Source of the DNA: Escherichia phage vB_EcoM_JNE01
Sequence record: OR670491
Strand: one strand, 5' to 3'
Length of the DNA: 64,000 nt
This document shows positions 1 to 64,000 of the stretch, one piece after another. The translations under genes were made by a program, and so were the position numbers. The notes under the pieces were generated by a model. The model worked only from the letters and a program-made list of their open reading frames with translations. It searched no databases and was not told the origin of the DNA. Within the stretch, counting starts at the first letter, position 1; the number at the start of each line of letters is the position of its first letter.

Positions 1-29
1 ATGCACAAGTGAACTATAAGTGTTGACTT

Positions 30-692
30 ATGGCAAATCTAGTGATACAATGCAAGAAACAACATAAAGAGGGCAAAAAAGTGTATCGATTCATGAAGGA
101 AGTGTTTCAAGCAGTTATCGTTATGATGCTTATCAATTTCCCATGCAGTGCAGGTGTGGAACGAACAAGTGTCATGCGATATTATGAGGAACCTAATGCT
201 CTGGTGGTTATATCAGAGTTAACGGATGGTTCTGCTGACCGTATAATCAATTTTTACGATAAGACCCCATTCAAAACATTAATCATTACATCTCCAGGTG
301 GGAGTGTAGATGCAGGTCTGAAATTGGGTTCTTTAGTGAAAGAAAATGGAATTCAAGTGATTGTTGTAAAGTACTGCAACTCTGCATGTTCCCTCGTGTA
401 CTTCAGTTCACCGAAGGATAAGAGACTAATGGAAGATGATTCAGTACTTGGACTACATAACGTTTCAATTGAAAGCAAAGGGGGTGATGGTGATAACACT
501 TATGTGACTATTCGACAGTTGAAGCAGTTCACAGAGGAATTGTCATCTAAAGTAGGTTTTATGTTTACGTTGTACGCCAGTAATGGTATTCCTACAAACG
601 TACTAATGCGTATCGCAACTGCACGTGGTGATGATGTAATTGTTGTCACTAAAAAAGAATTAGAAGTTTGGGAAGCATCAATCCCTGACTGA
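30..692 (+). CDS. ClpP/S49-like serine peptidase family protein (start uncertain)
   Basis: Motif ITSPGGSVDAG resembles the ClpP/SppA NSPGGSV box; hydrophobic N-terminal segment (FQAVIVMMLINF); possible Ser/His positions (NSACS, GLHNV). Start may be upstream ATG or the internal MKEV. Confidence 0.45.
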   Translation: MANLVIQCKKQHKEGKKVYRFMKEVFQAVIVMMLINFPCSAGVERTSVMRYYEEPNALVVISELTDGSADRIINFYDKTPFKTLIITSPGGSVDAGLKLGSLVKENGIQVIVVKYCNSACSLVYFSSPKDKRLMEDDSVLGLHNVSIESKGGDGDNTYVTIRQLKQFTEELSSKVGFMFTLYASNGIPTNVLMRIATARGDDVIVVTKKELEVWEASIPD

Positions 693-765
693 TTATAATT
701 ACAAGAGGATGATATGTGTTGTACTCCCCTTGTAAAAAACATATAAAATACACTGGGATATTAAT

Positions 766-1026
766 ATGAGCACATTGCTTGATTGGATTTCAATCCTTTA
801 TTATTCAATTTTAGTTTTATACAGTTTCACTATTCTACTTTCCGTTGGAATGTATAAAGAATTTCGTAATGGTTTTTTGAATGAAAAAACTAATAAGTTT
901 GCTTCTAAATTCGAAGCAGTACTTTATTATTGTTTAGCTTCTGGATACATTACCTGTTTAGTACTAATGGGTATTCTTATGTATTTTATGGGAACCATTT
1001 TACAAGTTCTTCCATCTCTAAGTTAA
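766..1026 (+). CDS. small hydrophobic membrane protein
   Basis: 86 aa ORF, strongly hydrophobic, followed by terminator hairpin. Confidence 0.35.
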   Translation: MSTLLDWISILYYSILVLYSFTILLSVGMYKEFRNGFLNEKTNKFASKFEAVLYYCLASGYITCLVLMGILMYFMGTILQVLPSLS

Positions 1027-1032
1027 GTGAAT

Positions 1033-1060
1033 AAAAAAGGGAGCATAAGCTCCCTTTTCT
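1033..1060. terminator. bidirectional intrinsic terminator between convergent genes
   Basis: A-tract, GGGAGC-ATAA-GCTCCC hairpin, T-tract; sits between + gene ending 1026 and - gene ending 1064. Confidence 0.6.
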
Positions 1061-1063
1061 AAT

Positions 1064-1972
1064 TTAAGCTGCACTTACAACATAAGTACATTCAGCAGTA
1101 TGTGAACCATCAACTGTAGTTACGATAACACTAGCATTACCTTCACCAACTAATGTCACTAAACCTGCATTTGATACAGTAAGAACTTCATCGTTAGTAC
1201 TTGACCATACAACATCTTTGTTAGCTGCATTTACTGGGAGTACAGTTGCAATTAGTGTTTCGGTTCCACCAATTGGGCCATTACTTGATGTTTTACTTAA
1301 AGTAACACCAGTAACTGGGGTATTGACAACATATGCACAAGATGCTACTTTAGAACCATCAACTGTTGTTGCGTTGACTGTTGCTGAACCGTTACCAACT
1401 AGAGTTACTAATCCAGAATTAGACACGGTGAGTACTGCGTCATTAGTACTTGACCATACAACTGATTTATTTGTTGCATTTTCAGGTAATACAGTTGCAA
1501 CTAGTGTTTCAGAACCACCAATCTGACCATTACTAGAATTTTTATTCAATGAAATACTTTCGACTGGAACAACAACTGCGACATACTTAGTCGCGTACTT
1601 ACCAGTTTGTACTTCATTGCCATTAGTAAGAATTACTTTATGGGTGAAAAATTTATATGCAAAACCGAGTGCTTCCATAGTTGTTGCATCATAAACTTTA
1701 ACAGCGAATTCATCACGACCAAGTGCACTTGCAATTTCTTGGGCAGTGGCTGATAAATCAAGTAGGTTACGATTTTTATCTCGACCAACCATTGATACTC
1801 TTTGATAAACAGTAGTTGAATCACTATCAACTAAGTCAAACATGCGAGTACTACACTCGTTGATAATGTATAGTTCTTTATCAATTTCTTGAGCACTGTG
1901 ATCAGTTGCTGCAAAAACACAGATACCACCAACGTTGAATGGCAATTCACCAAATTTAGCTATAGGCTTCAT
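1064..1972 (-). CDS. Ig-like (Big_2-type) repeat protein, possible virion decoration or adhesin
   Basis: 302 aa; two tandem ~80 aa repeats (SxNxxIGGxETLxATVLPxNAxNKxVVWSSTNDxVLTVSNxGLVTLVGxG...TTVDGS) typical of bacterial Ig-like domains; only minus-strand gene in window. Confidence 0.6.
   Translation of the reverse strand: MKPIAKFGELPFNVGGICVFAATDHSAQEIDKELYIINECSTRMFDLVDSDSTTVYQRVSMVGRDKNRNLLDLSATAQEIASALGRDEFAVKVYDATTMEALGFAYKFFTHKVILTNGNEVQTGKYATKYVAVVVPVESISLNKNSSNGQIGGSETLVATVLPENATNKSVVWSSTNDAVLTVSNSGLVTLVGNGSATVNATTVDGSKVASCAYVVNTPVTGVTLSKTSSNGPIGGTETLIATVLPVNAANKDVVWSSTNDEVLTVSNAGLVTLVGEGNASVIVTTVDGSHTAECTYVVSAA
1075..1564 (-). repeat. internal tandem duplication (~245 bp unit) encoding the two Ig-like domains
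   Basis: Repeat visible at protein and DNA level (e.g. acttgaccatacaac...agttgcaa(c/t)tagtgtttc...ccaccaat in both copies). Confidence 0.6.
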
Positions 1973-2020
1973 TTGCTTCTCCTATCAATAGAATTATTTT
2001 AATTATTTATAAAATTCAGG

Positions 2021-2049
2021 TTGACAAACATCAACAATCCTAATACAAT
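2021..2049 (+). promoter_or_regulatory. sigma70-like promoter (TTGACA-17-TACAAT)
   Basis: ttgaca at 2021-2026, 17 nt spacer, tacaat at 2044-2049; about 30 nt upstream of CDS 2081. Confidence 0.5.
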
Positions 2050-2080
2050 AGTACTAAATCCAACCGAATAGGAATAAGAC

Positions 2081-2683
2081 ATGACTTGCATCATCGCTCA
2101 CGCAACACGTACTTCATCGTTTATTGCTGCTGACAAGTTAGGTAGCAATAACTTTACAAAAGCAATCCAATCTGAGCCAAAGATCTTTGAGAAAGAGTTC
2201 GATTCTCGTGTATTGGAAGAAGGGTTTATCCCAACAATTCACAAAGATACCATGACAATCGGATACACTACATCGTTCCGTATGGGACAGTTGTTGGAAC
2301 ATTGTCTTGTTCTACCAGAGAAGCAACCAACCCAATCGTTCAAGGAATATCTAGTACAATCAGTAGTTCCAGCTATCCGCACTTTATTCCGTGAAGAATG
2401 GGGTTCTCGTGCCGATAATCAAGATGTAGGTGGTGGTCAGTTCATCATCCTTCATAAGCACAAGATCTATGAAATTCATGAAGACTTCTGTGTACTTGAA
2501 CCAAAAAACAACATCAGTGCAGTTGGTAGTGGTGCATATCATGCAATTGCAGCAATGGCAGCTTATCTAACAGTTGAAACTGAAACTGAAGTTCCATTGG
2601 TTGACCGTATTGGTTCGATCTTTGATATCGTCAGCGATCATGTTGTTAGCGTGAGTTTTGAGCATGACATTCTAAAATACTAA
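2081..2683 (+). CDS. Ntn-hydrolase, proteasome/HslV-like protein
   Basis: N-terminus MTCII (Thr/Cys directly after Met as possible nucleophile); C-terminal AVGSGAYHAIAAMAAYL resembles HslV/proteasome GSGxxxAxxAAxAL. Confidence 0.4.
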   Translation: MTCIIAHATRTSSFIAADKLGSNNFTKAIQSEPKIFEKEFDSRVLEEGFIPTIHKDTMTIGYTTSFRMGQLLEHCLVLPEKQPTQSFKEYLVQSVVPAIRTLFREEWGSRADNQDVGGGQFIILHKHKIYEIHEDFCVLEPKNNISAVGSGAYHAIAAMAAYLTVETETEVPLVDRIGSIFDIVSDHVVSVSFEHDILKY

Positions 2684-2711
2684 TAGGTGCACTAATATAA
2701 TAAGAGAGTAC

Positions 2712-2906
2712 ATGATGACATGGGATATTCTTGACATTGTTTTGCAGTTCTTGATGATTTTGATTGCAGTTGTTTGGTACAATCACATTGTTCTGTTATA
2801 TAATGAAGTTCGTAGTACTAAAGCAGATAAACATTTGACGTACCACATTTCAATCATCGTAAGTGCTTCAATTGTTCTTCTAACGAACTATTTGTTTGCA
2901 CGTTGA
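2712..2906 (+). CDS. small membrane protein
   Basis: 64 aa hydrophobic ORF, stop overlaps the next gene start region. Confidence 0.3.
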   Translation: MMTWDILDIVLQFLMILIAVVWYNHIVLLYNEVRSTKADKHLTYHISIIVSASIVLLTNYLFAR

Positions 2907-2917
2907 AAGGTCAACAT

Positions 2918-3670
2918 ATGTCTACACAATCCTTTTTAGAAAAAGCAGGGGAAAAACGTTTACTGATAATCAGCGGGGCTGGGTTATCGGTTGAAAGTGG
3001 GATGGAGCCATTTCGTTTTGATGATGGCTTATGGGATAACTTTCAAATCAATGACGTGTGTAATATTGCACGTCTTAGTTCCAAATATCATATAGTACAT
3101 GCATTCTATAATACTCTAAGAGTAAAATTAGGTTCGTGTGAACCAAATGCAATGCACTATTACATCAAATCATTAGAGGATCAGTACAAAGATAATTTCT
3201 TACACATGACCTCCAATATGGATGATTTGTACACTCGAATCGGTGGAACCGAGTTGAAGCTTCATGGTAATCTACGAGAAGTTATTAAAAACTACTCAAT
3301 CAATAGTGATGACTATGAAGTAATTGACTGTGGTTATGAACCGTTCATTCCAGAGACTGATGTGTTCTCTAAACCAAATGTTGTTATGATTGGTGAATAT
3401 CATCGTTATGTGGATGGGAACCGTCTTCCTATCTACGAAGAACGAAATGAAGTGTTGCGTAGTCTTACTGAAAATGATACAGTAATTGTTATTGGGAGCA
3501 GTGATACAGTACTGGTATGGTCCAGACTAGCTGGGGCGTTACCTTGTTATAGTGTTACTGTTAACGTCAGAAAGAATGACAATGACTTCCTATTCAATGA
3601 ACGTATCATTAAGCCAGCAACTAAAGCAATTCCAGTACTGGAGCCAATCATTAAGGAAAGAATGAAATGA
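2918..3670 (+). CDS. SIR2-family (sirtuin-like) NAD-dependent enzyme
   Basis: ISGAGLSVESG (GAGxSxxSG NAD-binding motif), TSNMDDL (TQNxD-like), HGNL (catalytic His); no four-Cys zinc module. Start refined to ATG 2918 (RBS gaaagg); ORF-track 2903 is a TTG. Confidence 0.7.
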   Translation: MSTQSFLEKAGEKRLLIISGAGLSVESGMEPFRFDDGLWDNFQINDVCNIARLSSKYHIVHAFYNTLRVKLGSCEPNAMHYYIKSLEDQYKDNFLHMTSNMDDLYTRIGGTELKLHGNLREVIKNYSINSDDYEVIDCGYEPFIPETDVFSKPNVVMIGEYHRYVDGNRLPIYEERNEVLRSLTENDTVIVIGSSDTVLVWSRLAGALPCYSVTVNVRKNDNDFLFNERIIKPATKAIPVLEPIIKERMK

Positions 3671-4224
3671 GTTTGAGAGAAGTACCACTCGGAGAATTTG
3701 GCAAACAAGCAAACTTTGTATTCTGTTACTTCTTTGCACGAAATTGTAATCCATATGAGAATTACGAGTTGAATGATATTCCAGTAGTTAATCTGGTACT
3801 CCTTCAACTCCGTTGGGATGGGTTGATGGGTGGATGTGGAGGAACAGTTGAAGATTCTGATACTTCACTTGAAGCTGCGTTGAAGCGTGAAATCCAAGAA
3901 GAAATGGATTATAATATTTCCATTGAACAGTTGAAACCTCTAAAGACGTTTGAATTGTTCCCTGGTGCTAACACTCATAGCTTCAGTTATGAAGTCACAT
4001 ATGATGAGTTGAAAGCGATTCGTGACGGGTACAGTACTGCTAAACATGCCAGTGCTGAAGTAGCGGGTGTAAATTTATGTCACATTTCTCGATATTCTAA
4101 GGGAAAAAATCGAGAAGCAGGATATAATAATCTCATGACACAAAACTTCATTGGAACAGCTAAGGAAGAATTGCAGTACTTAGTTGAAAATGAAAACTTA
4201 CTTATCAGTTACTTACAAGGGTAG
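3667..4224 (+). CDS. Nudix hydrolase
   Basis: Nudix-box-like GGCGGTVEDSDTSLEAALKREIQEEMD (Gx5Ex7REUxEExGU pattern); start overlaps SIR2 stop (ATGA), suggesting translational coupling. Confidence 0.6.
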   Translation: MSLREVPLGEFGKQANFVFCYFFARNCNPYENYELNDIPVVNLVLLQLRWDGLMGGCGGTVEDSDTSLEAALKREIQEEMDYNISIEQLKPLKTFELFPGANTHSFSYEVTYDELKAIRDGYSTAKHASAEVAGVNLCHISRYSKGKNREAGYNNLMTQNFIGTAKEELQYLVENENLLISYLQG

Positions 4225-4230
4225 AACAAA

Positions 4231-4551
4231 ATGTCATATGAAATGTTCCTCGATGATATTCGTAACCCAGGATACTATTATCCAGGTCGTTCGATGGTTG
4301 TATGTCGTGATTTTAAAAGTGCATGTAAACAAGTTGAAAAATTTGGTATTCCATCATTTATTTCATTCGATCACGATTTGGGCGACATGAATTATGATGA
4401 AAAAACTGGGTATTCCTTCGCTAAATGGATTATTGATTATATGTTTGAGCACGAAATCAAAACACCTTTTGCATTTCATGTTCACAGTAGTAATCCAGTT
4501 GGTAAAGTGAATATCGAACATTACCTTAACAATGCATTCGAAAATTTATGA
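4231..4551 (+). CDS. hypothetical protein (conserved-looking FDHDLG / HVHSSNPVG motifs)
   Basis: 106 aa ORF immediately downstream of SIR2-Nudix pair; family not recognised. Confidence 0.45.
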   Translation: MSYEMFLDDIRNPGYYYPGRSMVVCRDFKSACKQVEKFGIPSFISFDHDLGDMNYDEKTGYSFAKWIIDYMFEHEIKTPFAFHVHSSNPVGKVNIEHYLNNAFENL

Positions 4552-4838
4552 AACAGTTAATTATAAGTGCATTAATAACAATAGCGTTATGTACGGTGTG
4601 TATTCTAATTTTGAATTATATTGACCAAAATTCAAAACAGAATGAACACTTTCAGTCCGCTGTAGTAATTTCATTAGGTCAGTGCAGTAAAAGTGCATGT
4701 TCTTTCACTTACAAAACCGAAGATGGTTATGTAATGTCTGGACTGTCAGAAAAACCAGTATCGATTGGTCAGATTGTTTACCAAAAGTGCTGGGAAACTA
4801 AAGTGCGAGGTCATGCTTGTAGTGATTTCGTGCAATAA
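4548..4838 (+). CDS. membrane/secreted small protein
   Basis: N-terminal hydrophobic segment MKQLIISALITIALCTVCILIL; ATGA overlap with upstream gene. Confidence 0.4.
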   Translation: MKQLIISALITIALCTVCILILNYIDQNSKQNEHFQSAVVISLGQCSKSACSFTYKTEDGYVMSGLSEKPVSIGQIVYQKCWETKVRGHACSDFVQ

Positions 4839-4888
4839 GTAATCTACCAATCGAGTACAAGGATGTACTCATAACTCAAGGATGTTTT

Positions 4889-6328
4889 ATGAAAAAATAT
4901 ACAATTGACACAAACGTACTACTATCTGATCCAAATGCTACCATTGCTTTTGATGGAGCAGCTATCATTCTACCGTTCACAGTACTTGAAGAATTGGATT
5001 CAATCAAAAGTCGTAATGTGGATGTTTCCCGTGATGCTCGTGTTGCAATCCGTAATATTGAAGCAATCCTTTCTGATGCATCACATGAAGAAATTAGTAG
5101 TACTGGTGTTAATATTGCTGATGTTCATACTAATATGAGTCCTGAAAGCAAATTGTTTGTTATTACAAGCGAAGAAGCTGAAGCACTAATTCGCACTGCT
5201 GGTAACGAAGAGAAAGTTCAAACTCTTCTAAAAAGCACAGTACCAGATGATAAAATCATTTTAGTAGCATTAGCAACTGATTCAGTACTGGTTACCCGTG
5301 ATATCAATATGCGTATCAAGGCTCTAAGCTACGGGGTGGAAGTTCAAGATTACCGTCATGATATCGTGATTGGTGATAGTGATTTGATTCACATTGGTCA
5401 ACATCACCTTGACCTACATTTCTGGGATGTGTATAGTAATCTGACTGATGTATCTATTCAGTCTGAACAAGTTGGTCGTCGTTTGTACCACTACATTCCA
5501 AAAAGCTTGATTGAACATATCATGCCACAAAATATTTGCATCGGTGATTACCTATATGATAATGCTGATGTTCTATTTGTGTACGAAGGCCAATCTGCAA
5601 TTGAAGAAGATGATGGTACTTTAACACCAGAAGATATTCTTGTATTCCAAGATATTGGACAATCTGTTGCTCTACGTGCTAAAGTGTGGGATATTAAGGC
5701 TAAGAATATTCAACAAGCACTAGCAATCAACAGTATCCTAGATCCTGATGTTCATCTAACAGTACTGTTGGGTTCCGCAGGTACTGGTAAAACGCTAATT
5801 ACCATTGCGACTGCACTTGAATTGGTTCTTGAGAAGAAGAAATATGACCGTATTATGTTCTCAAAACCACAAGATTCACAATGGGCCGAAATCGGTTTCT
5901 TACCAGGCACTGAAATGGAAAAAATGCTACCACATTGTGGCCCTGCATTGGATGCTTTGGAATTCTTACATAAAGATGATGCATCACCACAAGGTAGTAT
6001 TGAGGAAATAATCAAGCGTAATGTTATTCAGTTCAAAGCATTGAACTTCATTCGCGGTCGTTCATTTACCAACACTATTCTGGTTGTGGATGAGTTTCAG
6101 AACATCACACCTGCTCAGGCTAAGACAATCCTTACCCGTGCTGGCATGAACTGCAAAGTGATTATTCTTGGGAACTTGGCACAGATTGATAGTAAATTCA
6201 TTAGCCCAGTTAACAGCGGCTTAACATATGTTGTTGAGAAATTTAAAAACTGGGATGGTTGTCGAGTAATCGAACTCGAAGGTGTTGTTCGTTCACCACT
6301 GGCAGAATTTGCTGAAGAAAATATGTAA
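4889..6328 (+). CDS. phoH: PhoH-like ATPase with N-terminal PIN domain
   Basis: Walker A LLGSAGTGKTLI, Walker B ILVVDEFQN; N-terminal PIN-like MKKYTIDTNVLL; 479 aa. Confidence 0.8.
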   Translation: MKKYTIDTNVLLSDPNATIAFDGAAIILPFTVLEELDSIKSRNVDVSRDARVAIRNIEAILSDASHEEISSTGVNIADVHTNMSPESKLFVITSEEAEALIRTAGNEEKVQTLLKSTVPDDKIILVALATDSVLVTRDINMRIKALSYGVEVQDYRHDIVIGDSDLIHIGQHHLDLHFWDVYSNLTDVSIQSEQVGRRLYHYIPKSLIEHIMPQNICIGDYLYDNADVLFVYEGQSAIEEDDGTLTPEDILVFQDIGQSVALRAKVWDIKAKNIQQALAINSILDPDVHLTVLLGSAGTGKTLITIATALELVLEKKKYDRIMFSKPQDSQWAEIGFLPGTEMEKMLPHCGPALDALEFLHKDDASPQGSIEEIIKRNVIQFKALNFIRGRSFTNTILVVDEFQNITPAQAKTILTRAGMNCKVIILGNLAQIDSKFISPVNSGLTYVVEKFKNWDGCRVIELEGVVRSPLAEFAEENM

Positions 6329-6337
6329 TAATACGTC

Positions 6338-6363
6338 GGAGTGCTTTTTATAGCACTCCTTCT
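6338..6363 (+). terminator. intrinsic terminator after phoH
   Basis: GGAGTGCT-TTTTAT-AGCACTCC hairpin followed by TTCT. Confidence 0.5.
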
Positions 6364-6374
6364 AAGGAATTATA

Positions 6375-7655
6375 GTGATAATAAAACATCTGTATTATAT
6401 TGACTCAAATTTCAGAAAATACGATAAAGTTTCAAAACTTAATCCAAAATACATTACAGATGTTATTTTCCAAGAAAAATACAACATAGATCGAAACAGT
6501 ACTGAAATACTACAGGATGATATATCATCATATACACCAAACGTAACGGGTTTTTATTATATAAAATACCCAACTGGTGTTAGAAAAGTTTATGCTTTAA
6601 AATGTAATGAGTGCTCTAAAAACTCAGTATTACATGGCGAAGGAATATATCTGGTTCACTTGTCACACATCAAAAACGGAATCATTTCGTGTGGGTGTGC
6701 AAAACGCACAAACTGGACACCATATCAATATTACATAAAAATGATATCAGAATGTAAAAATCGTAATTGCATTTTTTTAGGTTACGATAAAAAACACTTA
6801 CGTTTATATTGTCTCGAACATGGTTACTGGAATACCACATCCAAAGCACACTTCTTTAATGGGAAAGGATGTAGTAAATGTGGGGACACCAATTCAAGAG
6901 TGTTGAGAACAAAAGACAGTTATTTTCATATATCTAAATTTAAAATCTTAAATGCGTATAATTATCGACGTTCCGACAAGATTGATAGTAGTGGTCGCTT
7001 GCGTTATTGGGAATATATGTGTAAGAAATGTTCACATGATGAGTATGTTAGGCTCGGTTTGTGTAATGGGATTTTTACATCATTTAATAGTGATTTAGTA
7101 AAGGGTAAGAAATCATGTCGTTGTTCAAGTAACTATAGATGGACAGAAAAACAGCGTGAATATCAAATCACCAAACTCCTAAAATCCAATTTTCCTCACA
7201 TTAGCTTTAAAGGTTGGGTAAATAGTTATAAAAATATCCATAGTAAGGCGATTTTAAATTGTAATATTCATAATAATTATACGCAAAAAGTAAACTACAT
7301 ACTTAATAATAATTGTGGTTGTCCACAATGTGCTGGGATGACACAGACAGAATGTTATATAAATGTAATATATGATGTGTTTCCAATTGCTATAAAATAT
7401 GGAATTTCAACACATACAAAAAACCGCGTTTGTAGTCAAAATAATAAATCACCATTTGACGTTATTAATCATGGAATTTGGGATTTTGAAAATCCATATT
7501 TATGCAAAATGGCAGAAAATGAATGCAAGCGAACGGTAAGTCGTGTTCTATCAGAACGCGAGCTACCTGACGGATTTACTGAAACCGCTGAAGTGAAATA
7601 TATTGATGATATAATTAAAATATATGAAAGCTGGGGTGGTATCAAACGAAAATAG
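6375..7655 (+). CDS. Cys-rich repeat protein (zinc-ribbon-like repeats), possibly mobile-element derived
   Basis: 426 aa; at least four repeats of CxxC...HGxW...CxxC; markedly AT-richer codon usage than neighbours; GTG start with RBS aagga. Confidence 0.45.
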   Translation: MIIKHLYYIDSNFRKYDKVSKLNPKYITDVIFQEKYNIDRNSTEILQDDISSYTPNVTGFYYIKYPTGVRKVYALKCNECSKNSVLHGEGIYLVHLSHIKNGIISCGCAKRTNWTPYQYYIKMISECKNRNCIFLGYDKKHLRLYCLEHGYWNTTSKAHFFNGKGCSKCGDTNSRVLRTKDSYFHISKFKILNAYNYRRSDKIDSSGRLRYWEYMCKKCSHDEYVRLGLCNGIFTSFNSDLVKGKKSCRCSSNYRWTEKQREYQITKLLKSNFPHISFKGWVNSYKNIHSKAILNCNIHNNYTQKVNYILNNNCGCPQCAGMTQTECYINVIYDVFPIAIKYGISTHTKNRVCSQNNKSPFDVINHGIWDFENPYLCKMAENECKRTVSRVLSERELPDGFTETAEVKYIDDIIKIYESWGGIKRK

Positions 7656-7726
7656 TAGTTTTTTGTAGACAAAACGAAAAATAGTGATATAATAATGTTA
7701 TTAACAACAAAGAAGGAGAATCAATC

Positions 7727-7924
7727 ATGGCTAAACAACCTAAGAAAAAAGAACCTGAAGTTAAAGTTAAGAAAGTTAAAGTTATTCAATCTAAAGAACA
7801 ACGTAATTACGAACTACGTAAAGCAGAAACCCTATCAGGTCTTCAAGCTCTACGTAAACAAGGTGTTCTAACTCGTGCTCAATACCGTGAGATAGTAGCA
7901 CAAAAAGGTTATTGGTCCATTTGA
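7727..7924 (+). CDS. small basic protein
   Basis: 65 aa, lysine-rich N-terminus, RBS aaggag 7 nt upstream. Confidence 0.45.
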   Translation: MAKQPKKKEPEVKVKKVKVIQSKEQRNYELRKAETLSGLQALRKQGVLTRAQYREIVAQKGYWSI

Positions 7925-8020
7925 AGCAATAAACTGGAGTTCTTCATAAATACTTTCATAAGAATAATAATACTTTTTATGAAAATTAAAAAGAACTCCA
8001 TGTGTTATTTCAGTTTTTCA

Positions 8021-8047
8021 TCCCTGTCTTTTGGCAGGGATTTTTTC
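8021..8047 (+). terminator. intrinsic terminator
   Basis: TCCCTG-loop-CAGGGA followed by TTTTTT. Confidence 0.6.
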
Positions 8048-8065
8048 TATCCATAGGAAAGTGAG

Positions 8066-8800
8066 ATGAGCATAACTGATATATCCAATAAAGTTATTAA
8101 TGAATTGGTACAGAGAGGTTTTGCATCACCTATGATATATGGTTCGTGGTGCTACTATGAAAAGTACAAATTCGATGACAAGTATCCTAATGACATTGAT
8201 GTGATTAACATAGTACATGAAGAGTCGGAGGAAGGTGAATTTACTTTGGAGTTGAATTGTATTGACATTCCAGTTAATGTCGAATGCATGACTCTTCAGC
8301 ATTTTAGACAAGATTACAAGACTCCACAAATTAAGTACTTGGGTATAGGTCTTGCAGGTTCCAACAATTCATCAATCAATCACATCTTTTTATATCTAGG
8401 TGCAGTTCACAGTTACTATGCTGAACTTCCCAAAAATGTTGTTCGAACTATGTGCAGTTCATCATCGTCTAAGGCATTTAACAAAGGTGTTAAGAAACTG
8501 ACACTTGACGATGACTACGATAAAGATTTGGGTCTAAAAAACATCTGGCATAGCATTCATTTCATTTCTATAGTAGATTCATATTACAAGTCCTACGATG
8601 ATAGTCTTAATGTTGCAGAATATGCGTTGTATACTGAATATAACATGTTGCGTTGTATCCCGATGCGTGATATGATATATAAAATTTACGAGGAAACTGA
8701 AGGTTCTCTTCAGGATAAGGCTCAAGCAGTCATAGACTATGCAAAGCCTTTACGTAACAAATTAATGACAGAATTTCGTGCCTTATACCCAAAGGAGTGA
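8066..8800 (+). CDS. hypothetical protein (possible minimal nucleotidyltransferase fold)
   Basis: 244 aa; N-terminal YGSW...DIDVI loosely fits GS...DxD of Pol-beta-type NTases; RBS ggaaag. Confidence 0.45.
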   Translation: MSITDISNKVINELVQRGFASPMIYGSWCYYEKYKFDDKYPNDIDVINIVHEESEEGEFTLELNCIDIPVNVECMTLQHFRQDYKTPQIKYLGIGLAGSNNSSINHIFLYLGAVHSYYAELPKNVVRTMCSSSSSKAFNKGVKKLTLDDDYDKDLGLKNIWHSIHFISIVDSYYKSYDDSLNVAEYALYTEYNMLRCIPMRDMIYKIYEETEGSLQDKAQAVIDYAKPLRNKLMTEFRALYPKE

Positions 8801-8867
8801 TATAATGAAAAAACATACAGGAAAACAGCCGTTCCATTAGGTTAATTTAACTTAAAGGAGACTATAT

Positions 8868-9392
8868 ATGTTTTTTGAACAATCTTTTATTCTGTACTAC
8901 GATTCTGGTAAAGTTGAATACACTGATAACCTTTTTGAAGTTATCAACCGAATGGGTGGAGTTGATAGTTTTCATGCTGCAATGAAATTCAATCTAGGTG
9001 AATTCAACAAACGTAACGGTAAACTGTATAATATCAGTACTGGATTTTTCTTGTGCAATGCTAAAGGCTTGATGATTTCCCCTGATCTGTTATACGATGA
9101 GTATCAGATTGCATGGGATGAATTTTGGAAGAATAAGCGTAAAGCTATTGATGACAAATTCAAACACAACAGGTCTTGGCGTTTTAAACACAGTCAAGTT
9201 CGTTACAAACACCCACATACTCAACAAGAACGTCGCATGGCATGTGCAGTTCAAAAAGATGAGGGTGAACCTAGTATTCGTGGTAAACGCAAAATGCGTT
9301 CTATCCCTTCTTTATGGGATGATAAAAAGACAAGACACAGTACTGGATGGAAAACTAGTACTAAGCGTAAACATCAATACAAAGGGAGCTAA
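8868..9392 (+). CDS. hypothetical protein with basic C-terminal tail
   Basis: 174 aa, RBS aaggag; C-terminus rich in K/R/H. Confidence 0.45.
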   Translation: MFFEQSFILYYDSGKVEYTDNLFEVINRMGGVDSFHAAMKFNLGEFNKRNGKLYNISTGFFLCNAKGLMISPDLLYDEYQIAWDEFWKNKRKAIDDKFKHNRSWRFKHSQVRYKHPHTQQERRMACAVQKDEGEPSIRGKRKMRSIPSLWDDKKTRHSTGWKTSTKRKHQYKGS

Positions 9393-9420
9393 TGCTCCCT
9401 ATTTTTATGGATACAATAAA

Positions 9421-9759
9421 ATGAATACCAATGACCGACACACAATTATAGTAGAACTAGGCTACATTGAAATTGAAAATTGTAGTATTGATAAAATGAT
9501 TGAAGTACTACAAAAGTATCGTTCGGAATATGACGGATACATGTCACTCGTCCCTGAAGGTGGGTATAGTGGTTTTGACGGTTATAAAATCCTTTTATCA
9601 CGAGATGAAACTGATGAAGAAATTATTGCTCGTCATGCAGCAGAAAAGAAACGTAAAGAGGATGCTGAACGTACTGAAATGAATCGTTTAATGCAAAAGA
9701 AATCATTGAATGCTTCTCAAAAAGAAACTCTTATTAAATATATCCAGGAATATATGTAA
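9421..9759 (+). CDS. hypothetical protein
   Basis: Coding-looking C-terminal part of ORF-track 9097..9759; N-terminal extension overlaps previous gene and looks non-coding, so start placed at ATG 9421 (uncertain). Confidence 0.4.
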   Translation: MNTNDRHTIIVELGYIEIENCSIDKMIEVLQKYRSEYDGYMSLVPEGGYSGFDGYKILLSRDETDEEIIARHAAEKKRKEDAERTEMNRLMQKKSLNASQKETLIKYIQEYM

Positions 9760-10415
9760 TGAAAAATATCACACAAGAGAAGATCCTGTACCTCGCAAAA
9801 TATAATGGTGGTTTTAATATCCAAAGCTGTGAGTACACTGGAAATATGGCTAAAATACTTGACTCTCTATTAAGTCTAGGATTGATTCGTTGGGATACTA
9901 ATGAACTTTGGTATGAATATGCTGGACAGCAATGGGAAAGTGATTATGACCATGCAATCCATTCATATACCATTACTAAAGCAGGTGAAGTTCGTTTAGC
10001 CATTATGCGTTGTGCCTATACCTATAAAAACTTCAAAGGTGAAGAGAAACATATCCGACGTAATCAAGAACTCATTCATCTCATGGGTGAAGCTGGTATC
10101 AAGATGGATGTTTTGTTGAATGAACCACGTTGGGTTAACAATCTCACCAAAGCAGAGTCGAAAGCACTACGATACATTACAGAACAAGAAGTTCAACCTT
10201 CTAAACCGGAAAAAGTACTACAAGGTGATGGTGAGTTAAGTCTTCAAAATGTGTTCGAAAGTACCAGTACTGAAAGTATTTCTGATATATCAGTCCAGAT
10301 GGCAATCAAAGCTATGGAGCTTTTTAAGACCCAATACGAAGGTACAAGTGCAGATGAAGTAGAACGTGAGTTCATTACTCGTGTACAAATTGCGTTACAT
10401 AAAAATAAAAAGTAG
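9759..10415 (+). CDS. hypothetical protein
   Basis: 218 aa ORF with ATG overlapping upstream stop. Confidence 0.5.
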   Translation: MKNITQEKILYLAKYNGGFNIQSCEYTGNMAKILDSLLSLGLIRWDTNELWYEYAGQQWESDYDHAIHSYTITKAGEVRLAIMRCAYTYKNFKGEEKHIRRNQELIHLMGEAGIKMDVLLNEPRWVNNLTKAESKALRYITEQEVQPSKPEKVLQGDGELSLQNVFESTSTESISDISVQMAIKAMELFKTQYEGTSADEVEREFITRVQIALHKNKK

Positions 10416-10421
10416 GTTCAT

Positions 10422-10601
10422 ATGAAAATTTTACTTGTACTAATAGCCGTAGTTATGGTATTATCTTGTTCAGTTAGTAATGGTAAGTACATTTACATGT
10501 CTGCGTTCGAGGAAGCACCGACAAACTGTGTACAAACTCATTCAGGTCTTATGCTAGTTAATGGCAGACCTTCAATTGAATACTTATGTATAGGTGATTA
10601 A
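10422..10601 (+). CDS. small putative lipoprotein
   Basis: 59 aa ORF not in track: MKILLVLIAVVMVLSCSVSN has signal peptide plus lipobox-like LSC. Confidence 0.35.
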   Translation: MKILLVLIAVVMVLSCSVSNGKYIYMSAFEEAPTNCVQTHSGLMLVNGRPSIEYLCIGD

Positions 10602-10604
10602 ATT

Positions 10605-10835
10605 ATGAAATTATTGTGTATTGCTATTGTTTCTTCTATTGTATTTCTAAGTGGGTGTGCACCTAAAGTTAATGAGATGGATGCTGAACTCATCCGTCTT
10701 GGATTGACTAAACTCAATCACGATGGTACACTGTATGCATGTCATGAAATGCGTCACGGTCAAGATCTGAACTTAATGTGCAGAAAGATTGTGAATCGTA
10801 AACGTATTAATACAATCCCAAGGGATGTACAATGA
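10605..10835 (+). CDS. small putative lipoprotein
   Basis: MKLLCIAIVSSIVFLSGC, signal peptide with lipobox LSGC. Confidence 0.5.
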   Translation: MKLLCIAIVSSIVFLSGCAPKVNEMDAELIRLGLTKLNHDGTLYACHEMRHGQDLNLMCRKIVNRKRINTIPRDVQ

Positions 10836-11053
10836 AAGCAAAAGAATTAGCAGAATTACTGTTACAACATCCTGACGCAGAAGTTATTGTTTGTGATGAA
10901 GAAATGTTTTTAGTTAATGCGTCTAAAGTAACGGTTTATGAAAAAGATGAGATGATAAAAGAAGGTGATGGTAGTACCAAATCGGAAGACCTTACTTCTC
11001 TTGGAATCTACGATTATCCAATTTGTAATACACAAGTTATTTTTATTTCATGA
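10832..11053 (+). CDS. hypothetical protein (N-terminus paralogous to 34374 gene)
   Basis: MKAKELAELLLQHPDAEV versus MKAKDLAALLMQNPEMEV at 34374. Confidence 0.45.
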   Translation: MKAKELAELLLQHPDAEVIVCDEEMFLVNASKVTVYEKDEMIKEGDGSTKSEDLTSLGIYDYPICNTQVIFIS

Positions 11054-11060
11054 GGAAACT

Positions 11061-11420
11061 ATGAGTGATTATGTTGGATTCCTATACCGCTTTGGTGTTG
11101 CACAAGAAAAACACATCATCCGTATGCCAGCATATGGTGAGAAAGGATGGTATAAGAGTATTATCAGTGTAGGTGCATTTCGTGACCGTGAAGCAGTATA
11201 CTTCCTTAAGAGTCTCAGTGATGAACCTATTCGCTTCTCACTTCAGCGTTTATCAGAATGGGAGGAAAGTAATAAAATCACAGCAGAATCAATGCAAGCC
11301 GTATGTGGTATTCAAAATTATGTCCATCCATATGACAATCTTCCTTGTACTGTGCATAATTCAGTGTTTGACTTTTATGCAGCAGTAGGGTATGATTATA
11401 AAAAGAAACGTTACATTTGA
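11061..11420 (+). CDS. hypothetical protein
   Basis: Start refined to ATG 11061 with RBS gagga; ORF-track 10965 start overlaps previous gene. Confidence 0.5.
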   Translation: MSDYVGFLYRFGVAQEKHIIRMPAYGEKGWYKSIISVGAFRDREAVYFLKSLSDEPIRFSLQRLSEWEESNKITAESMQAVCGIQNYVHPYDNLPCTVHNSVFDFYAAVGYDYKKKRYI

Positions 11421-11439
11421 ATTTCAATGGGGATTTAAA

Positions 11440-12057
11440 ATGACAGCAGCCGACAAGTACTGGTGGATTTACAACCACGCCTCATTCGTCAACAAAGATT
11501 TAGTATATCCAAAGATTGAGATTGAACCACATAACGTATGCCCTGATACCAATCGCATTGAAGACCATGAATATCTAAATACAAAGGTTCAGTACTGGGT
11601 AGAGTTGATGACCCCTGAATTCGATGAAGATTCACAAAACTGGATTCTTTCACACGATTATCAGTTAGATTGTGGTGGTGATACCTTTGAAGAAGCAATT
11701 GATGCAGTGTACAATAAGGTTTTGGAACGTTACGGTACATACAAACAAGAAGATGCAGATGCGTTATTTGATTCATTGTTTAAAAAATCATCACAACCAA
11801 ATCCAGCATACCAGCAATTTAGCAATCCACATGAACGATTATACAGTGCTACGTTTCTGTTGTTGAATTACGATGACAAGTTCTCGCTGATTGATAGCAT
11901 AGATACTCGTAAAAATACAATAAAGTCCTTGCAGAAGTACATTGCTTCTTGTACAATAGAGCAATCAGAGAAAGCAAAGATTGCATTAGAAGATGAAGAA
12001 TGTTTGCTTTGGTTGCAAGAACTATCACTTAAAACAGGCGTGGATTTATTACTATGA
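11440..12057 (+). CDS. hypothetical protein
   Basis: Start refined to ATG 11440 (RBS gggga); 206 aa. Confidence 0.5.
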   Translation: MTAADKYWWIYNHASFVNKDLVYPKIEIEPHNVCPDTNRIEDHEYLNTKVQYWVELMTPEFDEDSQNWILSHDYQLDCGGDTFEEAIDAVYNKVLERYGTYKQEDADALFDSLFKKSSQPNPAYQQFSNPHERLYSATFLLLNYDDKFSLIDSIDTRKNTIKSLQKYIASCTIEQSEKAKIALEDEECLLWLQELSLKTGVDLLL

Positions 12058-12422
12058 ACAGTAAACTGGAAAAACTAATTGAAGAACTTCGACGGATGCC
12101 GCCAATTGAGCAAGTTGGCAATTACAAGCGTTATCGCGTTATAGCACGAGCACTGGATAAGAAAGGTCGAGTACTGGCAACTCGTACCAACTCTTATACA
12201 CAAACTCATCCTAAACAGAAAGGGTTTGCGATTCGTGCTGGACGTCCACAAGGTGAGTTTCTTCATGCTGAAATTTCATGTTTACTGGCTGCACGGGCTG
12301 AAGTTCATACTCTGTTGATTGCACGAGTCAGTAAAGATGGCATTCCAGTTCCAGCTAAACCATGCGAGATTTGCACTTTAGCTATCCAAGAATATGGAGT
12401 AAAAGAAATTATTCACACATGA
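12054..12422 (+). CDS. cytidine/deoxycytidylate deaminase family zinc-binding protein
   Basis: HAE (HAEISCL) and PCxxC (PCEIC) zinc-binding motifs of the CDA fold; 122 aa. Confidence 0.6.
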   Translation: MNSKLEKLIEELRRMPPIEQVGNYKRYRVIARALDKKGRVLATRTNSYTQTHPKQKGFAIRAGRPQGEFLHAEISCLLAARAEVHTLLIARVSKDGIPVPAKPCEICTLAIQEYGVKEIIHT

Positions 12423-12643
12423 AAACTGAATACTACGATAAACATACTGTATTCTATACTAAATCCACTATACTGTATTATTACATATTTGAACCTAATT
12501 ACTGTTTACAGATAACAACCTACGCAAATGGTAGATTTAAAGATGTAAACTTCCCATTAACCGATTTAGCAAAACATATCAGTACTGAACATTTCATTAA
12601 TTTAGTACAAGTATATTGTAAACCAAACCCTAACAACACTTAA
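12419..12643 (+). CDS. hypothetical small protein (uncertain)
   Basis: ATG overlaps deaminase stop (ATGA) but region is AT-rich and repeat-containing; may be non-coding. Confidence 0.25.
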   Translation: MKTEYYDKHTVFYTKSTILYYYIFEPNYCLQITTYANGRFKDVNFPLTDLAKHISTEHFINLVQVYCKPNPNNT

Positions 12644-12658
12644 ACTAAGGAGTCAATA

Positions 12659-13021
12659 ATGGCTAAAACAATTTCAATGAAAGACGATACCGTTGGTATT
12701 CGCAAAGATGGTTTCTATGGTTTCTCATGGACTACCCTATTCTTCGGTCCAATCCCTGCACTATTCCGTGGTGATTTCCTAACATTCCTTGGTGTAGTAG
12801 CTGTGTACGTAGTTCTTAACGTATTCACTATGGGTATTCTCGGAACCCTAGCTATGGTAGTATGGGCGTTCATGTACAACAAATATTACACCCAAAGCCT
12901 ACTCAAGAAAGGTTTTAAATTCAATGGCAGTGATGAAGACAACAAAGAAGCAGCAATGTATTTGCATGTGGAATTGAACTCTCATAACACGGTTGATAAA
13001 AACAAAGGTCCAGAGGTCTAA
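12659..13021 (+). CDS. membrane protein
   Basis: 120 aa with two hydrophobic segments; RBS aaggag. Confidence 0.5.
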   Translation: MAKTISMKDDTVGIRKDGFYGFSWTTLFFGPIPALFRGDFLTFLGVVAVYVVLNVFTMGILGTLAMVVWAFMYNKYYTQSLLKKGFKFNGSDEDNKEAAMYLHVELNSHNTVDKNKGPEV

Positions 13022-13200
13022 TGGAAATCTTTAAAAAAGATTATGATGGGGAAAGTCTTTATGATATGCAGCGTGACGTACACGAAGCGTTTGATTCAAG
13101 ATTTAACCCATTAGCCGACCAGATTCCACAAGATGAATTTGGTTTTCAAGAAGGTACATTCACAGTAACTATTACCTGGACACCGGATGAGAATAATTAA
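13021..13200 (+). CDS. hypothetical small acidic protein
   Basis: 59 aa ORF, ATG overlapping upstream stop (TAATG). Confidence 0.35.
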   Translation: MEIFKKDYDGESLYDMQRDVHEAFDSRFNPLADQIPQDEFGFQEGTFTVTITWTPDENN

Positions 13201-13303
13201 ACTTTTGATTGGCTTATTAGCAATGATATTGTTTTTTATATGTTCCGCTCCAATTAATACTATGGTGTTGATTTGGGCAGTTGTAATTTTAGCAGTACTT
13301 TAA
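13187..13303 (+). CDS. small hydrophobic peptide (uncertain)
   Basis: 38 aa, single predicted TM helix, followed directly by terminator. Confidence 0.25.
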   Translation: MRIIKLLIGLLAMILFFICSAPINTMVLIWAVVILAVL

Positions 13304-13327
13304 AAGCACCCTAGTGGTGCTTTTTTC
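13304..13327 (+). terminator. intrinsic terminator
   Basis: GCACC-CTAGT-GGTGC then TTTTTT. Confidence 0.6.
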
Positions 13328-13464
13328 ATTTGTACAAATAAAAACCTATCTACCCTTTCATTGATTCAGGTCAAAAGAAACATAGCGTTCTGGAGCTATA
13401 ATGTTGTCTTGTGGAGTTAAATAACTTCACCCCAGATGAATTATAGAATACAAGGAAGAATTAA

Positions 13465-15267
13465 ATGCAACTAGATAAACTTTACACGGACGTGACTAAT
13501 TTCCTCAATCAGAACAATTCTGACCTAACCAACGAAAACGCGAATAAGGATGCTAAATGTGTCAATACCCATAGAGACTTGCTTGCAGGTATTCTTTCTA
13601 AACACTATTCACAAGATGTTATTGCACCCGACCTGATGCAATGGCATAATGATGGATATGGTCATATTCATGATTTGGACTACTATATTAGCCCGTTAAC
13701 TAACTGTTGCTTAGTAAATTACCCTGATATGCTCAAGAACGGTTTTACTATTGGCTGTGCCAAAATTGAAGAACCAAAGAGTTTCAGTGTAGCGTGTACA
13801 GTACTGACACAGATTGTTCAAGCTGTTGCTAGTTCCCAGTACGGTGGTCAATCACTGGCACATATTGATGTTGGTTTAGAACCATACGTCGAAAAGTCAT
13901 GGAATAAGCTATTAGCTAAACAAAAGAAATACAATCTAAGTACTGAATATATTGAAGAAGAATTACGTAAAGAAGTATATGATGGTTGTCAAACTCTCCT
14001 GTACCAGACTAACTCTATGATTAGTACCAATGGTCAGGCTGCATTCATTTCTTTAAGCTTAGGACTGAATACTTCCAAATTTGGCAAACTAATCACTGAA
14101 CAGTACTTAAAAGTACATGAAAATGGTTTAGGTGTTAATAAGATCACTCCGGTGTTCCCTAAAGTGATTTTCTTTTTACAAGATGGCATTAACATGAATC
14201 CAAAGGATATTAGCTACGATATGAAGCAATTGGCTATGCGTTGTGCTTCTAAGCGTATATACCCTGATTTCGTTAGTGTTCCACTAAATCACAAGGTTAC
14301 TGGGGCATCAAGTGCTGTTACTCCTATGGGATGCCGAAGCTTCTTAGGTAAATGGGAAGATGCTAATGGAAACGAACAGTACAATGGTCGCTTCAACTTA
14401 GGTGTAGTGTCTATCAACTTACCGCTAATTGCTCTTGAAAGCACTTCAGATGGTGATTTCTTTGATAAGATAGACGAGCACATGAATATTGCGTACAGAG
14501 CACAGATGAACCGTGTAGAGCGTTTAAAAGGTACTAAGGCTAAACAGAACCCTATCCTGTTCATGGAAGGTGCTCTTGCTCGTCTTGGTGCAGAAGAAAC
14601 TATTGACAAACTCTTCTACGATGGTTATGCTAGTATCAGTATTGGATATGTAGGATTAGTTGAATGTTCAGAGATTTTGACTGGTTCAATCAGTAAAGAG
14701 TTCTGCATGTCAGTACTGAATTATATGAAAGTGAAATGTGATGAATTCAAGAATGAGAGCAATATAGCCTTTAGTCTATATGGAACTCCTGCTGAATCAT
14801 TATGTTACAAGTTTGCTCGTTGTATCGAGGTAAAACACCCATCAGTACTTAAACGTGACTACATTACAAACTCATTCCATCAACCTGTATGGGTTGAGAG
14901 TACTCCATTCGAGAAGTGGGTTTATGAAGAAGGATTTGCATATTTGAGTGCAGGTGGTAACATTAGCTACGTCGAGTCACCAAATCTTTCAAACAACATA
15001 CAAGCACTAGAAACACTAATAAACTACGCATATACTAAGATTCCTTACTTTGGTATCAACCAACCAGTGGATCGTTGTTATGAGTGTAATTTTGAAGGTG
15101 AGTTCAGTGTTGATAAGCACGGGTTCCATTGTCCAGTTTGTGATAACAGAAATGAGAAAACCATCTCTGTAATTCGTCGTGTATCTGGATACTTAGGAAA
15201 TCCGTCTTCCCGTGGTTTTAACAAGGGTAAACAGCAAGAATGTTGTGAGAGAGTACAACACAAATAA
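13465..15267 (+). CDS. nrdD: anaerobic ribonucleoside-triphosphate reductase (class III RNR)
   Basis: 600 aa; C-terminal Zn ribbon CYECNFEG...CPVCDN and glycyl-radical motif RVSGYLG; overall NrdD-like. Confidence 0.95.
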   Translation: MQLDKLYTDVTNFLNQNNSDLTNENANKDAKCVNTHRDLLAGILSKHYSQDVIAPDLMQWHNDGYGHIHDLDYYISPLTNCCLVNYPDMLKNGFTIGCAKIEEPKSFSVACTVLTQIVQAVASSQYGGQSLAHIDVGLEPYVEKSWNKLLAKQKKYNLSTEYIEEELRKEVYDGCQTLLYQTNSMISTNGQAAFISLSLGLNTSKFGKLITEQYLKVHENGLGVNKITPVFPKVIFFLQDGINMNPKDISYDMKQLAMRCASKRIYPDFVSVPLNHKVTGASSAVTPMGCRSFLGKWEDANGNEQYNGRFNLGVVSINLPLIALESTSDGDFFDKIDEHMNIAYRAQMNRVERLKGTKAKQNPILFMEGALARLGAEETIDKLFYDGYASISIGYVGLVECSEILTGSISKEFCMSVLNYMKVKCDEFKNESNIAFSLYGTPAESLCYKFARCIEVKHPSVLKRDYITNSFHQPVWVESTPFEKWVYEEGFAYLSAGGNISYVESPNLSNNIQALETLINYAYTKIPYFGINQPVDRCYECNFEGEFSVDKHGFHCPVCDNRNEKTISVIRRVSGYLGNPSSRGFNKGKQQECCERVQHK

Positions 15268-15274
15268 GGTACAT

Positions 15275-15604
15275 ATGTGCGATTTAAAACCAATAGTTGT
15301 TAACAAATACAAAGAACAGTATGATGTGTACATTGGTCGTGGGTCGAAATGGGGAAATCCATTCACCCACATTAAAGACAAGGAAACTAAAGCAGAATTC
15401 ATTGTTGCGACCCGCGAAGAGTCAATTGAGAAGTTCAGAGACTATATTCTGGAACGTATCGAAAAGGGTGAAGTTCAAATTGATGAACTCCTTGAACTCG
15501 CTGGGAAACGTCTTGGTTGCTTTTGTAAGCCCAAATCATGTCATGGTGATGTTCTTGTGGAAATAGTGAGTGCTATACTAGATGAACTATCAGACGATAA
15601 TTAA
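15275..15604 (+). CDS. DUF4326-like protein
   Basis: VYIGRGSKWGNPF motif; start refined to ATG 15275. Confidence 0.45.
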   Translation: MCDLKPIVVNKYKEQYDVYIGRGSKWGNPFTHIKDKETKAEFIVATREESIEKFRDYILERIEKGEVQIDELLELAGKRLGCFCKPKSCHGDVLVEIVSAILDELSDDN

Positions 15605-16052
15605 AGACGATTTAGTTAACGGGGAGGGAGTACGATGCTCTCTCTTCGTGAGTGGTTGTAGCCACGGATGTGATGGGTGTTTCAATGAAGAAGCATGGGA
15701 TTACAGAAGTGGATCAAAATTCAGTACTGCTGAAGTTGAAGTTATTCTTAAAGAGTTAGATAAGCCATATGTTACCGGATTATCTTTACTTGGGGGAGAT
15801 CCTCTTATGCCAAAGAATATCAGTACTGTTATTGATTTATGTAAAACTGTAAAAGAATTACATCCTACCAAAACAATTTGGTGCTGGAGTGGCTATACTT
15901 TAGAAGAGATTAAACTAAATCATTCTAAGGATATTCTTCAGTACTTAGATGTTTTAGTAGATGGTAAGTTTATTGAATCCGAAAAGAATCTAAGATTACC
16001 TTTTAGGGGTTCTAATAACCAACGTATTCTTCACAAAGACAAAGATTTTTAA
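15582..16052 (+). CDS. nrdG: anaerobic RNR activating protein (radical SAM)
   Basis: CSLFVSGCSHGCDGC radical-SAM cysteine cluster; immediately downstream of nrdD. Confidence 0.9.
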   Translation: MNYQTIIKDDLVNGEGVRCSLFVSGCSHGCDGCFNEEAWDYRSGSKFSTAEVEVILKELDKPYVTGLSLLGGDPLMPKNISTVIDLCKTVKELHPTKTIWCWSGYTLEEIKLNHSKDILQYLDVLVDGKFIESEKNLRLPFRGSNNQRILHKDKDF

Positions 16053-16057
16053 AATGT

Positions 16058-16082
16058 GGCTTCCCTAGTGGAAGCCTTTTTG
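16058..16082 (+). terminator. intrinsic terminator
   Basis: GGCTTCC-CTAGT-GGAAGCC then TTTTT. Confidence 0.65.
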
Positions 16083-16156
16083 CGTTCAAAGGAACTGTAG
16101 GTACGCGAATATGTGCATAAATACATGAACAAATATCTATAATAAAAGGGATATAT

Positions 16157-18856
16157 ATGTCAAAGAAAATATATGGTGGCTTAGATGTCACACATAATGT
16201 TACAGTGAAAGGGAAACGTACTGTTCAAGGTATCAATGATCAAGTTTTTGATTCCAATGGTAACATGGAACTTGATACTTATACTAAAGAAGAAATTCTT
16301 GACGTAATTAGTATGATGCCTTTGTCACATTATGGTACACATAACTATCTACCTGCTGGTGTAAGTGGTGACTTCAACGGAGCATCAGAAAACACATCAC
16401 AGCGTAGAAACAAAATTCTATTAGAAGATGACGGAACATTAGTAATGTTGCGTGCTGGTACAAACGGTAGTGTGGAAGGTCTATTCTACTCTTACCTAGC
16501 GAACGCATTAACTATTGAAGATATGGGTCGTACCGTGAATACTGGTAAGCAGTATCAACCAGGGTTTTTGGGTTCCACAAAAGTTGCTTTCGGTTTATAT
16601 AACACTGATAGTAATATAATGATTGGTCAATATAAAGATACAACTAATAGCACTACTGGTTATTTTGTATCTATTACAAACAATACACTTGATGATACTC
16701 AGCACTCAGGATTTATCATTAATCAGTACACTGACCTTTCACCACAAGGTAACATTGAATATGCAATGATGGCAGAAGATGGTTCAATCTATGTGTTTAG
16801 TTTAGATGTTGCAGATAATAAAATGCACATGATTGTACAGCGTATTGTGTTTAATATTAGTGCTGGTACATACACTACATCACGTATATCTGGATGGACT
16901 ACAAAAACATTCTACAATACAACTATCAGTGCTAATACTAATATAGTATTAACCAACAGAACTTATTCAACTGATATTGTAGATAAACCATATGCTCTTG
17001 TACCAACTAACCTACGTGGTATTGGTATATACATGACTTCATATGATTTATATGTTGCACAACAGCCTGGTACTCAGAACTTCCGTTTCCGTTTAAATGG
17101 GGACTTATGGGCGACAATGGCAGACTATAATACACGTCCACAACATAGTTTTAGTTTCAATTTCAATATGAGTACTAAACAATGTACGTTAGATACTGGC
17201 AATGACATTGGTTCATTCCAAGCACCTATCGTTATTACAAATACTGGGACTCAATTAGTTGCTACTGGTAATGCTCTAAACAAAGATGATTTTTATAACC
17301 ACAGTGGTGCACGTAACATTTATAGTGGATATTACTATTCAGTAGAAGGTGTTGCTTTCTGTACAATATGTCCAAACCTAGCAGAACCATTACACATGGA
17401 AAAAGGTCATTACCCAGCACAATCTGTTTATAGCATGATAAATGTTAGAGCAGTGAGTTGTACAGATTTTCGTGATGGAAGAGTTGGTCCGACATTTGGT
17501 TCAGCAGTAGGGTCATATATCAACGGTGTTGAATTGTTACCTGATAACAGTACTAAACAGTTCTCTCGTGCTTCCGGTACAGGTTCTTACCAACCATCAT
17601 ATGCAGTGCATAAGAGTACTCCTAACTTTACGTTCAAATCACTTTCAATGGGGACTATTCAGGGTTATGAGCCAACAGCAGAACGTGCAAACGTAGCTGA
17701 TACGACCAACAACCGAGTATTCATTAGTTCAATTTCAGGAAGTACAGTTACAACTAATGGTGGTGTACTAATATGTGGTCAACGTTACTCACAGTCGTTA
17801 TCATATGATAAGTACATGAATGGTACTAACGTAATTAGTGTTACTCAATCAGTACTTGACAACTTCAGAACAGCAGAGTATGCTAAAGTTGCTAGTTCAT
17901 GGAACCTATCAAGTGCATCGGGTAAAGACATGTCGTTGTTTGTTCCACAGCAATCTGACATTCCAGCGTTTGTGTTTCTCAGTTCAGTGACGAACAATAA
18001 CCAGAACTATATTCGTGTTGCAGAAGTTAATGTTAATACAAGAGTAGGGAACATTACTAGTATTACATTTAAACGTTTAGTTTATGAAAACGTTCATGGT
18101 GATAACTTCGTTTCGAATACATCAGGTTCATTCTCTTCTTCATCTGTTGGTATGACAATTTATGATGGTGGTTCATTCTATTTCTTAGGTGGTTCTGATC
18201 CATTAACACATAATACTATCGGTAACACAAATACACATATGTTCCGTGCTTATGTTACTAAATCCACTGCAACTATTGATAGCTTCATTATTGCGGGTGG
18301 TCACGCCAGTTATGAACAAGGTGCTCAACCAGCAGCGTTGCCTGGATTGGGTTTTGGTATTTTTGCTGCAATTGACTATTCTAACAAAATGACATTCGTA
18401 CCTTTTGGAACAACTATTGCTGATTATAACGCATGGACACAGAAAGCGACTGCAATAAACTTAGTATCACAAGACGTTGCACAAGGTTTTATCGTGTACT
18501 TCACCGAAGAAACACCAGTAATACTATCAGGTAAATCATTTACTCTACCTATTTCGAATATTGATTTAACAACTGTAAAAGCTAATCCAGCCAATACGAC
18601 GTTTTATCTTTATATTAAAATGGAGCAAGGTAATGTTAAATACCACATAACTACTGAAGTTATTTCAGAAGCTGGTACTTCTGCATATAACGTATTTTGG
18701 ATTGGAACAATTAAAACTAACTCTCTTCAAATTGAAACAGTAAATGTTGAAAAACGTTCTCGTTTGGATATATTTGGTGCATCACTAGAAGCAGCAGGTT
18801 CTTCATTCCCAGTAAGTTATGGTTTACCATCACAAACAGGAACTATCAACTGGTAA
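16157..18856 (+). CDS. long tail fibre protein (paralog 1)
   Basis: 899 aa, Ser/Thr/Asn/Gly-rich beta-rich composition; N- and C-terminal regions shared with the 19473 gene; C-terminal SSFPVSYGLPSQTGTINW. Confidence 0.7.
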   Translation: MSKKIYGGLDVTHNVTVKGKRTVQGINDQVFDSNGNMELDTYTKEEILDVISMMPLSHYGTHNYLPAGVSGDFNGASENTSQRRNKILLEDDGTLVMLRAGTNGSVEGLFYSYLANALTIEDMGRTVNTGKQYQPGFLGSTKVAFGLYNTDSNIMIGQYKDTTNSTTGYFVSITNNTLDDTQHSGFIINQYTDLSPQGNIEYAMMAEDGSIYVFSLDVADNKMHMIVQRIVFNISAGTYTTSRISGWTTKTFYNTTISANTNIVLTNRTYSTDIVDKPYALVPTNLRGIGIYMTSYDLYVAQQPGTQNFRFRLNGDLWATMADYNTRPQHSFSFNFNMSTKQCTLDTGNDIGSFQAPIVITNTGTQLVATGNALNKDDFYNHSGARNIYSGYYYSVEGVAFCTICPNLAEPLHMEKGHYPAQSVYSMINVRAVSCTDFRDGRVGPTFGSAVGSYINGVELLPDNSTKQFSRASGTGSYQPSYAVHKSTPNFTFKSLSMGTIQGYEPTAERANVADTTNNRVFISSISGSTVTTNGGVLICGQRYSQSLSYDKYMNGTNVISVTQSVLDNFRTAEYAKVASSWNLSSASGKDMSLFVPQQSDIPAFVFLSSVTNNNQNYIRVAEVNVNTRVGNITSITFKRLVYENVHGDNFVSNTSGSFSSSSVGMTIYDGGSFYFLGGSDPLTHNTIGNTNTHMFRAYVTKSTATIDSFIIAGGHASYEQGAQPAALPGLGFGIFAAIDYSNKMTFVPFGTTIADYNAWTQKATAINLVSQDVAQGFIVYFTEETPVILSGKSFTLPISNIDLTTVKANPANTTFYLYIKMEQGNVKYHITTEVISEAGTSAYNVFWIGTIKTNSLQIETVNVEKRSRLDIFGASLEAAGSSFPVSYGLPSQTGTINW

Positions 18857-18868
18857 GGGATTACAATT

Positions 18869-26614: not shown

Positions 26615-29410
26615 ATGTTAAACAATAATCCTAATATTGATAATATCGTACAGTTAATTTATGGTCATCACAAATTTCTTGAAAGAAACACTGGTGATAC
26701 AATTGACCCTACTGTACAGCACTATGTAATTAATGAACAAGGCGTATTGGCTAACAACCGTCATTTCATCAATCACTCCGCAATGGAAGGACAACCAAAT
26801 GGTGACGGCACAACAGAAGGTCAAAGTCTCCTTATTCTTGGATACATTTATGCGTATTTGGCAACCAACGACAATTTATTTCTTGAAAAAGCTAAATGGT
26901 ACTGGGATGCATATCATCAGTACTTCTATAATGGTAGAGAATTTCCTGATCCACCAACTCCGTTACAATGCAACTGGATTGTGAACGCAAAGGAACCAAT
27001 TCTAGCAAACTGGCCTTTGGCTGACGACGGATGGCCTACTCACGGTGGATTTAAAGGTATCGAGTTTCCTTTCGTTAATGGTCAATGCAAAGTGCCTCAT
27101 GGTGCTCCATATTATGGTGAGTATATTGATAAAGTTACGTTTGCATTCAAAGGTGCATTGGCATGGAATCAAATAAATGCATCAGTAAAAGCAATATTAC
27201 CTGATGGAAGTACAGATTGGGATAACCCTGGTGAGCAGTATGATGTTGATTGGGTTATAGATTTCTTAGGTCGTAAAGTTGATTGGGATGGAAACATTCT
27301 GGCTGAAGGTTTTGATGAATCTGAAAAAGGTACTGTCCAATTAAAAGACACTACACTCAATGGAACTTATAAACTAAACTTTGCCAACAGACAACCTATT
27401 GAATTTGGTGGTGTTTATATTGAACGTAACCAAATGCAACATAACCGTCCATTACACGTTCCAATTAGTTTAGAGTTTGCTGATAACGCGAGTGATGCCG
27501 AATTATGGTTCAGTGATGCTTCTTACTTGTTATATAAAATAACCAAAGAAAGAAAACATTATCTTGGCTGGAAATGTTCACTACTTACATGTTATGCATA
27601 CGGAGATATTGACGCAAAAGATAAATTCTTCCGTCAAAGTACAATTGTTACTACCCCATTTACTGATGGTATTTCATATGAATATTTCTATCCAAGTACT
27701 GCAATTGCTGAATTTGGAAGAAACTCACTTGGATATATTACAATTAAGCAACAAGAAAGTGCACAAAGTACACTTGAGCAACAGGCTATTTGGTTCAGAT
27801 TGAATACATCGTCCAGCTTAGTTGTTGATTACGGTGGTGTTTGTGTTGATGGGAAACCTTTATCATTTAAACCAGTACTGGAATTATCGAAAACAAAGAA
27901 TGAGCATGATACTGTTCGCTATCGCTGCGGTCTTCCAGAAAGTACCAATAGAGATATCAAACATTCAATAACACCGCTGAGTGCATTTGTTCGTGAGAAA
28001 AAAGATGATGGTTCCCCTTACATTATTGCAGATAGTAGAATTGTAGTTCCGTATGGTTCAGGTACATCAGAAATGTTATATAGTACTGATATTTTAGAAA
28101 CAAGACGAGACACTATTAACCAATTAGTTTGTGGTGAAGATGATGGTGCAGTTATTGGTTTCTGGTTACTTGATTCCGGTAAATCTGAAGTGAAAGCTTT
28201 TACTTATCGTTCATATGAAGATGATTATAACATCCGTATCGTTGATGATAATGGCTGGCGTTGGTGGTGGATGATTCCTGCAACCCACGGTGAATGGAGT
28301 ACAATAGAATTAACTGCTGATACTTTACATTTATCTGGATGGCAACCAAATCACCCTGATGACCCTGATCCTGCTGCTCCGGTATATACAGAATTAGAAG
28401 ATATTACAATTCTCCCTGATACGACTCCAGTAAATGGAGTTGCAGTACTGGATTGGTATTGTTTAAACGAGCTACCAGAACTGTACAACAACGAAGATGG
28501 CGATGACTACACTATGGCATTCGCCATTACAATTGCTGGTGAGAGTGCTTATACGGCTCTTTTAGGGGATTGTGTAATCAAAGATTATTTGCTAAACTCA
28601 TTACATTATACACCAGGAACTATCCCGTTCTCTAACATTACCGACCCATATGCTAGTCAGTACTCTGGATGGCGTGGATTACCATATCCTGGGTATCAGT
28701 ATCCTGTAATCTACTGTTTCGAAGATGTACCAGTTGACCATACACGCCTTGGTAATATGGTTGATTTCATGAAAGATTCTCAAGAGTGGTTTACTTCACA
28801 ATTCGGTACTGTTGGTCCTTGTGCTCAAGCATATGTATGGAACCGTTGGGATAACCTGAAATATGGGGAACCCGATACGTTTACTATGTTACACTGGGGT
28901 GATCAAGCGTGGAGTGGTTATGAACCTCGTGCATTCTTTGGTGCTTGTAGAGCATGGCAAGAACTACATGACCGTGGTGAGGAAGTTCCACAAACAATCA
29001 TTGATTTCTGTGAGAACTGGATTCATTTCTTGATTAAGTTTCAGAAAGACAATGATGGTCGCTCCCCGACGATTTTCAACAAAGATGGTACAGTTGAAGG
29101 TCCAGATTGGGACTTCACCGGACATATGTGTGGATTGTGGTTGGCAGGTGCATGTTGTGCTGGTCTTGCTGGATGTACCATTGAGGGATTAGATGAACTC
29201 GCTGATGGTTTAGTACTGGAACTTCAGAACAACTATGTGGTAGTTTCTCCTGGCTCTGTTATGAACGGTTCATGGAGTCCTGGTGTTCGTGAAGGTACTG
29301 ATAATGGTATGTTCTTCGGATTCTGGGCTGGTGAGATTATGCGTGGTTTAGGATTGTACTCAATGTACCGCCTTAACACACCTAACCGTTATGCTGCATT
29401 TCCTGGTTGA
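26615..29410 (+). CDS. large tail-associated protein, possibly glycosidase-like fibre/depolymerase
   Basis: 931 aa, Trp/Tyr/Gly-rich, follows fibre-like gene with RBS aggag; function not recognisable from motifs. Confidence 0.45.
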   Translation: MLNNNPNIDNIVQLIYGHHKFLERNTGDTIDPTVQHYVINEQGVLANNRHFINHSAMEGQPNGDGTTEGQSLLILGYIYAYLATNDNLFLEKAKWYWDAYHQYFYNGREFPDPPTPLQCNWIVNAKEPILANWPLADDGWPTHGGFKGIEFPFVNGQCKVPHGAPYYGEYIDKVTFAFKGALAWNQINASVKAILPDGSTDWDNPGEQYDVDWVIDFLGRKVDWDGNILAEGFDESEKGTVQLKDTTLNGTYKLNFANRQPIEFGGVYIERNQMQHNRPLHVPISLEFADNASDAELWFSDASYLLYKITKERKHYLGWKCSLLTCYAYGDIDAKDKFFRQSTIVTTPFTDGISYEYFYPSTAIAEFGRNSLGYITIKQQESAQSTLEQQAIWFRLNTSSSLVVDYGGVCVDGKPLSFKPVLELSKTKNEHDTVRYRCGLPESTNRDIKHSITPLSAFVREKKDDGSPYIIADSRIVVPYGSGTSEMLYSTDILETRRDTINQLVCGEDDGAVIGFWLLDSGKSEVKAFTYRSYEDDYNIRIVDDNGWRWWWMIPATHGEWSTIELTADTLHLSGWQPNHPDDPDPAAPVYTELEDITILPDTTPVNGVAVLDWYCLNELPELYNNEDGDDYTMAFAITIAGESAYTALLGDCVIKDYLLNSLHYTPGTIPFSNITDPYASQYSGWRGLPYPGYQYPVIYCFEDVPVDHTRLGNMVDFMKDSQEWFTSQFGTVGPCAQAYVWNRWDNLKYGEPDTFTMLHWGDQAWSGYEPRAFFGACRAWQELHDRGEEVPQTIIDFCENWIHFLIKFQKDNDGRSPTIFNKDGTVEGPDWDFTGHMCGLWLAGACCAGLAGCTIEGLDELADGLVLELQNNYVVVSPGSVMNGSWSPGVREGTDNGMFFGFWAGEIMRGLGLYSMYRLNTPNRYAAFPG

Positions 29411-29466
29411 CAACAAAATTTAAACTGATATAATGAGAACTTCAATATGAGGTTCTCATTTTTTTA
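29407..29466 (+). promoter_or_regulatory. overlapping promoter (TTGACA-16-TATAAT) and intrinsic terminator
   Basis: ttgaca 29407-29412 overlaps stop codon, tataat 29429-29434; hairpin ATGAGAAC...GTTCTCAT followed by T8. Confidence 0.5.
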
Positions 29467-29468
29467 AG

Positions 29469-29873
29469 GTGAATATAATGCTAAATCAAAATATCATGAA
29501 AGCTCTGAAAATCATCCAACACGAAGTTAGTCTGGTACAGAAAAGTACTGATCGTTATTGCCTGATGGAAGATATCCAAGAGCAAATTGAACTTATTCGT
29601 AAAAATAAGGCTGTTGTTTCTCAATCTGAATCGTTAGAGGCAATTGCTGATATCATTTCATCCAAAACTGGAACAGCACGTGAAAATATTCTCGGTGCAC
29701 GCGACCTCGAACAAAGCGAGATTGAACATTTATATAAGTTCGATAACTGCGATTGGATTGAGATGATTATGGAACTAGAAGATAAGTTCGATTTAGAGAT
29801 CCCTACACACTTTGAAAGCAGAGACACTACACTTGGTTCTTTAGTTAATTTTATTGATCTAAAATATAATTAA
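29469..29873 (+). CDS. hypothetical protein (weak ACP-like C-terminal helix motif)
   Basis: 134 aa; DWIEMIMELEDKFDLEIP resembles acyl-carrier-protein helix II region but lacks the Ser. Confidence 0.35.
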   Translation: MNIMLNQNIMKALKIIQHEVSLVQKSTDRYCLMEDIQEQIELIRKNKAVVSQSESLEAIADIISSKTGTARENILGARDLEQSEIEHLYKFDNCDWIEMIMELEDKFDLEIPTHFESRDTTLGSLVNFIDLKYN

Positions 29874-29916
29874 TAATGTACTCTAAATAATATCATCAAC
29901 TATAGGAGATATTATT

Positions 29917-30291
29917 ATGAGTATGCTAGAACTATTGCTTAAACATGTAATTATACCATATTGGAAACCATTATTAGTTGTTTTAGTAATGTCTGGATGT
30001 GTGTATGGTGGATGGGAAGCAAACAATTACTACACCGGATACAAAGAAAGCATTGATTTGAAAATTGAAAAACAAGTCAATGCTGCTTTGGATCAGATGC
30101 AACAAGAATCGGCTAAAAGTTATATTGAAACTAAGCAAATCATGCAAGATAATGCTAAGGTCATTGAAACTAAAATACCTTACATCGTTGAACGTGAAGT
30201 TTACTACAATGTATGTTTAGACCAAGATGGTGTGAATGTTCTTAAAGAACTAAAAGAAAATTCACGTAAAGCGAGGAATCAGTACAAATGA
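29917..30291 (+). CDS. i-spanin-like protein (Rz-like)
   Basis: N-terminal TM segment then coiled-coil-like charged region; immediately followed by overlapping lipoprotein gene. Confidence 0.45.
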   Translation: MSMLELLLKHVIIPYWKPLLVVLVMSGCVYGGWEANNYYTGYKESIDLKIEKQVNAALDQMQQESAKSYIETKQIMQDNAKVIETKIPYIVEREVYYNVCLDQDGVNVLKELKENSRKARNQYK

Positions 30292-30593
30292 AATATATTC
30301 TGATTTTATCATGTGCACTATTATTTGCTGGATGTGCTCAAAAAGTACAATTACCTGCTGACCGAGTAGTAAAGCAAGAGATTCTACTTGAGCGTTGTTC
30401 GTTTGATACCCCACTCCCTGAACAAATTGTTGTTGACAAACACGGCAATTCAGGATACTCTGGTAAAGAAGTTTTGGATGTACTACGTAAATGGGATTCA
30501 ATCTACAATGATTGTGCTCTAAAGCACGATGCATTAATTGACTTGATTCGTAAACTACAAGGTGAAAACATCACGGTCATTATTAAAGAGTAA
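30288..30593 (+). CDS. o-spanin-like outer-membrane lipoprotein (Rz1-like)
   Basis: MKYILILSCALLFAGC signal peptide with lipobox FAGC; ATGA overlap with upstream gene. Confidence 0.5.
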   Translation: MKYILILSCALLFAGCAQKVQLPADRVVKQEILLERCSFDTPLPEQIVVDKHGNSGYSGKEVLDVLRKWDSIYNDCALKHDALIDLIRKLQGENITVIIKE

Positions 30594-30603
30594 GGACATT
30601 TGA

Positions 30604-31200
30604 ATGAAGAAATATCAGGTTTACTATAAAACTAATTTAGATTTAATTCATAAACTATCTACTACTGGAGAAGGTACTAAGCGTTATACTTTCAATAAGG
30701 TAACATTCAGATACTTCCCACAAAAAGTACTGACATTTGTTAAAAATTGCAAATGCATTGCTTGTGGTATCGAAGGAACCGAAGTTCGTATTGAACGTTC
30801 TCACAGTAACGATCCAATTTATGGTAAACCTCATCTCAATGTCTATGCAGTGTGTGGATTGTATGAAGTACTCATGACCGTAGATCATAACCATCTGGCT
30901 TCTAAAGGCGGGTCTGATTTAGAAAGTAATTTTAATACCATGTGCGTTCACTGTAATCAAATGCGTTCAAATAAAACTGAAACAGTTCAAGAATTTCTTG
31001 AAAATGTTAAAGGTCGAAATCTATTAGATGAACACATGAAACTTTTTTTCGATAAACAGGAAAAGAAAAAGAACCCTTCTAATAGAAAGCCAGAAACAAT
31101 CGCTTATGAAAAATGGTGGAATGAAGAACATTTATGGCATTACCGTGATTATCTTCGTAAATTGAAAAAAGAAGAAAAAGCTTTACTTAAACAAAAGTAG
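30604..31200 (+). CDS. HNH endonuclease
   Basis: CxxC ... VDHNHLASKGGSD ... NFNTMCVHCN: HNH motif with zinc-binding cysteines. Confidence 0.7.
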   Translation: MKKYQVYYKTNLDLIHKLSTTGEGTKRYTFNKVTFRYFPQKVLTFVKNCKCIACGIEGTEVRIERSHSNDPIYGKPHLNVYAVCGLYEVLMTVDHNHLASKGGSDLESNFNTMCVHCNQMRSNKTETVQEFLENVKGRNLLDEHMKLFFDKQEKKKNPSNRKPETIAYEKWWNEEHLWHYRDYLRKLKKEEKALLKQK

Positions 31201-31251
31201 TATGTATAATGGGACTTGAGAAATCAAGTCCTTTTTTTATAGGTAAAATAT

Positions 31252-31608
31252 ATGAAAACTAAAATCTTTCTACCACAAACCATGATGGAACTGTGTGAAC
31301 ATGATGCAGGAGATGTAGTCACTATTAGTGGTTCCTGGATTGAGAGTACTGAAGACTTTATGCCAGATGAGGTTTATTCTGTTGTTTTAAATGAACAGTA
31401 CAATACAAGCCGTTGGAATGCACAGTACAATCTAGTTTTTCTTGACAAGAACAATGAAAAGTACTATCATTGTACGTATGAACGAGGTCTGACAGAACGT
31501 AACTACACAACTCCTTTCTGTGATGAAATGGATGGTGTAAAGTGCTATGAAGTTTCTGTTCGTCAGGTTCCAGTTGTTACTTACAAAACCGAGTGGGATT
31601 ATCTGTAA
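31252..31608 (+). CDS. hypothetical protein
   Basis: 118 aa ORF with AT-rich upstream region. Confidence 0.45.
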   Translation: MKTKIFLPQTMMELCEHDAGDVVTISGSWIESTEDFMPDEVYSVVLNEQYNTSRWNAQYNLVFLDKNNEKYYHCTYERGLTERNYTTPFCDEMDGVKCYEVSVRQVPVVTYKTEWDYL

Positions 31609-32006
31609 TGCTTAAAGATTTAGATTTTTCAAATTTAGAGATCATCAGTGCAGTGAAGAACATTACTGATATGGATGATGAAAAAGGTGTAATGGTAACT
31701 ATCACTTTCGTAAAGGAAGAGGATAGCTATAAGCATCTTACTGGAATTGAAGAACTAATCCACAAGACCAATCTCGAAAACGATGGTAAGCTTATCAAGC
31801 TTCAGGCATCCTATTCCCAAAAAACGTCATTTTTTGTAGACCTAAATAATGTAGTCAAGGTGGTATACAATCATCCTGACAACAAATACAGAAGCACAAC
31901 ACGAAACGAAGAAGCAGCCATCGACACTAATATCAAAGATGATGTCGAATTTGTTAATACAGTTTTTGAGCGTTGTGCACCTGAATTGAAAAAAGTATAC
32001 TTATAG
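31608..32006 (+). CDS. hypothetical protein
   Basis: Start at ATG 31608 overlapping upstream stop (TAATG); ORF-track start 31593 also possible. Confidence 0.45.
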   Translation: MLKDLDFSNLEIISAVKNITDMDDEKGVMVTITFVKEEDSYKHLTGIEELIHKTNLENDGKLIKLQASYSQKTSFFVDLNNVVKVVYNHPDNKYRSTTRNEEAAIDTNIKDDVEFVNTVFERCAPELKKVYL

Positions 32007-32007
32007 T

Positions 32008-32037
32008 TTGGGAAATACTCCAGAAAAGTGCTATAAT
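32008..32037 (+). promoter_or_regulatory. sigma70-like promoter with extended -10 (TGcTATAAT)
   Basis: ttggga (weak -35) then tgctataat at 32029-32037; directly upstream of the non-coding island. Confidence 0.45.
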
Positions 32038-32043
32038 GTATAG

Positions 32044-32568
32044 TGAAAATGACAATGGGCGGTGTAAGCCGGATAACGAGAACCTAATTCTCTTGAAAAT
32101 GTAAAGGATAGATGAGCTTTACCATTGTAGCGATGAGCAAAAGAAACCCGTAAGAGTACTAGCAGCCATTCCAACAAGGCATAAGAACTACGAATCACGG
32201 CGAAGCGGCTCAATAAAGAACTCCGACAGCATAACAGAGAGTTCCTCGATAGACTTATAAGGATCGCACCTTACCAGATTTGCTAAGGGAGTTTAACTCA
32301 ATAAATGCGGTCGCAATTTTTCACAAGAAAGTTGCGTCCAAATTTTGAGTAAACAAGTACTACTTTGGTCGAATAGAGTTAGTACTTTGTGCTGGGGATG
32401 AAAAGACCAGTGACCGTTGCATATGACTGCGATAGAGAGAAACAGAGCAACCCGCTTTCGTTCTCTTAAATTAGACGAGAAAGATCCGTCTAAAATTTGA
32501 GAAATTCGCAATTCGACAATTCCGATGCCATCAGCGTCAAGAAGAGACTTAATTGTCTCTTTTTTATT
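32044..32568 (+). ncRNA. candidate structured non-coding RNA (~0.5 kb), family unknown
   Basis: No credible ORF on either strand; GC-richer than flanks; own promoter and terminator; multiple hairpins; two ~33 nt imperfect direct repeats (A(C/G)AAGAAAG(T/A)T(G/C)CGTC(C/T)AAA(A/T)TTTGAG(T/A)AA) about 150 nt apart. Confidence 0.35.
32541..32568 (+). terminator. intrinsic terminator
   Basis: AGAGAC-TTAATT-GTCTCT followed by TTTTT. Confidence 0.6.
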
Positions 32569-32572
32569 ACTT

Positions 32573-32594
32573 TCATTCCCCTGCGGGGGGATGA
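32573..32594 (+). other. stable 9 bp hairpin with UGCG tetraloop
   Basis: TCATTCCCC-TGCG-GGGGGATGA, nine pairs including one G-U; no U-tract after it. Confidence 0.5.
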
Positions 32595-32700
32595 AATGTC
32601 CTCAACAAATCCCGTCAAGCTTTTAAAGTACAATATAAAGGAATGAATGAGTTTACGAAGTAAACGATATGAATTCTTGAGTTACGAAGGAACGAAGTGA

Positions 32701-33129
32701 ATGAGTAACACAGCGAATATTTCAAATAAATCTGAATTCACACAAGAGTTGTTTAATGTGTTTTTCAAATATCAAATATTAGAAGAGAGTCAATGCTTTC
32801 AGCTTTATTACAAACAAGTCGGTAGTACATACAACAACTACAAAGAACCTAATTTTTATAAAGAAATTTTGGATTTTGCAGTTAATATAAGAAATAACAG
32901 ACCAATAGCAATACTGTTTTTTGACAGATCTATTCCAGTAGAAGTACCTAATCACATTTACTTCATTGAACCAGAAGATTTATCTTCAAAGAATCAATTA
33001 GATTACTTAAGGAATTGTATACTGATAGTATGTGATGAAGTGAAGTATAACCGTCAGTTGAGATGGGATATACGTCATCAAAGAGTACTCAGGGACATGA
33101 ATCCCGAATTAGCCTTTATAATTAACTAA
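32701..33129 (+). CDS. hypothetical protein
   Basis: 142 aa; its start region (gaatgagt) is duplicated about 50 nt upstream as a 6-codon mini-ORF. Confidence 0.5.
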   Translation: MSNTANISNKSEFTQELFNVFFKYQILEESQCFQLYYKQVGSTYNNYKEPNFYKEILDFAVNIRNNRPIAILFFDRSIPVEVPNHIYFIEPEDLSSKNQLDYLRNCILIVCDEVKYNRQLRWDIRHQRVLRDMNPELAFIIN

Positions 33130-33160
33130 ATATCATAGAAGAACTCTAAGGAGAGATTTT

Positions 33161-33601
33161 ATGGAAAATATTGAAAATTTAAGACATGTAATGGACTTCA
33201 TTGGAAGTACTGAAGAAGATAGTGCATACGATGAAGTACTACTTACTTTTATTGAAAATAGTTTATTTCTATCTAGTTTAGCTCATAGTTGGCATTTACA
33301 ATGTCATTTCTATACTAAGCACTTACAGTTAGATGAACTATATAAAGACTTACCAGAGTACGTTGATGCATTCGTAGAAGGTATTATGAATAATCGCGGT
33401 GCTTTGCAGGTTGGTACTGGACATAGTTACAAATTCACCCCAGTGGAAGAATGTGTTCCTATTCTTGAAGAATATGTTGAGCAATGCAAAGCAATTCATG
33501 CTATGCTTACTGAAGCTGAAGACTATGGCAGTACTAACACACTAGAAGATATTATGAGTTTTGTTGAAGGAATGCTTTACAAACTCAAAGTTTTACAATA
33601 A
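33161..33601 (+). CDS. hypothetical protein
   Basis: 146 aa; RBS aaggagag. Confidence 0.5.
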   Translation: MENIENLRHVMDFIGSTEEDSAYDEVLLTFIENSLFLSSLAHSWHLQCHFYTKHLQLDELYKDLPEYVDAFVEGIMNNRGALQVGTGHSYKFTPVEECVPILEEYVEQCKAIHAMLTEAEDYGSTNTLEDIMSFVEGMLYKLKVLQ

Positions 33602-33608
33602 AATATAC

Positions 33609-33640
33609 GGAGAGTCCATAACGGATTCTCCTTTCTTTTG
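33609..33640 (+). terminator. intrinsic terminator
   Basis: GGAGAGTCC-ATAAC-GGATTCTCC then TTTCTTTTG. Confidence 0.55.
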
Positions 33641-33650
33641 GAGAAAATTA

Positions 33651-34004
33651 ATGAGTGAATACCGAGTAACAACTGGCCTAATGGCACGTTTAGTAGAAGC
33701 TGTACCTGAAGATGATTATGAATCTGTTTCTGACCGTCTATTCGAAGCTGACTCTGGCCTTCATATTACATATGATGGTTCATTAATTTTCAGTACTGAT
33801 GTTGATGTTCCTGCATATGAATTTGATATTTCAATTGGTACTAAACTAAGCAAAACTGCATTTATTGAAAAGTGCTTACGTGAAGGTTTTTGTGTTGATG
33901 AAAATTCAATTGAACCATATGTATCAGTATGGTGTGATAATGCTGATAGTCCAATGTCAACTACAACAATTGGTGATTTTCTAAATGCAAATCAAAAAGA
34001 TTAA
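33651..34004 (+). CDS. hypothetical protein
   Basis: Start refined to ATG 33651 after the terminator; ORF-track start 33561 overlaps upstream gene. Confidence 0.5.
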   Translation: MSEYRVTTGLMARLVEAVPEDDYESVSDRLFEADSGLHITYDGSLIFSTDVDVPAYEFDISIGTKLSKTAFIEKCLREGFCVDENSIEPYVSVWCDNADSPMSTTTIGDFLNANQKD

Positions 34005-34377
34005 ATTCCATCAGCATTCTTCCTATCATGATTGTGATGACTGTGGGATGATGATAAGTGATATTTACACTGTTTCATGTAAAGGGTTTACATTCACTCA
34101 TGGTGAACCTGCTTATTGCTACGGCAATGAAGAAGGGGATATCGAAATAGTACTAAAAGAGTTGTTTCAGTACTTGCAAAGCGAAGGTCATGATGTTACA
34201 ATGCCCACATATTATGAAGATGATTATGAATCACATGTAGAAGAAAATACATATTATAATCAATTCGTACATGGTAATGGTTTTATTACATACCTTCATG
34301 AGAATGGTATTGAGGTAAAAACCAAGTTCACCAGTGATGACTACGATAGTGATGATTCTATGGAGATTGAAGAATGA
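33985..34377 (+). CDS. hypothetical acidic protein
   Basis: 130 aa, Cys/His pairs near N-terminus, acidic C-terminus. Confidence 0.45.
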   Translation: MQIKKIKFHQHSSYHDCDDCGMMISDIYTVSCKGFTFTHGEPAYCYGNEEGDIEIVLKELFQYLQSEGHDVTMPTYYEDDYESHVEENTYYNQFVHGNGFITYLHENGIEVKTKFTSDDYDSDDSMEIEE

Positions 34378-34943
34378 AGGCCAAAGATTTAGCGGCATTA
34401 CTGATGCAGAATCCTGAAATGGAAGTGTATCATGAAAATTGGCACAGTGATGATATGTGCGAGGTATATTATTCCCCAGAAACAATTGATGGGATTGAAA
34501 TTACTCCCAGTGGTGTATTCATCAAGACTGCAAGTGTTGATTTCAATGACAGTCGTGAAATTAAACTCCCGTGTGATAAACCAATCATTGGAACAATTGA
34601 CCTAGTATTCCACCAGGAACGTCAGATTGATACTGAAAATGAAGATGGTGAACAGGTTGCTGATGTTGCCAATGTCATTTTCCCTTTTTACTATTCTGAT
34701 TCACAACCAATGCACGGTAATGATTTCTTCCGTGAACTTTTGGAAGATGGTGAGGTATATGGTCGTGATGGAAATGTATTTGCACTTGATGAGAACTACG
34801 AACCAGACCACAACACTTGGCAGTTCTATACACCAGAAGATGTTATGGAAGTAAAAGTACTAACATCATTTGACGAACAGTGGAATGTACAGTATACTTC
34901 AATGAAGTTTGAAGAAGCTAAAAAATACTTTGAAACCAAATAA
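34374..34943 (+). CDS. hypothetical protein (N-terminus paralogous to 10832 gene)
   Basis: 189 aa; ATGA overlap. Confidence 0.5.
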   Translation: MKAKDLAALLMQNPEMEVYHENWHSDDMCEVYYSPETIDGIEITPSGVFIKTASVDFNDSREIKLPCDKPIIGTIDLVFHQERQIDTENEDGEQVADVANVIFPFYYSDSQPMHGNDFFRELLEDGEVYGRDGNVFALDENYEPDHNTWQFYTPEDVMEVKVLTSFDEQWNVQYTSMKFEEAKKYFETK

Positions 34944-34968
34944 GATTATCAAATAAGGATCTAATAAT

Positions 34969-35253
34969 ATGAAAATTGTTGCAAGTGCGTGGATGGGATT
35001 TGAGGATAAAACTACTGGTTACGAATCTAGCCTAATCGTTGAAAGTACTGAAGAATTAAAACGATTTAAAGCTGAAACCGATGATGATGTATTTGATATT
35101 GTATACACTTATCATCTCATCCCTAACGATACCGACTATGACAAATATTATTATGATCCAGACAGCCTCATGGAGCTAGTGTCTTGTACTGAAAATGAAG
35201 TAAATGAGACAACGGCACTACTAATGTTGAGTACTGTCCCAGCAAAGGGGTAG
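34969..35253 (+). CDS. hypothetical protein
   Basis: 94 aa ORF with RBS. Confidence 0.45.
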   Translation: MKIVASAWMGFEDKTTGYESSLIVESTEELKRFKAETDDDVFDIVYTYHLIPNDTDYDKYYYDPDSLMELVSCTENEVNETTALLMLSTVPAKG

Positions 35254-35256
35254 TTT

Positions 35257-35742
35257 ATGTATACACTTATTTTCTTACGTGAGCCAGACGGTGACAGTAC
35301 TGATGGTGTTGTTGAATTTCATGGTGCTGACTCCATTGTTGCAGTAGAACGACTTATCAAAGCTGTTGTTCGTAGGCAGGTTCTTCTTGAACGTACTAAC
35401 AAAGGAAAATACACTTATGGTGAATGTGGCTTTGTACTGCTGAAAAATGGCGAATTAGTTGATGAATACAATAGTTCTTTTTCAAACATGTATTCTGATT
35501 TTGAATGTATTTCTCAATCTAAAGAAAAATACAGCATAAACAAAGTTGTGCAACAAATTTCCAGACTTCTATCAAGACAAACAAGTTTTATCAATGACCA
35601 GAAAACTGATGAGCGATTCGTATCAAATTCATTAAAACCTTTGTATGAACGTTTGGAAAAAGAAAATATGGAGCGTAAACGTCTAAAAGAATTGATGGAA
35701 AAGTATCCTGATATGGTGAAAGAATATGGCAAAGAGATCTAA
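35257..35742 (+). CDS. hypothetical protein
   Basis: 161 aa. Confidence 0.45.
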   Translation: MYTLIFLREPDGDSTDGVVEFHGADSIVAVERLIKAVVRRQVLLERTNKGKYTYGECGFVLLKNGELVDEYNSSFSNMYSDFECISQSKEKYSINKVVQQISRLLSRQTSFINDQKTDERFVSNSLKPLYERLEKENMERKRLKELMEKYPDMVKEYGKEI

Positions 35743-36046
35743 TTTATCATATGAAGCATGTGAAACATACATGACCAAAGATGGAAAGGAACATCGAGGG
35801 GTTAAGCCAGAGTACGTAGTGCTACGTGAAGTTCTGTTGAATGAAAGTTACGGCAGCAATCGCCGTAACAAGATCTTAGATTTACTAAGAAGCGGAATTG
35901 AAATTGCAGTAAATCGCAAGTACTCTGTCCAGACGAAAGATGATCCAGATATCAAGAAATTGATTAAGGACGGTAAAATTGAAATGTTCAATGTAGCTAC
36001 TGGTCCGAAATCAAAATGCACATACTTAAGGATTAAGAATGGGTAA
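35726..36046 (+). CDS. hypothetical protein
   Basis: 106 aa. Confidence 0.4.
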   Translation: MAKRSNLSYEACETYMTKDGKEHRGVKPEYVVLREVLLNESYGSNRRNKILDLLRSGIEIAVNRKYSVQTKDDPDIKKLIKDGKIEMFNVATGPKSKCTYLRIKNG

Positions 36047-36620
36047 ACTAATATATTACTATGGGAGTATGAGTTCAGGTAAAAGTACTAACTTATTACA
36101 AACAGCATACAACCATAAAAAGAATGGAATGGAAGTGGTTTATCTCACCAGTGCATTAGATGACCGATACGGGGTTGGTACGATTAAATCCAGAATTGGC
36201 ATCGAAGCCCAGGCAGAGATTATCCCAAAAGATGACAGTACTTTATTATTGGACATTAAGAAACGTCTTGAGAAGAACTTAGATATTAACAGTATCTATG
36301 TTGATGAATGCCAGTTCCTGAATAAAGAACAAGTTGATATTCTTTCTGAAATTGCAGATGAATACAATGTTGACGTTTACTGTTATGGTATTCGTACTGA
36401 TTTCGAAACAAATCTTTTTGATGGTTCACGACGTTTGTTCGAAATTGCAGATGAAATCCATCAGCTACATAATGTGTGTGAAAACCAAAAATGTGGTCAC
36501 CCAGCAACAATGAACGTCCGCATAGCAAACAGTACTGATAAAGTTTTCATTGGTGGTGATGAATCATATAAAAGTATGTGCAGAAAATGCTATAAAGAAT
36601 ACATGAGGAAAAAGAAATGA
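36039..36620 (+). CDS. tk: thymidine kinase
   Basis: P-loop YYGSMSSGKST, conserved VDECQF and C-terminal zinc-ribbon cysteines (CxxC ... CxxC); 193 aa typical of type II TK. Confidence 0.9.
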   Translation: MGKLIYYYGSMSSGKSTNLLQTAYNHKKNGMEVVYLTSALDDRYGVGTIKSRIGIEAQAEIIPKDDSTLLLDIKKRLEKNLDINSIYVDECQFLNKEQVDILSEIADEYNVDVYCYGIRTDFETNLFDGSRRLFEIADEIHQLHNVCENQKCGHPATMNVRIANSTDKVFIGGDESYKSMCRKCYKEYMRKKK

Positions 36621-36841
36621 TTGATAACTTTCTAAAATCTATTACTCAAAGAGTATTTGGTGCTTTACTGGATAGTATCAAATTAGTATTCAGTACTGTC
36701 TATATGCTTATTATTGTATGTCTATTTTCTTTAGTACTGCATTTTGTACCAACATGGCTAGTTATTACTGCTATTATTGTATTCCTGGCATTTGGTGTTT
36801 ATGGAACATACCTGGCAGAACTTGAAGATTCAGACGTGTAA
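36617..36841 (+). CDS. small membrane protein
   Basis: 74 aa, two hydrophobic helices. Confidence 0.4.
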   Translation: MIDNFLKSITQRVFGALLDSIKLVFSTVYMLIIVCLFSLVLHFVPTWLVITAIIVFLAFGVYGTYLAELEDSDV

Positions 36842-36847
36842 CACATT

Positions 36848-36871
36848 AGACCCTTTATGGGTCTATTTTTT
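36848..36871 (+). terminator. intrinsic terminator
   Basis: AGACCC-TTTAT-GGGTCT then ATTTTTT. Confidence 0.65.
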
Positions 36872-36882
36872 AAGGAAAATAC

Positions 36883-37362
36883 ATGGAACCTATCTTTGGT
36901 GCATTGAAGCGTTTTGTAGATATTATATCTCATACTAACGTTCTCTATAATGACAATGACAGTACTGTAAAAATGATGGAAGTACTGGGATACACAGACG
37001 TACAAAGTGTGTATTATGACGGTATCATGGTCAGAGGTATCGAAGGAGATTGTCGATTATCTTACATGGGTATGATTGACACCTTTGTTGTACAGAAAGG
37101 AAAGATTGAAATTGTCCTTGAAGTACGTTATACAGGTTCATCAAACACAATATATTACAATTGTACCCGTACTGATTGTGCATATGAAACAGACTTTGAC
37201 CAGCAAACGACTATGCAATCCAGACCAATCGATTACCCTGATGATTCTTTTGTGCAAATTCATAAGGATTTATTTGATTTATGTGCTACAATGTCAGAGA
37301 GTGAAGACGTATATTACTTCCCAATCATCACAGTAAGAGAGAATGGTAATGCGATGGCGTAA
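36883..37362 (+). CDS. hypothetical protein
   Basis: 159 aa. Confidence 0.45.
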   Translation: MEPIFGALKRFVDIISHTNVLYNDNDSTVKMMEVLGYTDVQSVYYDGIMVRGIEGDCRLSYMGMIDTFVVQKGKIEIVLEVRYTGSSNTIYYNCTRTDCAYETDFDQQTTMQSRPIDYPDDSFVQIHKDLFDLCATMSESEDVYYFPIITVRENGNAMA

Positions 37363-37747
37363 ACATAAAGTGAAACAGCTTGAAAAAATTGTCAAGAAGT
37401 TTTATAGCAAAAAAAGTGATCCAATGATGGTTATGCTACGTGACAGTATAGGGGTACGAAAGTATCCTGAATGCTTAACCAACTCTATTGGTCGCATGAA
37501 CAATCGATACTACGTTAATGATTATGCAAGTGCCGAAACCTCTTTTTTCGGAAATCGTGTATCTGTACCATCATACGTTCATTCAAAAGTGAAGCGAAGC
37601 CGTGTTCAAGGTGTTCTGCATGGTTATTTGCTGATTACGATGGAAGAATTAAACAAAGAGTTAGGTACTAACTACACCCAAGGCTGCATAGACAATATCA
37701 AGTTCATAAAAGATTTGGACGAAGAGTTAGATGATGATACAATGTAA
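37343..37747 (+). CDS. hypothetical protein
   Basis: 134 aa. Confidence 0.45.
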   Translation: MVMRWRKHKVKQLEKIVKKFYSKKSDPMMVMLRDSIGVRKYPECLTNSIGRMNNRYYVNDYASAETSFFGNRVSVPSYVHSKVKRSRVQGVLHGYLLITMEELNKELGTNYTQGCIDNIKFIKDLDEELDDDTM

Positions 37748-37777
37748 ATTGTACAACTGGAAAAAGGAAAATGAATA

Positions 37778-37909
37778 ATGAACGGATTAAAGAAGTTTGG
37801 AACTGACGTTCTTAAGTGCATTCGATACACTTATGACGCTAATCCAGAAATGACTGCAATTGTGGGTGTTTTCATTGCACTCGTTGTTTTATCTTGTATT
37901 ATGGTGTAA
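37778..37909 (+). CDS. small membrane peptide (uncertain)
   Basis: 43 aa ORF not in track, C-terminal TM segment, RBS ggaaaaagga. Confidence 0.3.
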   Translation: MNGLKKFGTDVLKCIRYTYDANPEMTAIVGVFIALVVLSCIMV

Positions 37910-37912
37910 AAT

Positions 37913-38116
37913 ATGATTGAAATTAATGCTGATGTATATTGTAGTGCTGCACCAAATTACTTCATTTATGCACTAAGTACTTTTGGTGATACAGAAGGTG
38001 AAACTTTTGTTTTAGTAGATAATACTACATGGTACAAAACAAGTAATAAAATTCCGAAAGATGTTTTGGAAACTTATGTTCGTATTGAAAATAAAAACAT
38101 ATATGTAAATTTATAG
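37913..38116 (+). CDS. hypothetical protein
   Basis: 67 aa. Confidence 0.4.
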   Translation: MIEINADVYCSAAPNYFIYALSTFGDTEGETFVLVDNTTWYKTSNKIPKDVLETYVRIENKNIYVNL

Positions 38117-38123
38117 GTAAAAT

Positions 38124-38534
38124 ATGATTGAAATGGAAGGAACTCTGGTGTATGATCCAGATCGTGGCACTATGAAAAAGAAGAAGGACTTCTGGTTAGT
38201 ACTGCAACTTCCATTACAGTTGGTTCGATACTACCAGTACTTCATCAGAACTGACTTACATATTGATATTAAAGACCCACAATGGGGAGCACATGTCAGT
38301 ATCGTTCGTGGTGAAGTGCCACCAAATCCAGAGTACTGGAAAAAGTACGATGGTATGAAAGTTAAGATTAAGTTCGAACCTTTCATCGAAGAAGTAAAAG
38401 ACAATAAGAAACCTGGGTCATTCTTTATCATAGAGTTTGAAGATGATTTCATTGCACAAATTCGTGATGAACTTGGTTTAGCATCTAAATATTTCAAATA
38501 TCACATCACCATTGGTAGAACATACTACGATTAA
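38124..38534 (+). CDS. hypothetical protein
   Basis: 136 aa. Confidence 0.45.
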   Translation: MIEMEGTLVYDPDRGTMKKKKDFWLVLQLPLQLVRYYQYFIRTDLHIDIKDPQWGAHVSIVRGEVPPNPEYWKKYDGMKVKIKFEPFIEEVKDNKKPGSFFIIEFEDDFIAQIRDELGLASKYFKYHITIGRTYYD

Positions 38535-38701
38535 TGTGGTTATTTGGTAAATAGGTCTTGATATAACTAAAAAGTATGCTATACTACTTAAATGTTCCAA
38601 AGAACAACTGAGTACTGTAGAAAGTCCAATGAGGCTTTTGCAAATGGCCTCTTTGCCCTCTTTGTGATTGCTCATTGTTAACAACCAACAAAGGAGGCGT
38701 T

Positions 38702-39628
38702 TTGAAAAAAGCGAAAAAAGCACTGAAAACTAAAATTGCCGTAGGCGTATTAGTTTCATCAGCCCTATTCGCTGCTATTGGATTTTATGGTTTTTCTCAA
38801 AGTGATCATGTACCATCATTAGACGAAAGTCAGGTGCATAATTTAAAACCACAGTTTACTCAAATTCAAAAGCAGGAACTACCACAGGTATCAGTACCAA
38901 AAGCAGTTCCAAGCAGCGAGAAACATTATACGGTTCAACCTGGAGATAGTTATTATTCTATTGCACAGAAATTTAAACCTAAAAATGTACAGATTGAAGA
39001 TTATGTCATTTTGTTGAAGAACATCAACTTAAATGCAACTCTTCATACTTCTCAGGGTATCTTTATCCCAACAAAAGAGGATTTGAAGAACGTATTGTTA
39101 CCAGATGTGACTGTACTGTTTGATTATAAAGATCCAGAAATTGTCAATCACATCAAAGAAGCTGAAGGTTCTATTGAATTTCAGTCCAAGAACAAACGAC
39201 GTTTACTTGGTGGGAAAGTTGGAGTTCCATATCGAAATTCTAAATTTTATCCGTATCGTGATATAAAAGGTAACTTCACTATTGGGTACGGACATTATCT
39301 TGGAAAGAAAGAATCAGATGCAAGTAAGTATCGTAATGGTATTACGAAGTCACAAGCACATAAACTTTTATTGTCTGACATGGAACGAACTAATAATGAT
39401 TTAGTTTTATTATTGAAGAAAAGAAATGCAACAAACCTTACGGCTGAACAGCAACGAATTTTATTTGAGATGGCATTTACATTAGGAGTTGATAAGTTAA
39501 ATACTTTCAATAAATTATGGAAAAGCGTTGATAATCAAAATGATAACAAGTTCAAAAAAGAAATTAAGAATTCTCTATGGTATCGTCAAGTAGGAAACCG
39601 TGCAGAATTGTTAGTTAGTAATTTGTAA
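38702..39628 (+). CDS. endolysin: GH24 (T4-lysozyme-like) muramidase with N-terminal TM/signal-anchor and LysM domain
   Basis: TM segment IAVGVLVSSALFAAIGFYGF; LysM-like YTVQPGDSYYSIAQKF; C-terminal TIGYGH...RxxLFEMAFTLG matches T4 lysozyme family; probable TTG start 38702 with RBS aaggagg. Confidence 0.7.
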   Translation: MKKAKKALKTKIAVGVLVSSALFAAIGFYGFSQSDHVPSLDESQVHNLKPQFTQIQKQELPQVSVPKAVPSSEKHYTVQPGDSYYSIAQKFKPKNVQIEDYVILLKNINLNATLHTSQGIFIPTKEDLKNVLLPDVTVLFDYKDPEIVNHIKEAEGSIEFQSKNKRRLLGGKVGVPYRNSKFYPYRDIKGNFTIGYGHYLGKKESDASKYRNGITKSQAHKLLLSDMERTNNDLVLLLKKRNATNLTAEQQRILFEMAFTLGVDKLNTFNKLWKSVDNQNDNKFKKEIKNSLWYRQVGNRAELLVSNL

Positions 39629-39677
39629 TTTACAATAAAGGATGATATGTATCATCCTTTATTTTTAAGGTAAAAAT

Positions 39678-40310
39678 ATGATATATAATGTTGGTATAAA
39701 TGATGTACCAGGTGATTCTAAATCGGATAGTGATGGTTATTATATATATGTGAAATGGAAAAGTATGATTAAACGATGCTACTCAGTTGAATATCAAAAA
39801 ATACACCATTCATATATTGGAACAACTGTATGTAATGAATGGCTTACATATTCAAATTTTAAAGATTGGTATCTAAATAATTACATAGACGGGTATGTTT
39901 TAGATAAAGACTTGATATCGGGTGATTTACAAGTATACTCACCAGTGACATGTTCATTTGTACCACAAGAATTAAATTGTTCTATTCTTGAAAGTAATAG
40001 TGCTAAAACAAAACTACCATTGGGTGTGTCATATCAACAGAAAACTAAAAATATGATAAATGAACGTTCGAAACCATATGATTCATATATAAAAATGTAT
40101 GGTAAGTTGTATCGTCTTGGTAGTTATGAATGTCCTGAACTTGCACATAAAGAATGGCAAATCGCCAAGAAAAAATATCTCGAAGAACTCATTGACAGAT
40201 ATAAAAATTCTGTTAAAATGGAAGTCATAGAAGGTATTCAGAAACGAATTGATATATTACATAATGATATAGTCAATGACGGTGTTACAATAACAATCAA
40301 TAAGATATAA
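39678..40310 (+). CDS. AP2-domain protein, homing-endonuclease-like (possible mobile ORF)
   Basis: WKSMIKRCY...YIGTTVCNEW motif plus AP2-like LGVSYQQKTKN...YGKLYRLGSYECPELAHKEW; AT-rich relative to neighbours. Confidence 0.45.
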   Translation: MIYNVGINDVPGDSKSDSDGYYIYVKWKSMIKRCYSVEYQKIHHSYIGTTVCNEWLTYSNFKDWYLNNYIDGYVLDKDLISGDLQVYSPVTCSFVPQELNCSILESNSAKTKLPLGVSYQQKTKNMINERSKPYDSYIKMYGKLYRLGSYECPELAHKEWQIAKKKYLEELIDRYKNSVKMEVIEGIQKRIDILHNDIVNDGVTITINKI

Positions 40311-40322
40311 GGTAGGTAAATT

Positions 40323-40649
40323 ATGCTAAATTTCGTTATCCAAGGTAATGTAGATGTTACTCCAGCAATTCATGACGCAATCCGCGATGAAGCAACAGTA
40401 CTAAGTAAATTTAGTGATGCTTCAGTACTGAATCTTGGTGTTCATCTGAAGAAAGAGCATAAAACACAGTACACTGTAACACTAACTTCTAATGGTAAGT
40501 CTGTTACTGCAAATGCAGCAGATTTATACAAAGCGATTAGTGATTCATTTGAAAAAATGGAAGTTGTACTTGGTAAAGACAAAAGCATTAAACTGCATCG
40601 TCGTAACCACCCAACACGTCCTCTGGACTTGACAGAAGACGAAGAGTAA
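40323..40649 (+). CDS. hpf: ribosome hibernation promoting factor / RaiA-like protein
   Basis: 108 aa; MLNFVIQGNVDVTPAIHDAIRDE...LHRRNH follows the HPF/YfiA pattern (N-terminal ITGxNVEITPALR-like, basic C-terminus). Confidence 0.6.
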   Translation: MLNFVIQGNVDVTPAIHDAIRDEATVLSKFSDASVLNLGVHLKKEHKTQYTVTLTSNGKSVTANAADLYKAISDSFEKMEVVLGKDKSIKLHRRNHPTRPLDLTEDEE

Positions 40650-40660
40650 TTTATAATAAA

Positions 40661-40690
40661 GGGACAGTATATTTCTGTCCCTTTTCTTTT
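40661..40690 (+). terminator. intrinsic terminator
   Basis: GGGACAG-loop-CTGTCCC then TTTTCTTTT. Confidence 0.65.
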
Positions 40691-40704
40691 TGGAGTTTTT
40701 TAAT

Positions 40705-41097
40705 ATGCATAGTGTATGGCTGGAAATAATCAAAACTCTTATATCAGTACATGACAAGGACTTACCTGATAATCTAGTCATTAACCGATGGTACTATCCA
40801 GACACATTTGACAGAAAGGTTGGATGCATCTTTTATCACGACGATTACGGTAAATTTTGTGGATTAATTGAAGATATCAAATCCAATGTATCTTTCTCTA
40901 TAGAAATGAACGTAGATCACATAAAATACTACAACAGTAAAATGGATGAAGAACATGATGATGTTATAATCCCTATGGATATTGACGAAGCTGAGTTTTT
41001 TCAGTTATCAACAATTTATAATTTATCTGACATTACTTATGATAATGTTAAAGACATTATTAAATTGTACGATAAAATGTATAATTACTTTTTGTGA
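40705..41097 (+). CDS. hypothetical protein
   Basis: Start refined to ATG 40705 after terminator. Confidence 0.45.
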   Translation: MHSVWLEIIKTLISVHDKDLPDNLVINRWYYPDTFDRKVGCIFYHDDYGKFCGLIEDIKSNVSFSIEMNVDHIKYYNSKMDEEHDDVIIPMDIDEAEFFQLSTIYNLSDITYDNVKDIIKLYDKMYNYFL

Positions 41098-41481
41098 TTG
41101 AGGTATAAGTTGAGAAATACATTAATTAAAGTTAATTTATCACATTTCGATCCATACCAGAAATATGAAGAAAGTAAAAGGTATAATATTAATGATGATT
41201 TCACAATATATTTCAATAGAACATACAGCACAATCATCATCACTATTTGTGATCATATAAAAATTTGTATAACAAAAGATATAATAACTTTGTACATTCA
41301 AAACAAAGAAACTGATATACCAACAGATTTGGATGAAGATGCATATGCTCAAGACGAATTCGTGAGAGATCACTTGTTGATTGAGTACGATACTTATTCA
41401 TTGATTAATTTCTACAAAGTAAATTACATTAAGTGGTTGTCTGGTGAAAGTGATGATGGTATAATAGAGTGGAGCATTTAA
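41098..41481 (+). CDS. hypothetical protein (non-ATG start)
   Basis: ORF begins at TTG 41098 with no internal ATG; AT-rich; uncertain. Confidence 0.3.
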   Translation: MRYKLRNTLIKVNLSHFDPYQKYEESKRYNINDDFTIYFNRTYSTIIITICDHIKICITKDIITLYIQNKETDIPTDLDEDAYAQDEFVRDHLLIEYDTYSLINFYKVNYIKWLSGESDDGIIEWSI

Positions 41482-41604
41482 TATGAATACAATTATGCTA
41501 GAAGAAGATTGGGGTGTTTCTGAACAAGGAACCGACGAGTACAAAGAGCCAGAATACAAGCCTAAAGGCTTCTGGGAACGTCTCTTTGACTGGTTGATGG
41601 GGGA

Positions 41605-41793
41605 GTGATGGAATATACGATATGTGCTGTAATTTGTATCTTAGCTTTAATCGGCGGCGTTGGTGTGATGGTGTATTGTGATGCAGAACCCAGTACTGAA
41701 ATTGGTATCAGAACAAATGCCAAGCCAGGGTTGAAAATCAATGAGAAGTACTGCTATAATATCAGAACTAACTCCTATGACATTTGCCTATAA
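41605..41793 (+). CDS. small membrane protein
   Basis: 62 aa with N-terminal TM helix. Confidence 0.4.
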   Translation: MMEYTICAVICILALIGGVGVMVYCDAEPSTEIGIRTNAKPGLKINEKYCYNIRTNSYDICL

Positions 41794-41802
41794 GGAAACA
41801 TT

Positions 41803-42915
41803 ATGAAAAAATATCTCGTGGGTGGATTCGTCCGCGACCGACTACTGGGCTTACGTGCTAAAGACAAAGATTATGTCATTGTCAGTGCATCTGAATCTGA
41901 TATTAAGTACTTGAAAAGTATTGGGTACAAACAAGTCGGCATTGATTTCCCTGTATTCTTGAGTCCAGAGGGAAATGAATATGCATTAGCCAGGACTGAA
42001 CGTAAAGTCGGTGTAGGCTATAATGGCTTTGAAGTTAATACTAAAGGTGTAACCTTAGAAGACGACTTATATCGCCGTGACCTCACAATCAATGCTATTG
42101 CATACGATCCAGTACTGCAAATTCACATCGACCCATACGGTGGGAAAGATGATATTAAGAATAAAGTACTGCGTCACGTTTCAGAGCACTTCAAAGAAGA
42201 CCCATTACGTGTTCTTCGTCTTGCACGCTTTGCAACACGATATAATGACTTTACAATTCACGAAAGTACTGTTACAATGTGCACTGAAATGGTTAGTACT
42301 GGTGAGTTGAATCATCTTGTACCAGACCGTGTGTATGTTGAATTTGAAAAGGCACTCACTGAAGAGAAACCTGCCAAGTTCCTTAAGACACTGGCTAATT
42401 TCGGCTATTATGAAAAAGCATTTACTAAAACACTAACCCGTAAGGTATTAGAATTGGTTGATAACATTTCAGATAATTGTACAGAAGCATATAAGCCATA
42501 TTTCATTTGGAGTGCACTACTCGAAACAGAAGAAGTAAATAAAGACTCAGTACTGAACGAATCAATTAAAATGCCCGTTAAGTACGTGAAGTTTAGCAAT
42601 TATGTAAAACGATTCCGTGATGATATCAAGACATTCCGTAAGAAAACACCTGAAGAGATGGGTGCGTTGTTACTGGAAATGAACATTCGAAATAACGGTG
42701 GGGAAGAATTCCTGTACAAAGTGCTGGAGTACTTTATTCTTCGTCGTGAAATCGACCTTGAACTTGAAGATTTGATTATTAAGGTGTATGATCGTTACAC
42801 CGATACTGTATTACCTGATATTGAAGAAATGGTTAAAGACGGTTCTCTGGACAAGAAAGATATTCGTGACTTTGTACAAGGTTTGCGTATTACTGAAATC
42901 CAGAAAATGTTCTGA
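41803..42915 (+). CDS. cca: tRNA nucleotidyltransferase (CCA-adding enzyme family)
   Basis: N-terminal MKKYLVGGFVRDRLLGL ... DxD ... GIDFPVFLSPEGNEYALARTERK ... RRDLTINA closely follows class II CCA-adding enzyme head domain. Confidence 0.85.
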   Translation: MKKYLVGGFVRDRLLGLRAKDKDYVIVSASESDIKYLKSIGYKQVGIDFPVFLSPEGNEYALARTERKVGVGYNGFEVNTKGVTLEDDLYRRDLTINAIAYDPVLQIHIDPYGGKDDIKNKVLRHVSEHFKEDPLRVLRLARFATRYNDFTIHESTVTMCTEMVSTGELNHLVPDRVYVEFEKALTEEKPAKFLKTLANFGYYEKAFTKTLTRKVLELVDNISDNCTEAYKPYFIWSALLETEEVNKDSVLNESIKMPVKYVKFSNYVKRFRDDIKTFRKKTPEEMGALLLEMNIRNNGGEEFLYKVLEYFILRREIDLELEDLIIKVYDRYTDTVLPDIEEMVKDGSLDKKDIRDFVQGLRITEIQKMF

Positions 42916-42991
42916 AATCATTGGACAAATCTTCAAGTACTGATATAATTAATGGTATCTGAACATCATATGATGAAAACGAGATAAGATT

Positions 42992-43424
42992 ATGCGTTAT
43001 AGTTGTGGTATAATATTTTATCGTGATGGTCAGATACTTGTTGGTCATACAACACGGACAGCAGCACTGGGATTTACCTAAAGGTAAAACTGAAGGTGAT
43101 GAAACATTTAAAGAAGCTGCGGTTCGTGAGTGTTATGAAGAGACAGGATTCCAAATCAATGAAGATGATTTACTTCTTCTTGGTGATGTTTCTTATAGAA
43201 AGGGTAAGAGATTAGTATTATTCTTTTATACTGCAAAGGATAAGCCAATCCCTTCAGAACTGGAATGTAAAAGTACTTATACCAACCGATACGGTAGAAG
43301 TCATCCAGAACTGGATAAGTTCATGTACATTGATGTAGAAGATTGTCAAAAGTATTTGACTGAACGAATGTGTAATAGTATAATAAAGGCTGTTAAAGCT
43401 TTTCAAAGAAACAGAAGGAAATGA
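42992..43424 (+). CDS. Nudix hydrolase with apparent +1 frameshift near 43065-43080
   Basis: ATG 42992 opens MRYSCGIIFYRDGQILVGHTTR... (typical Nudix N-terminal strand) but stops at 43081; Nudix box GKTEGDETFKEAAVRECYEETGF continues in the ORF-track frame 43023..43424. Confidence 0.55.
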
Positions 43425-43675
43425 ATATGAAAGTTAAAATTTATGGTCGTAAGACTGGCTGTAAGTTCTGTGATACTGCGAAGCAAGTATGTGAAGCGAA
43501 CAAATTTGATATGGAATTCATTGATATCGCTGAAGCTGGTATCGATGGTGTTAAACTGGCAGAAATCTGTGGTCAAGCAGTACGCCAAGTTCCACAAATC
43601 TTTGTAAACGAAGAATACGTACCAGGTGGTTGTACTGGTTTTATCGATGGTCTACGTGAAGGTCGCTGGAATTAA
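43421..43675 (+). CDS. nrdC: glutaredoxin/thioredoxin-like protein (NrdC-like)
   Basis: CxxC (CKFC) active site, VPQIF and GG motifs; 84 aa. Confidence 0.7.
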   Translation: MNMKVKIYGRKTGCKFCDTAKQVCEANKFDMEFIDIAEAGIDGVKLAEICGQAVRQVPQIFVNEEYVPGGCTGFIDGLREGRWN

Positions 43676-43917
43676 TGAATATTGATAAAGTATCATTACG
43701 TGCTAAACAATTAGCAGAACAATTTGGTATTGAGTTTAAAGTACCAGATATTAAAGCTGCTCAAGAACATGCACAACGTAAGATTCACAAATTAAAAGAG
43801 TATACTTCTAATAAAGAGAAGTATGATGAAGCTATCGCACACATTGTTGAGTCATTCAGTAAAGATGATATTTTGGCATTCTTAGATTCTGTAGCGGTTT
43901 CTAAAAACCCTAAATAA
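43675..43917 (+). CDS. hypothetical protein
   Basis: 80 aa, ATG overlaps upstream stop. Confidence 0.45.
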   Translation: MNIDKVSLRAKQLAEQFGIEFKVPDIKAAQEHAQRKIHKLKEYTSNKEKYDEAIAHIVESFSKDDILAFLDSVAVSKNPK

Positions 43918-43947
43918 TATTGAAGAACACAAGTTCTTCGTAACAAT

Positions 43948-44202
43948 TTGGGAGATACTATTATGCTCAGTTTTCGTGAACAATTAGCAAAAGGCAATTT
44001 CGCTGCTCAAGCTCAAACCAAAATTCCTAAAAAGTCAGCTTTCTTAGGGACGATTACAGAAGATGGTTATTGTGATTTTAATGCACCAGAAGATACGTGG
44101 TACATTGAAAAAGACACAAAACGTAGTAGTAGACTTCACAAAAGTACCGTCGCTCGAAAACAGCGTAAAGAATTAAAACGTATACGTTTTGGTGAAGAAT
44201 AA
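43948..44202 (+). CDS. hypothetical basic protein
   Basis: 84 aa; C-terminal RKQRKELKRIRF. Confidence 0.4.
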   Translation: MGDTIMLSFREQLAKGNFAAQAQTKIPKKSAFLGTITEDGYCDFNAPEDTWYIEKDTKRSSRLHKSTVARKQRKELKRIRFGEE

Positions 44203-44210
44203 TAAAATTA

Positions 44211-44238
44211 AGGACTCTTACAAGGAGTCCTTTCTTTT
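44211..44238 (+). terminator. intrinsic terminator
   Basis: AGGACTC-loop-GAGTCCT then TTCTTTTC. Confidence 0.65.
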
Positions 44239-44249
44239 CGGGGTATAAA

Positions 44250-44726
44250 ATGATACACGAACATATTGGTAATCTGTTTGAATTATTCAGTACTGTAACA
44301 AATGATGACGGTGTATTGCACATAATCGCTCATGGTTGTAATGCTCAAGGTAAGATGGGTTCAGGATTTGCAAAAGAATTACGAAATCGTTACTCAATGG
44401 CCTACGATGATTACAAGAAGTATGAAAAGGAAATGGGCTTTCTACGAACTGGTCAAATTTCCTATTCTGCCATCAATGATGATTTGATTATTGCAAACTG
44501 TATTACCCAAAAATGGTATGGTACAGATGGTGCAAAATACGTAAGTTATGATGCAATTGACGAAGTATTTCATAAACTAAATATGTTCTGTAAAATTGAA
44601 CGCAATGTTCATTTGCACTTCCCGAAAATTGGAGCCGACTTAGGCGGTGGTAACTGGAACGTTATCAAAGAAATCATTGACCACAGGATGGTTAATGCAG
44701 AAAAACACTTATATATTTTGAAATAA
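44250..44726 (+). CDS. macrodomain protein (TARG1/DarG-like)
   Basis: HGCNAQGKMGSGFAKEL and C-terminal FPKIGADLGGGNW resemble TARG1/C6orf130-type macrodomains (xxGxMGxGIA ... PxIGxGL). Confidence 0.6.
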   Translation: MIHEHIGNLFELFSTVTNDDGVLHIIAHGCNAQGKMGSGFAKELRNRYSMAYDDYKKYEKEMGFLRTGQISYSAINDDLIIANCITQKWYGTDGAKYVSYDAIDEVFHKLNMFCKIERNVHLHFPKIGADLGGGNWNVIKEIIDHRMVNAEKHLYILK

Positions 44727-44739
44727 CATACAAAAGGAA

Positions 44740-45057
44740 TTGACAAAAATGACTATGACCGTTAAACTACTAAACATCAACAGCATTGGCCCAGTACTAG
44801 CAGTTCTACAAAACGATGCACCAGAAGCAGTAGTTGTGAACTATCCAGCACAACTAGGCACTGATGAGAAAGGTGAAATCATTCTACGTGATTACCTAGA
44901 GTTTGTAAGTTCTGAAAAAGGTGTTATTTTCTATAAATCCAACATCATTAGTATTAGCGATGCTAACCCAGCACTAGTTGATGCATACGTAGAAGCAATT
45001 AAAGCAATCGAAGAAACGCCACGAGTCTTCGTTCCAGAAAACAAAATTATCGTATAA
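44740..45057 (+). CDS. hypothetical protein
   Basis: 105 aa. Confidence 0.45.
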   Translation: MTKMTMTVKLLNINSIGPVLAVLQNDAPEAVVVNYPAQLGTDEKGEIILRDYLEFVSSEKGVIFYKSNIISISDANPALVDAYVEAIKAIEETPRVFVPENKIIV

Positions 45058-45069
45058 TAGAGGTATATA

Positions 45070-45447
45070 ATGGCTGCTAATGAAACTAAAGTTGAAACTA
45101 TCCAAGCAATCGTAGTACTGAAAGGTACTGTCCCATCACCAGCGGAATTGGTTATGGCTGGAATGACTATTCTACACCAGTACAATCCAGCATCACCTAA
45201 CTATGTTCAAGATTATGAGGCAAAGGAATTCAATAAGCATTGGCAGTCGTGGCTAACTGACAACGAAGCAAAACAAGTTGTCTTTGAAGCAGATGATATT
45301 TTTGAACTGGAACAGATTGAGTTCTTGGCATCACAGCAATCTGTTCCATTGAGTAACTTCGGTAATGGTGAAGAGGTTCTAGTACTTGGACCATTCAGTA
45401 AAGGTGAAATCATTCATCTACTATCAAACTGCTCCGAAGTAAAGTAA
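45070..45447 (+). CDS. hypothetical protein
   Basis: 125 aa. Confidence 0.45.
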   Translation: MAANETKVETIQAIVVLKGTVPSPAELVMAGMTILHQYNPASPNYVQDYEAKEFNKHWQSWLTDNEAKQVVFEADDIFELEQIEFLASQQSVPLSNFGNGEEVLVLGPFSKGEIIHLLSNCSEVK

Positions 45448-45491
45448 TCTAATAAACAACCAGCACCTCTAAATAATGTATATAAACATTA

Positions 45492-46298
45492 ATGAGGTGC
45501 TTTTTTATGTCTTACGATTATATGGGTGGAAACCCTGATGCTCCGAATTTTGATCACAGAGAAAAACTAAAAGATGTGGTCACACAAATGTTAGGTGCAG
45601 GTGCAGTTGAAGTTGAAATCACTGATGGTCAACTCGAAATTGCAATTGATAATGCTGTTGCTAACTACCGTGCATGGAGTTCAGCTTCTAAAGAAGAAGC
45701 ATTTTTAAATATGAAATTTTACGATTCTCAGTCGGTCTATATGTTACCAACTGAAGTTGAAATCGTTAAAAAAATCTACCGCTATGGTAATGGTTATTTG
45801 AGTTCAGGTAGTGGTAACTCCGTTGACCCATTCTCACTTGCATTCACTAACTCATATTTGCTAACATCTGCTCGTAACGCAGGTGGTTATGACTTAACTA
45901 CTTATGACTTCAGTTTCCAGTTCCAAGAACTAGTGGGTCGTATGTTTGGTCGTGAAATTATATTTCAATTTAACCCAATGACTAAGAAACTAGTTATTGA
46001 CCGTGATATTCGCGGTACTGAAGAAGTACTGTTACACGTTTATCACAACATCCCTGAACCGCTCCTATTCATGCGTCAGATGAGCTATCCGTGGCTTCGT
46101 GACTGGACACTATCTGAAGCTATGATTATGCTTGGTCGTAACCGTGCGAAGTTTGCTACGCTACCAGGACCACAAGGGACATTCTCAATGGATGGTGATA
46201 CACTACGTAATGAAGGTCTTCAATTACAAGAACAGTTGAAAGAACGCTTGAAACGTTACGAAGATGGTGCAGATCCACTAGGTATGATTATAGGCTAA
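45492..46298 (+). CDS. hypothetical protein, possibly virion/neck-associated
   Basis: 268 aa upstream of sheath module; no diagnostic motif; start may be 45507 or 45522. Confidence 0.4.
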   Translation: MRCFFMSYDYMGGNPDAPNFDHREKLKDVVTQMLGAGAVEVEITDGQLEIAIDNAVANYRAWSSASKEEAFLNMKFYDSQSVYMLPTEVEIVKKIYRYGNGYLSSGSGNSVDPFSLAFTNSYLLTSARNAGGYDLTTYDFSFQFQELVGRMFGREIIFQFNPMTKKLVIDRDIRGTEEVLLHVYHNIPEPLLFMRQMSYPWLRDWTLSEAMIMLGRNRAKFATLPGPQGTFSMDGDTLRNEGLQLQEQLKERLKRYEDGADPLGMIIG

Positions 46299-46304
46299 TA
46301 AAAA

Positions 46305-46346
46305 AGACTCCTTTATGGGGTCTTTTTTCATATGTGGTGATATAAT
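46305..46346 (+). promoter_or_regulatory. terminator hairpin followed by extended -10 promoter (TGaTATAAT)
   Basis: AGACTCC-loop-GGGGTCT then TTTTTT; tgatataat at 46338-46346. Confidence 0.5.
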
Positions 46347-46373
46347 GTTTTTAAGTGAATTGAGGAATTTAAA

Positions 46374-46634
46374 ATGGGAACACAAAATTACAGAATTAAC
46401 AAATGTTATGACACATTCAAAGGTTCGGAAAGAATGTGGGAATTTGTCAAAACAGCACTTACTGACGTATTTGATAAAGAACGTTTGCATGTGTGGTGTA
46501 GCATTTATCGTTGTAATGATGTAACCAAATATGCAGTTTACTTAAGATTATTTGATGATGATGAGATTTTGAAGATTATGGTCGAATCAGCAGTTGGTAA
46601 AATTTTAAATGTATCAAAAGACACGGATGATTGA
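46374..46634 (+). CDS. hypothetical protein
   Basis: 86 aa. Confidence 0.4.
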   Translation: MGTQNYRINKCYDTFKGSERMWEFVKTALTDVFDKERLHVWCSIYRCNDVTKYAVYLRLFDDDEILKIMVESAVGKILNVSKDTDD

Positions 46635-46661
46635 TACAGTACTGAATTACATGGAGAAAAT

Positions 46662-47294
46662 ATGAAAAGGAAAATCGTAGCAGTTAATGGTACAATCGGT
46701 AGTGGTAAGAATGCATTCTCTGAACCATTCATCGATAATGGATTTACACAAATGTCTTTTGCAAAGAATCTCAAGGATTCAGTTGCAGCTATCTTTGGTT
46801 GGGATCGTGAAATGCTGGAAGGTATTACCAAAGAAAGTCGTGCTATCCGTGAAATTCCAGATGCGTACTGGTGTAAAAAACTAGGTCGTGATGATGTATC
46901 ACCGCGTTGGGTACTTCAATATTACGGTACTGACGTAGTTCGTCGTTATCTTAATAATGATATTTGGGTGTACAGTTTAGAGAAATCAATGCAAGACATT
47001 AAAGGTGATATTATCATTAGTGATTGTCGTTTTCCAAATGAATTAACGATGATTCGTGAAAATGGTGGTGTTGTTATTGAAGTACAACGAGAATTGCCAG
47101 AATGGTATAATGATGCATATCGTTATAATGTTCGTGGTGGTGATTTACCAGAAGCACTAAAAACTATTCACCCATCAGAGTGGGCTTGGATTGGTATTAA
47201 TAAACCAGATTATGTGGTTCAGAATAACAGTACCTTAGAAGAACTGAATAAACAAGCAGAATGGATTATTCACGGTATCAAAGACAAAAACTGA
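46662..47294 (+). CDS. deoxynucleoside monophosphate kinase-like P-loop kinase
   Basis: P-loop VNGTIGSGKN; YYGTDVVRRYLNNDIWV and ISDCRFPNE resemble T4 gene 1 dNMP kinase regions. Confidence 0.55.
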   Translation: MKRKIVAVNGTIGSGKNAFSEPFIDNGFTQMSFAKNLKDSVAAIFGWDREMLEGITKESRAIREIPDAYWCKKLGRDDVSPRWVLQYYGTDVVRRYLNNDIWVYSLEKSMQDIKGDIIISDCRFPNELTMIRENGGVVIEVQRELPEWYNDAYRYNVRGGDLPEALKTIHPSEWAWIGINKPDYVVQNNSTLEELNKQAEWIIHGIKDKN

Positions 47295-47382
47295 TCACTT
47301 TCAATAGCTAACTTTATATCCTCCAATAAATAAGACTATACGAATATATTTCGAATAACCAATTATTTTTGGAGGATTTAAT

Positions 47383-50046
47383 ATGGCAGGAGATCTACTC
47401 TCACCTGGCGTTTCCGTAACAGTAACTGATGAAAGTATGAGTACTGCGTCTGCTCCTGGTACAGTCCCACTATTCATTATCGCAACTGCGGAAGACAAAC
47501 TAGTACCTGGTAGCAGTGCAATCGCTGCTGGTACAACGAAAGCAAATGCTGGTAAACTACAGCTTTTAACATCACAAAAAAGTTCTTTGGACACCTATGG
47601 TACTCCAATTTTCCAAATGAGCAATGGTTCAGTTGTTCAAGGTGACGAACTTAACGAATATGGCCTACATGCAGTGTATTCCTATCTTGGAATTACTAAC
47701 CGTGCATACGTAGTGCGTGCTGACATTGACTTAGCTCAACTAGCACCATCTGCAACTGCACCAACTGGCCCAGTATCTAATGGCACTCTATGGCTTGATG
47801 TTGCTCAATCACAAGTTGAAGCATATGTAGCACGTAAAGACAGCCCAAGCAGTTTCTATGATTGGGAACTAAAAACCGTAACTATCGTATCTTCTGAAGA
47901 AGTTGCTGACGTTAGTACTATCGGTATGAATGTAAATGATCTAGTACTACGCTATAAGCCAAGTAACGGTCAGATGCTAATGTACAAATTTACTGCTTCT
48001 GGTTTGGTACAGATGGAAACTTATCTATCACCAATCAATAAAGTTCCAGTAGGCAGTACTATTGAACAAGGCAATATCTGGATTCGTGATGGCTATACTC
48101 AAAATGGTTCTAACTATTTTGGTACTCGCTTTGTAATTAAACGTTACGCTTCCCTAACTCAAGTTTGGAATACCGTTGCAGCTTATACTGGTAACTCTTT
48201 CCAAGAAATCGAAGCTAAAAGCGGTGCTCTAAGTAGTGCATTTATCGCAGTTCGTTTTGACGATGATAGTAAGAGTTTCTCTTTCTACATTCAAAGTGCT
48301 AAACTTTCTGTAATTAGTGCACCAGCAATGCCACTAGGCGAAACTGTTATTGAACAGGCTGGTGAAGACAGCTATTTAACTTTCCAATTCCTAAATCAAA
48401 CTGTTAAAGTACTAGCAGTACCGCAAGGTAATGTTATTAATACTCAAACAATCGTTGATAACGTGAATAAAAGTGCTGATCTAATTAACAATGGCTTTAA
48501 ATTTAAACGTGAATCTAATGGTGGTTTCGTAGTTACTAACGTTAAAGGTTATAGTTTCAAAATTACCCAAAGTGGTGATGATATTTTTGATGCAACTGAA
48601 ATCAAAAAACTAACTGTTGACAGTAACAACTACTCTCTAATCAACGTTAACAACTTCCGTGTTGATTCTTCTGTGCCACGCAGTACTGCTAAAGAAGGTA
48701 CTCTATGGTATGATTTTGGTAACTCTGACAACCTAACCGTTACTATGTACATCGCTGATGTAGCTAATGACGAATGGGACGTAGTTCAAGAAGACAACAA
48801 ATACGTTCAACTAGACGAACCTGCTGCTGACCGTTTGATTTGGGTATCTCCTAAATCTCAAGGTATCGATGGTTATGACTTCTATCGTAACGTAAATGGT
48901 GAGTGGGTTAAACTAGACCAAACTGACCAAAGTACTCTAAACGGTATGATCTTTGAAGATTTCAACTTCCCTGAACAAGTACCTGCTGCTGCTCTATATC
49001 AGAATGGTATGCTCGCAATCGACCTAGGCAATACCGAAGGTGTTGTTAAGAAAATGGTTAATGGTCAATGGCAAGTAGTTAGTGGTGTTGGTATTGATGG
49101 TAATGGTCTATTTGGTCGTGCTGCACAACGTCAACTAATCGTTGAAGCACTAGCTGCTGTTGTAGTTGGTAACGATGATATCCGTTCCGAATTTATCGAC
49201 TTTAACCTAATCTGTGTTCCTGGTTATGTTGAACTACTAGATGAGTGTGTTACTCTAAACACTGACCGTAAAGAAACTGCTTTCATCGTAACTGATGTTC
49301 CAGCACGTTTGAACCCAACTGGTAACGGTAGTGAAGTTCAAGAATGGGCTACTAACGCAAACAATGCACCAAGCAACGGTTCTGTAGGTCGTACTACTGC
49401 TTATGATTATGCTGCTCAGTATATGGGCTGGGGTCTAAGTACTAACGTTGATGGTGAAGAAGTTGCAGTTCCTGGTAGTACTATTGCAATGCGTACCTAT
49501 GCGTACAGTGATAGTGTTAGCTACGTTTGGTATCCACCTGCTGGTACTACTCGTGGTGTGGTAACTAACGCTTCATCTATTGGCTTTATTAACGACGAAG
49601 GTGAATATCAACCAGTTGTTTATAACCAAGGCCAACGTGATGTAATGTATACCAACAACATCAACCCAATTGCAATGCGTCCTAACCGTGGTTTGCTAGT
49701 TTATGGAGATAAAACTCTATCTGCTAACCAAACTTCAGCACTAAGCCGTGTTAACGTTGCTCGTTTAGTTGTTTATATTCGTCGTCAACTAGAAATCATT
49801 TCCGAGCCATTCCTATTCCGTTTGAATACCCCAAGTACTCGTCAGGAATTCGCTGGTGTAGTGAATAGTTTCCTAGCAGAAATCGTTCAACAACAAGGTC
49901 TATATAACTTCGCAGTAGTTTGTGACGAAAGTAACAACACTTCCGAGCGTATTGACCGTAACGAACTCTGGATGGATATCGCAATTCAACCAACTAAGAG
50001 TATCAACTTCATTTACGTACCAATTCGTATTGAAAAAACTCAATAA
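47383..50046 (+). CDS. contractile tail sheath protein
   Basis: 887 aa; C-terminal YGDKT...RVNVARLVVY...VVCDESNNTSERIDRNEL...IQPTKSINFIY matches conserved C-terminal domain of T4 gp18-type sheath; RBS ggagg. Confidence 0.9.
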   Translation: MAGDLLSPGVSVTVTDESMSTASAPGTVPLFIIATAEDKLVPGSSAIAAGTTKANAGKLQLLTSQKSSLDTYGTPIFQMSNGSVVQGDELNEYGLHAVYSYLGITNRAYVVRADIDLAQLAPSATAPTGPVSNGTLWLDVAQSQVEAYVARKDSPSSFYDWELKTVTIVSSEEVADVSTIGMNVNDLVLRYKPSNGQMLMYKFTASGLVQMETYLSPINKVPVGSTIEQGNIWIRDGYTQNGSNYFGTRFVIKRYASLTQVWNTVAAYTGNSFQEIEAKSGALSSAFIAVRFDDDSKSFSFYIQSAKLSVISAPAMPLGETVIEQAGEDSYLTFQFLNQTVKVLAVPQGNVINTQTIVDNVNKSADLINNGFKFKRESNGGFVVTNVKGYSFKITQSGDDIFDATEIKKLTVDSNNYSLINVNNFRVDSSVPRSTAKEGTLWYDFGNSDNLTVTMYIADVANDEWDVVQEDNKYVQLDEPAADRLIWVSPKSQGIDGYDFYRNVNGEWVKLDQTDQSTLNGMIFEDFNFPEQVPAAALYQNGMLAIDLGNTEGVVKKMVNGQWQVVSGVGIDGNGLFGRAAQRQLIVEALAAVVVGNDDIRSEFIDFNLICVPGYVELLDECVTLNTDRKETAFIVTDVPARLNPTGNGSEVQEWATNANNAPSNGSVGRTTAYDYAAQYMGWGLSTNVDGEEVAVPGSTIAMRTYAYSDSVSYVWYPPAGTTRGVVTNASSIGFINDEGEYQPVVYNQGQRDVMYTNNINPIAMRPNRGLLVYGDKTLSANQTSALSRVNVARLVVYIRRQLEIISEPFLFRLNTPSTRQEFAGVVNSFLAEIVQQQGLYNFAVVCDESNNTSERIDRNELWMDIAIQPTKSINFIYVPIRIEKTQ

Positions 50047-50057
50047 TAAAACATTAA

Positions 50058-50083
50058 GGGAGCCGTTTGGCTCCCTTTTTTTA
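50058..50083 (+). terminator. intrinsic terminator
   Basis: GGGAGCC-GTTT-GGCTCCC then TTTTTTT. Confidence 0.7.
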
Positions 50084-50432
50084 TTGTAAAAATTAAATAC
50101 AATACAATATTATTATATGGGTAATTATATGGAAGAAATATTAAAGTCGATATTACAAGAACTTAGCTCCCATGTATCAACTCAAGATGAATCTCTTGAT
50201 TTACTTTATGCAGTACTGGATATAATCAAAGACTGTCGGTATTATTAAAAGTTTCATTGTGTATAAAAATGGGAAATGGTCGAATGGCATCAGGTACTTA
50301 GATAGTACTGGAGAAACAAAATATCTTTATTGCATTAATATTAATTGGTTTCCAGTTGAAGGTTTCAGTCATTAATATTAAGTTGTTTAGATAAATAATA
50401 TAAAGATGTCATTCCATGAAAGGAGAATTTCA

Positions 50433-51119
50433 ATGGCTACAATGCTTGATCGATATGGTGTTCCGCTCGCTGGCGGTGGTCGTATCTCTATGAAACAACC
50501 AAAAGCAAAATACAAATTCCGTGTTATTTTCTTTGGTTTCGGTGCTAATGATGACGGTAATATGATTACACTTGATACTAACACTGTTGGTGCGGTATCA
50601 GTATCACATGAAAACGTAACTGTTCATAGCTATAACAGTTCTGCACACTACAAAGGCAAATATACTTGGGATAGTATCGAAGTTGCATTCCGTGATTCAG
50701 TAGGTAACGCTTCTTCAAAAGCTCTTTACAACCAAATGCGTAAAGAATTTAACTACTACAGTCAAGAATCTCGTATGACTGATTCACAATTCAAATTTGA
50801 AATGTGGATTCAGGAACTTGATGGTTCTAACAGTGAAAATGCTACTAACCTATACGAAGGTACACTAAGTACTTGGGTATGTCAGGGTTGCTTTATTGAA
50901 TCCAGTAACTTTGGCGACTGGGATTATTCATCCAGTGAAGCTCAAGTTATCACCATGACTGTTCAACCTGATGGTTGTGCTAAATTGGGTCCAAATGGCG
51001 AAGCGTTCGGTGATGAAGTTAGTGCGTTCGGTAATCCGTCCACCTCTACCTCTATCAGCGGTGCACAAACCAACATTAGTAGTACTACTCTTCCAGATAG
51101 TAACTTCTACGAAAACTAA
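50433..51119 (+). CDS. tail tube protein
   Basis: Directly downstream of sheath; N-terminal MATMLDRYGVPLAGGGR...KAKYKFRVIFF typical of myovirus tube N-termini; start refined to ATG 50433 (RBS aaaggag). Confidence 0.7.
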   Translation: MATMLDRYGVPLAGGGRISMKQPKAKYKFRVIFFGFGANDDGNMITLDTNTVGAVSVSHENVTVHSYNSSAHYKGKYTWDSIEVAFRDSVGNASSKALYNQMRKEFNYYSQESRMTDSQFKFEMWIQELDGSNSENATNLYEGTLSTWVCQGCFIESSNFGDWDYSSSEAQVITMTVQPDGCAKLGPNGEAFGDEVSAFGNPSTSTSISGAQTNISSTTLPDSNFYEN

Positions 51120-51132
51120 TTTAATAAAGTTT

Positions 51133-51160
51133 AAGCCTCGAACTTGTTCGGGGCTTTTTT
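51133..51160 (+). terminator. intrinsic terminator
   Basis: AAGCCTCGAAC-TTG-GTTCGGGGCTT then TTTTTT. Confidence 0.55.
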
Positions 51161-51206
51161 TATGCTAAATAAAGTATATACCTTAAAAATATAATAAGAG
51201 GTTGCT

Positions 51207-51983
51207 ATGGCAAATAACATGATTAGTAAATATGGCGTTCCTTTACCATCTGGTCGTAACCGTTCCATGTTACAACCTAAAGCAAAGTACAAATTCAGAG
51301 TGATAGTTTATAACTTCGGTACTGAAATTGATGAACGTGACCATATTGCATTAGACGTAGATAAAGTTGATCGTCCTACAGTATCATTCAATACTCATAA
51401 ACTTTTTCAATTTACTACGAACACATCATATATTGGTAGTTACGATTGGGAACCAATTACACTAACAATCCGTGATTCTGTCGGTAACGCTTCTGCAAAA
51501 GCACTATCCAGACAATTACAAAAACAAATTGACTTTCAGCGTAGAATTACATCCAGAACAGACCAAGACTATGGCTCTTATAAGTTCGGCATTGTTATTC
51601 AAATGTTGAATGGGCGAAACTCAGATGATACAATAGATAACTTGGCAAGAAATACTGCTACATCAGCAGCTACATCGTTAACAAATAATGGTGGTCTTGT
51701 CAATGCTGTTGACCAATTTATTGGGGGTTCAACATACAATAGTGCAGGTGTTATGGAATACTTTGTACTAACTGGATGTGTCATTCAAAATATATCTTAT
51801 GATTCGTTGGATTATAGTTCTAGTAATTCTGTGGAAATGACTATTTCAATTAAGCCTGATAACTGTATCCAGTTTGACAACATTGAAGAAATGTACAGTA
51901 CTCGTATTAACTCACTATTACCTGAAAACGTCAATCAAGGATTAGATATAATTGACCGTGTTTTCGGTAGTATCGGATTTTAA
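51207..51983 (+). CDS. tail tube paralog (tube or tube-initiator-like)
   Basis: N-terminus MANNMISKYGVPLPSGRNRSMLQPKAKYKFRVIVY is clearly paralogous to 50433 gene; RBS aagagg. Confidence 0.6.
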   Translation: MANNMISKYGVPLPSGRNRSMLQPKAKYKFRVIVYNFGTEIDERDHIALDVDKVDRPTVSFNTHKLFQFTTNTSYIGSYDWEPITLTIRDSVGNASAKALSRQLQKQIDFQRRITSRTDQDYGSYKFGIVIQMLNGRNSDDTIDNLARNTATSAATSLTNNGGLVNAVDQFIGGSTYNSAGVMEYFVLTGCVIQNISYDSLDYSSSNSVEMTISIKPDNCIQFDNIEEMYSTRINSLLPENVNQGLDIIDRVFGSIGF

Positions 51984-51995
51984 GGGGAGTGAAAT

Positions 51996-54115
<2,120 letters not shown>

Positions 54116-54145
54116 CTTAAACTACTATATTATGGAGTTATTATA

Positions 54146-54679
54146 ATGAACAAATTACAACAAATCCTCACGGATAACAAACCTGTCTATGAATATCGTG
54201 TAAAATTTGCTTTTGAGCCAAGCAACGAACAACTAAGTAAAGTAACACAACGCCTTATGGATCGTTATGATGCTTTCGAAGTTGGTGGCCTTAAGAAAAC
54301 TATCTTCATGGAAAAACCACTTGATTTTTATGATTTAGATTGTGGTGAAATTTGGATGTTTGATTTTAAATGTAACCGTGGTGTTCAATCAAACGTACTA
54401 ATGTATGAAATTGGTAATCTACTAAGCGTAACCGAAGCACTAATTCGTATTCGCAGTAAAGATGAACCACGTCAAATTGAAATGACTGATCTGGAAGATG
54501 ATATCGATTTTGATGATTATGAACCAGTTATTGGTGTACCATTTGGTGCTCCAGAAGACAGTACTGATATCGCTGGTCAGGAACGTGCTGAAACCGCAGT
54601 CAAAGATGCAATTGATGCAGTAAAAAAGGACAATAAATACTCTCAATATATGAGTGCTGGTTTTGGTAAAAAGGATTAA
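54146..54679 (+). CDS. hypothetical protein
   Basis: 177 aa. Confidence 0.45.
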   Translation: MNKLQQILTDNKPVYEYRVKFAFEPSNEQLSKVTQRLMDRYDAFEVGGLKKTIFMEKPLDFYDLDCGEIWMFDFKCNRGVQSNVLMYEIGNLLSVTEALIRIRSKDEPRQIEMTDLEDDIDFDDYEPVIGVPFGAPEDSTDIAGQERAETAVKDAIDAVKKDNKYSQYMSAGFGKKD

Positions 54680-54682
54680 GAT

Positions 54683-55228
54683 ATGAGTATACTCAATGAA
54701 ATGTTTGAATATGACGATCAAGAATTGAATGAAGCTCGTCCTTATAGCCGTTCTCAAGGTGCAATCGATAATGCAAAAGGGAAAGTTAAAGGATTCTTCG
54801 GTAGTGGTCAGGTTGAGCAAGGTGCACAAGAAGTTGGTGCTGAAGCAAACCGTCTATGGGCTGAGTTTAAACGTTATATAGGTCGTAAGTACGGTAAAGC
54901 ACAACCTTCAGTGCCATTTGCTGATGTTGCACAATTTTTTAAAGGTAACAACTTAGATGTTAAGCATCTTGGTAACAATCCACGTCGTTCCTTTACACCT
55001 AAAGATGTAGGTGCAGCATTACTTGCGGCAGCACGTGAAAGTATGGATCTTTATCGTGATCAGGAAGAAGCTCCTGCTGAACAACCTAAGCCGCAAGGTA
55101 AACCACAAGAAGAACCTCAACAACAACCAGAACCTAAAGCTGCTCCACAGCCTGGTGCTAGTGTTCCTGATGTTCTACAAAAACTAAGTCCAGAGCAACG
55201 CGATCAACTATTACGTATGCTTTCGTAA
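54683..55228 (+). CDS. hypothetical protein with Pro/Gln-rich C-terminus
   Basis: C-terminal EQPKPQGKPQEEPQQQPEPKAAPQPG low-complexity region. Confidence 0.45.
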   Translation: MSILNEMFEYDDQELNEARPYSRSQGAIDNAKGKVKGFFGSGQVEQGAQEVGAEANRLWAEFKRYIGRKYGKAQPSVPFADVAQFFKGNNLDVKHLGNNPRRSFTPKDVGAALLAAARESMDLYRDQEEAPAEQPKPQGKPQEEPQQQPEPKAAPQPGASVPDVLQKLSPEQRDQLLRMLS

Positions 55229-55241
55229 GGAGAATTAACAC

Positions 55242-56753
55242 ATGGATAATTTTTTCAGTACTGATAGTACAGTAGTACCTAATTTATATGTGTACACGTC
55301 ACATACTGGTGCAAAATATGTGTTTGTTGAAGGTTTATGGTTCAATGACAGTAATATGTTAATGGTTGATCCTCAAAAATATCCATCTCTATATGCTTGT
55401 GCTCGACAACAGATTGTTGAGCACAATCTTTCAACTAACAATACTTATAAAATTGGTCAGACATATATCCAAGAAGGTATAGAATGCACGTTCTTGGGTG
55501 AAAACCGTTTCAATTCAGCAAAAGGTCTTATCCTAACTGAGAGTGAGATTATTACAGAACTGATGGCTGATGATCATCGTGTATATAACGTCACAAAAGA
55601 AACACTTCAAAAAGAATGGAATGCTTTAAAATTCTACATTCTCCCTCCATATGCTGATGATATTTCAATTCCTGCTGGGATGGAAGTTAATGGTTTTAAA
55701 TTTATTCCTAAGAATCATCGTTTTGTTGATAGTCGTACTGGACGCCCAGTTGATCCTGCAATGACACGTAAACTAAGTGAAGAAGGTCTTAGAATTGCAC
55801 GTCAGTTAGCAACTAAAAACAAACTAGTTCCTATCAAATCTACCTTAGTTCAAGGTAATACCCGTTCAGAATGGAATGGTAAAGAATTTTGTGATAATGA
55901 TGGTAATGTTGTGATTCCTGCTCAAAATGCACATTCTATTATTAGTGCTTACCAACAATTTGTTAAAGCGAACCCTGCTGACTTCCCAAGCCTAACTGGT
56001 GATGATGGTCAGGGTGAACAACGTTTTGGAAGTGGTGAGAAGCCTGAACAACCAAATAATAAAGAAAAACTGCCAGTATTTGCTACTAAAGAATCTATCA
56101 ATGAAGCAGATGAAGAAGAAGTATCAGTAACTGTACCACATGGTTATCGAATTACTTCTAAATCTGGTAAAACTTACATTAAACAAAATGATAAATGGTT
56201 TGATGTAGATACTAAAAAACAACTTAATACTAGTGCCGCTAAAAGTGTTGAACGTGCTGCACAGAATAGTATTATTCAGCACAATGAATCAGGTGCAATG
56301 AAGATTGGAACAACAATTAATTCCAAGAAAGGTAAACAATATAGTTATATTGGTGGTAACCGCTTCATTTCCGACGATGGTAAGATTATACCAAAGTCTG
56401 CTGCTGAACAAATCCTTGCTCGTTATGATGAAGAACGTGCTGCTAAAGAGGACAAGCCTGAAGAAGTTAAACAGGATGAAGTTAAATCCGAAGTTGAAGC
56501 TCCGAAGCCTCCAAAGGAAGAACAGAAACCTAAAGCAGAAGAACCAACAGAGGAACCAGTTAAATCTGATGATGAAGTTTCTCCTGAAGTTCAATCTATT
56601 GCTTCTAAAATTAAAGAATCCCCTCACGCACAAAGGATTAAAGTACTGTTAACTCGTGGTGATGAGGTATCTCTGTTAGCAGCAGATATCCTACTATCGG
56701 GTAAGAAGGATGAAACAGTTCAAATTTTAAAATCATTAAATAAGAATGATTGA
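55242..56753 (+). CDS. hypothetical protein with Lys/Glu-rich C-terminal region
   Basis: 503 aa; C-terminal KEDKPEEVKQDEVKSEVEAPKPPKEEQKPKAEEP. Confidence 0.5.
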   Translation: MDNFFSTDSTVVPNLYVYTSHTGAKYVFVEGLWFNDSNMLMVDPQKYPSLYACARQQIVEHNLSTNNTYKIGQTYIQEGIECTFLGENRFNSAKGLILTESEIITELMADDHRVYNVTKETLQKEWNALKFYILPPYADDISIPAGMEVNGFKFIPKNHRFVDSRTGRPVDPAMTRKLSEEGLRIARQLATKNKLVPIKSTLVQGNTRSEWNGKEFCDNDGNVVIPAQNAHSIISAYQQFVKANPADFPSLTGDDGQGEQRFGSGEKPEQPNNKEKLPVFATKESINEADEEEVSVTVPHGYRITSKSGKTYIKQNDKWFDVDTKKQLNTSAAKSVERAAQNSIIQHNESGAMKIGTTINSKKGKQYSYIGGNRFISDDGKIIPKSAAEQILARYDEERAAKEDKPEEVKQDEVKSEVEAPKPPKEEQKPKAEEPTEEPVKSDDEVSPEVQSIASKIKESPHAQRIKVLLTRGDEVSLLAADILLSGKKDETVQILKSLNKND

Positions 56754-56775
56754 TAACTAAAAGGATTTATTCAAA

Positions 56776-57783
56776 ATGGCTAAAAAAATTAACGAAGCAC
56801 AAGTTAAAATCGATATCGCAGGTCTAGAATCTGAAGATTTAGAAACCCTATCACGTATGCTTGCACTAGCTGGTCAAGCTGAACGCCAAGCACCTACTGT
56901 TGCTCCAGTTCCTTCTATGGGGTCTATGACCCCATCTCTCTCCCCAATTGAACCACTAGATATGGATTCTTTAGGTGGTAGCGAAGAAGAAGTTGGTGTA
57001 GAAGTAGGGGCTGATGTTGCTGAACCAGTACAAGATCCACTAGATTCAGCAGTTGATAGTTTATCTGCTGATGTAGGTGATTTTGGTGCTGATGATGAAA
57101 TTGAAATGGATGCAGAAATTAGTGCTGATCCAGTAGGCGATGATTTCAGTGCAGAAGAAGAAGTTGAAGATATGGGTCTAGGTCTTGGTGGTCAACCGAC
57201 ACTAGAATCTGTTGAAGAAGAAGAGGAAGAAGAAGTAATAGAAGAAGAATTCGATTTCAGCCGTATGCTTTCCCTAGCTGGTATTGATGACGAAGACGAT
57301 TCCTATTCAGTTGAAGACAACCCAGATACTGAAGTTAAAATGTCAGAGAATCAATTCCTACCAGACCTATCTATTTCTGAAGAAGATGAGTCCAGTGATA
57401 CTACTTCATTTGGTCCTTATCCTTCTGAAGCTGACGCTGTTCGTGATGCACAACGCAAGACTAATGGTGTTGAAGGTGATAACTTTGTCGTTACTGCTAA
57501 AGGTAATCAGTTCTACTGGAGTCGTGTTGTTCAAGAAGATCTTGACAATGTTCCAGATCCAGAGTACTATGACAATGAAGGAAACGAGAACCGTGTTCAC
57601 AAGTTTGAACCAAAATTCCCTGGTACTGCGTTAGGTGATAACCCACTAAACGTAAATGAGAGTGAAGAAGATGAAGACTCTCTAGAAAGTAATCCAGAAC
57701 TAGAAGATGATTCTGATGAAGAAGTAGAAGATATCTTTGAAAGTCTCCAAGCTAAGTACGAGAAATTTCTTGGAGGGAAATAA
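56776..57783 (+). CDS. highly acidic protein
   Basis: 335 aa with long Asp/Glu runs (EEEEEEVIEEE, DDEDD). Confidence 0.5.
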   Translation: MAKKINEAQVKIDIAGLESEDLETLSRMLALAGQAERQAPTVAPVPSMGSMTPSLSPIEPLDMDSLGGSEEEVGVEVGADVAEPVQDPLDSAVDSLSADVGDFGADDEIEMDAEISADPVGDDFSAEEEVEDMGLGLGGQPTLESVEEEEEEEVIEEEFDFSRMLSLAGIDDEDDSYSVEDNPDTEVKMSENQFLPDLSISEEDESSDTTSFGPYPSEADAVRDAQRKTNGVEGDNFVVTAKGNQFYWSRVVQEDLDNVPDPEYYDNEGNENRVHKFEPKFPGTALGDNPLNVNESEEDEDSLESNPELEDDSDEEVEDIFESLQAKYEKFLGGK

Positions 57784-57786
57784 AAA

Positions 57787-58161
57787 ATGGGATATAATTA
57801 CCGTGAACTCGTTGAAGCGTTAGATGAAATTACTTCACAGGAAGACGAAAGTTTTTCTGTGGAAACACCTTCAGATGATGTTGTAATCGATTTACTGAAA
57901 GATATCACCAAATGCCTTATCCACTGTGTGGATAAGGTTAAATCAGGTGAAGATGTTGACGAAATCGCTGAAAAATTACAAAAAGCTCGTGACATACTAG
58001 ATGATATGAAGTATAATGATGAAAGTACTGAAGCAGTTGAAGAAGACTGCTGTTACGGTACTGAAGACATGGCTCCTACAATTGGGAAAGATGGCGTCCA
58101 AGACTACAGTGTTAAAGATGCTCCTTCTTATGCAGCGAGACATGGTTTCGTAGGAATGTAA
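57787..58161 (+). CDS. hypothetical acidic protein
   Basis: 124 aa. Confidence 0.45.
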   Translation: MGYNYRELVEALDEITSQEDESFSVETPSDDVVIDLLKDITKCLIHCVDKVKSGEDVDEIAEKLQKARDILDDMKYNDESTEAVEEDCCYGTEDMAPTIGKDGVQDYSVKDAPSYAARHGFVGM

Positions 58162-58164
58162 GTT

Positions 58165-58542
58165 ATGATGCCTACTCCATCGAACAGTACTGAATATCAG
58201 AATAATGTTCTCCACAAGATAAAGGAGATACATGAGTCAGACGCAGCTATAACAGACCGTATGCTTCTGATGTCAATTTTTGAAAATTTCAGAACTGGCG
58301 GTGGATTGAGATTGAGTAAGTACGGATTTAAATTGTGTGAAGAAAATAAACTTTACGAATTTACAAAAATCCCCTTGCGAAAAGATTTCAAAAGCTCTAT
58401 AATGTTTACATCGCTTGACAGGATATGTGCTGAACCTTACTATGTTGACGGTCAGTACATATACCTCGCAGACATAATGATTGTTACTGAGTTGACATTA
58501 TGCTGCGATGACTTTAAAATGTTATTCTCGAATCATCAGTGA
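58165..58542 (+). CDS. hypothetical protein
   Basis: 125 aa. Confidence 0.45.
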   Translation: MMPTPSNSTEYQNNVLHKIKEIHESDAAITDRMLLMSIFENFRTGGGLRLSKYGFKLCEENKLYEFTKIPLRKDFKSSIMFTSLDRICAEPYYVDGQYIYLADIMIVTELTLCCDDFKMLFSNHQ

Positions 58543-58566
58543 TTCGAAAATAAAGAAAAAAAGTTC

Positions 58567-64000: not shown

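Follow-up and report, generated by a model that had tools for sequence, protein, structure and literature searches.

Two predicted accessory peptidases of ClpP-like and proteasome-like fold in Escherichia phage vB_EcoM_JNE01

Genes and expression signals at the locus

The window, i.e., the whole 64,000-nucleotide stretch of DNA of the jumbo coliphage vB_EcoM_JNE01 analysed here (OR670491), is collinear with positions 78060-139824 of phage Turkey5 and carries two peptidase-like genes, ORF1 and ORF2, at its left end, together with the following features:

23..51, + strand: candidate sigma-70-type promoter of ORF1 (TTGACT, 17 nt, TG, TACAAT)
66..73, + strand: Shine-Dalgarno sequence of ORF1 as read from the sequence, AAAGAGGG, 7 nt ahead of GTG 81
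81..692, + strand: ORF1, 203-aa ClpP-fold serine peptidase with predicted export (phrog_26024)
766..1026, + strand: small membrane protein of 86 aa
1064..1972, - strand: virion protein with two Big_2 Ig-like domains
2021..2049, + strand: candidate sigma-70-type promoter of ORF2 (TTGACA, 17 nt, TACAAT; 11/12 matches)
2071-2074, + strand: AGGA ahead of the ORF2 ATG at 2081
2081..2683, + strand: ORF2, 200-aa proteasome-like N-terminal-nucleophile peptidase of the group I HslV/BPH/AAH type (phrog_1040)

ORF1 matches the 'protease' family phrog_26024 (1.2e-73) and ORF2 the 'peptidase HslV family' phrog_1040 (2.6e-21), which marks both as conserved proteins and not chance reading frames; tblastn retrieved relatives of ORF1 in 48 phage records (all except one of ca. 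310-390 kb) and of ORF2 in 196. The two open frames described in an earlier sequence-only reading, 30..692 (+) with a TSPGGSV motif and a hydrophobic N-terminus and 2081..2683 (+) with an MTCII start and a GSG...AAMAAYL segment, are both present, but the start given for the former is 17 codons too long. Its ATG at 30 is rejected because it lies inside the candidate promoter, between the -35 (23-28) and -10 (46-51) elements; the real start is GTG 81, and the resulting 203-aa product agrees with the Turkey5 annotation and with homologs of 197-208 aa.

The resemblance of 23..51 to the sigma-70 consensus (10/12 matches, near-consensus, with an extended -10 TG) suggests a promoter role. The same motif type precedes the ORF1 homolog of Turkey5 (L003 28082-28110), which also keeps the ORF2 promoter motif (L003 30081-30109), and within positions 1-3000 the two best sigma-70 matches directly precede ORF1 and ORF2. 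The motif occurs twice in the window against 0.35 expected, a modest support given that 7 of 100 shuffles also reach two; Turkey5 has 63 occurrences and, among the sites listed, 49 of 51 lie on the + strand.

The 86-aa membrane ORF stands between ORF1 and ORF2 in all Asteriusvirus-type relatives examined and matched no Pfam or PHROG family. It is 44% identical to M2K_0653 of SHEFM2K, the end of which overlaps the start of the HslV-like gene by 4 nt, and the conserved Asteriusvirus order of ORF1, membrane ORF and ORF2 could point to a functional connection, for which a model placing the two peptidases in two compartments has no explanation. Conservation of this ORF is confined to Asteriusvirus, and a 'small membrane protein + HslV-like' module spanning phage groups was considered and discarded, orf60 of the T5-like phage S132 being unrelated to it (E = 32).

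That portal and capsid genes are absent from the neighbourhood, as had been stated earlier, was borne out: in the collinear Turkey5 the portal, prohead protease and major capsid genes occupy 196749-202835, ca. 118 kb away. One virion-protein gene (1064..1972, -) nonetheless sits between ORF1 and ORF2. Its product (Big_2, 8.8e-28) is 40% identical over the N-terminal 118 aa to gp347 of phAPEC6, which mass spectrometry detected in virions. Its homologs in SHEFM2K and phAPEC6 are located upstream of the ORF1 homolog; this gene is outside the protease pair and was brought between its members by rearrangement.

Catalytic residues, N-terminus and family placement of ORF1

The following elements are distinguished within ORF1:

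81..152, + strand: predicted Sec signal peptide (residues 1-24), ending in ...VFQAVIVMMLINFPCSA and followed by G
291..302, + strand: SPGG motif (residues 71-74), ClpP-type oxyanion/substrate-strand loop
375..389, + strand: C99-N-S101-A-C103, nucleophile Ser101 between two invariant cysteines
456..458, + strand: His126, which corresponds to the catalytic His of ClpP and is invariant in 71/71

Conservation of the catalytic residues among homologs, on which the sequence-only reading had made both protease assignments depend, is seen for ORF1 in a comparison of 71 sequences reaching down to 15% identity: Gly73, Gly74, C99, S101, C103 and His126 are invariant throughout. The SPGG motif, also invariant in the family alignment, aligns with 'NSPGG' of ClpP, Ser101 with the ClpP catalytic Ser and His126 with the His of ClpP 'IHQP', i.e., ORF1 has a ClpP fold with Ser and His at canonical positions. 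An acid occupies residue 185 in 16 of 20 close relatives, and position 184/185 in 21 of the 71 wider ones, where the alignment is poor. No Ser-Lys dyad of the SppA/S49 kind was found in ORF1, and thus only the S14/ClpP-like (Ser-His) half of the original 'ClpP/S49-like' label stands, while the S49/SppA-like (Ser-Lys) half falls.

Nevertheless, ORF1 is no ordinary ClpP (MEROPS S14): its nucleophile is set in C-x-S-x-C, the Asp that would complete the triad is poorly conserved as far as the alignment shows, and it carries a predicted signal peptide and lacks the N-terminal axial loops. With at most 22 bits it remains below the ClpP family cut-offs of 228-308 (TIGR00493, 308.6 bits; PRK00277, 249 bits); Pfam CLP_protease is a marginal hit (22.0 vs a cut-off of 20.2), and NfeD1b_N and SDH_protease match weakly. 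Like the S49-type membrane or periplasmic proteins SppA and NfeD, it combines a ClpP/crotonase fold with a predicted location outside the cytoplasm and function without ATP. The ORF1-related family comprises 1,634 cluster representatives at E <= 1e-3. In 21 of the 71 proteins the equivalents of C99 and C103 are the sole two cysteines, and this pair probably forms a disulfide.

The 'membrane anchor' once assigned to ORF1 is real as a hydrophobic N-terminus, but a cleavable signal peptide looks likelier than an anchor. A hydrophobic core of 13 residues is followed by P-[AC]-S-A and then G, and the core and the A/C-S-A motif are kept across the family; among the 71 wider relatives, a hydrophobic segment at the N-terminus occurs in 64 and a lipobox-like motif in 17. 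From these segments, the lipobox-like motifs, the A-S-A cleavage motif and the cysteine content we infer export. The predicted mature chain would begin ca. 6 residues ahead of the first core strand, and the signal-peptide-like segment stands where ClpP has its axial loops. As judged from its sequence, ORF1 is probably secreted rather than anchored, an uncleaved signal anchor being possible, and a protein exported in this way would be ATP-independent, unlike ClpP. A search for literature on the periplasmic ClpP-like family COG3904 returned nothing informative.

Architecture and affiliation of ORF2

ORF2 carries the catalytic residues of a proteasome-type enzyme and one clade-specific insertion:

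2084..2086, + strand: Thr2 codon, predicted Thr1 nucleophile once the initiator Met is removed; no propeptide
2132..2134, + strand: Asp18, equivalent to Asp17 of HslV/proteasome; 84/84
2180..2182, + strand: Lys34, equivalent to Lys33; invariant in 84/84
2192..2236, + strand: residues 38-52, a 15-residue insertion by which the S3/S4 beta-hairpin is extended, specific to the Asteriusvirus clade
2261..2263, + strand: Gly61, equivalent to HslV Gly45 and proteasome Gly47, oxyanion hole; 84/84
2525..2533, + strand: G149-S150-G151, HslV-type 'GSGG' loop

Here, too, the catalytic residues (T2, D18, K34 and G61) are invariant among homologs, 84 in this case, of which 82 start with MTC; Thr2 aligns with HslV Thr1, Asp18 with the HslV GDG, Lys34 with K33 and Gly61, the first residue of an invariant G-x-T-x-SFRM-x-Q motif, with the glycine of HslV 'AGF'. 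The loop aligned with HslV 'IGSGG' has an invariant G149, Ser (34/84) or Cys (45/84) at position 150 and G151 in 83/84. Since there is no propeptide, autoprocessing beyond loss of the initiator Met would not be needed. The AF2 model (pLDDT 94.8, pTM 0.90) has four helices (66-75, 87-106, 152-169, 173-187), and Foldseek matched it with probability 1.00 to HslV, BPH, Anbu and proteasome beta subunits, the top TM-scores being those of BPH; the earlier call of an HslV-like Ntn hydrolase is therefore upheld at the level of a proteasome-beta-type fold, and no non-protease fold was predicted. A profile of the family found HslV in the PDB at 1.5e-8. ORF2 thus has both features by which Fuchs et al. 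2021 delimit the proteasome-like family, a proteasome-beta fold (beta-sheet strands S1-S11 flanked by helices H1-H4) and a catalytic Thr1 or Ser1 with Asp17, Lys33 and oxyanion Gly47. The insertion columns are occupied in > 80% of Asterius-type sequences and < 30% of others, and the insertion is modelled as strands 35-45 and 51-62; the S3/S4 site, adjoining the active site, is a known site of insertions (Fuchs et al., PMC8665760).

ORF2 shares with HslV (ClpQ) the fold, a Thr1 straight after Met, the equivalents of Asp17, Lys33, Gly45 and the GSG loop, and a compact build without C-terminal extension, and HslV is its best sequence match in the PDB. Unlike HslV, the family has an invariant TTSFRMGQ motif and a Cys after Thr1, and the clade of ORF2 has the S3/S4 insertion. 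Scores of 18.9 bits (NF003964, cut-off 137) and 18.2 bits (TIGR03692, cut-off 157.75), from an alignment covering residues 122-167 in the C-terminal third only, are far from the HslV equivalogs, and Pfam Proteasome did not match ORF2. It is not an HslV ortholog. As a stand-alone compact proteasome-like subunit with neither propeptide nor known ATPase it resembles the proteasome homologs AAH and BPH, for none of which a substrate is known. BPH, in contrast to the ORF2 family, has not been reported in phages, while AAH is described from alpha-proteobacteria, Actinobacteria, many phages and, via phages, Firmicutes (Fuchs, Alva and Lupas 2021, PMC8665760). The ORF2 family, whose aligned proteins have 175-200 aa, has this distribution, occurring in the 196 phage records and in bacteria at 377 loci (Gluconacetobacter, Devosia, Azospirillum, Streptomyces, Actinoplanes and Paenibacillus among them), and it is this taxonomic pattern that suggests membership of the AAH cluster; AAH subunits are compact, without insertions or C-terminal elements, whereas the clade of ORF2 carries one insertion.

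Homologs in T5-like and Aeromonas phages are surrounded by genes of nucleotide metabolism and have no unfoldase next to them, and 80 bacterial loci have no conserved neighbour, the top neighbour 'clusters' being antisense ORFs over the match itself or Polyangiaceae-specific synteny. Aeromonas phage 2L372D has a second HslV-family gene that matches ORF2 marginally (E 0.002) and has no paralog in the window.

Partner ATPases, alternative readings and proposed roles

The search for a partner ATPase suggested alongside the original gene calls was successful in part: in the window and Turkey5 1-350000 a ClpA-like unfoldase is present and HslU is not. Approximate HslU and ClpX sequences of E. coli, serving only as AAA+ probes, matched just the ClpA-like gene there. 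An HslU-sized P-loop ORF (58856-60187) turned out to be a weak MoxR-type AAA+ gene paired with a VWA/metallopeptidase gene, and not HslU. The ClpA-like ATPase of Turkey5 (E 3.7e-180 to E. coli ClpA) retains a docking loop, IGM in place of the IGL of ClpA, and a canonical ClpP (Pfam 6.6e-41) is encoded 3 kb upstream of the ORF1 homolog. The Turkey5 'ClpS adapter' annotation (249084-249629) has no Pfam, NCBIfam or PDB support and is treated as unverified. Neither ORF1 nor ORF2 matched PADLOC defence models. ClpP, ClpA and ClpS-type genes have already been reported in RaK2-like jumbo phages, the group to which this phage belongs, with host proteins suggested as targets of their patchily distributed peptidases (Attai 2018, PMC6102473; Iyer 2021, PMC7824862); in the parts of these papers drawn on here, canonical cytoplasmic ClpP/ClpA are treated and neither the exported C-x-S-x-C paralog nor the proteasome-like gene is singled out.

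Folds, conserved catalytic residues, gene context and the absence of homologs from the phAPEC6 virion all support the idea, already voiced from the sequence, of accessory proteases. We consider it about 60% probable that ORF1 and ORF2 are independent early accessory peptidases with no part in head maturation, probably acting in different cell compartments; the export, disulfide, oligomeric state, expression timing and substrates ascribed to them are predictions.

For ORF1, head maturation or scaffold processing comes to mind, given that ClpP-fold head maturation proteases are known in phages, that phrog_1684 (E 0.009) and NCBIfam NF045542 Clp_rel_HeadMat (7e-5) are matched weakly and that three relatives' records label the homolog a 'head maturation protease'. 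However, the NF045542 score is 22.8 bits against a cut-off of 120, and a separate T4-type prohead core protease adjoins the portal and capsid genes, in line with the earlier opinion that neither ORF is likely to be the prohead protease. In phAPEC6 that protease (gp227c) is present in the 62-protein virion proteome, from which gp346c and gp345c, the homologs of ORF1 and ORF2, are absent; the predicted export signal, early-type promoter and metabolic gene surroundings of ORF1 also speak against such a role, which is largely refuted and hardly credible. It is improbable, too, that ORF1 is a second cytoplasmic ClpP subunit (ClpP2/ClpR-like) with a structural N-terminus, forming mixed rings with phage ClpP driven by the ClpA-like ATPase. 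Turkey5 does possess both partners, including the IGM loop, and its ClpP is 35% identical to ORF1 over the catalytic core, while the ClpP, ClpA-like and ORF1-homolog genes share a promoter type; yet the axial loops are replaced by a signal-peptide-like N-terminus with an A-S-A site, lipobox proteins occur among wider relatives, invariant Cys pairs are a typical mark of oxidising compartments, the ClpP cut-offs are far off, and the 48 phage records of relatives are nearly all of ca. 310-390 kb.

In the absence of HslU, HslV cleaves peptides very weakly, and a stand-alone ORF2 ring may thus need an activator; the hosts E. coli and Salmonella possess HslU, a possible partner, and the phage itself has the ClpA-like unfoldase. 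ORF2 could be an HslV substitute, a double hexamer docking host HslU either with altered specificity or in order to titrate HslU from host HslV. Sequence and Foldseek comparisons both give HslV chains as the best matches, relatives bear the annotation HslV family, ORF2 has the same catalytic set as HslV and no propeptide, and the phage sequences searched contain no HslU, HslV-only phage genomes having been noted earlier (PMC7823757). We regard this as rather unlikely, since ORF2 scores far under the equivalog cut-offs and goes unmatched by Pfam Proteasome, its best TM-scores are to BPH, for which no ATPase partner is known, the family is found in Actinobacteria, where Table 1 of Fuchs et al. 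lists no HslV, its homologs have no conserved ATPase neighbour and the insertion adjoins the active site. More doubtful still is that ORF2, rather than a bulk protease, is a specific Ntn enzyme whose specificity the insertion would set, for instance a ligase/transpeptidase of the connectase kind or a hydrolase for site-specific processing. Connectase has the same catalytic residues and a specificity lid at the S3/S4 site (PMC8665760), exactly where the Asteriusvirus clade has its 15 residues, but in the AF2 model these extend a beta-hairpin and form no helical lid, most of the family lacks them, all four flanking helices for HslV/BPH ring contacts are present, and ring-forming proteases are the closest structural neighbours.

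Under the preferred reading of two independent accessory peptidases, host RNA polymerase would read ORF1 from the gene's own consensus promoter, and the product would leave the cytoplasm via Sec by means of its 24-residue signal peptide to act in the periplasm as an ATP-independent ClpP-fold serine peptidase. Ser101 would attack with His126 as general base, the poorly conserved acid at 184/185 might complete a triad, the SPGG loop would provide the oxyanion/substrate strand and the flanking cysteines would probably stiffen the nucleophile elbow. Because pore-gating, ATPase-docking axial loops are missing and the periplasm is without ATP, the most likely substrates of the enzyme would be proteins of the envelope or periplasm, exposed or unfolded, that belong to the host or to a superinfecting phage. 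ORF2 would stay in the cytoplasm, where host methionine aminopeptidase could take off Met1 and expose the Thr, which would act with the Asp17, Lys33 and oxyanion-Gly equivalents as in HslV/proteasome beta subunits; probably forming stacked rings like HslV or BPH, it may work alone, as an enzyme of the 'AAH' type spread among phages, with no phage ATPase dedicated to it.

Going further, we tentatively postulate a wider scenario, itself possible rather than likely: that the ORF1 family is a large one, uncharacterised in the databases and literature searched, of exported ATP-independent ClpP-fold Ser-His peptidases with a disulfide-clamped C-x-S-x-C nucleophile, captured by RaK2/Asterius-type jumbo phages for early remodelling of the host envelope, e.g., destroying receptors or the incoming proteins of competing phages, and that ORF2 is in parallel a phage-adapted stand-alone proteasome with a specific host target conferred by the S3/S4 insertion.

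Both genes are real and, from their sequences, look catalytically intact, and their families are already recognised in phages; the main value lies in the correction of annotation, as the existing labels probably mislead in both cases. ORF1 has the look of an exported enzyme that works without ATP, and ORF2 is no HslV ortholog and has no matching phage-encoded ATPase. Counting also the ClpA-like unfoldase, a canonical ClpP and the MoxR/metallopeptidase pair, this phage group has an unusually rich proteolysis toolkit, probably aimed at the host. Should activity be demonstrated for the exported ClpP-fold family with C-x-S-x-C, a further class of envelope-directed proteases common to phages and many bacteria would be gained, and coliphages carrying ORF2 offer a tractable system for finding the substrates of phage proteasome homologs.

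The two accessory protease-fold genes and the start of the first

The window belongs to a jumbo coliphage in the Asteriusvirus/RaK2-like group, with a genome of ~350 kb. It has a GC content of ~36% with almost all genes on the + strand, and is collinear at 95-99% identity with positions 78060-139824 of Escherichia phage Turkey5 (PQ471516). Both genes that the sequence-only reading had placed at its left end, a ClpP-fold peptidase gene (ORF1) and a proteasome/HslV-like Ntn peptidase gene (ORF2), exist and encode conserved proteins with PHROG matches. Their catalytic residues are intact and conserved in homologs (71 ORF1-family and 84 ORF2-family sequences), and their interpretation as two accessory protease-fold genes is supported.

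Features of the window (phAPEC6 is a related phage with a virion proteome)
23-28 and 44-51, +: predicted near-consensus sigma-70 promoter of ORF1 (-35 TTGACT; extended -10 TG-TACAAT)
66-73, +: strong Shine-Dalgarno sequence of ORF1, AAAGAGGG, upstream of GTG 81
81-692, +: ORF1, 203 aa
1064-1972, -: virion protein gene, N-terminal 118 aa 40% identical to phAPEC6 gp347, here fused to two Big_2 Ig-like domains
2081-2683, +: ORF2, 200 aa
2712-2906, +: 64-aa hydrophobic ORF directly 3' of ORF2, conserved in Turkey5 and SHEFM2K (M2K_0651); no family
2903-6328, +: conserved block of Sir2, Nudt16-like NUDIX, cREC_REC, small membrane protein and PIN-PhoH
58856-60187, +: MoxR-type AAA+ ATPase (weak), 443 aa, "hypothetical" in Turkey5
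60264-61688, +: DUF2201_N putative metallopeptidase with VWA domain (6.6e-36), "hypothetical" in Turkey5

ORF1 had been opened at ATG 30, a codon that lies between the -35 and -10 elements of its predicted promoter; the start is GTG 81, in agreement with the Turkey5 annotation and with homologs of 197-208 aa. The motif TTGAC-N17-19-TACAAT occurs at exactly two sites in the window, at ORF1 and ORF2, against 0.35 expected, and 7 of 100 shuffles give two sites. The relaxed motif TTGAC-N17-19-TAYAAT has 63 sites in Turkey5 (segments L002-L008), 49 of 51 on the + strand among the matches listed, and these cluster in small-gene regions (14, 15 and 13 in L002, L007 and L008); sites of this type also lie upstream of the Turkey5 canonical ClpP and ClpA-like genes. 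Together they probably make up the phage's early promoters, and we infer that ORF1 and ORF2 would be transcribed early by the host polymerase from their predicted promoters.

A probably exported family with a ClpP fold

The PHROG match of ORF1 is phrog_26024 "protease" (1.2e-73); its Pfam match to CLP_protease is marginal, at 22.0 bits with a cut-off of 20.2. SPGG, C99, S101, C103 and H126 are invariant in the close family, and across an alignment of 71 sequences, down to 15% identity, the sole invariant columns are G73, G74, C99, S101, C103 and H126. Of the two peptidase types originally suggested, the ClpP-like one holds, as S101 and H126 align to the catalytic Ser and His of ClpP (PDB ClpPs and the phage's own canonical ClpP), while the absence of a conserved Lys in the family counts against a Ser-Lys dyad of the S49 type. 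At the position of the ClpP-type Asp, 16 of 20 close relatives have an acidic residue (residue 185); this does not extend to the wider family, which aligns poorly there. Scoring no more than 22 bits against ClpP models (cut-offs 228-308) and 22.8 bits against the ClpP-related head maturation protease model (cut-off 120), ORF1 represents, on sequence criteria, a separate family with a ClpP fold, S14/ClpP-like rather than S49-like. Of the 1,634 cluster representatives that an exhaustive profile search returned at E <= 1e-3, only 33 reach 1e-10, and among isolated phages the family is found only in RaK2/Asterius-type jumbo phages (48 records).

What had been called a membrane anchor is indeed a hydrophobic N-terminus, seen in 64 of 71 relatives (17 of 71 with a lipobox-like motif), but its 13-residue hydrophobic core, with P-[AC]-S-A|G after it, speaks for secretion instead of anchoring. 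ORF1 is thus probably secreted, with export predicted via Sec, and would therefore be ATP-independent, whatever its database name suggests. In 21 of 71 family proteins there are no cysteines other than C99 and C103, and a putative disulfide would span the nucleophile elbow of this C-x-S-x-C family, a candidate envelope protease family.

A probably stand-alone proteasome homolog and the search for a partner

ORF2 matches phrog_1040 "peptidase HslV family" (2.6e-21), and a Pfam search gave no family. The proposed Ntn/HslV-like fold was borne out by a structure model built on 84 homologs (pLDDT 94.8, pTM 0.90), for which Foldseek ranked HslV highest by E-value (1.7e-9) and BPH, a stand-alone proteasome homolog cluster, highest by TM-score (0.71/0.78), with Anbu and proteasome beta subunits next; the family profile gave HslV (1.5e-8), BPH (7e-4) and proteasome beta (1e-3) in the PDB. 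T2, D18, K34 and G61, invariant in 84/84 sequences, align to HslV Thr1, Asp17, Lys33 and Gly45, and the Thr1/Asp17/Lys33/Gly set defines the proteasome-like family (Fuchs et al., PMC8665760). The suggestion that the MTCII start yields a nucleophile after Met removal agrees with this, and since 82 of 84 sequences begin with MTC there is no propeptide: Met removal alone would expose the Thr, and ORF2 is predicted to need no autoprocessing. Its bit scores of 18.9 and 18.2 fall far short of the HslV equivalog cut-offs (137 and 158), and judged by sequence it is not an HslV ortholog. Asteriusvirus-clade proteins carry a 15-residue insertion (residues 38-52), a lengthened S3/S4 hairpin next to the active site.

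The ORF2 family spans 196 phage records, including Asteriusvirus (~63% identity), T5-like Epseptimavirus (~30%) and Aeromonas, Vibrio, Xanthomonas and Moorella phages, and at least 377 bacterial species, alpha-proteobacteria, Actinobacteria, Myxococcota, Firmicutes and CPR bacteria included; comparison of 80 bacterial loci gave no conserved neighbour. This distribution matches the AAH cluster of stand-alone proteasome homologs spread by phages (PMC8665760), and ORF2 belongs to a phage-spread family of stand-alone proteasome homologs, its AAH assignment being by distribution only. In Aeromonas phage 2L372D (segment L010, 4001-5454), two genes labelled "peptidase HslV family" lie side by side and encode 183 aa and 294 aa; the 294-aa protein may represent a PPH/RPC-type homolog extended at its C-terminus, which makes a two-subunit phage proteasome-like complex conceivable.

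Features of Turkey5
74424-75119 (L003 24424-25119): canonical ClpP (Pfam 6.6e-41); lies 3 kb before the left end of the window
164493-166778 (L005 14493-16778): full-length ClpA-like double-AAA+ unfoldase with IGM docking loop
196749, 199765-200385 and 201660: portal, prohead core protease and major capsid of the head module

A partner ATPase was sought in all stop-to-stop segments of 120 aa or longer from the window and Turkey5 1-350000, with approximate E. coli HslU and ClpX sequences as probes; neither HslU nor ClpX was found in these segments, and an unfoldase of ClpA type was. This sole match, 761 aa long, aligns over residues 19-733 of E. coli ClpA (E 3.7e-180), and its counterpart of the ClpP-docking "SIGL" loop is "SIGM". 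Its natural partner is the separate canonical ClpP, and given both genes the phage probably has its own ClpAP machine. PMC6102473 and PMC7824862 describe ClpA as conserved in RaK2-like phages and jumbo-phage ClpP and ClpS as probably aimed at host proteins. A "ClpS adapter" annotation in Turkey5 (249084-249629; L006 49084-49629) was without Pfam, NCBIfam or PDB support. The MoxR-type ATPase and DUF2201_N/VWA genes form a third peptidase-type module in the window.

Genomic setting and significance

Relatives of the two proteins are labelled "protease", "head maturation protease", "ClpP/crotonase-like domain protein", "HslV family peptidase" or "proteasome subunit". That neither is the prohead protease, as first argued from the lack of nearby head genes, is upheld by the head module lying ~118 kb away in Turkey5 with its own protease, and by the phAPEC6 virion proteome (62 proteins), where gp227c (prohead protease), gp347 (a small protein) and gp341c (PhoH-like) were detected and the homologs gp346c (ORF1) and gp345c (ORF2) were not.

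In standard Asteriusvirus genomes the ORF1 homolog is followed by an 86-aa membrane ORF that overlaps the start of the ORF2 homolog by 4 nt, and then by Sir2, NUDIX, cREC, membrane protein and PIN-PhoH genes. ORF1-ORF2 adjacency is conserved only within this group; T5-like and Aeromonas phages have the ORF2 family without ORF1. In the window and Turkey5 the minus-strand virion protein gene is now interposed between the 86-aa ORF and ORF2, having shifted from upstream of ORF1; its product probably decorates the head or tail (gp347 was detected in virions at 75% coverage). The block at 2903-6328, whose cREC_REC is a cyclic-phosphate-processing receiver, looks like a NAD/ADP-ribose or nucleotide-signal processing set, and phAPEC6 packages the homolog of its PhoH-like protein in the virion. 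A 426-aa ORF (6375-7655, +) with CapR-homology domains and a match to phrog_681 "endonuclease" is an insertion missing in Turkey5 (6331 to 7700 corresponding to Turkey5 84392 to 84441); it sits between the PhoH gene and the gene that follows, and looks like a mobile homing-endonuclease gene. The endolysin region (37923-40309), ~78% identical to Turkey5 or unaligned between flanks of 98-99%, may be a recombination or exchange hotspot.

Both families are already catalogued in PHROGs, GenBank annotations, Fuchs et al. 2021 and Iyer et al. 2021.

Follow-up and report, generated by a model that had tools for sequence, protein, structure and literature searches.

What does a lone inverted gene coding for Ig-like repeats do in a stretch of phage DNA whose genes otherwise run on the opposite strand, and is it native to the phage or a foreign addition? 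The question concerns Escherichia phage vB_EcoM_JNE01 (sequence record OR670491), of which a stretch of 64,000 nucleotides, here called the window, was analysed. The first-pass annotation of this DNA had described the gene as a moron-like insertion encoding tandem Big_2-type Ig-like domains and insulated by a bidirectional terminator. Sequence comparison places the window in a Rak2-like (Asteriusvirus-type) jumbo coliphage. Over its first 6 kb it shares 95.6% identity with Escherichia phage Turkey5 (351 kb), and 77–86% with PBECO4, 121Q, phAPEC6 and their kin, the latter along only a portion of that segment. The reading favoured here, with a probability of roughly 60%, is that the gene encodes a non-essential, decoration-type virion protein of anchor-plus-display architecture and forms a late cassette. 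It would most likely be a decoration gene of an ordinary phage type, not a moron of foreign origin.

The gene (Table 1) is the sole minus-strand ORF of at least 100 aa in the window that is not nested in a longer plus-strand ORF, as the first-pass annotation had said of its solitary orientation. The other uncovered minus-strand ORFs of at least 60 aa number just two, of 60 and 72 aa, both within the non-coding stretch 32007–32700. The GC content of the gene by codon position (0.51/0.44/0.17) follows the pattern expected for a real gene, and its overall GC content is 37.2% versus 36.5% for the window, so that its composition is not atypical. It is flanked by a small membrane-protein gene (766–1026) and an HslV-like gene (2081–2683). 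The exact protein is encoded on 14 public contigs, each time in the same gene neighbourhood, and the Turkey5 protein XMR01705 is 97% identical to it. No paralogue was found within the 64-kb window by tblastn with either the whole protein or the N-terminal domain.

Table 1. Coordinates of the inverted gene, its domains and its putative control signals (positions in the window).
Feature	Coordinates	Strand	Basis or remark
CDS, putative accessory virion protein, 302 aa, ATG start	1064..1972 (stop codon 1064–1066)	-	ORF, Pfam Big_2, PHROG
N-terminal domain, aa 1–135; beta-rich, specific to the Rak2-like family; proposed virion-docking module	1568..1972	-	
Big_2 Ig-like domain 1, aa 136–218	1319..1567	-	Pfam; all-beta model obtained here
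Big_2 Ig-like domain 2, aa 219–302; tandem duplicate of domain 1	1067..1318	-	divergent patch 1154–1267
Ribosome-binding site AGGAGA, 5 nt 5' of the ATG	1978..1983	-	read from sequence
Putative T4-type late-promoter motif TATAAATA, 31 nt 5' of the ATG	2004..2011	-	motif match, conservation
Sigma-70-like promoter TTGACA-17-TACAAT, ahead of the HslV-like gene	2021..2049	+	11/12 consensus matches
Bidirectional intrinsic-terminator-like hairpin, A6-GGGAGC-ATAA-GCTCCC-T4CT	1033..1060	both	folding, conservation

The stretch 32007–32700 is a separate observation. It is ORF-free, is unannotated in Turkey5, and recurs at 60–98% nucleotide identity in 71 Rak2-like phage records of different genera; each genome has one to five matching places, most often three or four. 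Seven copies of the element, when aligned, show long invariant blocks, and of the 100 pairs that RNAalifold predicts, 27 have compensatory double changes. No Rfam match to this stretch was obtained even at E up to 1, and neither the Rfam nor the tRNA scan of the window returned any match. The element looks like an undescribed structured RNA of about 530 nt, as predicted from these alignments, and it may deserve more attention than the finding on the Ig gene.

The presence of tandem Ig-like domains was borne out by Pfam, where Big_2 (PF02368) reaches 96.5 bits (cut-off 22.8) over two parts of the 302-aa protein (aa 136–212 and about 218–297). The AF2 model is all-beta over both units, with pLDDT above 90 in each. 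In the PHROG collection, the protein matches families 215, 33171 and 10468, 'virion structural protein (with Ig domain)'. An internal duplication had also been proposed, with a period of about 245 bp; the duplication is evident, and the period of the direct repeat is 249 nt instead. The repeat DNA is 75% identical over 205 ungapped nucleotides, and 177 of 249 positions agree over the whole units.

At the protein level, the two Big_2 units of the window protein share 70% identity, and no Big_2 unit of a relative exceeds 57% identity with either. Since they resemble each other far more than they resemble the units of relatives, the duplication is lineage-specific and independent of that in GAP32. 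Compared with Turkey5, the N-terminal domain differs at 1 of 405 nucleotides, against 4.4% in the surrounding 6 kb and 9.5% in the distal Ig domain; 24 of the 29 nucleotide differences of the gene fall in Big_2 domain 2, in codons 236–273. Positive selection on this domain was considered and rejected, the patch comprising 15 synonymous and 8 non-synonymous codon changes in 38 codons, which looks like a recombination patch.

The 3' end of the gene faces that of its plus-strand neighbour, and the 37 nt separating the two convergent stop codons (1026 and 1064) contain a hairpin. Its folding energy is −15.9 kcal/mol on the plus strand (z −3.4) and −19.3 kcal/mol on the minus strand (z −5.1); the 6-bp GC core extends to a stem of 10–13 bp, with tails UUUUCU and UUUUUU. 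The hairpin was evaluated by folding, as the list given by a simple terminator scanner does not include it. This GC stem-loop, with a U-tract on each strand, agrees with the bidirectional terminator proposed earlier and is a putative terminator that would insulate the gene. Equivalent A-tract/GC-stem/T-tract hairpins with other stem sequences follow seven of the eight orthologues and paralogues examined. The stems covary among the relatives (GGAGCC/GGCTCC, GGCACTC/GAGTGCC and GCCACTAC/GTAGTGGC).

At the other end, the 108-nt upstream region (1973–2080) carries two divergent promoter signals. The reverse complement of TTGACA (TGTCAA) occurs at the equivalent place 5' of orthologues. The motif TATAAATA is found once in the 64 kb, where 7.8 occurrences are expected. 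Its core, ATAAATA, is depleted as well: the window holds 9 copies versus 28.5 ± 5.7 expected, and it is the rarest of 21 7-mers of the same composition. Of the seven plus-strand copies, six precede an ORF start by 31–113 nt, a position taken by 25% of all 7-mers of the same composition; the remaining copy is 8 nt ahead of the called start of the tail tube ORF. Among the ORFs behind the motif are those of the tail sheath (47383), of a tail-fibre protein (26002), of a virion structural protein (54146) and of an 899-aa protein (16157). For the structural genes of CBB and GAP32, ATAAATA has been put forward as a putative late promoter (PMC5259590).

The same motif precedes GAP32_111, CBB_112, BF_105, A4_464 and the genes of the 385-aa paralogues described below; the exact heptamer is absent upstream of the PBECO4/phAPEC6 and Munch orthologues (PBECO4 gp098, Munch_133). 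Going by this motif, we infer that the window gene is expressed late and lies antisense within an early/middle operon.

The family to which the gene belongs is defined by its N-terminal domain. When the N-terminal ~135 aa were searched alone, 59 phage records were matched, all of them from Rak2-like jumbo phages that infect enterobacteria or Xanthomonas. Exhaustive profile searching across 1.84 billion representatives recovered just 98 clusters, and in nearly all of them the domain begins at residue 1. The members found by this search range from 102 to 1859 aa, the long ones with Big_2, Invasin_D3/Big_1 or HYDIN-type Ig-like arrays. The window protein falls within the family, with phrog_33171 matching at E 4.3e-18 over aa 1–118 and phrog_10468 at E 4.7e-14. 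The identity of its N-terminal domain is 39.8% to PBECO4 gp098 (tblastn) and 56% to the Munch/SE_PL type. Matches of Herelleviridae proteins over aa 42–302 were rejected as N-domain homologues, the pairwise alignment laying aa 42–135 onto another Big_2 unit.

The genomic context was checked for PBECO4 gp098, phAPEC6 gp347, Munch_133, GAP32_111, CBB_112, BF_105, A4_463/464 and a metagenomic contig. Wherever an orthologue was present in the relatives examined, it was a lone inverted gene beside a block of dCMP-deaminase, small-membrane-protein and Clp-protease genes. The window gene is likewise a stand-alone inverted gene with a convergent terminator. The orthologues fall into two types, one of phAPEC6 gp347/PBECO4 gp098/121Q gp471 (phrog_33171) and one of CBB_112/GAP32_111/Munch_133 (phrog_215-type). 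They share with the window gene a homologous N-terminal domain (34–56% identity) and the arrangement as inverted singletons by the Clp-protease block, most with a bidirectional terminator, and phAPEC6 gp347 and CBB_112 among them have been detected in virions by mass spectrometry. Unlike them, the window version carries two Big_2 domains from its own recent duplication and is displaced from the ancestral site by one to two genes.

The number of Ig-like domains behind the shared N-terminal domain varies widely. PBECO4 gp098, phAPEC6 gp347 and A4_463 have none, Munch_133 and CBB_112 have one, the window protein, its Turkey5 counterpart, GAP32_111 and BF_105 have two, and A4_464 has seven. Furthermore, a universally conserved paralogue of about 385 aa combines this domain with a C-terminal part of unrelated sequence. 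Its gene, too, stands alone in inverted orientation behind ATAAATA, and it lies outside the window (Turkey5 297915–299072). Because the PBECO4-type orthologues carry no Ig domains, the conserved function of the family cannot be Ig-mediated adhesion. The occurrence of one domain, invariably placed at the start of the protein, with 0, 1, 2 or 7 Ig domains in relatives suggests, from comparison of the sequences, an anchor-plus-display protein.

The structure prediction called for by the first-pass annotation gave a confident, beta-rich fold with one helix for the N-terminal domain, with pLDDT of about 90 over aa 15–125. The model has no PDB match and resembles no known capsid-binding, tail-binding or tube fold. 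Its putative anchoring role is proposed from the architecture. The first nine residues are predicted to be disordered, yet M1, K2, P3, A5 and P11 are invariant across the family, and this conserved disordered N terminus suggests an interaction peptide in the predicted structure. The full-length model (pLDDT 87.9, pTM 0.52) fits three independently folded beads on a string.

Virion proteomics of related phages provides the link to the particle. In phAPEC6, the syntenic inverted orthologue gp347, which consists of the N-terminal domain only (14.1 kDa), was identified in virions by 8 unique peptides (PMC7247149, Table 1). Its coverage of 75.2% is at the top of that table, where the major capsid protein reaches 74.9%, and the 385-aa paralogue gp077, which has the N-terminal domain in common, is listed there with 10 peptides and 37.8% coverage. 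In CBB, CBB_112 (N-terminal domain plus one Big_2) was found with 4 peptides and 24.3% coverage (PMC5259590, Table 4). The same virion tables include non-structural proteins (PhoH-like, RecA-like and thymidylate synthase). Coverage by mass spectrometry is not stoichiometry and detection alone is weak evidence, while 75% on a 14-kDa protein argues for abundance. From the detection of its orthologues, the window protein is very probably a virion protein.

Several densities in these particles lack an assigned gene. The T=28 capsids of phAPEC6 and 121Q bear a decoration layer with as many copies as the major capsid protein (PMC7247149, section 2.3; PMC5646251) and a fibre-anchoring density at the hexamer centres (PMC7247149; PMC5646251), neither of which has been attributed to a gene. 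The capsid of phiKp24, a Klebsiella jumbo phage in whose paper RaK2 is cited, consists of the major capsid protein alone with no separate decoration protein; this may count against the decoration reading. A literature search found no newer Asteriusvirus structure.

A protein of the same kind could instead sit on the tail, at the sheath surface, at the collar or distal-ring decorations, or at the base of the 'hairy' whiskers of phAPEC6, CBB and 121Q. The phAPEC6 tail has decorations at its collar and distal end that are without an assigned gene, and fibres at three rings; the CBB authors could not assign the whisker genes (PMC5259590). Database names of orthologues also say 'tail'. These names derive from the similarity of Big_2 to siphophage tail proteins, and the corresponding PHROG matches cover aa 130–300 only. 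The very high coverage obtained for the 14-kDa orthologue is easier to reconcile with a high-copy site, such as the capsid layer, and the single Ig domain of CBB_112 was judged too short for the 119-nm whiskers of CBB. A tail location is less probable than a capsid one, and the evidence gathered here is compatible with either.

The same annotations would make the gene that of the major tail (tube) protein. GAP32_111, CBB_112, K64-1 and XbC2 carry this name in RefSeq/GenBank records, and PHROG 'major tail protein' families match the window protein. Those matches are restricted to the Big_2 region, and the label arises because of Big_2 domains of the lambda gpV/Herelleviridae type. Similarity to the C-terminal Big_2 of lambda gpV and to the Herelleviridae 'structural protein with Ig domain' (EfV12-phi1 gp116) amounts to ~39% identity in Big_2 and does not extend beyond the Big_2 units. 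Moreover, the window has its own sheath gene (47383–50046; phrog_10581, E = 0) and its own tube gene (50406–51119; phrog_4542, E 5.8e-84). The N-terminal model has no tube-protein match, the PBECO4 orthologue is just 125 aa long, and phages of the Turkey3 group have no such gene. The tube interpretation is effectively refuted, and the 'major tail protein' label on the orthologues is a transitive annotation error.

The abundance in virions of orthologues made up of the N-terminal domain only could also be explained by a purely structural cement, in which this domain stabilises the capsid or tail and the Ig domains are labile passengers without adhesive function. The N-terminal domain is indeed far more conserved than the Ig domains, whose copy number varies freely. 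Against this stand the dispensability of the gene in Turkey3-type phages and the fact that one anchor has repeatedly and independently acquired and enlarged Ig arrays belonging to different Pfam classes, which suggests that display is selected for. Cement alone is therefore quite improbable, and decoration with display continues to be preferred.

The question of origin is addressed by the insertion site and by comparison with relatives. Presence and absence were compared as the first-pass annotation had proposed: the Turkey3 group has no such gene and keeps only the 385-aa paralogue. The absence in Turkey3 suggests, as far as genome comparison goes, that the gene is dispensable. In most relatives, the inverted gene is found ~1 kb upstream, by another small protein next to the dCMP deaminase, and at this ancestral site only the terminator hairpin is left in Turkey5 and Turkey3. 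The first ~2.9 kb of the window are only 64–68% identical to other Asteriusviruses, versus 83–86% past position 2933.

A moron in the strict sense would be an autonomous non-structural gene, such as an adhesin or a host-modulating factor, acquired horizontally as a foreign insertion. The locus has features of this kind. It is a self-contained unit of ~1.05 kb with its own promoter motif and terminator, inserted between genes that overlap in Turkey3 and are separated by 11 nt in A4, and its allele is closer to Salmonella-phage versions (56%) than to the version of coliphage PBECO4 (40%). The idea of an autonomous inserted unit therefore stands. The remaining parts of the moron claim (non-structural cargo, foreign composition and independence from the lytic late programme) do not: the family is native to Rak2-like jumbo phages, confined to them and widespread among them, the composition is genome-typical, the orthologues are in virions, and the promoter motif is of the late type common to sheath, fibre and virion genes.

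Furthermore, among the genes examined, neither the window nor the annotated relatives showed an integrase or a repressor gene; the phages are for this reason taken as virulent, and there would therefore be no prophage state in which a moron could act. A foreign moron is very improbable. The unit appears instead, from its distribution, to behave as a mobile, dispensable and exchangeable late cassette carrying a structural gene.

Decoration proteins with Ig-like domains are known from other phages. In T5, the non-essential protein pb10 binds the particle through its N-terminal domain and carries an Ig-like domain at its C terminus. The window protein is like pb10 in domain order and logic; it differs in having two Ig domains and not one, and its N-terminal domain has no detected sequence or fold similarity to any PDB chain. 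The Hoc protein of T4 has N-terminal Ig-like domains and a C-terminal capsid-binding domain. The likeness to Hoc is that of a dispensable late protein displaying Ig-like domains from the virion surface; the domain order is opposite and the Ig class is different, and no Hoc family is among the Pfam or PHROG matches of the window protein. A paper on a 'Hoc-like' protein of PMBT63 concerns a T4-like phage and is not relevant here. The window protein may thus be a functional analogue of T5 pb10 or T4 Hoc, not a homologue. The Hoc literature ties Ig-like domains to mucus or glycan adherence, and by this analogy a surface or adhesion role of the Ig domains is a reasonable guess.

From these elements, the following mode of action can be proposed. 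The N-terminal domain (about 120–135 aa) would dock the protein on the particle surface, the capsid being the likelier site and the tail a possible one. The two C-terminal Big_2 domains would project as a flexible arm, by our estimate ~8 nm long, and would probably bind surface glycans of the cell envelope, capsule or mucus weakly and reversibly, as has been proposed for Hoc and pb10. Late transcription would start from the gene's own TATAAATA promoter, antisense to the surrounding early/middle plus-strand genes. The convergent bidirectional terminator would halt both the late transcript and the upstream plus-strand transcript, preventing transcriptional collision, and the divergent sigma-70-like promoter would restart the plus-strand operon into the HslV-like gene.

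A bolder version of this proposal, held only tentatively, is that the N-terminal domain is an uncharacterised docking fold serving as a universal plug for swap-in display, carrying nothing, one to seven Big_2 domains, other Ig classes or a 260-aa module. It might then be the decoration layer or the hexamer-centre anchor of phAPEC6 and 121Q, and the window gene a freshly duplicated two-Ig variant relocated as a late cassette.

Nothing in these results overturns current understanding. If the proposal is true, the 'major tail protein' and 'invasin/intimin-like' annotations of the N-domain family need correction, and a concrete candidate would be available for the Asteriusvirus capsid decoration density that has no assigned gene. 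An insulated late gene inside an early operon would also provide a clean example of the interleaving of temporal classes in large genomes. Finally, the family would offer a compact N-terminal anchor that tolerates varied C-terminal cargo, which may be of use for display on jumbo phages and for tuning their retention on mucosal or capsule surfaces.

The window is mosaic near its left end. From about position 2933 onward, the other Asteriusviruses are 83-86% identical to it at the nucleotide level, compared with just 64-68% for the Clp-like, small membrane-protein and HslV-like genes that precede this point. The inverted gene encoding the Ig-like protein has no DNA-level match at all in the other Asteriusviruses.

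Comparison with Turkey5 indicated that the differences within this gene are unevenly distributed. The N-terminal domain (N-domain) carries a single difference in 405 nt; 24 of the 29 nucleotide differences in the gene are concentrated in a 114-nt segment of the distal Ig domain, where 15 of the codon changes are synonymous and 8 non-synonymous. This segment lies in the outermost domain and has the appearance of a recombination patch.

The inverted gene ancestrally occupied a site between the small protein on the dCMP-deaminase side and the Clp-like gene. In both Turkey5 and Turkey3 this ancestral site lacks the gene, and an orphan bidirectional terminator (AAAAAAGGAGCCTTATGGCTCCTTTTT) persists there together with promoter-like boxes. 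These remnants are a footprint of gene loss or relocation. In phage A4, this locus is occupied by an islet of four inverted genes. One of them, A4_464 (722 aa), joins the N-domain to seven Big_2 domains, and another, A4_463, is a separate gene comprising the N-domain only; the locus is therefore a hotspot of expansion of the N-domain family. In the metagenomic members recovered by profile search (P0037-P0129), the N-domain is followed on its C-terminal side by very extended arrays (600-1859 aa), which include Invasin_D3/Big_1 and HYDIN/ASH-type Ig-like domains. A class of around 600-650 aa is frequent among these members, and the sole example scanned (P0060) gave no Pfam match.

The window also encodes a PhoH-like/PIN ATPase, whose orthologue in phAPEC6, gp341c, is among the virion proteins published for that phage, at 30.9% coverage (PMC7247149). 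The mass spectrometry tables cited for virion association thus also contain proteins that are not obviously structural.

Coordinates of the features discussed (window numbering unless a genome is named)
Feature	Position	Strand	Remarks
Divergent patch	1154-1267		Ig-like gene codons 236-273
Mosaic boundary	1-2932 / 2933 onward		
PhoH-like/PIN ATPase gene	4889-6328	+	
A4 islet	L011 (Escherichia phage A4) 4394-7601		
Ancestral site	L001 (Turkey5) ~8160-8187; L007 (Turkey3) 5919-5950		Immediately beyond the window's left end
ORF-free stretch	32007-32700	+	694 nt; unannotated in Turkey5
TATAAT-like box	~32031-32040		Within ORF-free stretch
Terminator-like hairpin and T-run	~32545-32570		Within ORF-free stretch
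ATAAATA copies	7946, 16117, 25941, 47326, 50391, 54108, 54633	+	
ATAAATA copies	2004, 7497	-	

One ORF-free stretch is conserved at 60-98% nucleotide identity across 71 Rak2-like jumbo phage records, from Escherichia, Klebsiella, Erwinia, Yersinia, Serratia, Xanthomonas and other genera, with 1-5 matches per genome (usually 3 or 4). An alignment of seven sequences contains long invariant blocks, and RNAalifold predicted 100 pairs from it, with compensatory double changes in 27. Folded as a single sequence, the stretch has a z-score of -3.2. It showed no match to Rfam 15, even with E up to 1, and a tRNA scan found none in it. This stretch is a candidate for a hitherto undescribed family of structured ncRNAs of around 530 nt.

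Finally, the window contains far fewer copies than expected of ATAAATA, the core motif of T4-type late promoters (9 observed versus 28.5 expected), and this is the rarest of all the A5T2 7-mers. Six of the seven plus-strand copies lie 31-113 nt upstream of an ORF start, including those of the sheath (47383), a fibre (26002), a virion protein (54146) and an 899-aa ORF (16157); the remaining one precedes the tube ORF, whose start was called at 50406, by 8 nt. These positions can be used as a map of putative late transcription units in this window.

Follow-up and report, generated by a model that had tools for sequence, protein, structure and literature searches.

A zinc-less sirtuin, a NUDT16-like Nudix hydrolase and a cREC protein in a conserved Asteriusvirus cassette: a possible NAD-consuming module for RNA-end processing

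What task might unite a sirtuin, a Nudix hydrolase and a small third protein encoded in close succession by a giant Escherichia phage? The locus lies in a stretch of 64,000 nt, referred to here as the window. A reading made from the sequence alone (the sequence-only reading) had rightly taken this stretch for phage DNA and had described a three-gene NAD/ADP-ribose cassette at 2903-4551. The NAD/ADP-ribose theme proved reasonable, and the cassette itself stands as an observation, with the sirtuin, Nudix and third ORFs all on the + strand within 2918-4551. It is also already known as a published computational prediction that was rediscovered here: Iyer, Burroughs, Anantharaman & Aravind (2022; PMC9503650, section 3.7.3) described the sirtuin neighborhood by comparative genomics and predicted for it a KptA/Tpt1-like, NAD-dependent removal of RNA 2'-phosphates.

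The first gene (2918..3670, + strand) encodes a zinc-less, class III-like sirtuin of 250 amino acids. Its ORF is open from TTG 2903, where the sequence-only reading had begun the cassette; the likely start is instead ATG 2918, given an AAAGG ribosome-binding site, the matching N-termini of homologs and the annotation of the phage Turkey5, the nearest relative. The protein matched Pfam SIR2 (PF02146) at 71.2 bits (1.4e-19; gathering cut-off of 24 bits) over profile positions 1-178 of 180. With numbering from ATG 2918, it contains GAGLS (residues 20-24), FR (32-33), TSNMD (98-102) and HG (116-117), with His116 as the catalytic histidine. The NAD-site and catalytic motifs GAGxS, FR, TxNxD, HG and GSS are all present, with the NAD site intact, and they are invariant in the clade alignment; RaK2-type sirtuins differ in having GNG and in lacking FR. 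No cysteine cluster was found in the protein, in agreement with the earlier claim that the zinc module is absent. In the alignment with CobB, the cysteine-bearing segment is either missing or has given way to a GY motif, and across the whole viral sirtuin clade the zinc-binding cysteines are missing, with a conserved GY instead. To our knowledge, these cysteines are found in every characterized deacylase sirtuin.

By sequence and fold, the phage sirtuin is closest to protein deacylases, with CobB, Sir2Af, PfSir2A, SIRT1/4/5 and SirTM as its nearest sequences or structures. It resembles the class III deacylases CobB and SIRT5 in its GAGxS, FR, TxNxD, HG and GSS motifs and in structure (Foldseek TMq of 0.75 to CobB), and the similarity to CobB is close over the N-terminal ~115 residues; the 'IGE' substrate loop, equivalent to FGE, and the catalytic histidine are conserved. 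Unlike CobB and SIRT5, it lacks the zinc cysteines and carries the clade-specific GY motif; compared with CobB, it has 8 additional residues following the FGE-like loop, and L67 stands in place of the arginine of the Y-x-x-R acyl-recognition pair. Scores against the NCBIfam CobB equivalogs (NF040867 and related models) were 83-87 bits, below their cut-offs of 243-320. Word-indexed homolog searches with the sirtuin and the Nudix protein returned 19 and 14 proteins, respectively, all of them close relatives and none an informative fusion. Roughly a thousand sequenced phage records contain sirtuins of this clade, spread over T5-like, rV5-like, KVP40-like and RaK2-like jumbo phages.

The sirtuin stop codon and the start codon of the second gene overlap in an ATGA at 3667-3670, read directly, which bears out the translational coupling noted previously. 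The second gene (3667..4224, + strand) encodes a NUDT16-like Nudix hydrolase of 185 amino acids, which matched Pfam Nudt16-like (PF22327) at 70.8 bits (1.7e-19; gathering cut-off of 27 bits), Pfam NUDIX (PF00293) at 28.4 bits (1.8e-6; cut-off of 21.1 bits) and phrog_9999 at 5.8e-83. Its Nudix box reads G58...R74-E75-I-Q-E78-E79 (REx2EE). Residues 36-179 aligned with NUDT16/X29 in the PDB at about 1e-11, and the protein shares with human NUDT16 and Xenopus X29 full-length homology, the same variant Nudix box and a C-terminal FIGxAxE motif; it differs from them in being genomically coupled or fused to cREC. The profile searches therefore confirmed both the SIR2 and the Nudix families, with no unrelated Rossmann assignment.

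The third gene (4231..4551, + strand) follows the Nudix gene after a gap of 6 nt and encodes a protein of 106 amino acids. The FDHDLG (residues 46-51) and HSSNPVG (85-91) motifs that had been picked out in it are present, whereas the label 'unknown' no longer applies: given its match to Pfam cREC_REC (PF20274) at 81.7 bits (6.4e-23; gathering cut-off of 27 bits), it belongs to a named family, that of cyclic-phosphate-processing receiver-like (cREC) proteins. Its fold is receiver-like, and acidic residues are conserved where β1 and β3 end. Sequence and profile searches of the PDB yielded nothing meaningful for cREC, a family without a solved structure, for which cyclic-phosphate phosphoesterase activity has been predicted (PMC7824862, PMC9503650). 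For all three proteins the profile scores lie well beyond anything expected by chance, and confident structure models accompany the family assignments.

The conserved unit extends beyond these three genes. A second ATGA overlap (4548-4551) joins the cREC stop to the start of a gene (4548..4838, + strand) for a small membrane-anchored protein of 96 amino acids, which matched phrog_14661 at 1.6e-27 and which, as aligned, has a hydrophobic N-terminal stretch and four conserved cysteines (GQC..C..QxCW..C). Its place in the gene order is unchanged in RaK2, BF, CBB, Munch, PBECO4 and 7 IMG/VR contigs, and in relatives it is always followed by the PIN-PhoH2 gene. The latter (4889..6328, + strand) encodes a PhoH2-type RNA helicase/nuclease of 479 amino acids, with an N-terminal PIN_4 domain (1.7e-20) and a C-terminal PhoH ATPase domain (2e-44) in Pfam. 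Given that its score against the NCBIfam model 'RNA 5'-3' helicase PhoH2' was 160 bits (1.2e-46) and the cut-off is 680, it is not a PhoH2 equivalog. The unit is thus one of five genes, from the sirtuin to PIN-PhoH2 (2918-6328), rather than the three ORFs first outlined.

Directly 5' of the sirtuin lies a hydrophobic ORF of 64 amino acids (2712..2906, + strand), the membership of which is uncertain. It had no family match in Pfam or phrog searches and is annotated as hypothetical in Turkey5, and no homolog was detectable in sister genera, in which another small ORF fills this spot. Farther upstream in Asteriusvirus are genes for HslV-like and ClpP-like proteases. The best sigma-70-like promoter match (11/12 to the consensus; 2021..2049, + strand) lies 5' of the HslV-like gene and may mark the start of a transcription unit, and no terminator-like site with a T-run was found on the + strand in 2700-8020. 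The promoter/terminator scan is a weak guide only, since the total of promoter-like sites was not above that of shuffles.

The same gene order recurs in every genus of RaK2-like jumbo phages that was examined. The five genes are collinear in RaK2, BF, CBB, Munch, PBECO4 and all seven RaK2-like IMG/VR contigs, with sirtuin identities of 43-84% across these carriers (43-62% to sister genera), so that the co-conservation expected for the original three genes was found in related phages. Serratia phage BF, the type 1 neighborhood of PMC9503650, belongs to this same RaK2-like jumbo group, and the defining linkage of that type, a viral-clade sirtuin with Nudix, cREC and a PIN protein, is present here. 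There are also differences. Nudix and cREC are a single fused ORF in BF, CBB and related contigs and two separate ORFs here; the type 1 neighborhood has a linked 2H phosphoesterase, none of which was found here by tblastn; and sister genera have NMNAT/NAMPT and 2H (Acb1-family) genes upstream in place of the protease genes. The passages on this neighborhood in PMC9503650 make no mention that we found of the small membrane protein.

Wider comparison linked both the sirtuin clade and cREC to RNA repair. In the rV5-like phage MaxBurger, a sirtuin of the same clade comes third, after an RNA ligase and cREC, and beside this trio are a kinase and a metallophosphoesterase; in T5 one lies near an HAD_SAK_2 RNA-repair phosphatase. 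In four IMG/VR contigs (L013, L015, L017, L019), cREC follows kinase-Rnl1 without any sirtuin; in Chryseobacterium (41 of 77 bacterial loci), it is clustered with a T4 Rnl2-type ligase, RNase T, a metallophosphoesterase and an MBL protein. The RNA-repair context was derived again here, with cREC beside Rnl1, Rnl2 and kinases and the sirtuin clade beside RNA ligase/cREC or HAD-SAK, and it points first to RNA-end repair. Together with the translational coupling and the Nudix-cREC fusion, these recurrent neighbors argue for one shared pathway. RNA repair is also favored by Rnl1 and Pnkp genes 16-19 kb upstream in Turkey5 and by a gene for a CCA-adding enzyme in the window itself.

We tentatively identify the block 2918-6328 as the Asteriusvirus version of the predicted sirtuin-centered, NAD-consuming RNA-end processing module, a reading to which we give somewhat less than an even chance. 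Its basis, as observed here, is the protein families, the intact catalytic residues, the coupling, the gene order, the Nudix-cREC fusion and the RNA-repair linkage, from which we infer all substrates and reaction steps. Host anticodon nucleases or other metal-independent RNases would generate 2',3'-cyclic phosphate ends, and these would give rise to 2'-phosphate ends. The sirtuin would use NAD+ as does Tpt1/KptA, with a phosphate oxygen, rather than the oxygen of an acyl-lysine, attacking C1'' and nicotinamide being released; a histidine-activated 2''-OH would then attack phosphorus, releasing ADP-ribose 1'',2''-cyclic phosphate (ADPr>P). The cREC phosphoesterase might open or remove phosphates, whether cyclic or terminal, of the RNA end, of ADPr>P or of both, the NUDT16-like Nudix would cleave the pyrophosphate of ADP-ribose to yield AMP and ribose phosphate, and PIN-PhoH2 may unwind and trim RNA. 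The mechanisms established for Tpt1 and for sirtuins can be read as parallel, which favors this scheme. A possible working analog is Tpt1/KptA-Cpd1 (2H)-Poa1 (Macro), which comprises an NAD-consuming transferase, a cyclic phosphodiesterase and clearance of the ADP-ribose derivative. No protein of that pathway is homologous to those of the cassette, where a sirtuin would replace the ART fold, cREC the 2H enzyme and Nudix the Macro protein.

Several observations count against RNA-end processing. The sirtuin is deacylase-like in sequence and fold, and the pI values of the cassette proteins (4.8-5.4; 5.3 for the sirtuin) do not support strong RNA binding, which speaks weakly against the model. The window contains no tRNA genes (ARAGORN), and neither an RNA ligase nor a 2H enzyme was found in it; tblastn with Rnl1, the rV5-type RNA ligase, the kinase and HAD-SAK matched neither the window nor 68-143 kb of Turkey5. 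The T4-type pathway of Pnkp and Rnl1 encoded by Turkey5 requires no 2'-phosphate removal. In T4 this pathway uses no NAD and involves neither a sirtuin nor Nudix or cREC, although there are other phages in which cREC comes after Rnl1 and a stand-alone kinase, where the Pnkp phosphatase function would be expected. The sirtuin is also missing at 73 of 80 viral cREC loci.

The upstream genes of the sister genera suggest a different role. NMNAT-Nudix and NAMPT (NARP2) and Acb1 are experimentally validated counter-defense families, and in RaK2, BF, CBB, Munch and IMG/VR relatives NMNAT-Nudix, NAMPT and a 2H protein of 148 amino acids that matches Acb1 (Pfam, 4.4e-14; PDB, E of 0.008) are encoded directly 5' of the cassette, a placement that weighs against RNA-end processing. 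Nudix and cREC, joined in sister genera by Acb1 and NARP2, might break down immune signals derived from NAD or made of cyclic nucleotides, as well as toxic ADP-ribose derivatives (gcADPR, His-ADPR, ADPr-phosphates), with the sirtuin modifying a host factor or reshaping the ADP-ribose pool. In keeping with such a role, cREC adjoins NMNAT-Nudix in three loci (L077-79) and lies near NAMPT in two (L043, L074), and the sole bacterial locus with both sirtuin and cREC (L109) is beside McrBC and Fic; breakdown of soluble ADP-ribose signals by cREC and Nudix is also weighed in PMC7824862 and PMC9503650. An NAD-consuming sirtuin would, however, be odd beside NAD rescue, NAD-salvage neighbors are equally expected for any NAD-consuming pathway, and the wider context of cREC and the sirtuin clade is one of RNA ligases, kinases and phosphatases. 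Moreover, Asteriusviruses, the window included, have the five genes without Acb1-like or NARP2 neighbors, so the link between them is separable. Neither the window nor the 68-143 kb region of Turkey5 gave a tblastn match to the sister-genus Acb1-like 2H, NMNAT-Nudix or NAMPT, the 2H gene is also missing from the annotated cassette region of PBECO4, and tblastn with NAMPT against all phages recovered every sister genus and no Asteriusvirus among the best 40 matches, which is suggestive of its absence from Asteriusvirus. Cassette genes are not involved in NARP3 (PMC13464706) or in the DruSM1 knockout screen. We regard counter-defense as unlikely here; given the NARP2 and Acb1-family genes directly upstream in sister genera, the interception of defense signals proposed in the sequence-only reading nonetheless survives as a live, weaker alternative.

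The sirtuin might instead act on proteins, as a CobB-like lysine deacylase or a mono-ADP-ribosyltransferase that reprograms host or phage proteins, with the Nudix trimming or reversing ADP-ribose adducts or O-acyl-ADP-ribose, and with cREC and PhoH2 as loosely related neighbors. Its nearest sequences and structures and its conserved 'IGE' loop and catalytic histidine are in line with this idea, as is the hydrolysis of protein-linked ADP-ribose by NUDT16. The clade-wide replacement of the zinc cysteines by GY, bit scores far under the CobB cut-offs and the absence of a Macro or acetyltransferase partner argue against it, however, and the coupling, the Nudix-cREC fusion and the RNA-repair neighbors favor a single pathway; we consider this explanation improbable. 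That the sirtuin is a free NADase by which host NAD is depleted or remodeled, as in the sequence-only reading, is a very remote prospect: the protein consists of a lone sirtuin domain whose NAD site is intact, and it shares with the defense SIR2 NADases (ThsA, DSR, SIR2-HerA, Avs5) the SIR2 Rossmann core and the lack of a zinc ribbon, but loss of NAD would harm an NAD-reliant phage, sister genera carry NAD-salvage genes adjacent to the cassette, and the proposed kinship to ThsA and DSR was rejected, given that no PADLOC defense-SIR2 family matched the sirtuin at E<=0.01 and that its structure is no closer to defense SIR2s (ThsA/DSR/SIR2-HerA/Avs) than to canonical sirtuins. Apart from this, the PADLOC scan, which covered all cassette proteins, matched the Nudix box weakly over a short stretch and the P-loop of PhoH2.

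RNA-end processing thus remains our preferred reading. A literature search revealed no experiments on sirtuins or NUDT16-like enzymes from phages or on cREC, no sirtuin acting on RNA and no report of function for any sirtuin of this phage clade. In a more far-reaching version, which we regard as possible though doubtful, the phage protein would be the first nucleic acid-directed sirtuin, an NAD-dependent RNA 2'-phosphotransferase or RNA-end ADP-ribosyltransferase derived from a CobB-like deacylase by loss of the zinc module; Nudix and cREC would provide a new, non-2H, non-Macro means of destroying ADP-ribose cyclic phosphate; and in sister phages the cassette would form, with NARP2 and Acb1, one composite island directed against RNase-based and nucleotide signal-based immunity. 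The cassette-bearing E. coli phages are genetically tractable, and the question is therefore directly testable. An NAD cost of repair, if real, would explain the NAD-salvage genes that adjoin the cassette in sister phages. If the predicted chemistry is right, the cassette would represent a new substrate class for sirtuins, the first enzymatic function for the cREC family and an NAD-costing phage answer to tRNA- and mRNA-cleaving defenses.

By sequence, the window belongs to an E. coli jumbo myovirus of the RaK2-like group, in the genus Asteriusvirus or closely related to it. Nucleotide identity over positions 2000-6400 was 93.5% to Turkey5, the nearest relative, and 77-86% to approximately 30 further phages of Escherichia and Salmonella with genomes of 350 kb. 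All ORFs named in the sequence-only reading were present, and the translational coupling proposed for the sirtuin (2918-3670) and Nudix (3667-4224) genes was seen as an ATGA overlap at 3667-3670. A second such overlap (4548-4551) connects the third gene (4231-4551) with one for a membrane-anchored protein of 96 aa with four conserved cysteines (4548-4838), and the last gene of this plus-strand cassette (4889-6328) encodes a PhoH2-type RNA helicase/RNase with PIN and PhoH domains. The 106-aa third product belongs to the receiver-like cREC family (PF20274); Iyer et al. 2021 (PMC7824862), who named the domain, predicted that it acts as a cyclic-phosphate phosphoesterase. A protein identical to this product is recorded for Escherichia phage vB_EcoM_JNE01. 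The sirtuin ORF stands as described, but its start is most likely ATG 2918 rather than the TTG at 2903, given an upstream AAAGG ribosome-binding site, the NH2-termini of homologues and the Turkey5 annotation. Just upstream of the cassette lie ClpP-like (30-692, +; PF00574, 1.6e-4) and HslV-like (2081-2683, +; phrog_1040, 2.6e-21) genes, a protease-subunit pair also found upstream of the PBECO4 sirtuin. The sole reverse-strand gene in this stretch (1064-1972, −) encodes a protein of 302 aa carrying two Ig-like domains of the Big_2 family (8.8e-28). PhoH2 is separated from the next conserved gene by a 426-aa ORF (6375-7655, +) with three CapR homology domains (PF21817, 3.5e-24; phrog_681 'endonuclease'); because Turkey5 carries just a 198-nt ORF there, it looks like a mobile homing-endonuclease insertion.

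The cassette is a real feature with clear limits and strong conservation. Its five genes (sirtuin, Nudix, cREC, membrane protein, PIN-PhoH2) recur in this order in Klebsiella phage RaK2, with gene overlaps preserved, Serratia phage BF, Pectobacterium phage CBB, Salmonella phage Munch and Escherichia phage PBECO4, as well as in 7 of the 7 RaK2-like contigs among 80 cREC loci from IMG/VR. Nudix and cREC form a single polypeptide in BF, CBB and related contigs. In a phage collection with 91 Nudix and 142 cREC records, counts of the two were equal for each enterobacterial jumbo-phage host (Escherichia 32, Klebsiella 10, Salmonella 9, Erwinia 8, Yersinia 4). Co-conservation of the first three genes, on which the sequence-only reading had depended, was clearly borne out, their order being kept in RaK2-like phages. 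Munch-like phages have a further ORF of roughly 122 aa between sirtuin and Nudix (L005:4052-4420; 122-123 aa in contigs L012 and L014), for which no family match was found.

Pfam profiles supported the first two family assignments, with matches to SIR2 (1.4e-19) and to NUDIX (1.8e-6) and Nudt16-like (1.7e-19), respectively. The Nudix protein aligned with human NUDT16 and Xenopus X29 across nearly its full length (E about 1e-11) and keeps the Nudix box residues R74-E75-x2-E78-E79. The zinc cysteines of the sirtuin are indeed absent, but the ThsA/DSR-like NADase class read from their absence did not hold, with all other evidence pointing to the canonical class III group. The strongest PDB sequence matches were to E. 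coli CobB (2e-20), with close similarity over residues 12-126, and the best 50 Foldseek matches were all CobB, Sir2Af, Sir2Tm or SIRT5. No PADLOC defence model matched the sirtuin; NCBIfam CobB models did, but with scores far under their cut-offs. Alignment to CobB and to sirtuins from RaK2, BF, MaxBurger, T5 and one KVP40-like phage showed a conserved GY motif in place of the Cys-bearing segment across the whole viral clade; a distant relative (P0019) retains CxxC...CxxC. Apart from RaK2-type changes in the NAD pocket, the jumbo-phage clade shows no variation at the NAD-site and catalytic residues. The cassette sirtuin is a derived enzyme, probably active and NAD-consuming, with a remodelled substrate-binding small domain. 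The RaK2 sirtuin (L003:3707-4441) and two homologues (P0010, P0012) have GNG for GAG and no FR dipeptide in the NAD pocket, and retain N, D and the catalytic His; nucleotide specificity may be altered or lost in such GNG-type proteins.

In several other contexts, these genes were found beside RNA-repair functions. MaxBurger, an rV5-like phage, carries in this order genes for a metallophosphoesterase, an AAA_33 kinase, an RNA ligase, cREC (PF20274, 9.8e-15) and the sirtuin; T5.102, the T5 sirtuin, is three genes away from a phosphatase of the HAD_SAK_2 "Swiss-army-knife RNA repair" family. In four sirtuin-free IMG/VR contigs (L013, L015, L017, L019), cREC comes directly after genes for a stand-alone kinase and an Rnl1 ligase of the T4 type, and at four further loci Rnl1 lies within 7 kb of it. 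Partners at 77 bacterial cREC loci, mostly from Chryseobacterium and so closely related that they amount to few independent observations, included RNase-H-like proteins (62), metallophosphoesterase (52), RNase T exonuclease (52), T4 Rnl2-type RNA ligase (41) and MBL-fold proteins (33). The conserved Chryseobacterium chromosomal cluster (L098-L172) runs RNase-H-like, ATP-grasp (R2K), cREC, DinB_2, Rnl2-type ligase, MBL-fold, metallophosphoesterase, RNase T, and has the appearance of a bacterial RNA-repair operon, so far uncharacterised, that includes cREC. Turkey5 encodes a T4-type Rnl1 (RNA_lig_T4_1 + T4_Rnl1_C) and a full Pnkp (AAA_33 + HAD_PNKP) 16-19 kb upstream of the cassette (L091:11771-12913 and 14009-14953, upstream of the window), from which the phage is predicted to possess a classical tRNA repair pair separate from the cassette. 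Turkey5 also carries two genes annotated as peptidyl-tRNA hydrolase. A translation/RNA cluster approximately 35-40 kb downstream of the cassette comprises a ribosome hibernation factor (40323-40649, +; PF02482), a CCA-adding tRNA nucleotidyltransferase (41803-42915, +; PF01743 + PF12627) and a second, small Nudix (43023-43424, +; PF00293); no tRNA gene was found anywhere within the 64-kb window.

We tentatively favour NAD-dependent RNA-end processing as the function of the cassette, at somewhat short of an even chance, because no other reading explains both the three independent contexts of the sirtuin and those of cREC without a sirtuin. Fusion of Nudix to cREC, which implies that the two act in succession on a single small molecule, also favours it, as does the good fit between sirtuin and Tpt1 chemistry. 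In both enzymes an oxygen nucleophile attacks C1'' and nicotinamide leaves, after which attack by the 2''-OH on an electrophilic centre yields a 1'',2''-cyclic species; by parallel with these established mechanisms, a Tpt1-type route would be open to the phage sirtuin. Against this model count the acidity of the cassette proteins, the protein deacylases that are the sirtuin's nearest relatives, the lack of an RNA ligase within the 64-kb window and the fact that, to our knowledge, T4-type Pnkp-Rnl1 repair generates no 2'-phosphates.

A different setting is seen in the sister genera, all of which have an NMNAT-Nudix gene and NAMPT directly upstream of the cassette. These two families compose the NAD reconstitution pathway NARP2. 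A 148-aa 2H protein also precedes the cassette (Pfam "Anti-CBASS protein Acb1", 4.4e-14; solved Acb1, E 0.008). Its gene is annotated 'RNA ligase' in BF, CBB and related phages (L002:2940-3386, L004:4288-4734, L007:4940-5386); the product just upstream of the BF and CBB sirtuins is, by its predicted family, a 2H protein. With its neighbours NMNAT-Nudix and NAMPT, it makes up a counter-defence-like island. In Munch-like contigs (L012), an HslV-like gene lies between NAMPT and the Acb1-like gene. Elsewhere, an unrelated viral contig type (L077-79) has cREC adjoining NMNAT-Nudix, two others have it near NAMPT, and a single bacterial locus (L109:4301-9250, Sulfurimonas MAG) has a viral-clade sirtuin (hmmsearch 4.5e-65) beside cREC proteins, adjoining McrBC and Fic genes. 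The ORFs flanking that sirtuin cluster with cREC; only one has a Pfam cREC match, a protein of 467 aa whose C-terminus carries a cREC domain and whose N-terminal 360 aa are unassigned. The Acb1 and NARP2 neighbours support a counter-defence role for the cassette, which we nevertheless consider unlikely: these neighbours are dispensable in Asteriusviruses, where none of the three lies beside the cassette and the HslV-like and ClpP-like protease genes lie upstream instead, and an NAD-consuming sirtuin fits such a role poorly. Protein deacylation or ADP-ribosylation by the sirtuin agrees with its fold, yet is at odds with the lost zinc module and the gene neighbours and seems similarly doubtful. 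Free NADase activity is the least supported reading and highly improbable.

RNA-end processing also accords with earlier work. Iyer et al. 2022 (PMC9503650) already describe the cassette as a predicted system for the same phage group, with rV5-type and T5-type variants, and propose that the sirtuin is KptA/Tpt1-like and removes RNA 2'-phosphates while partner enzymes resolve cyclic phosphates or degrade ADPr>P. Our neighbourhood analyses independently reproduced their three configurations and added the Chryseobacterium Rnl2 cluster, the assignment of the "2H" gene to the Acb1 family with NARP2 neighbours, and the conserved membrane protein. Our literature search found no experimental study of phage sirtuins, cREC or phage NUDT16-like enzymes. 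The remaining interest lies in the biochemistry of the cassette, which is so far predicted and is directly testable in E. coli phages.

What the first reader, a model, noticed from the sequence alone, without database searches (positions are those of the whole stretch)
6329..7726. AT-rich island encoding a 426 aa Cys-rich repeat protein
Between phoH and the next small gene lies a compositionally distinct, very AT-rich gene. Its product has at least four repeats of a CxxC...HGxW...CxxC module (putative zinc ribbons). Composition and position resemble free-standing homing-endonuclease or other selfish insertions common in T4-like genomes, but no HNH or GIY-YIG motif is evident. Possibly a novel zinc-ribbon DNA-binding or nuclease family.
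Basis: partly seen in the sequence, partly recalled or inferred. Interest (0 to 1): 0.5.

Follow-up and report, generated by a model that had tools for sequence, protein, structure and literature searches.

The report
Homing endonuclease gene inserted after phoH
This is a selfish "homing endonuclease" gene of an already described phage family (repeated CapR-type zinc fingers plus a divergent GIY-YIG/T5orf172 nuclease domain), sitting in a giant E. coli phage inside a stretch that also carries a foreign version of the neighbouring phoH gene. It is a clean but ordinary example of how such genes reshuffle phage genomes.

Summary

The host is an Asteriusvirus-type jumbo coliphage, not a T4-like phage. 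The gene is absent from this intergenic site in all 35 relatives in the phage collection. Against its nearest relative, Turkey5, the window is about 100% identical up to about 4860 and 98.8% identical from 7700. Between those points lie a TH47/WPEC3-like phoH and the inserted gene, which looks like a co-conversion tract.

Orthologues with 57-59% and 40% identity sit at the same place after phoH in other jumbo phages, again as presence/absence polymorphisms.

Verdict: a free-standing CapR/T5orf172-type homing endonuclease gene, and a new member of a known kind. Cleavage activity and the target site are inferred, not shown.

The parts
4860..7699 (+). Imported tract relative to the Turkey5-like backbone: TH47/WPEC3-like phoH plus the endonuclease gene cassette.
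   Evidence: Window 2933-4832 is 99-100% identical to Turkey5 per 100 bp, and 7700-17000 is 98.8% identical. Within 4933-6332, identity to Turkey5 is 61-92% while identity to TH47 is 92-100%. Window 6332-7699 has no counterpart in Turkey5.
4889..6328 (+). PIN-PhoH gene, the conserved neighbour and likely target-side flank. It is itself mosaic: 4933-5732 is about 100% WPEC3-like and 5833-6232 is 99-100% TH47-like.
   Evidence: PIN_4 and PhoH Pfam domains are recorded on the orthologues in L004 and L005.
6338..6359 (+). 8-bp-stem hairpin (GGAGTGCT-TTTTAT-AGCACTCC) between the phoH stop and the endonuclease gene's ribosome-binding site. It resembles the hairpins at the same place in L004 and L005 and differs from that of HEG-less TH47 and PBECO4.
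   Evidence: Fold of 6326-6400: -18.4 kcal/mol, z = -3.86, 0 of 200 shuffles as good. Junction sequences.
6364..6377 (+). Shine-Dalgarno AAGGA (6364-6368) and GTG start codon (6375-6377).
   Evidence: Sequence. Orthologues start with ATG at the homologous codon.
6375..7655 (+). Endonuclease ORF of 426 aa, including the stop codon.
   Evidence: Pfam CapR 3.5e-24. PHROG 681 endonuclease 9.9e-62. AF2 model with mean pLDDT 88.
6375..6542 (+). N-terminal helical region (residues 1-56), found only in the closest relatives. Its function is unknown.
   Evidence: Helices at 2-8, 11-20 and 24-36 in the model. Alignment. No Pfam hit.
6543..6704 (+). Zinc module A (residues 57-110): C77xxC80, 25 residues, C106xC108. 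CapR type.
   Evidence: (these Cys are at least 90% conserved).
6765..6884 (+). Zinc module B (residues 131-170): C145xxH148...C166xxC169. Zinc-ribbon type, and degenerate in some relatives.
6954..7127 (+). Zinc module C (residues 194-251): C216xxC219...C248xC250. This is the best CapR match and all four Cys are invariant.
   Evidence: Best Pfam CapR stretch is 204-251. Invariant Cys.
7197..7334 (+). Zinc module D (residues 275-320): C296xH298...C314xC316xxC319. Gives a weak DUF723 match.
   Evidence: DUF723 at 268-320, E=0.015. C296, C316 and C319 are at least 90% conserved.
7338..7652 (+). C-terminal divergent GIY-YIG/T5orf172-like nuclease domain (residues 322-426). Key residues are Y328 (YIN), K341-Y-G343 (KYG), R351, E381 and E403.
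7666..7693 (+). Strong sigma-70-like promoter (TAGACA, 16 nt, TG-TATAAT; 11 of 12) for the downstream 65-aa gene, left intact just 3' of the insertion.
   Evidence: The homologous TGATATAAT element is present in HEG-less relatives.
7727..7924 (+). Downstream 65-aa gene (PHROG 24119), 100% identical in protein to Turkey5's. It marks the return to the backbone.

Best explanation
The ORF is a free-standing homing endonuclease gene (HEG) of the CapR-zinc-finger/T5orf172 class.

**Proposed mechanism (inferred).**
- The four tandem zinc modules act as a "beads on a string" array that reads a long DNA site.
- The C-terminal GIY-YIG-superfamily domain cuts nearby. Its likely key residues are Y328, K341, R351 and E381.
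- The target is the HEG-less allele of the phoH / 65-aa-gene interval, most likely at or to the left of the insertion point, in the phoH 3' region or its terminator hairpin.
- During mixed infection the break is repaired from the HEG-carrying genome. This copies the 1.3-kb cassette and a variable length of donor phoH sequence into the recipient.

**Shown here.**
- The domain identities.
- Intergenic placement that leaves the phoH stop and the next gene's promoter intact.
- Absence from every close relative.
- A foreign phoH tract contiguous with the gene.
- Orthologues at the same site in other jumbo phages.

**Inferred only.** Present-day cleavage activity, the exact target site and the direction of transfer.
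For: **Domains.**
1. CapR homology domain scores 85 bits against a cutoff of 24, with several stretches. PHROG 681 endonuclease gives 1e-61.
2. In the literature, the CapR Cys4 motif is needed for DNA binding (EMSA, PMC8096241).
3. T5orf172 HEGs commonly carry repeated CapR/DUF723 fingers and sit at boundaries of genetic exchange (PMC10448857).
4. A T5orf172 nuclease (Odn) cleaves DNA in vitro and its activity depends on the conserved Glu (PMC8263062).

**C-terminal domain is GIY-YIG-like.**
2. BFVD neighbours are named GIY-YIG, T5 Orf172 or homing endonuclease.
3. 40 of 100 proteins sharing the domain at E<=1e-30 hit T5orf172, and 27 hit MUG113.
4. K341, G343, R351, E381 and E403 are invariant in 101 sequences.

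**Presence/absence.** All 35 relatives have phoH followed directly by the small gene.

**Co-conversion-like tract.** Flanks are about 100% and 98.8% identical to Turkey5, but phoH is 80.6% identical to Turkey5 against 96.6% to TH47.

**Repeats of the pattern at the same site.**
1. Contig L004 against phage EJP2: flanks are 99.85% and 100% identical, and a 1335-bp cassette replaces 7 bp.
2. RCIP0023 against RaK2: the phoH 3' half plus the HEG have no nucleotide similarity, while flanks are 92-97% identical.
3. In the window and in RCIP0023 the divergent tract extends leftward into phoH. In L004 the only flank differences (3 mismatches in 1953 bp) lie on the phoH side.

**Family spread.** Family members occupy many other loci: a paralogue lies next to ligase in KP13-7, and only 2 of 61 IMG/VR loci are near a PhoH-like ORF. 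This fits a diversifying HEG family in which one sub-lineage is tied to phoH.
Against: - No cleavage, target site or homing event was observed.
- The protein itself does not reach the Pfam T5orf172 or GIY-YIG models even at E<=1.
- A shallow profile-profile comparison with T5orf172-positive relatives was weak (P=0.008).
- No donor genome carrying this HEG next to a TH47-like phoH was found. The nearest HEG proteins are 59% identical or less, apart from a 99% copy on contigs of at most 1.4 kb.
- Other small divergent patches against Turkey5 lie away from any nuclease gene (971-1265 and 9441-9700). Mosaicism therefore does not always need a HEG.
- No HEG-plus-specific substitutions could be identified in the phoH 3' end.
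Confidence: 0.75

Rival explanations
1. A co-opted, non-homing protein built from HEG parts. It could be a sequence-specific DNA-binding regulator like the satellite repressor CapR. It could also be a nuclease used against competitors or satellites, like ICP1 Odn, giving exclusion of co-infecting phages without copying itself.
For: - CapR is a domesticated relative that acts only as a repressor (PMC8096241).
- Odn is a T5orf172 nuclease used for defence rather than homing (PMC8263062).
- The gene lies directly between a terminator hairpin and a strong promoter. Binding there could affect transcription of neighbouring genes.
Against: - Unlike CapR, it keeps a full nuclease domain with all family-invariant residues.
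- Its sporadic distribution at one site, with divergent flanking tracts in three separate phage lineages, is what homing predicts.
- Marker exclusion and homing are not mutually exclusive.
Confidence: 0.13
2. A decaying or immobile HEG: a relic of an old invasion that is now only carried along. The phoH mosaic would then come from ordinary homologous recombination unrelated to the gene.
For: - HEGs typically degenerate after fixation.
- The start codon is GTG and no strong promoter of its own was found.
- phoH is mosaic even among HEG-less phages: WPEC3-like and TH47-like segments lie within one gene.
Against: - The ORF is full length relative to orthologues, with no frameshifts.
- All conserved Cys ligands and the R351, E381 and E403 positions are intact.
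- The gene is rare in its clade (0 of 35), not fixed.
- The largest divergent tract against Turkey5 abuts the gene exactly. A second nuclease-like insertion in the window shows the same arrangement.
Confidence: 0.08
3. An ordinary, vertically inherited accessory or repair gene, for example a Holliday-junction-resolvase-like role as proposed for T5orf172/Uri proteins of jumbo phages, that has been deleted in the relatives.
For: - PMC7824862 suggests recombination or HJR-like roles for conserved T5orf172 proteins in this jumbo-phage group.
- HEG divergence tracks phoH divergence across lineages: 59% against 73%, 57% against 68%, and 40% against 50%.
Against: - It would need independent precise deletions in 35 of 35 Asteriusvirus genomes plus EJP2 and RaK2. 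Each deletion would have to leave an intact hairpin and promoter.
- It does not explain the switch of phoH allele exactly at the gene's border.
- The gene is not conserved, so it cannot be a core function.
Confidence: 0.04

Closest known systems
T5orf172-family homing endonuclease genes with CapR/DUF723 zinc-finger arrays (Vibrio phage ICP1 gp165, gp174, gp121, gp53, gp130 and relatives; PMC8096241, PMC10448857)
   Same: - N-terminal repeated CxxC...CxC zinc fingers (Pfam CapR) followed by a C-terminal GIY-YIG-superfamily domain.
- Free-standing, intergenic and sporadically distributed.
- Located at a boundary of genetic exchange next to a conserved gene.
- An ICP1 protein is a direct sequence hit (P0017, 8.5e-34).
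   Different: - The C-terminal domain belongs to a divergent branch with the motifs YIN...KYG...R...AExECK...DGxTET. This protein does not reach the Pfam T5orf172 model.
- CapR-type and CxxH...CxxC ribbon modules alternate.
- There is an extra N-terminal helical segment.
- The host is an Asteriusvirus jumbo coliphage and the locus is phoH.
CapR, the capsid-operon repressor of the Vibrio cholerae satellite PLE (PMC8096241)
   Same: It has the same zinc-finger DNA-binding domain (PF21817). The Cys4 motif was shown to be required for DNA binding.
   Different: CapR has no nuclease domain and acts as a transcriptional repressor. The protein here keeps a complete nuclease-like domain.
Odn (ICP1 gp88), a T5orf172 origin-directed nuclease (PMC8263062)
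   Same: It has a C-terminal T5orf172/GIY-YIG-type domain with catalytic Arg and Glu. It cleaves DNA in vitro in a sequence-directed way, and E180A abolishes the activity.
   Different: Odn uses a RepA_N DNA-binding domain and serves anti-satellite defence. Here the binding part is a zinc-finger array and the genomic pattern points to homing.
T4 free-standing GIY-YIG endonucleases (SegA-G, e.g. [quoted passage not shown] Recalled from established literature and cited within PMC10448857.
   Same: - Free-standing intergenic HEGs in large lytic phages.
- A GIY-YIG catalytic fold joined to a modular DNA-binding part.
- Co-conversion of flanking markers.
- Cleavage in or near a neighbouring conserved gene.
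   Different: - Domain order is reversed: in Seg and I-TevI the nuclease is N-terminal, here it is C-terminal.
- The binding modules differ: NUMOD/HTH against CapR zinc fingers.
- There is no detectable sequence similarity to the canonical GIY-YIG Pfam models.
Slx1 / At-HIGLE GIY-YIG nuclease domains (PDB 6seh, 7cq2, 7wme)
   Different: Sequence identity is only 8-13%. They are eukaryotic structure-specific nucleases with different partners. The match is resemblance of fold only.

Membership tests
CapR homology domain proteins (Pfam PF21817) | Match to the Pfam model above its gathering score. | tested here: met
   85.2 bits against a cutoff of 24.2, E=3.5e-24, with several stretches. All 26 aligned homologues also match.
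CapR homology domain proteins (Pfam PF21817) | CxxC, 24-26 residues, CxC cysteine pattern (PMC8096241). | tested here: met
   Module A is C77xxC80, 25 residues, C106xC108. Module C is C216xxC219, 28 residues, C248xC250, so slightly longer. The Cys of module C are invariant and those of module A at least 90% conserved.
CapR homology domain proteins (Pfam PF21817) | Zinc-dependent sequence-specific DNA binding. | not testable with these tools
   Shown for PLE CapR by EMSA and Cys-to-Ser mutants (PMC8096241). Only inferred here.
T5orf172 / GIY-YIG nuclease superfamily | Match of this protein to Pfam T5orf172 (PF10544), MUG113 (PF13455) or GIY-YIG models. | tested here: not met
   No such hit even at E<=1, and none in NCBIfam. 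Indirect link: 40 of 100 proteins sharing this C-terminal domain at E<=1e-30 hit T5orf172, and 27 hit MUG113.
T5orf172 / GIY-YIG nuclease superfamily | GIY-YIG fold: a three-stranded sheet with flanking helices (beta-beta-alpha-beta-alpha). | tested here: met
T5orf172 / GIY-YIG nuclease superfamily | Conserved catalytic Arg after strand 2 and Glu in the following helix, plus Tyr/Lys in strands 1 and 2. | tested here: met
   R351, E381, K341 and G343 are invariant, and Y328 is at least 90% conserved in 101 sequences. They align with the KxG, R and E of T5orf172-positive relatives. Equivalence to I-TevI R27 and E75 is inferred from position in the fold, not from a residue-level superposition.
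T5orf172 / GIY-YIG nuclease superfamily | Metal-dependent DNA cleavage. | not testable with these tools
   Needs a nuclease assay with an E381A control.
Free-standing homing endonuclease genes | Sporadic presence/absence at one fixed site among otherwise collinear close relatives, without disrupting host genes. | tested here: met
   It is absent in 35 of 35 related phages. The insertion lies between the phoH stop and the promoter of the next gene. A second polymorphism is seen between L004 and EJP2, with flanks 99.85% and 100% identical.
Free-standing homing endonuclease genes | Co-conversion of flanking sequence with the gene. | tested here: met
   The phoH allele switches from Turkey5-like to TH47/WPEC3-like exactly over 4860-6331, contiguous with the gene. 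There is an analogous tract in RCIP0023 against RaK2. The pattern is consistent with co-conversion, but no such event was observed directly.
Free-standing homing endonuclease genes | Site-specific cleavage of the HEG-less allele and super-Mendelian inheritance. | not testable with these tools
   Requires biochemistry and phage crosses.
HNH homing endonucleases | HNH / beta-beta-alpha-metal motif or a Pfam HNH match. | tested here: not met
   There is no HNH family among the Pfam or PHROG hits of this protein.

The most novel reading that the evidence does not exclude
The C-terminal domain may define a large branch of the GIY-YIG superfamily that current models do not capture well.
- The branch has 1277 cluster representatives at E<=1e-3, and the domain is C-terminal in all 150 best matches listed.
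- It has its own invariant set: K341, G343, R351, C377, E381, D399-G400 and E403-T404.
- In this reading it is coupled to alternating CapR and CxxH zinc modules that form a modular, possibly re-programmable DNA-reading array.

In this sub-lineage it would specifically target the PIN-PhoH gene of Rak2/121Q-type jumbo phages and drive exchange of phoH alleles. That would make phoH a previously unrecognised recombination hot spot maintained by a selfish nuclease.
Probability: 0.2. Interest if true: 0.5.

Novelty: new member of a known kind. Interest (0 to 1): 0.27.

Why it matters
This finding explains an apparent orphan gene and corrects the view that no nuclease motif is present.

It also gives a well-resolved natural example of a homing endonuclease gene sitting at the border of an imported tract in a 350-kb jumbo coliphage. 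The backbone is nearly identical on both sides and the adjacent phoH allele is replaced. The same gene lineage occupies the same site in three diverged phage groups.

This extends to Asteriusvirus and Alcyoneusvirus jumbo phages the pattern described for ICP1-like and other phages, that nuclease genes occupy boundaries of genetic exchange. It nominates the phoH 3' region as the target.

Practically, the protein is a candidate long-site, modular zinc-finger nuclease. The C-terminal domain alignment could seed a better profile for a domain that Pfam currently misses in many members.

Tried and rejected
- **PDB sequence search.** Only chance-level hits with E>0.6.
- **NCBIfam.** Nothing for the whole protein or the C-terminal part.
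- **Foldseek of the full-length model against PDB.** Uninformative, because this is a multi-domain model with pTM 0.45. The only hint was At-HIGLE at rank 28. Modelling the C-terminal domain alone solved this.
- **Shallow hhalign.** Our C-terminal subfamily against the T5orf172-positive relatives gave a consistent alignment but weak statistics (P=0.008, probability 4.8%). It was replaced by the transitive Pfam test.
- **afdb50 fold library.** Not available.
- **IMG/VR scans.** The scan with the single protein found no close relative. The 26-sequence alignment was too diverse to seed a scan. A 10-sequence alignment then worked.
- **HEG-plus-specific substitutions in the last 200 bp of phoH.** I looked for candidate immunity or target-site changes and found no consistent pattern.
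- **Target-site duplication.**
  - A 9-bp direct repeat, ATAGTGATA, occurs at 6372-6380 and 7681-7689, the only two copies in the window.
  - I did not adopt it as a duplication. The right copy is the extended -10 element that HEG-less relatives also have, the left copy overlaps the start codon, and 31 of 100 shuffles give at least two copies of a 9-mer like this somewhere in the window.
- **HNH identity.** Rejected.
- **T4-like context.** Rejected.
Full report
**1. Observation.**

- The region 6329-7726 is the interval between the stop codon of a PhoH gene (4889-6328) and a 65-aa gene (7727-7924).
- It holds one long ORF, 6375..7655 on the + strand, of 426 aa.
- The ORF starts with GTG six nt after an AAGGA Shine-Dalgarno. 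Its two closest full-length orthologues start with ATG at the homologous codon.
- It has 22 cysteines (5.2%), the highest fraction among 74 ORFs of at least 100 aa in the window (mean 1.6%, sd 1.2%).
- Its GC content is 31.3% against 36.5% for the window. That is the lowest 2.2% of equal-length sliding windows and 5th lowest of 74 ORFs. GC3 is within one sd of the mean. The "AT-rich island" is therefore real but moderate.

The protein has four zinc-type modules of two alternating kinds:

| Module | Cys/His pattern |
|---|---|
| A | C77xxC80...C106xC108 |
| B | C145xxH148...C166xxC169 |
| C | C216xxC219...C248xC250 |
| D | C296xH298...C314xC316xxC319 |

Module A aligns with module C (E=0.002).

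**2. What the protein is.**

*Family hits.*
- Pfam finds the CapR homology domain (PF21817; 85 bits against a cutoff of 24; several stretches) and a weak DUF723 match.
- PHROGs gives family 681, "endonuclease", at 1e-61 over residues 64-424.
- The CapR domain was defined from the repressor CapR of the Vibrio cholerae satellite PLE. Its CxxC...CxC cysteines are required for DNA binding, and it is related to the DNA-binding parts of putative T5orf172 homing endonucleases of phage ICP1 (PMC8096241).
- A later survey showed that T5orf172 HEGs commonly carry repeated CapR/DUF723/DUF4397 zinc fingers and lie at boundaries of genetic exchange (PMC10448857).
- An ICP1 protein is among the direct hits of our protein (P0017).

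*C-terminal domain.* The C-terminal 105 residues give no Pfam or NCBIfam hit on their own. Four lines of evidence place them in the GIY-YIG/T5orf172 superfamily.

1. In the family alignment they align with the T5orf172 domains of relatives that do hit PF10544. G343, R351, E381 and E403 are invariant across both types.
3. In BFVD its neighbours are CapR-domain proteins of RaK2, K64-1 and GAP32-type jumbo phages. They also include proteins named "GIY-YIG domain-containing" (2e-7), "Homing endonuclease" and "T5 Orf172".
4. A profile of the domain finds 1277 cluster representatives, with the domain C-terminal in all 150 best matches listed. Of 100 of the best (E<=1e-30), 40 hit T5orf172 and 27 hit MUG113.

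Across 101 sequences K341, G343, R351, C377, E381, D399, G400, E403 and T404 are invariant. The "GIY...YIG" is therefore present in the T5orf172-like form Y-I-N...K-Y-G, followed by the Arg and Glu.

A T5orf172 nuclease, Odn, has been shown to cleave DNA in a manner dependent on the equivalent Glu (PMC8263062). The full-length model is confident (pLDDT 88) but has flexible domain packing (pTM 0.45).

**3. Genomic context.**

*Host and insertion.*
- The window is not T4-like. It matches Asteriusvirus-type jumbo coliphages of about 350 kb (Turkey5, TH47, PBECO4, 121Q).
- In all 35 matching genomes phoH is followed within about 70-80 bp by the small gene. The ORF is absent.
- Relative to Turkey5, window 6332-7699 has no counterpart and replaces 48 bp. 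Relative to TH47, 6341-7684 replaces 15 bp.
- The cassette starts right after the phoH stop with a stable hairpin (6338-6359; z = -3.9). It ends just before a strong promoter (TAGACA, 16 nt, TG-TATAAT, 7666-7693) that serves the 65-aa gene and is conserved in HEG-less relatives.

*Recombination signature against Turkey5.*

| Window segment | Identity to Turkey5 | Identity to TH47 |
|---|---|---|
| 2933-4832 | 99-100% per 100 bp | 50-89% per 100 bp |
| 4933-6332 (phoH) | 80.6% | 96.6% |
| 7700-17000 | 98.8% | not computed |
| 16259-37923 | 97.4% | not computed |
| 40309-64000 | 99.1% | not computed |

- Part of phoH (4933-5732) is 100% WPEC3-like.
- The phage therefore has a Turkey5-like backbone in which about 2.8 kb (about 4860-7699) has been imported. 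This tract consists of a foreign phoH allele plus the endonuclease gene.
- That is the footprint expected of homing with co-conversion.

**4. The same gene lineage at the same site elsewhere.**

- The nearest proteins (P0002 at 59% and P0003 at 57%) are encoded directly after PIN-PhoH on two metagenomic contigs.
- One contig, L004, matches phage EJP2 at 99.85% and 100% in the flanks. It carries a 1335-bp cassette where EJP2 has 7 bp. From inspection of the junction sequences, three substitutions lie in the hairpin loop and just 3' of its stem.
- In Klebsiella phages RCIP0023 and OU509535 a 40%-identical homologue lies 74 bp after PhoH.
- Against RaK2, the 3' half of RCIP0023's phoH, the HEG and a small ORF have no nucleotide similarity, while the flanks are 92-97% identical.
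- In the window and in RCIP0023 the divergent tract runs leftward into phoH and ends close to the 3' end of the HEG. In L004 the few flank differences are on the phoH side. I take this as a hint that the break is made at or left of the insertion point.
- Other family members lie at unrelated loci. A paralogue sits next to DNA ligase in KP13-7. Only 2 of 61 IMG/VR loci have a PhoH-like ORF nearby. This fits a diversifying HEG family in which one sub-lineage is tied to phoH.

**5. Mechanism.**

Best explanation (confidence 0.75): a free-standing CapR/T5orf172-type homing endonuclease gene.
- The zinc-finger array reads a long site in the phoH / orf65 interval of HEG-less phages.
- The GIY-YIG-like domain cuts.
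- Recombinational repair from the HEG-plus genome copies the gene and adjacent phoH sequence.

Shown: domain identities, placement, absence in relatives, the contiguous foreign tract and recurrence at the same site. Inferred: activity, target and direction.

Rivals:
- A co-opted regulator or exclusion nuclease, as CapR and Odn are (0.13).
- A decaying, immobile relic (0.08).
- A vertically inherited accessory or HJR-like gene lost in relatives (0.04; compare PMC7824862).

**6. Comparison, novelty and score.**

- The gene is a member of the CapR-domain family by Pfam's own threshold.
- It belongs to the GIY-YIG/T5orf172 superfamily by fold, conserved residues and transitive profile evidence, although it fails the Pfam T5orf172 model itself.
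- It meets the genomic criteria of a free-standing HEG. The biochemical criteria cannot be tested here.
- It is a new member of a known kind.
- Interest is modest at 0.27. The case is a tidy natural example and points to phoH as a homing target in jumbo phages, but the class and the phenomenon are already described.

Noticed in passing
window 38111-40310: There is a second nuclease-like insertion. ORF 39678..40310 (+; 210 aa; GC 28.9%) matches PHROG 953 'HNH endonuclease' at 8e-68, but only over profile positions 198-398 of 420, and has no Pfam hit. Window 39592-40308 has no counterpart in Turkey5. The endolysin region just to its left (38111-39591) is only 78.5% identical to Turkey5, in a backbone that is 97-99% identical. 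This is the same arrangement as at the phoH locus.
   Followed up: partly
window 6372-6380 and 7681-7689: The 9-mer ATAGTGATA occurs only twice in the 64-kb window, once over the start codon of the endonuclease ORF and once in the extended -10 of the promoter just after it. In L004 and L005 the ORF start (ATGATATTC) likewise resembles the downstream TGATATAAT element. This could be microhomology from the original insertion event, or chance.
   Followed up: partly
window 4889-6328: phoH is itself a mosaic. 4933-5732 is about 100% identical to WPEC3. 5833-6232 is 99-100% identical to TH47 but 75-84% to WPEC3. The last 100 bp differ somewhat from all three relatives compared. This suggests repeated exchange within the gene.
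   Followed up: partly
window 8066-8800: The 244-aa ORF after the small gene is shared only with Turkey5 among the phages found. The other relatives' nucleotide matches stop at about window 8051, and PBECO4 and WPEC3 have a 185-aa gene at that position. This is another variable slot close to the insertion.
   Followed up: no
window 971-1265 and 9441-9700: There are small clusters of mismatches to Turkey5 in otherwise about 100% identical sequence: about 30 mismatches in 971-1265 and about 37 in 9441-9840. No obvious nuclease gene lies next to either.
   Followed up: no
L077 13549-14004 (Klebsiella phage RCIP0023): The RCIP0023 cassette after phoH carries, besides the endonuclease homologue, an extra 151-aa ORF. 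This ORF lies in the stretch with no nucleotide similarity to RaK2. Its function is unknown.
   Followed up: no
window 40690-41481: Two further low-GC ORFs, 40690..41097 (GC 29.4%; PHROG 36582, unknown function) and 41098..41481 (GC 27.6%; no hit), lie just after the HNH-like insertion. They are within the part that is 99% identical to Turkey5.
   Followed up: no

Follow-up and report, generated by a model that had tools for sequence, protein, structure and literature searches.

Siphophage RBPs and T6SS TssK trimerise and dock on the baseplate through a shoulder domain, and the solved shoulder-domain proteins p2 RBP and TssK are homotrimers. The canonical order of a siphophage RBP is an N-terminal shoulder, a neck and a C-terminal head; Bacillus phage SPP1 encodes a stand-alone shoulder-fold protein, gp22 (PDB 2xc8). 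Among jumbo phages, phiKZ carries a set of tandem paralogs, gp131–gp135, with one common terminal assembly module, which sits at the baseplate periphery and fibre and whose member gp131 ends in a C-terminal seven-bladed propeller proposed to bind the host (PMC13250141). A protein of 110 aa, gp132, is encoded between the long phiKZ paralogs. Phage SPN3US gp168, a tail protein by mutant proteomics, has been described as similar to phiKZ gp131 (16% identity). Here we describe three tandem genes, A, B and C, that resemble the phiKZ set in their tandem paralogs, common terminal module, large propeller members and a short gene between long ones. We read A, B and C, with a probability of roughly 0.6, as three ancient virion paralogs built around a shoulder-type domain, the middle one of which has lost its propeller block.

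The genes lie in a 64,000-nucleotide window of Escherichia phage vB_EcoM_JNE01 (OR670491), an Asteriusvirus-like jumbo coliphage (98.7% to phage Turkey5), and their open reading frames of 899, 195 and 908 aa are present on the + strand exactly where an initial annotation had placed them (Table 1). Gaps of 12 nt (A–B) and 16 nt (B–C), an identical AAGGGA ribosome-binding site and flanking terminator-like hairpins identify A-B-C, by sequence features, as one transcription unit; the two hairpins are the only such sites in positions 15500–22900, and the annotation of phage UE-S1 places a terminator at the position of the upstream one. No further paralog of A, B or C was detected by tblastn in the window. 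A and C match the PHROG 3573 profile essentially over its full length (A, E = 1.1e-241, profile positions 73–998 of 1001; C, E = 2.7e-226), and B matches all of PHROG 26864 (E = 2.1e-72, positions 1–195 of 195). Both families are labelled 'unknown function', and Pfam returned no family for A, B or C at E ≤ 1.

Table 1. Features of the A-B-C locus, in window positions.
Feature	Position	Strand	Description
Terminator-like hairpin and T-run in the nrdG/gene A gap	16058..16076	+	Upstream border of the three-gene unit
Gene A	16157..18856	+	899 aa, 98.3 kDa; PHROG 3573; ortholog of phAPEC6 gp323c and CBB gp147
A N-module (aa 1–71)	16157..16369	+	Poorly modelled first ~50 aa, helix 44–53, strand with MMPLSHYG (aa 53–60)
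A central body (aa 72–774)	16370..18478	+	Predicted all-beta body of ~50 strands and of beta-propeller type, probably forming two propellers
A C-module (aa 775–899)	18479..18853	+	Predicted shoulder-type beta-sandwich to ~870, then invariant tail ...AAGSSFPVSYGLPSQTGTINW
Gene B	18869..19456	+	195 aa, 20.9 kDa; PHROG 26864; positional ortholog of CBB gp148
B N-module (aa 1–77)	18869..19099	+	Includes predicted helix 49–58 and LPLSQYG motif, aa 59–65
B shoulder-type beta-sandwich (aa 78–166)	19100..19366	+	Predicted; pLDDT 84–94
B C-terminal tail (aa 167–195)	19367..19453	+	STYRPSTTQKGSSFPVSTGNPAQTGSIGW; most conserved segment, unstructured in the monomer model
Gene C	19473..22199	+	908 aa, 98.3 kDa; PHROG 3573; ortholog of CBB gp149
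C C-module (aa 787–908)	21831..22196	+	Predicted shoulder-type sandwich and tail ...RGSAIPSSTGVPSGTGTRWK
Terminator-like hairpin and T-run directly 3' of gene C	22205..22226	+	Downstream border of the unit

BLASTP and profile–profile comparison bore out the proposal of the initial annotation that the three genes are tandem paralogs with common terminal modules, and extended it: the N- and C-terminal regions are indeed common to A and C, yet the similarity is not limited to the ends and spans the entire length (28% identity over 947 columns, E = 6e-68). Taken alone, the A and C centres still align (672 columns, 24% identity, E = 8e-15) and score 63.9 bits, where 200 shuffles reached 26.2 bits at most; each third is significant on its own. 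The C-terminal ~118 aa of B resemble the corresponding ends of both large proteins, at 33% identity for A (E = 8e-16) and 39% for C (E = 2e-20; B 78–192), and the C-module profiles of the A and B families align with 99.9% probability (E = 5.7e-35). At the N-terminus, the pairwise similarity of B to A and C is weak (29 aa, E = 0.003), but hhalign matched B 1–77 to A 1–71 with 98.3% probability (E = 2.5e-14), and B 1–79 matches CBB gp148 1–80 at 37% identity (E = 1e-12). Low-complexity artefacts are dismissed as the source of these similarities. The C-terminal motif noticed earlier is likewise real and nearly invariant across families, as G-S-[SA]-[FI]-P-V-S-x-G-x-P-x-x-[TS]-G...W.

Identity between the paralogs is 44–46% at the ends and 18–34% in the centre, and ranges from 26 to 45% within the C-module. 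A central domain swapped between otherwise similar genes had been suggested, with recombination breakpoints at the module borders as something to look for; neither was found. The A and C centres are collinear homologs throughout and thus diverged in place, and ortholog identity profiles contain no sharp breaks at the borders. One-to-one orthology with phage CBB (A with gp147, 45%, full length; B with gp148, at both ends; C with gp149, 38%, full length) indicates, at the level of sequence, that the triad predates the split between Asteriusvirus and Mimasvirus.

The middle gene does lack a central body, and synteny with CBB gp147, gp148 and gp149 identifies B, by sequence comparison, as derived from a full-length paralog through an internal deletion that removed ~717 central residues relative to the 916-aa gp148. 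Both halves of B match gp148-type proteins best, with the junction at B residue ~79. The initial annotation called B a truncated copy, which does not hold in the sense of a remnant or pseudogene: the B family comprises 23 clusters of nearly constant length (190–211 aa) at 42–98% identity, with invariant columns that include R170, G177, P181, V182, S183, G185, P187, G191 and W195 in the tail, and a dN/dS of ~0.28. The ~195-aa gene is kept in Asteriusvirus, Munch-like Salmonella phages, phage A4 and metagenomic contigs, in the order nrdD-nrdG-A-B-C. By these sequence measures, B is retained under purifying selection. Elsewhere, too, the C-module occurs in short forms, of ~165–240 aa.

The same annotation had expected tail fibres carrying a C-terminal chaperone, and the predicted structures point elsewhere. 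In these models the C-module sandwich is superposable on the shoulder of p2 ORF18 or TssK, so that the modelled fold is the RBP/TssK shoulder-type beta-sandwich; Foldseek E-values for this assignment are modest (best 5e-3). Pfam and fold comparison revealed no chaperone either, whether as a C-terminal Peptidase_S74-type domain or as a fibre-assembly protein encoded by the small gene next door. Querying the PDB by sequence and by profile with A, B, A1 and A2 gave nothing significant; weak matches to BLIP-II repeats (E~0.2) were set aside as chance. The closest fold relatives, p2 RBP (ORF18; PDB 2wzp, 2x53 and 1zru), phage 1358 RBP and the TssK N-domain, have no sequence similarity to the C-module and a different architecture. 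All three proteins carry the sandwich at the C-terminus and end ~30 aa past it, at ...INW, with no head domain after; in A and C a propeller block of ~700 aa precedes the sandwich and is probably inserted within the domain. The carrier, moreover, is a jumbo myophage. Trimerisation and docking like those of p2 RBP and its relatives are proposed by analogy; a trimerisation role for the C-module is plausible. SPP1 gp22 offers a comparison for B as a shoulder protein standing alone, although the two are unrelated in sequence (6–7% identity), gp22 has no known origin from a longer paralog, and B, unlike gp22, is extended by 60 aa at its N-terminus and ends in the invariant tail.

Distant short relatives carry an 'LPxSxYG' motif directly before the shoulder sandwich, which suggests that the N- and C-modules are probably one split domain, interrupted in A and C by the propeller block. 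In the A N-module P55, S57 and G60 are nearly invariant or invariant; the N-terminal helix and strand residues of A and B are modelled with pLDDT ~50–70. The tail is predicted to be disordered in the monomer (pLDDT <50 for A aa 874–899; 35–44 for B), a prediction compatible with ordering on assembly, of which it is no proof. Sequence continues past the tail only in some distant relatives, P0107, P0114, Simmy50 gp21 and SPN3US gp168, and these extensions suggest that the tail may serve as a neck or linker.

The model of A (pLDDT 86, pTM 0.78) is a globular, non-fibrous beta-propeller protein with a sandwich. Neither an elongated trimeric or beta-helical shaft nor any Pfam fibre, spike or collar domain of the classical tail fibre or tailspike was found. 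The structural matches of the predicted propellers, the best of which is a lectin (AAL), have identities of 4–10% and spread over five- and six-bladed families of unrelated activities, as is typical of generic propeller similarity. Pfam gave no GH domain for A, B or C, and no conserved catalytic signature was identified for the propellers.

That the family is virion-associated, as the tail-fibre reading of the initial annotation implied, is supported. The A ortholog of phAPEC6, gp323c (98.62 kDa), was detected in the virion by MS (4 peptides, 5.6% coverage). CBB gp147–149 were undetected in CBB's own MS table, so their 'structural protein' labels rest on homology only. Further homologs of A and C over propellers and shoulder are SPN3US gp168 (E = 2.7e-35) and gp20 and gp21 of Erwinia Agricanvirus such as Simmy50 (E = 2e-113 and 1e-153), a tandem pair annotated as virion structural and adjoining a baseplate assembly gene. 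These proteins are longer than A and C (1151–1727 aa), with extra N-terminal regions and, in some, sequence beyond the shoulder tail, and they are encoded by a single gene or a pair rather than a triad, with no body-less member seen beside them. Membership of the triad in the phiKZ gp131 family was considered and rejected: phiKZ gp128–135, gp145 and gp146 had no homology to the A1 and A2 profiles (hmmsearch --max, E ≥ 0.14 throughout), leaving the published similarity of gp168 to gp131 as the only link. The 'gp131' of Erwinia phage RAY is an unrelated helicase. Our literature searches found no localisation of the A/B/C family in Asteriusvirus or Rak2-like phages.

[quoted passage not shown] That domain would probably be split into an N-terminal helix and 'LPLSxYG' strand, a C-terminal beta-sandwich and an invariant tail of ~30 residues, the last probably unordered until it oligomerises or meets a partner, like a neck or docking segment. 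Between the domain halves of A and C, the ~700-residue propeller block would face outwards and evolve faster, a candidate glycan-binding or glycan-processing surface. The middle paralog of the Asteriusvirus/Munch/A4 lineage has lost exactly this block, leaving an intact 'bare shoulder' under purifying selection that presumably still fills its place in the assembly, as a trimer of its own or partnered with A and C. Taken further, a shoulder split by a double-propeller insertion of ~700 residues could place A, B and C in a mixed, asymmetric receptor-binding tail complex in which B sets the number or geometry of the propellers displayed, an arrangement with no solved counterpart; we regard this elaboration as unlikely.

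One alternative concerns how the three proteins assemble. A, B and C might co-assemble through their shoulder and tail modules, for example as a 1:1:1 heterotrimer or in a larger mixed base that B completes as a body-less subunit. Exactly three paralogs have been kept as a set since before the two genera split, they are tightly packed and co-transcribed, their presumed assembly modules are the parts best conserved between paralogs, and B retains those modules only. The homotrimeric state of p2 RBP and TssK speaks against such mixing, and the identity within the C-module would equally fit separate homotrimers. The phiKZ fibre provides a precedent in its hetero-hexameric base of tandem paralogs (gp131x3, gp133, gp134 and gp135) with one common terminal module (PMC13250141), albeit from a family without detectable homology to A, B or C; overall we consider hetero-oligomerisation somewhat improbable. 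A non-structural role for B in assembly, as a chaperone or scaffold that helps A and C to fold or attach and is absent from the mature virion, seems decidedly unlikely. B is small and acidic (pI 4.6), its gene lies between two large ones, a placement shared by many fibre chaperones, and it figures in no virion proteome report. Its gene, however, is unannotated in the phAPEC6 record, so the protein was probably missing from that MS search database; B has no similarity to known fibre chaperones, and its descent from a full-length paralog of structural type, with assembly modules and tail intact, fits a structural role better.

The propeller bodies raise a different question, whether they are enzymes that degrade surface polysaccharide (sialidase-, GH43- or GH130-like depolymerases) rather than passive binders. 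Rak2-like phages carry many depolymerases, but the lectin best match, the generic identities, the mixture of activities among the matched families, the lack of a Pfam GH domain and the small number of invariant acidic or basic residues in the centre (E90, R99, H183, R510 and D740) make this doubtful. Very unlikely, in our judgement, is a fibre cassette in which duplication was followed by exchange of central receptor-binding domains to give alternative host specificities, with B left over. It would account for tandem paralogs with better-conserved ends and for beta-propellers as plausible ligand binders; A, B and C also evolve faster than the flanking metabolic genes (62–82% vs 84–95% identity), although they are not hypervariable, and are mosaic at the gene level, A and B being nearer PBECO4 and C nearer UE-S1. 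Collinear centres and the conservation of B at constant length in more than 20 clusters rule out its exchange and leftover parts, and the proteins are non-fibrous, with a dN/dS of 0.12–0.15 for A and 0.10–0.19 for C. The genes may nevertheless be host-range determinants, as the initial annotation thought likely; over the three of them dN/dS lies at 0.1–0.3. We give equally little credence to a position away from the baseplate, with A, B and C as bases or decorations at the sheath or capsid rings that bear the 'hairy' appendages of phAPEC6 and CBB. Cryo-EM of phAPEC6 shows appendages at three annular sheath positions whose genes are unassigned, as in CBB; gp323c is virion-associated, and the triad sits apart from the main structural module. 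The proteins are globular rather than ~120-nm filaments, however, and GAP32 has the same triad while the CBB paper reports no such whiskers for it; the baseplate or the tail periphery is the location indicated by the shoulder-fold relatives and by SPN3US gp168, and the low MS coverage of gp323c weakly suggests few copies.

In Rak2-like jumbo phages, most of the proteins that make up the virion are labelled 'hypothetical', and no description of the A/B/C family was found in the literature searched; what we add is a useful annotation of an uncharacterised family and no biological system of a new kind. Recognition of the shoulder domain in the models yields a concrete hypothesis, docking at the baseplate periphery with beta-propellers presented to the cell surface, that may help in reading cryo-EM maps and in host-range engineering of therapeutic coliphages. 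The propeller-less B illustrates that a carrier domain can remain functional after losing an entire inserted domain, and is a natural minimal construct for work on trimerisation and docking. The terminal module itself recurs in at least 495 protein clusters from jumbo phages of Escherichia, Salmonella, Erwinia, Pseudomonas, Aeromonas and other hosts.

We consider it probable (roughly 0.6) that the three neighbouring genes A, B and C are ancient paralogs transcribed together, that they encode a tail or baseplate-peripheral protein of a jumbo phage, and that this protein is built on a receptor-binding protein (RBP)/TssK-type shoulder domain whose propeller insert has been lost in B. The three open reading frames are exactly as first proposed and lie behind nrdD and nrdG, the genes for anaerobic ribonucleotide reductase. 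The flagged 6 kb is 98.7% identical to Escherichia phage Turkey5 (351 kb), and the window is ~74% identical to Asteriusvirus jumbo myophages including PBECO4, 121Q and phAPEC6. Gaps of only 12 nt (A–B) and 16 nt (B–C) separate the genes, an identical AAGGGA ribosome-binding site precedes each of them, and the only two terminator-like hairpins in a consensus scan of 15500-22900 flank the triad, suggesting a single transcription unit. A TATAATAAA motif resembling a T4-type late promoter (TATAAATA) lies ~15 nt 5' of the gene A ribosome-binding site.

Positions of the three paralogs and other features in the window
Feature	Position	Strand	Length or remark
Late promoter-like motif	16120-16156		
Terminator-like hairpin	16058-16076		just before A
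Gene A	16157-18856	+	899 aa
Gene B	18869-19456	+	195 aa
Gene C	19473-22199	+	908 aa
Terminator-like hairpin	22205-22226		just after C
Small-gene array	22270-24225		directly 3' of C
RlaP-family gene	24643-25896		PF10127
Large protein gene	26615-29410		931 aa, 105.5 kDa
Tail sheath gene	47383-50046		PF17482 C-terminal domain

A single BLASTP segment covers A and C from residue 2 through to the last residue (28% identity, E=6e-68). Residues ~78-195 of B align with the C-terminal ends of both A (33%, E=8e-16) and C (39%, E=2e-20), and family profiles match there with 99.9% probability (E=5.7e-35); N-terminal likeness, weak in pairwise comparison (E=0.003), reaches 98.3% probability (E=2.5e-14) between B 1-77 and A 1-71 at the profile level. 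The most conserved segment in all three families is a ~30-residue tail holding the terminal motif originally noticed. These matches and the conserved tail therefore rule out a low-complexity artefact and confirm terminal modules common to all three proteins. The centres of A and C, thought to have been swapped, are instead collinear homologs: their alignment persists after both ends are trimmed off (A 120-760 with C 123-770; 24% identity, 672 columns, E=8e-15, 63.9 bits; top score among 200 shuffles, 26.2 bits), and every third of the centre is significant by itself. Identity to orthologs in Turkey5, UE-S1, PBECO4 and phAPEC6 is even along A, B and C, with no breaks at module borders.

B, the middle gene, has no central body and matches its paralogs at its two ends. 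At the same site after nrdG, Pectobacterium phage CBB (Mimasvirus) encodes full-length gp147 (902 aa), gp148 (916 aa) and gp149 (916 aa), orthologous one to one to A, B and C. A is 45% identical to gp147 and C 38% identical to gp149, both over the full length, and gp148 is the best match for each half of B, with B 1-79 aligning to gp148 1-80 (37%, E=1e-12) and B 79-195 to gp148 798-916 (45%, E=8e-32); the metagenomic gp148-type protein P0077 (917 aa) agrees (51% in the C-module, 35% in the N-module). Because gp148 is homologous to gp147 and gp149 along its entire length, the common ancestor must have had propellers, and B lost about 717 residues. The middle gene is short in Asteriusvirus, the Munch/SE_PL Salmonella phages and Escherichia phage A4, and long in CBB, GAP32, Serratia BF, the Erwinia pEa_SNUABM group, Yersinia fHe-Yen9 and Xanthomonas XbC2. 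B had been taken for a truncated leftover, yet its homologs form 23 clusters (42-98% identity) of 190-211 aa, except for one fragmented record, and their alignment retains 24 invariant columns. dN/dS against PBECO4 and UE-S1 is ~0.28 for B, 0.12-0.15 for A and 0.10-0.19 for C (rough values, as dS is saturated), and the long-short-long gene order recurs in divergent metagenomic contigs. Together these features rule out a remnant, and B is an internally deleted yet functional paralog.

A Pfam search of A, B and C returned no match, and AlphaFold, given a 30-sequence alignment, models A (pLDDT 86, pTM 0.78) as a globular, all-beta protein between residues ~86 and 870. Both results speak against a tail fibre, and with some 50 strands spread over 700 residues the body of A is likely two propellers. 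The B model (22-sequence alignment) places a helix (49-58) ahead of a confident beta-sandwich (70-166, pLDDT 84-94) and leaves residues 1-21 and the invariant tail (168-195) unstructured in the monomer. Fold matches of the shared module were lactococcal phage p2 RBP (score 8.7), the cyanophage A-1(L) tail fibre (7.9), phage 1358 RBP (7.1), SPP1 gp22 (6.7), two entries each for TssK (6.0, 5.3) and HFTV1 fibre gp42 (5.9, 5.7), and a phi812 baseplate protein (5.3). Foldseek independently ranked p2 RBP (probability 1.00), Mtd, the A-1(L) fibre and SPP1 gp22 at the top, with a best E-value of only 5e-3; solved structures gave no sequence-level match. The 'shoulder' domain of p2 ORF18 and TssK trimerises and docks the protein onto the baseplate. 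Given this role and the shoulder-type fold, the C-module is by analogy best interpreted as serving assembly and docking rather than as the chaperone first suggested. The initial annotation thus stands for the paralog set and its body-less middle copy, and falls for the swapped centre, fibre, chaperone and leftover.

On the most economical interpretation, the N- and C-modules are probably one split domain: helix, LPLSxYG strand and C-terminal sandwich would form a single shoulder domain, interrupted in A and C by the inserted propeller block. Loss of the insert would leave that domain intact, which would explain the survival of B. Searching exhaustively with the B-family profile yielded 495 representative clusters (E<=1e-3); among the best 150, 57 measure 160-260 aa and 66 measure 701-1050 aa. 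Because several relatives (P0107, P0114, Simmy50 gp21 and SPN3US gp168) extend past the invariant tail, the tail may be a neck-like linker ordered only in the oligomer, which would make A, B and C 'headless'.

The A ortholog of phAPEC6, gp323c (98.62 kDa; calculated mass of A, 98.25 kDa), was detected in purified virions (4 peptides, 5.6% coverage; PMC7247149). The B and C orthologs are intact but unannotated in the phAPEC6 record (L003, MK817115; 8709-9296, 195 aa; ~9223-12042, ~910-939 aa), so the virion mass spectrometry (MS) of that study probably could not have picked them up. CBB gp147-149 are absent from that phage's own virion MS table; its record (L007, NC_041878, 9719-15232) nevertheless calls gp148 and gp149 'structural protein', a label seemingly carried over from homologous GAP32 or RaK2 proteins. 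A/C profiles match SPN3US gp168 (E=2.7e-35) and Simmy50 gp20/gp21 (E<=2e-113); the Simmy50 pair adjoins a baseplate assembly gene. Mutant proteomics identified SPN3US gp168 as a tail protein, and it has been described as resembling phiKZ gp131 of the baseplate periphery (PMC5105663). Since the profiles show no sequence similarity to phiKZ gp128-135, 145 or 146, gp131-family membership is unsupported. Despite this, the phiKZ gp131-gp135 set is the nearest organisational precedent: a 2026 atlas describes tandem paralogs with one common terminal module, a hetero-hexameric fibre base (gp131x3, gp133, gp134, gp135) and a distal propeller on gp131 (PMC13250141), and gp132 is a 110-aa paralog encoded between long ones. 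That A, B and C co-assemble as a mixed complex is the main open alternative, though a rather unlikely one.

In PBECO4 (L004, 8382-11042) C is annotated from a later start (886 versus 908 aa). The UNVERIFIED CMSTMSU record (L002, MH494197, 6001-12019) breaks the three orthologs into many short ORFs, two named 'minor tail protein', probably through sequencing frameshifts. A divergent metagenomic relative (L011, 7589-10319) has two ORFs (395 and 498 aa) at the C position in place of one ~900-aa gene; the gene may truly be split there, or a frameshift or assembly error may have broken it.

Identity to PBECO4 is 62-76% for the triad, compared with 94% for nrdD, 95% for dCMP deaminase, 84% for nrdG and ~35% for the downstream small genes, which points to moderately fast evolution, as exposed virion proteins would show, rather than hypervariability. 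A and B are nearer PBECO4 (76%, 62%) than UE-S1 (70%, 57%), and C is nearer UE-S1 (82%) than PBECO4 (64%); this gene-level mosaicism points to recombination among Asteriusviruses close to the junction of B and C. An adsorption role is plausible, though unproven, because of the RBP-type domain and predicted lectin-like propellers.

The small-gene array, without Pfam matches, shares its ~35% identity with both PBECO4 and UE-S1 (neighbours, 60-95%), and its first two genes are weak paralogs (36.5% over 52 aa, E=3e-7). The nucleotidyltransferase-like RlaP-family gene keeps its synteny even in metagenomic relatives. The large protein, also without a Pfam match, corresponds in size and approximate position in the genome to phAPEC6 gp314c, a 'tail fiber protein' (105.34 kDa) detected in virions by MS; its gene and A-B-C would together make up a small satellite group of virion genes beyond the main structural module. 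The tail sheath gene lies further downstream.
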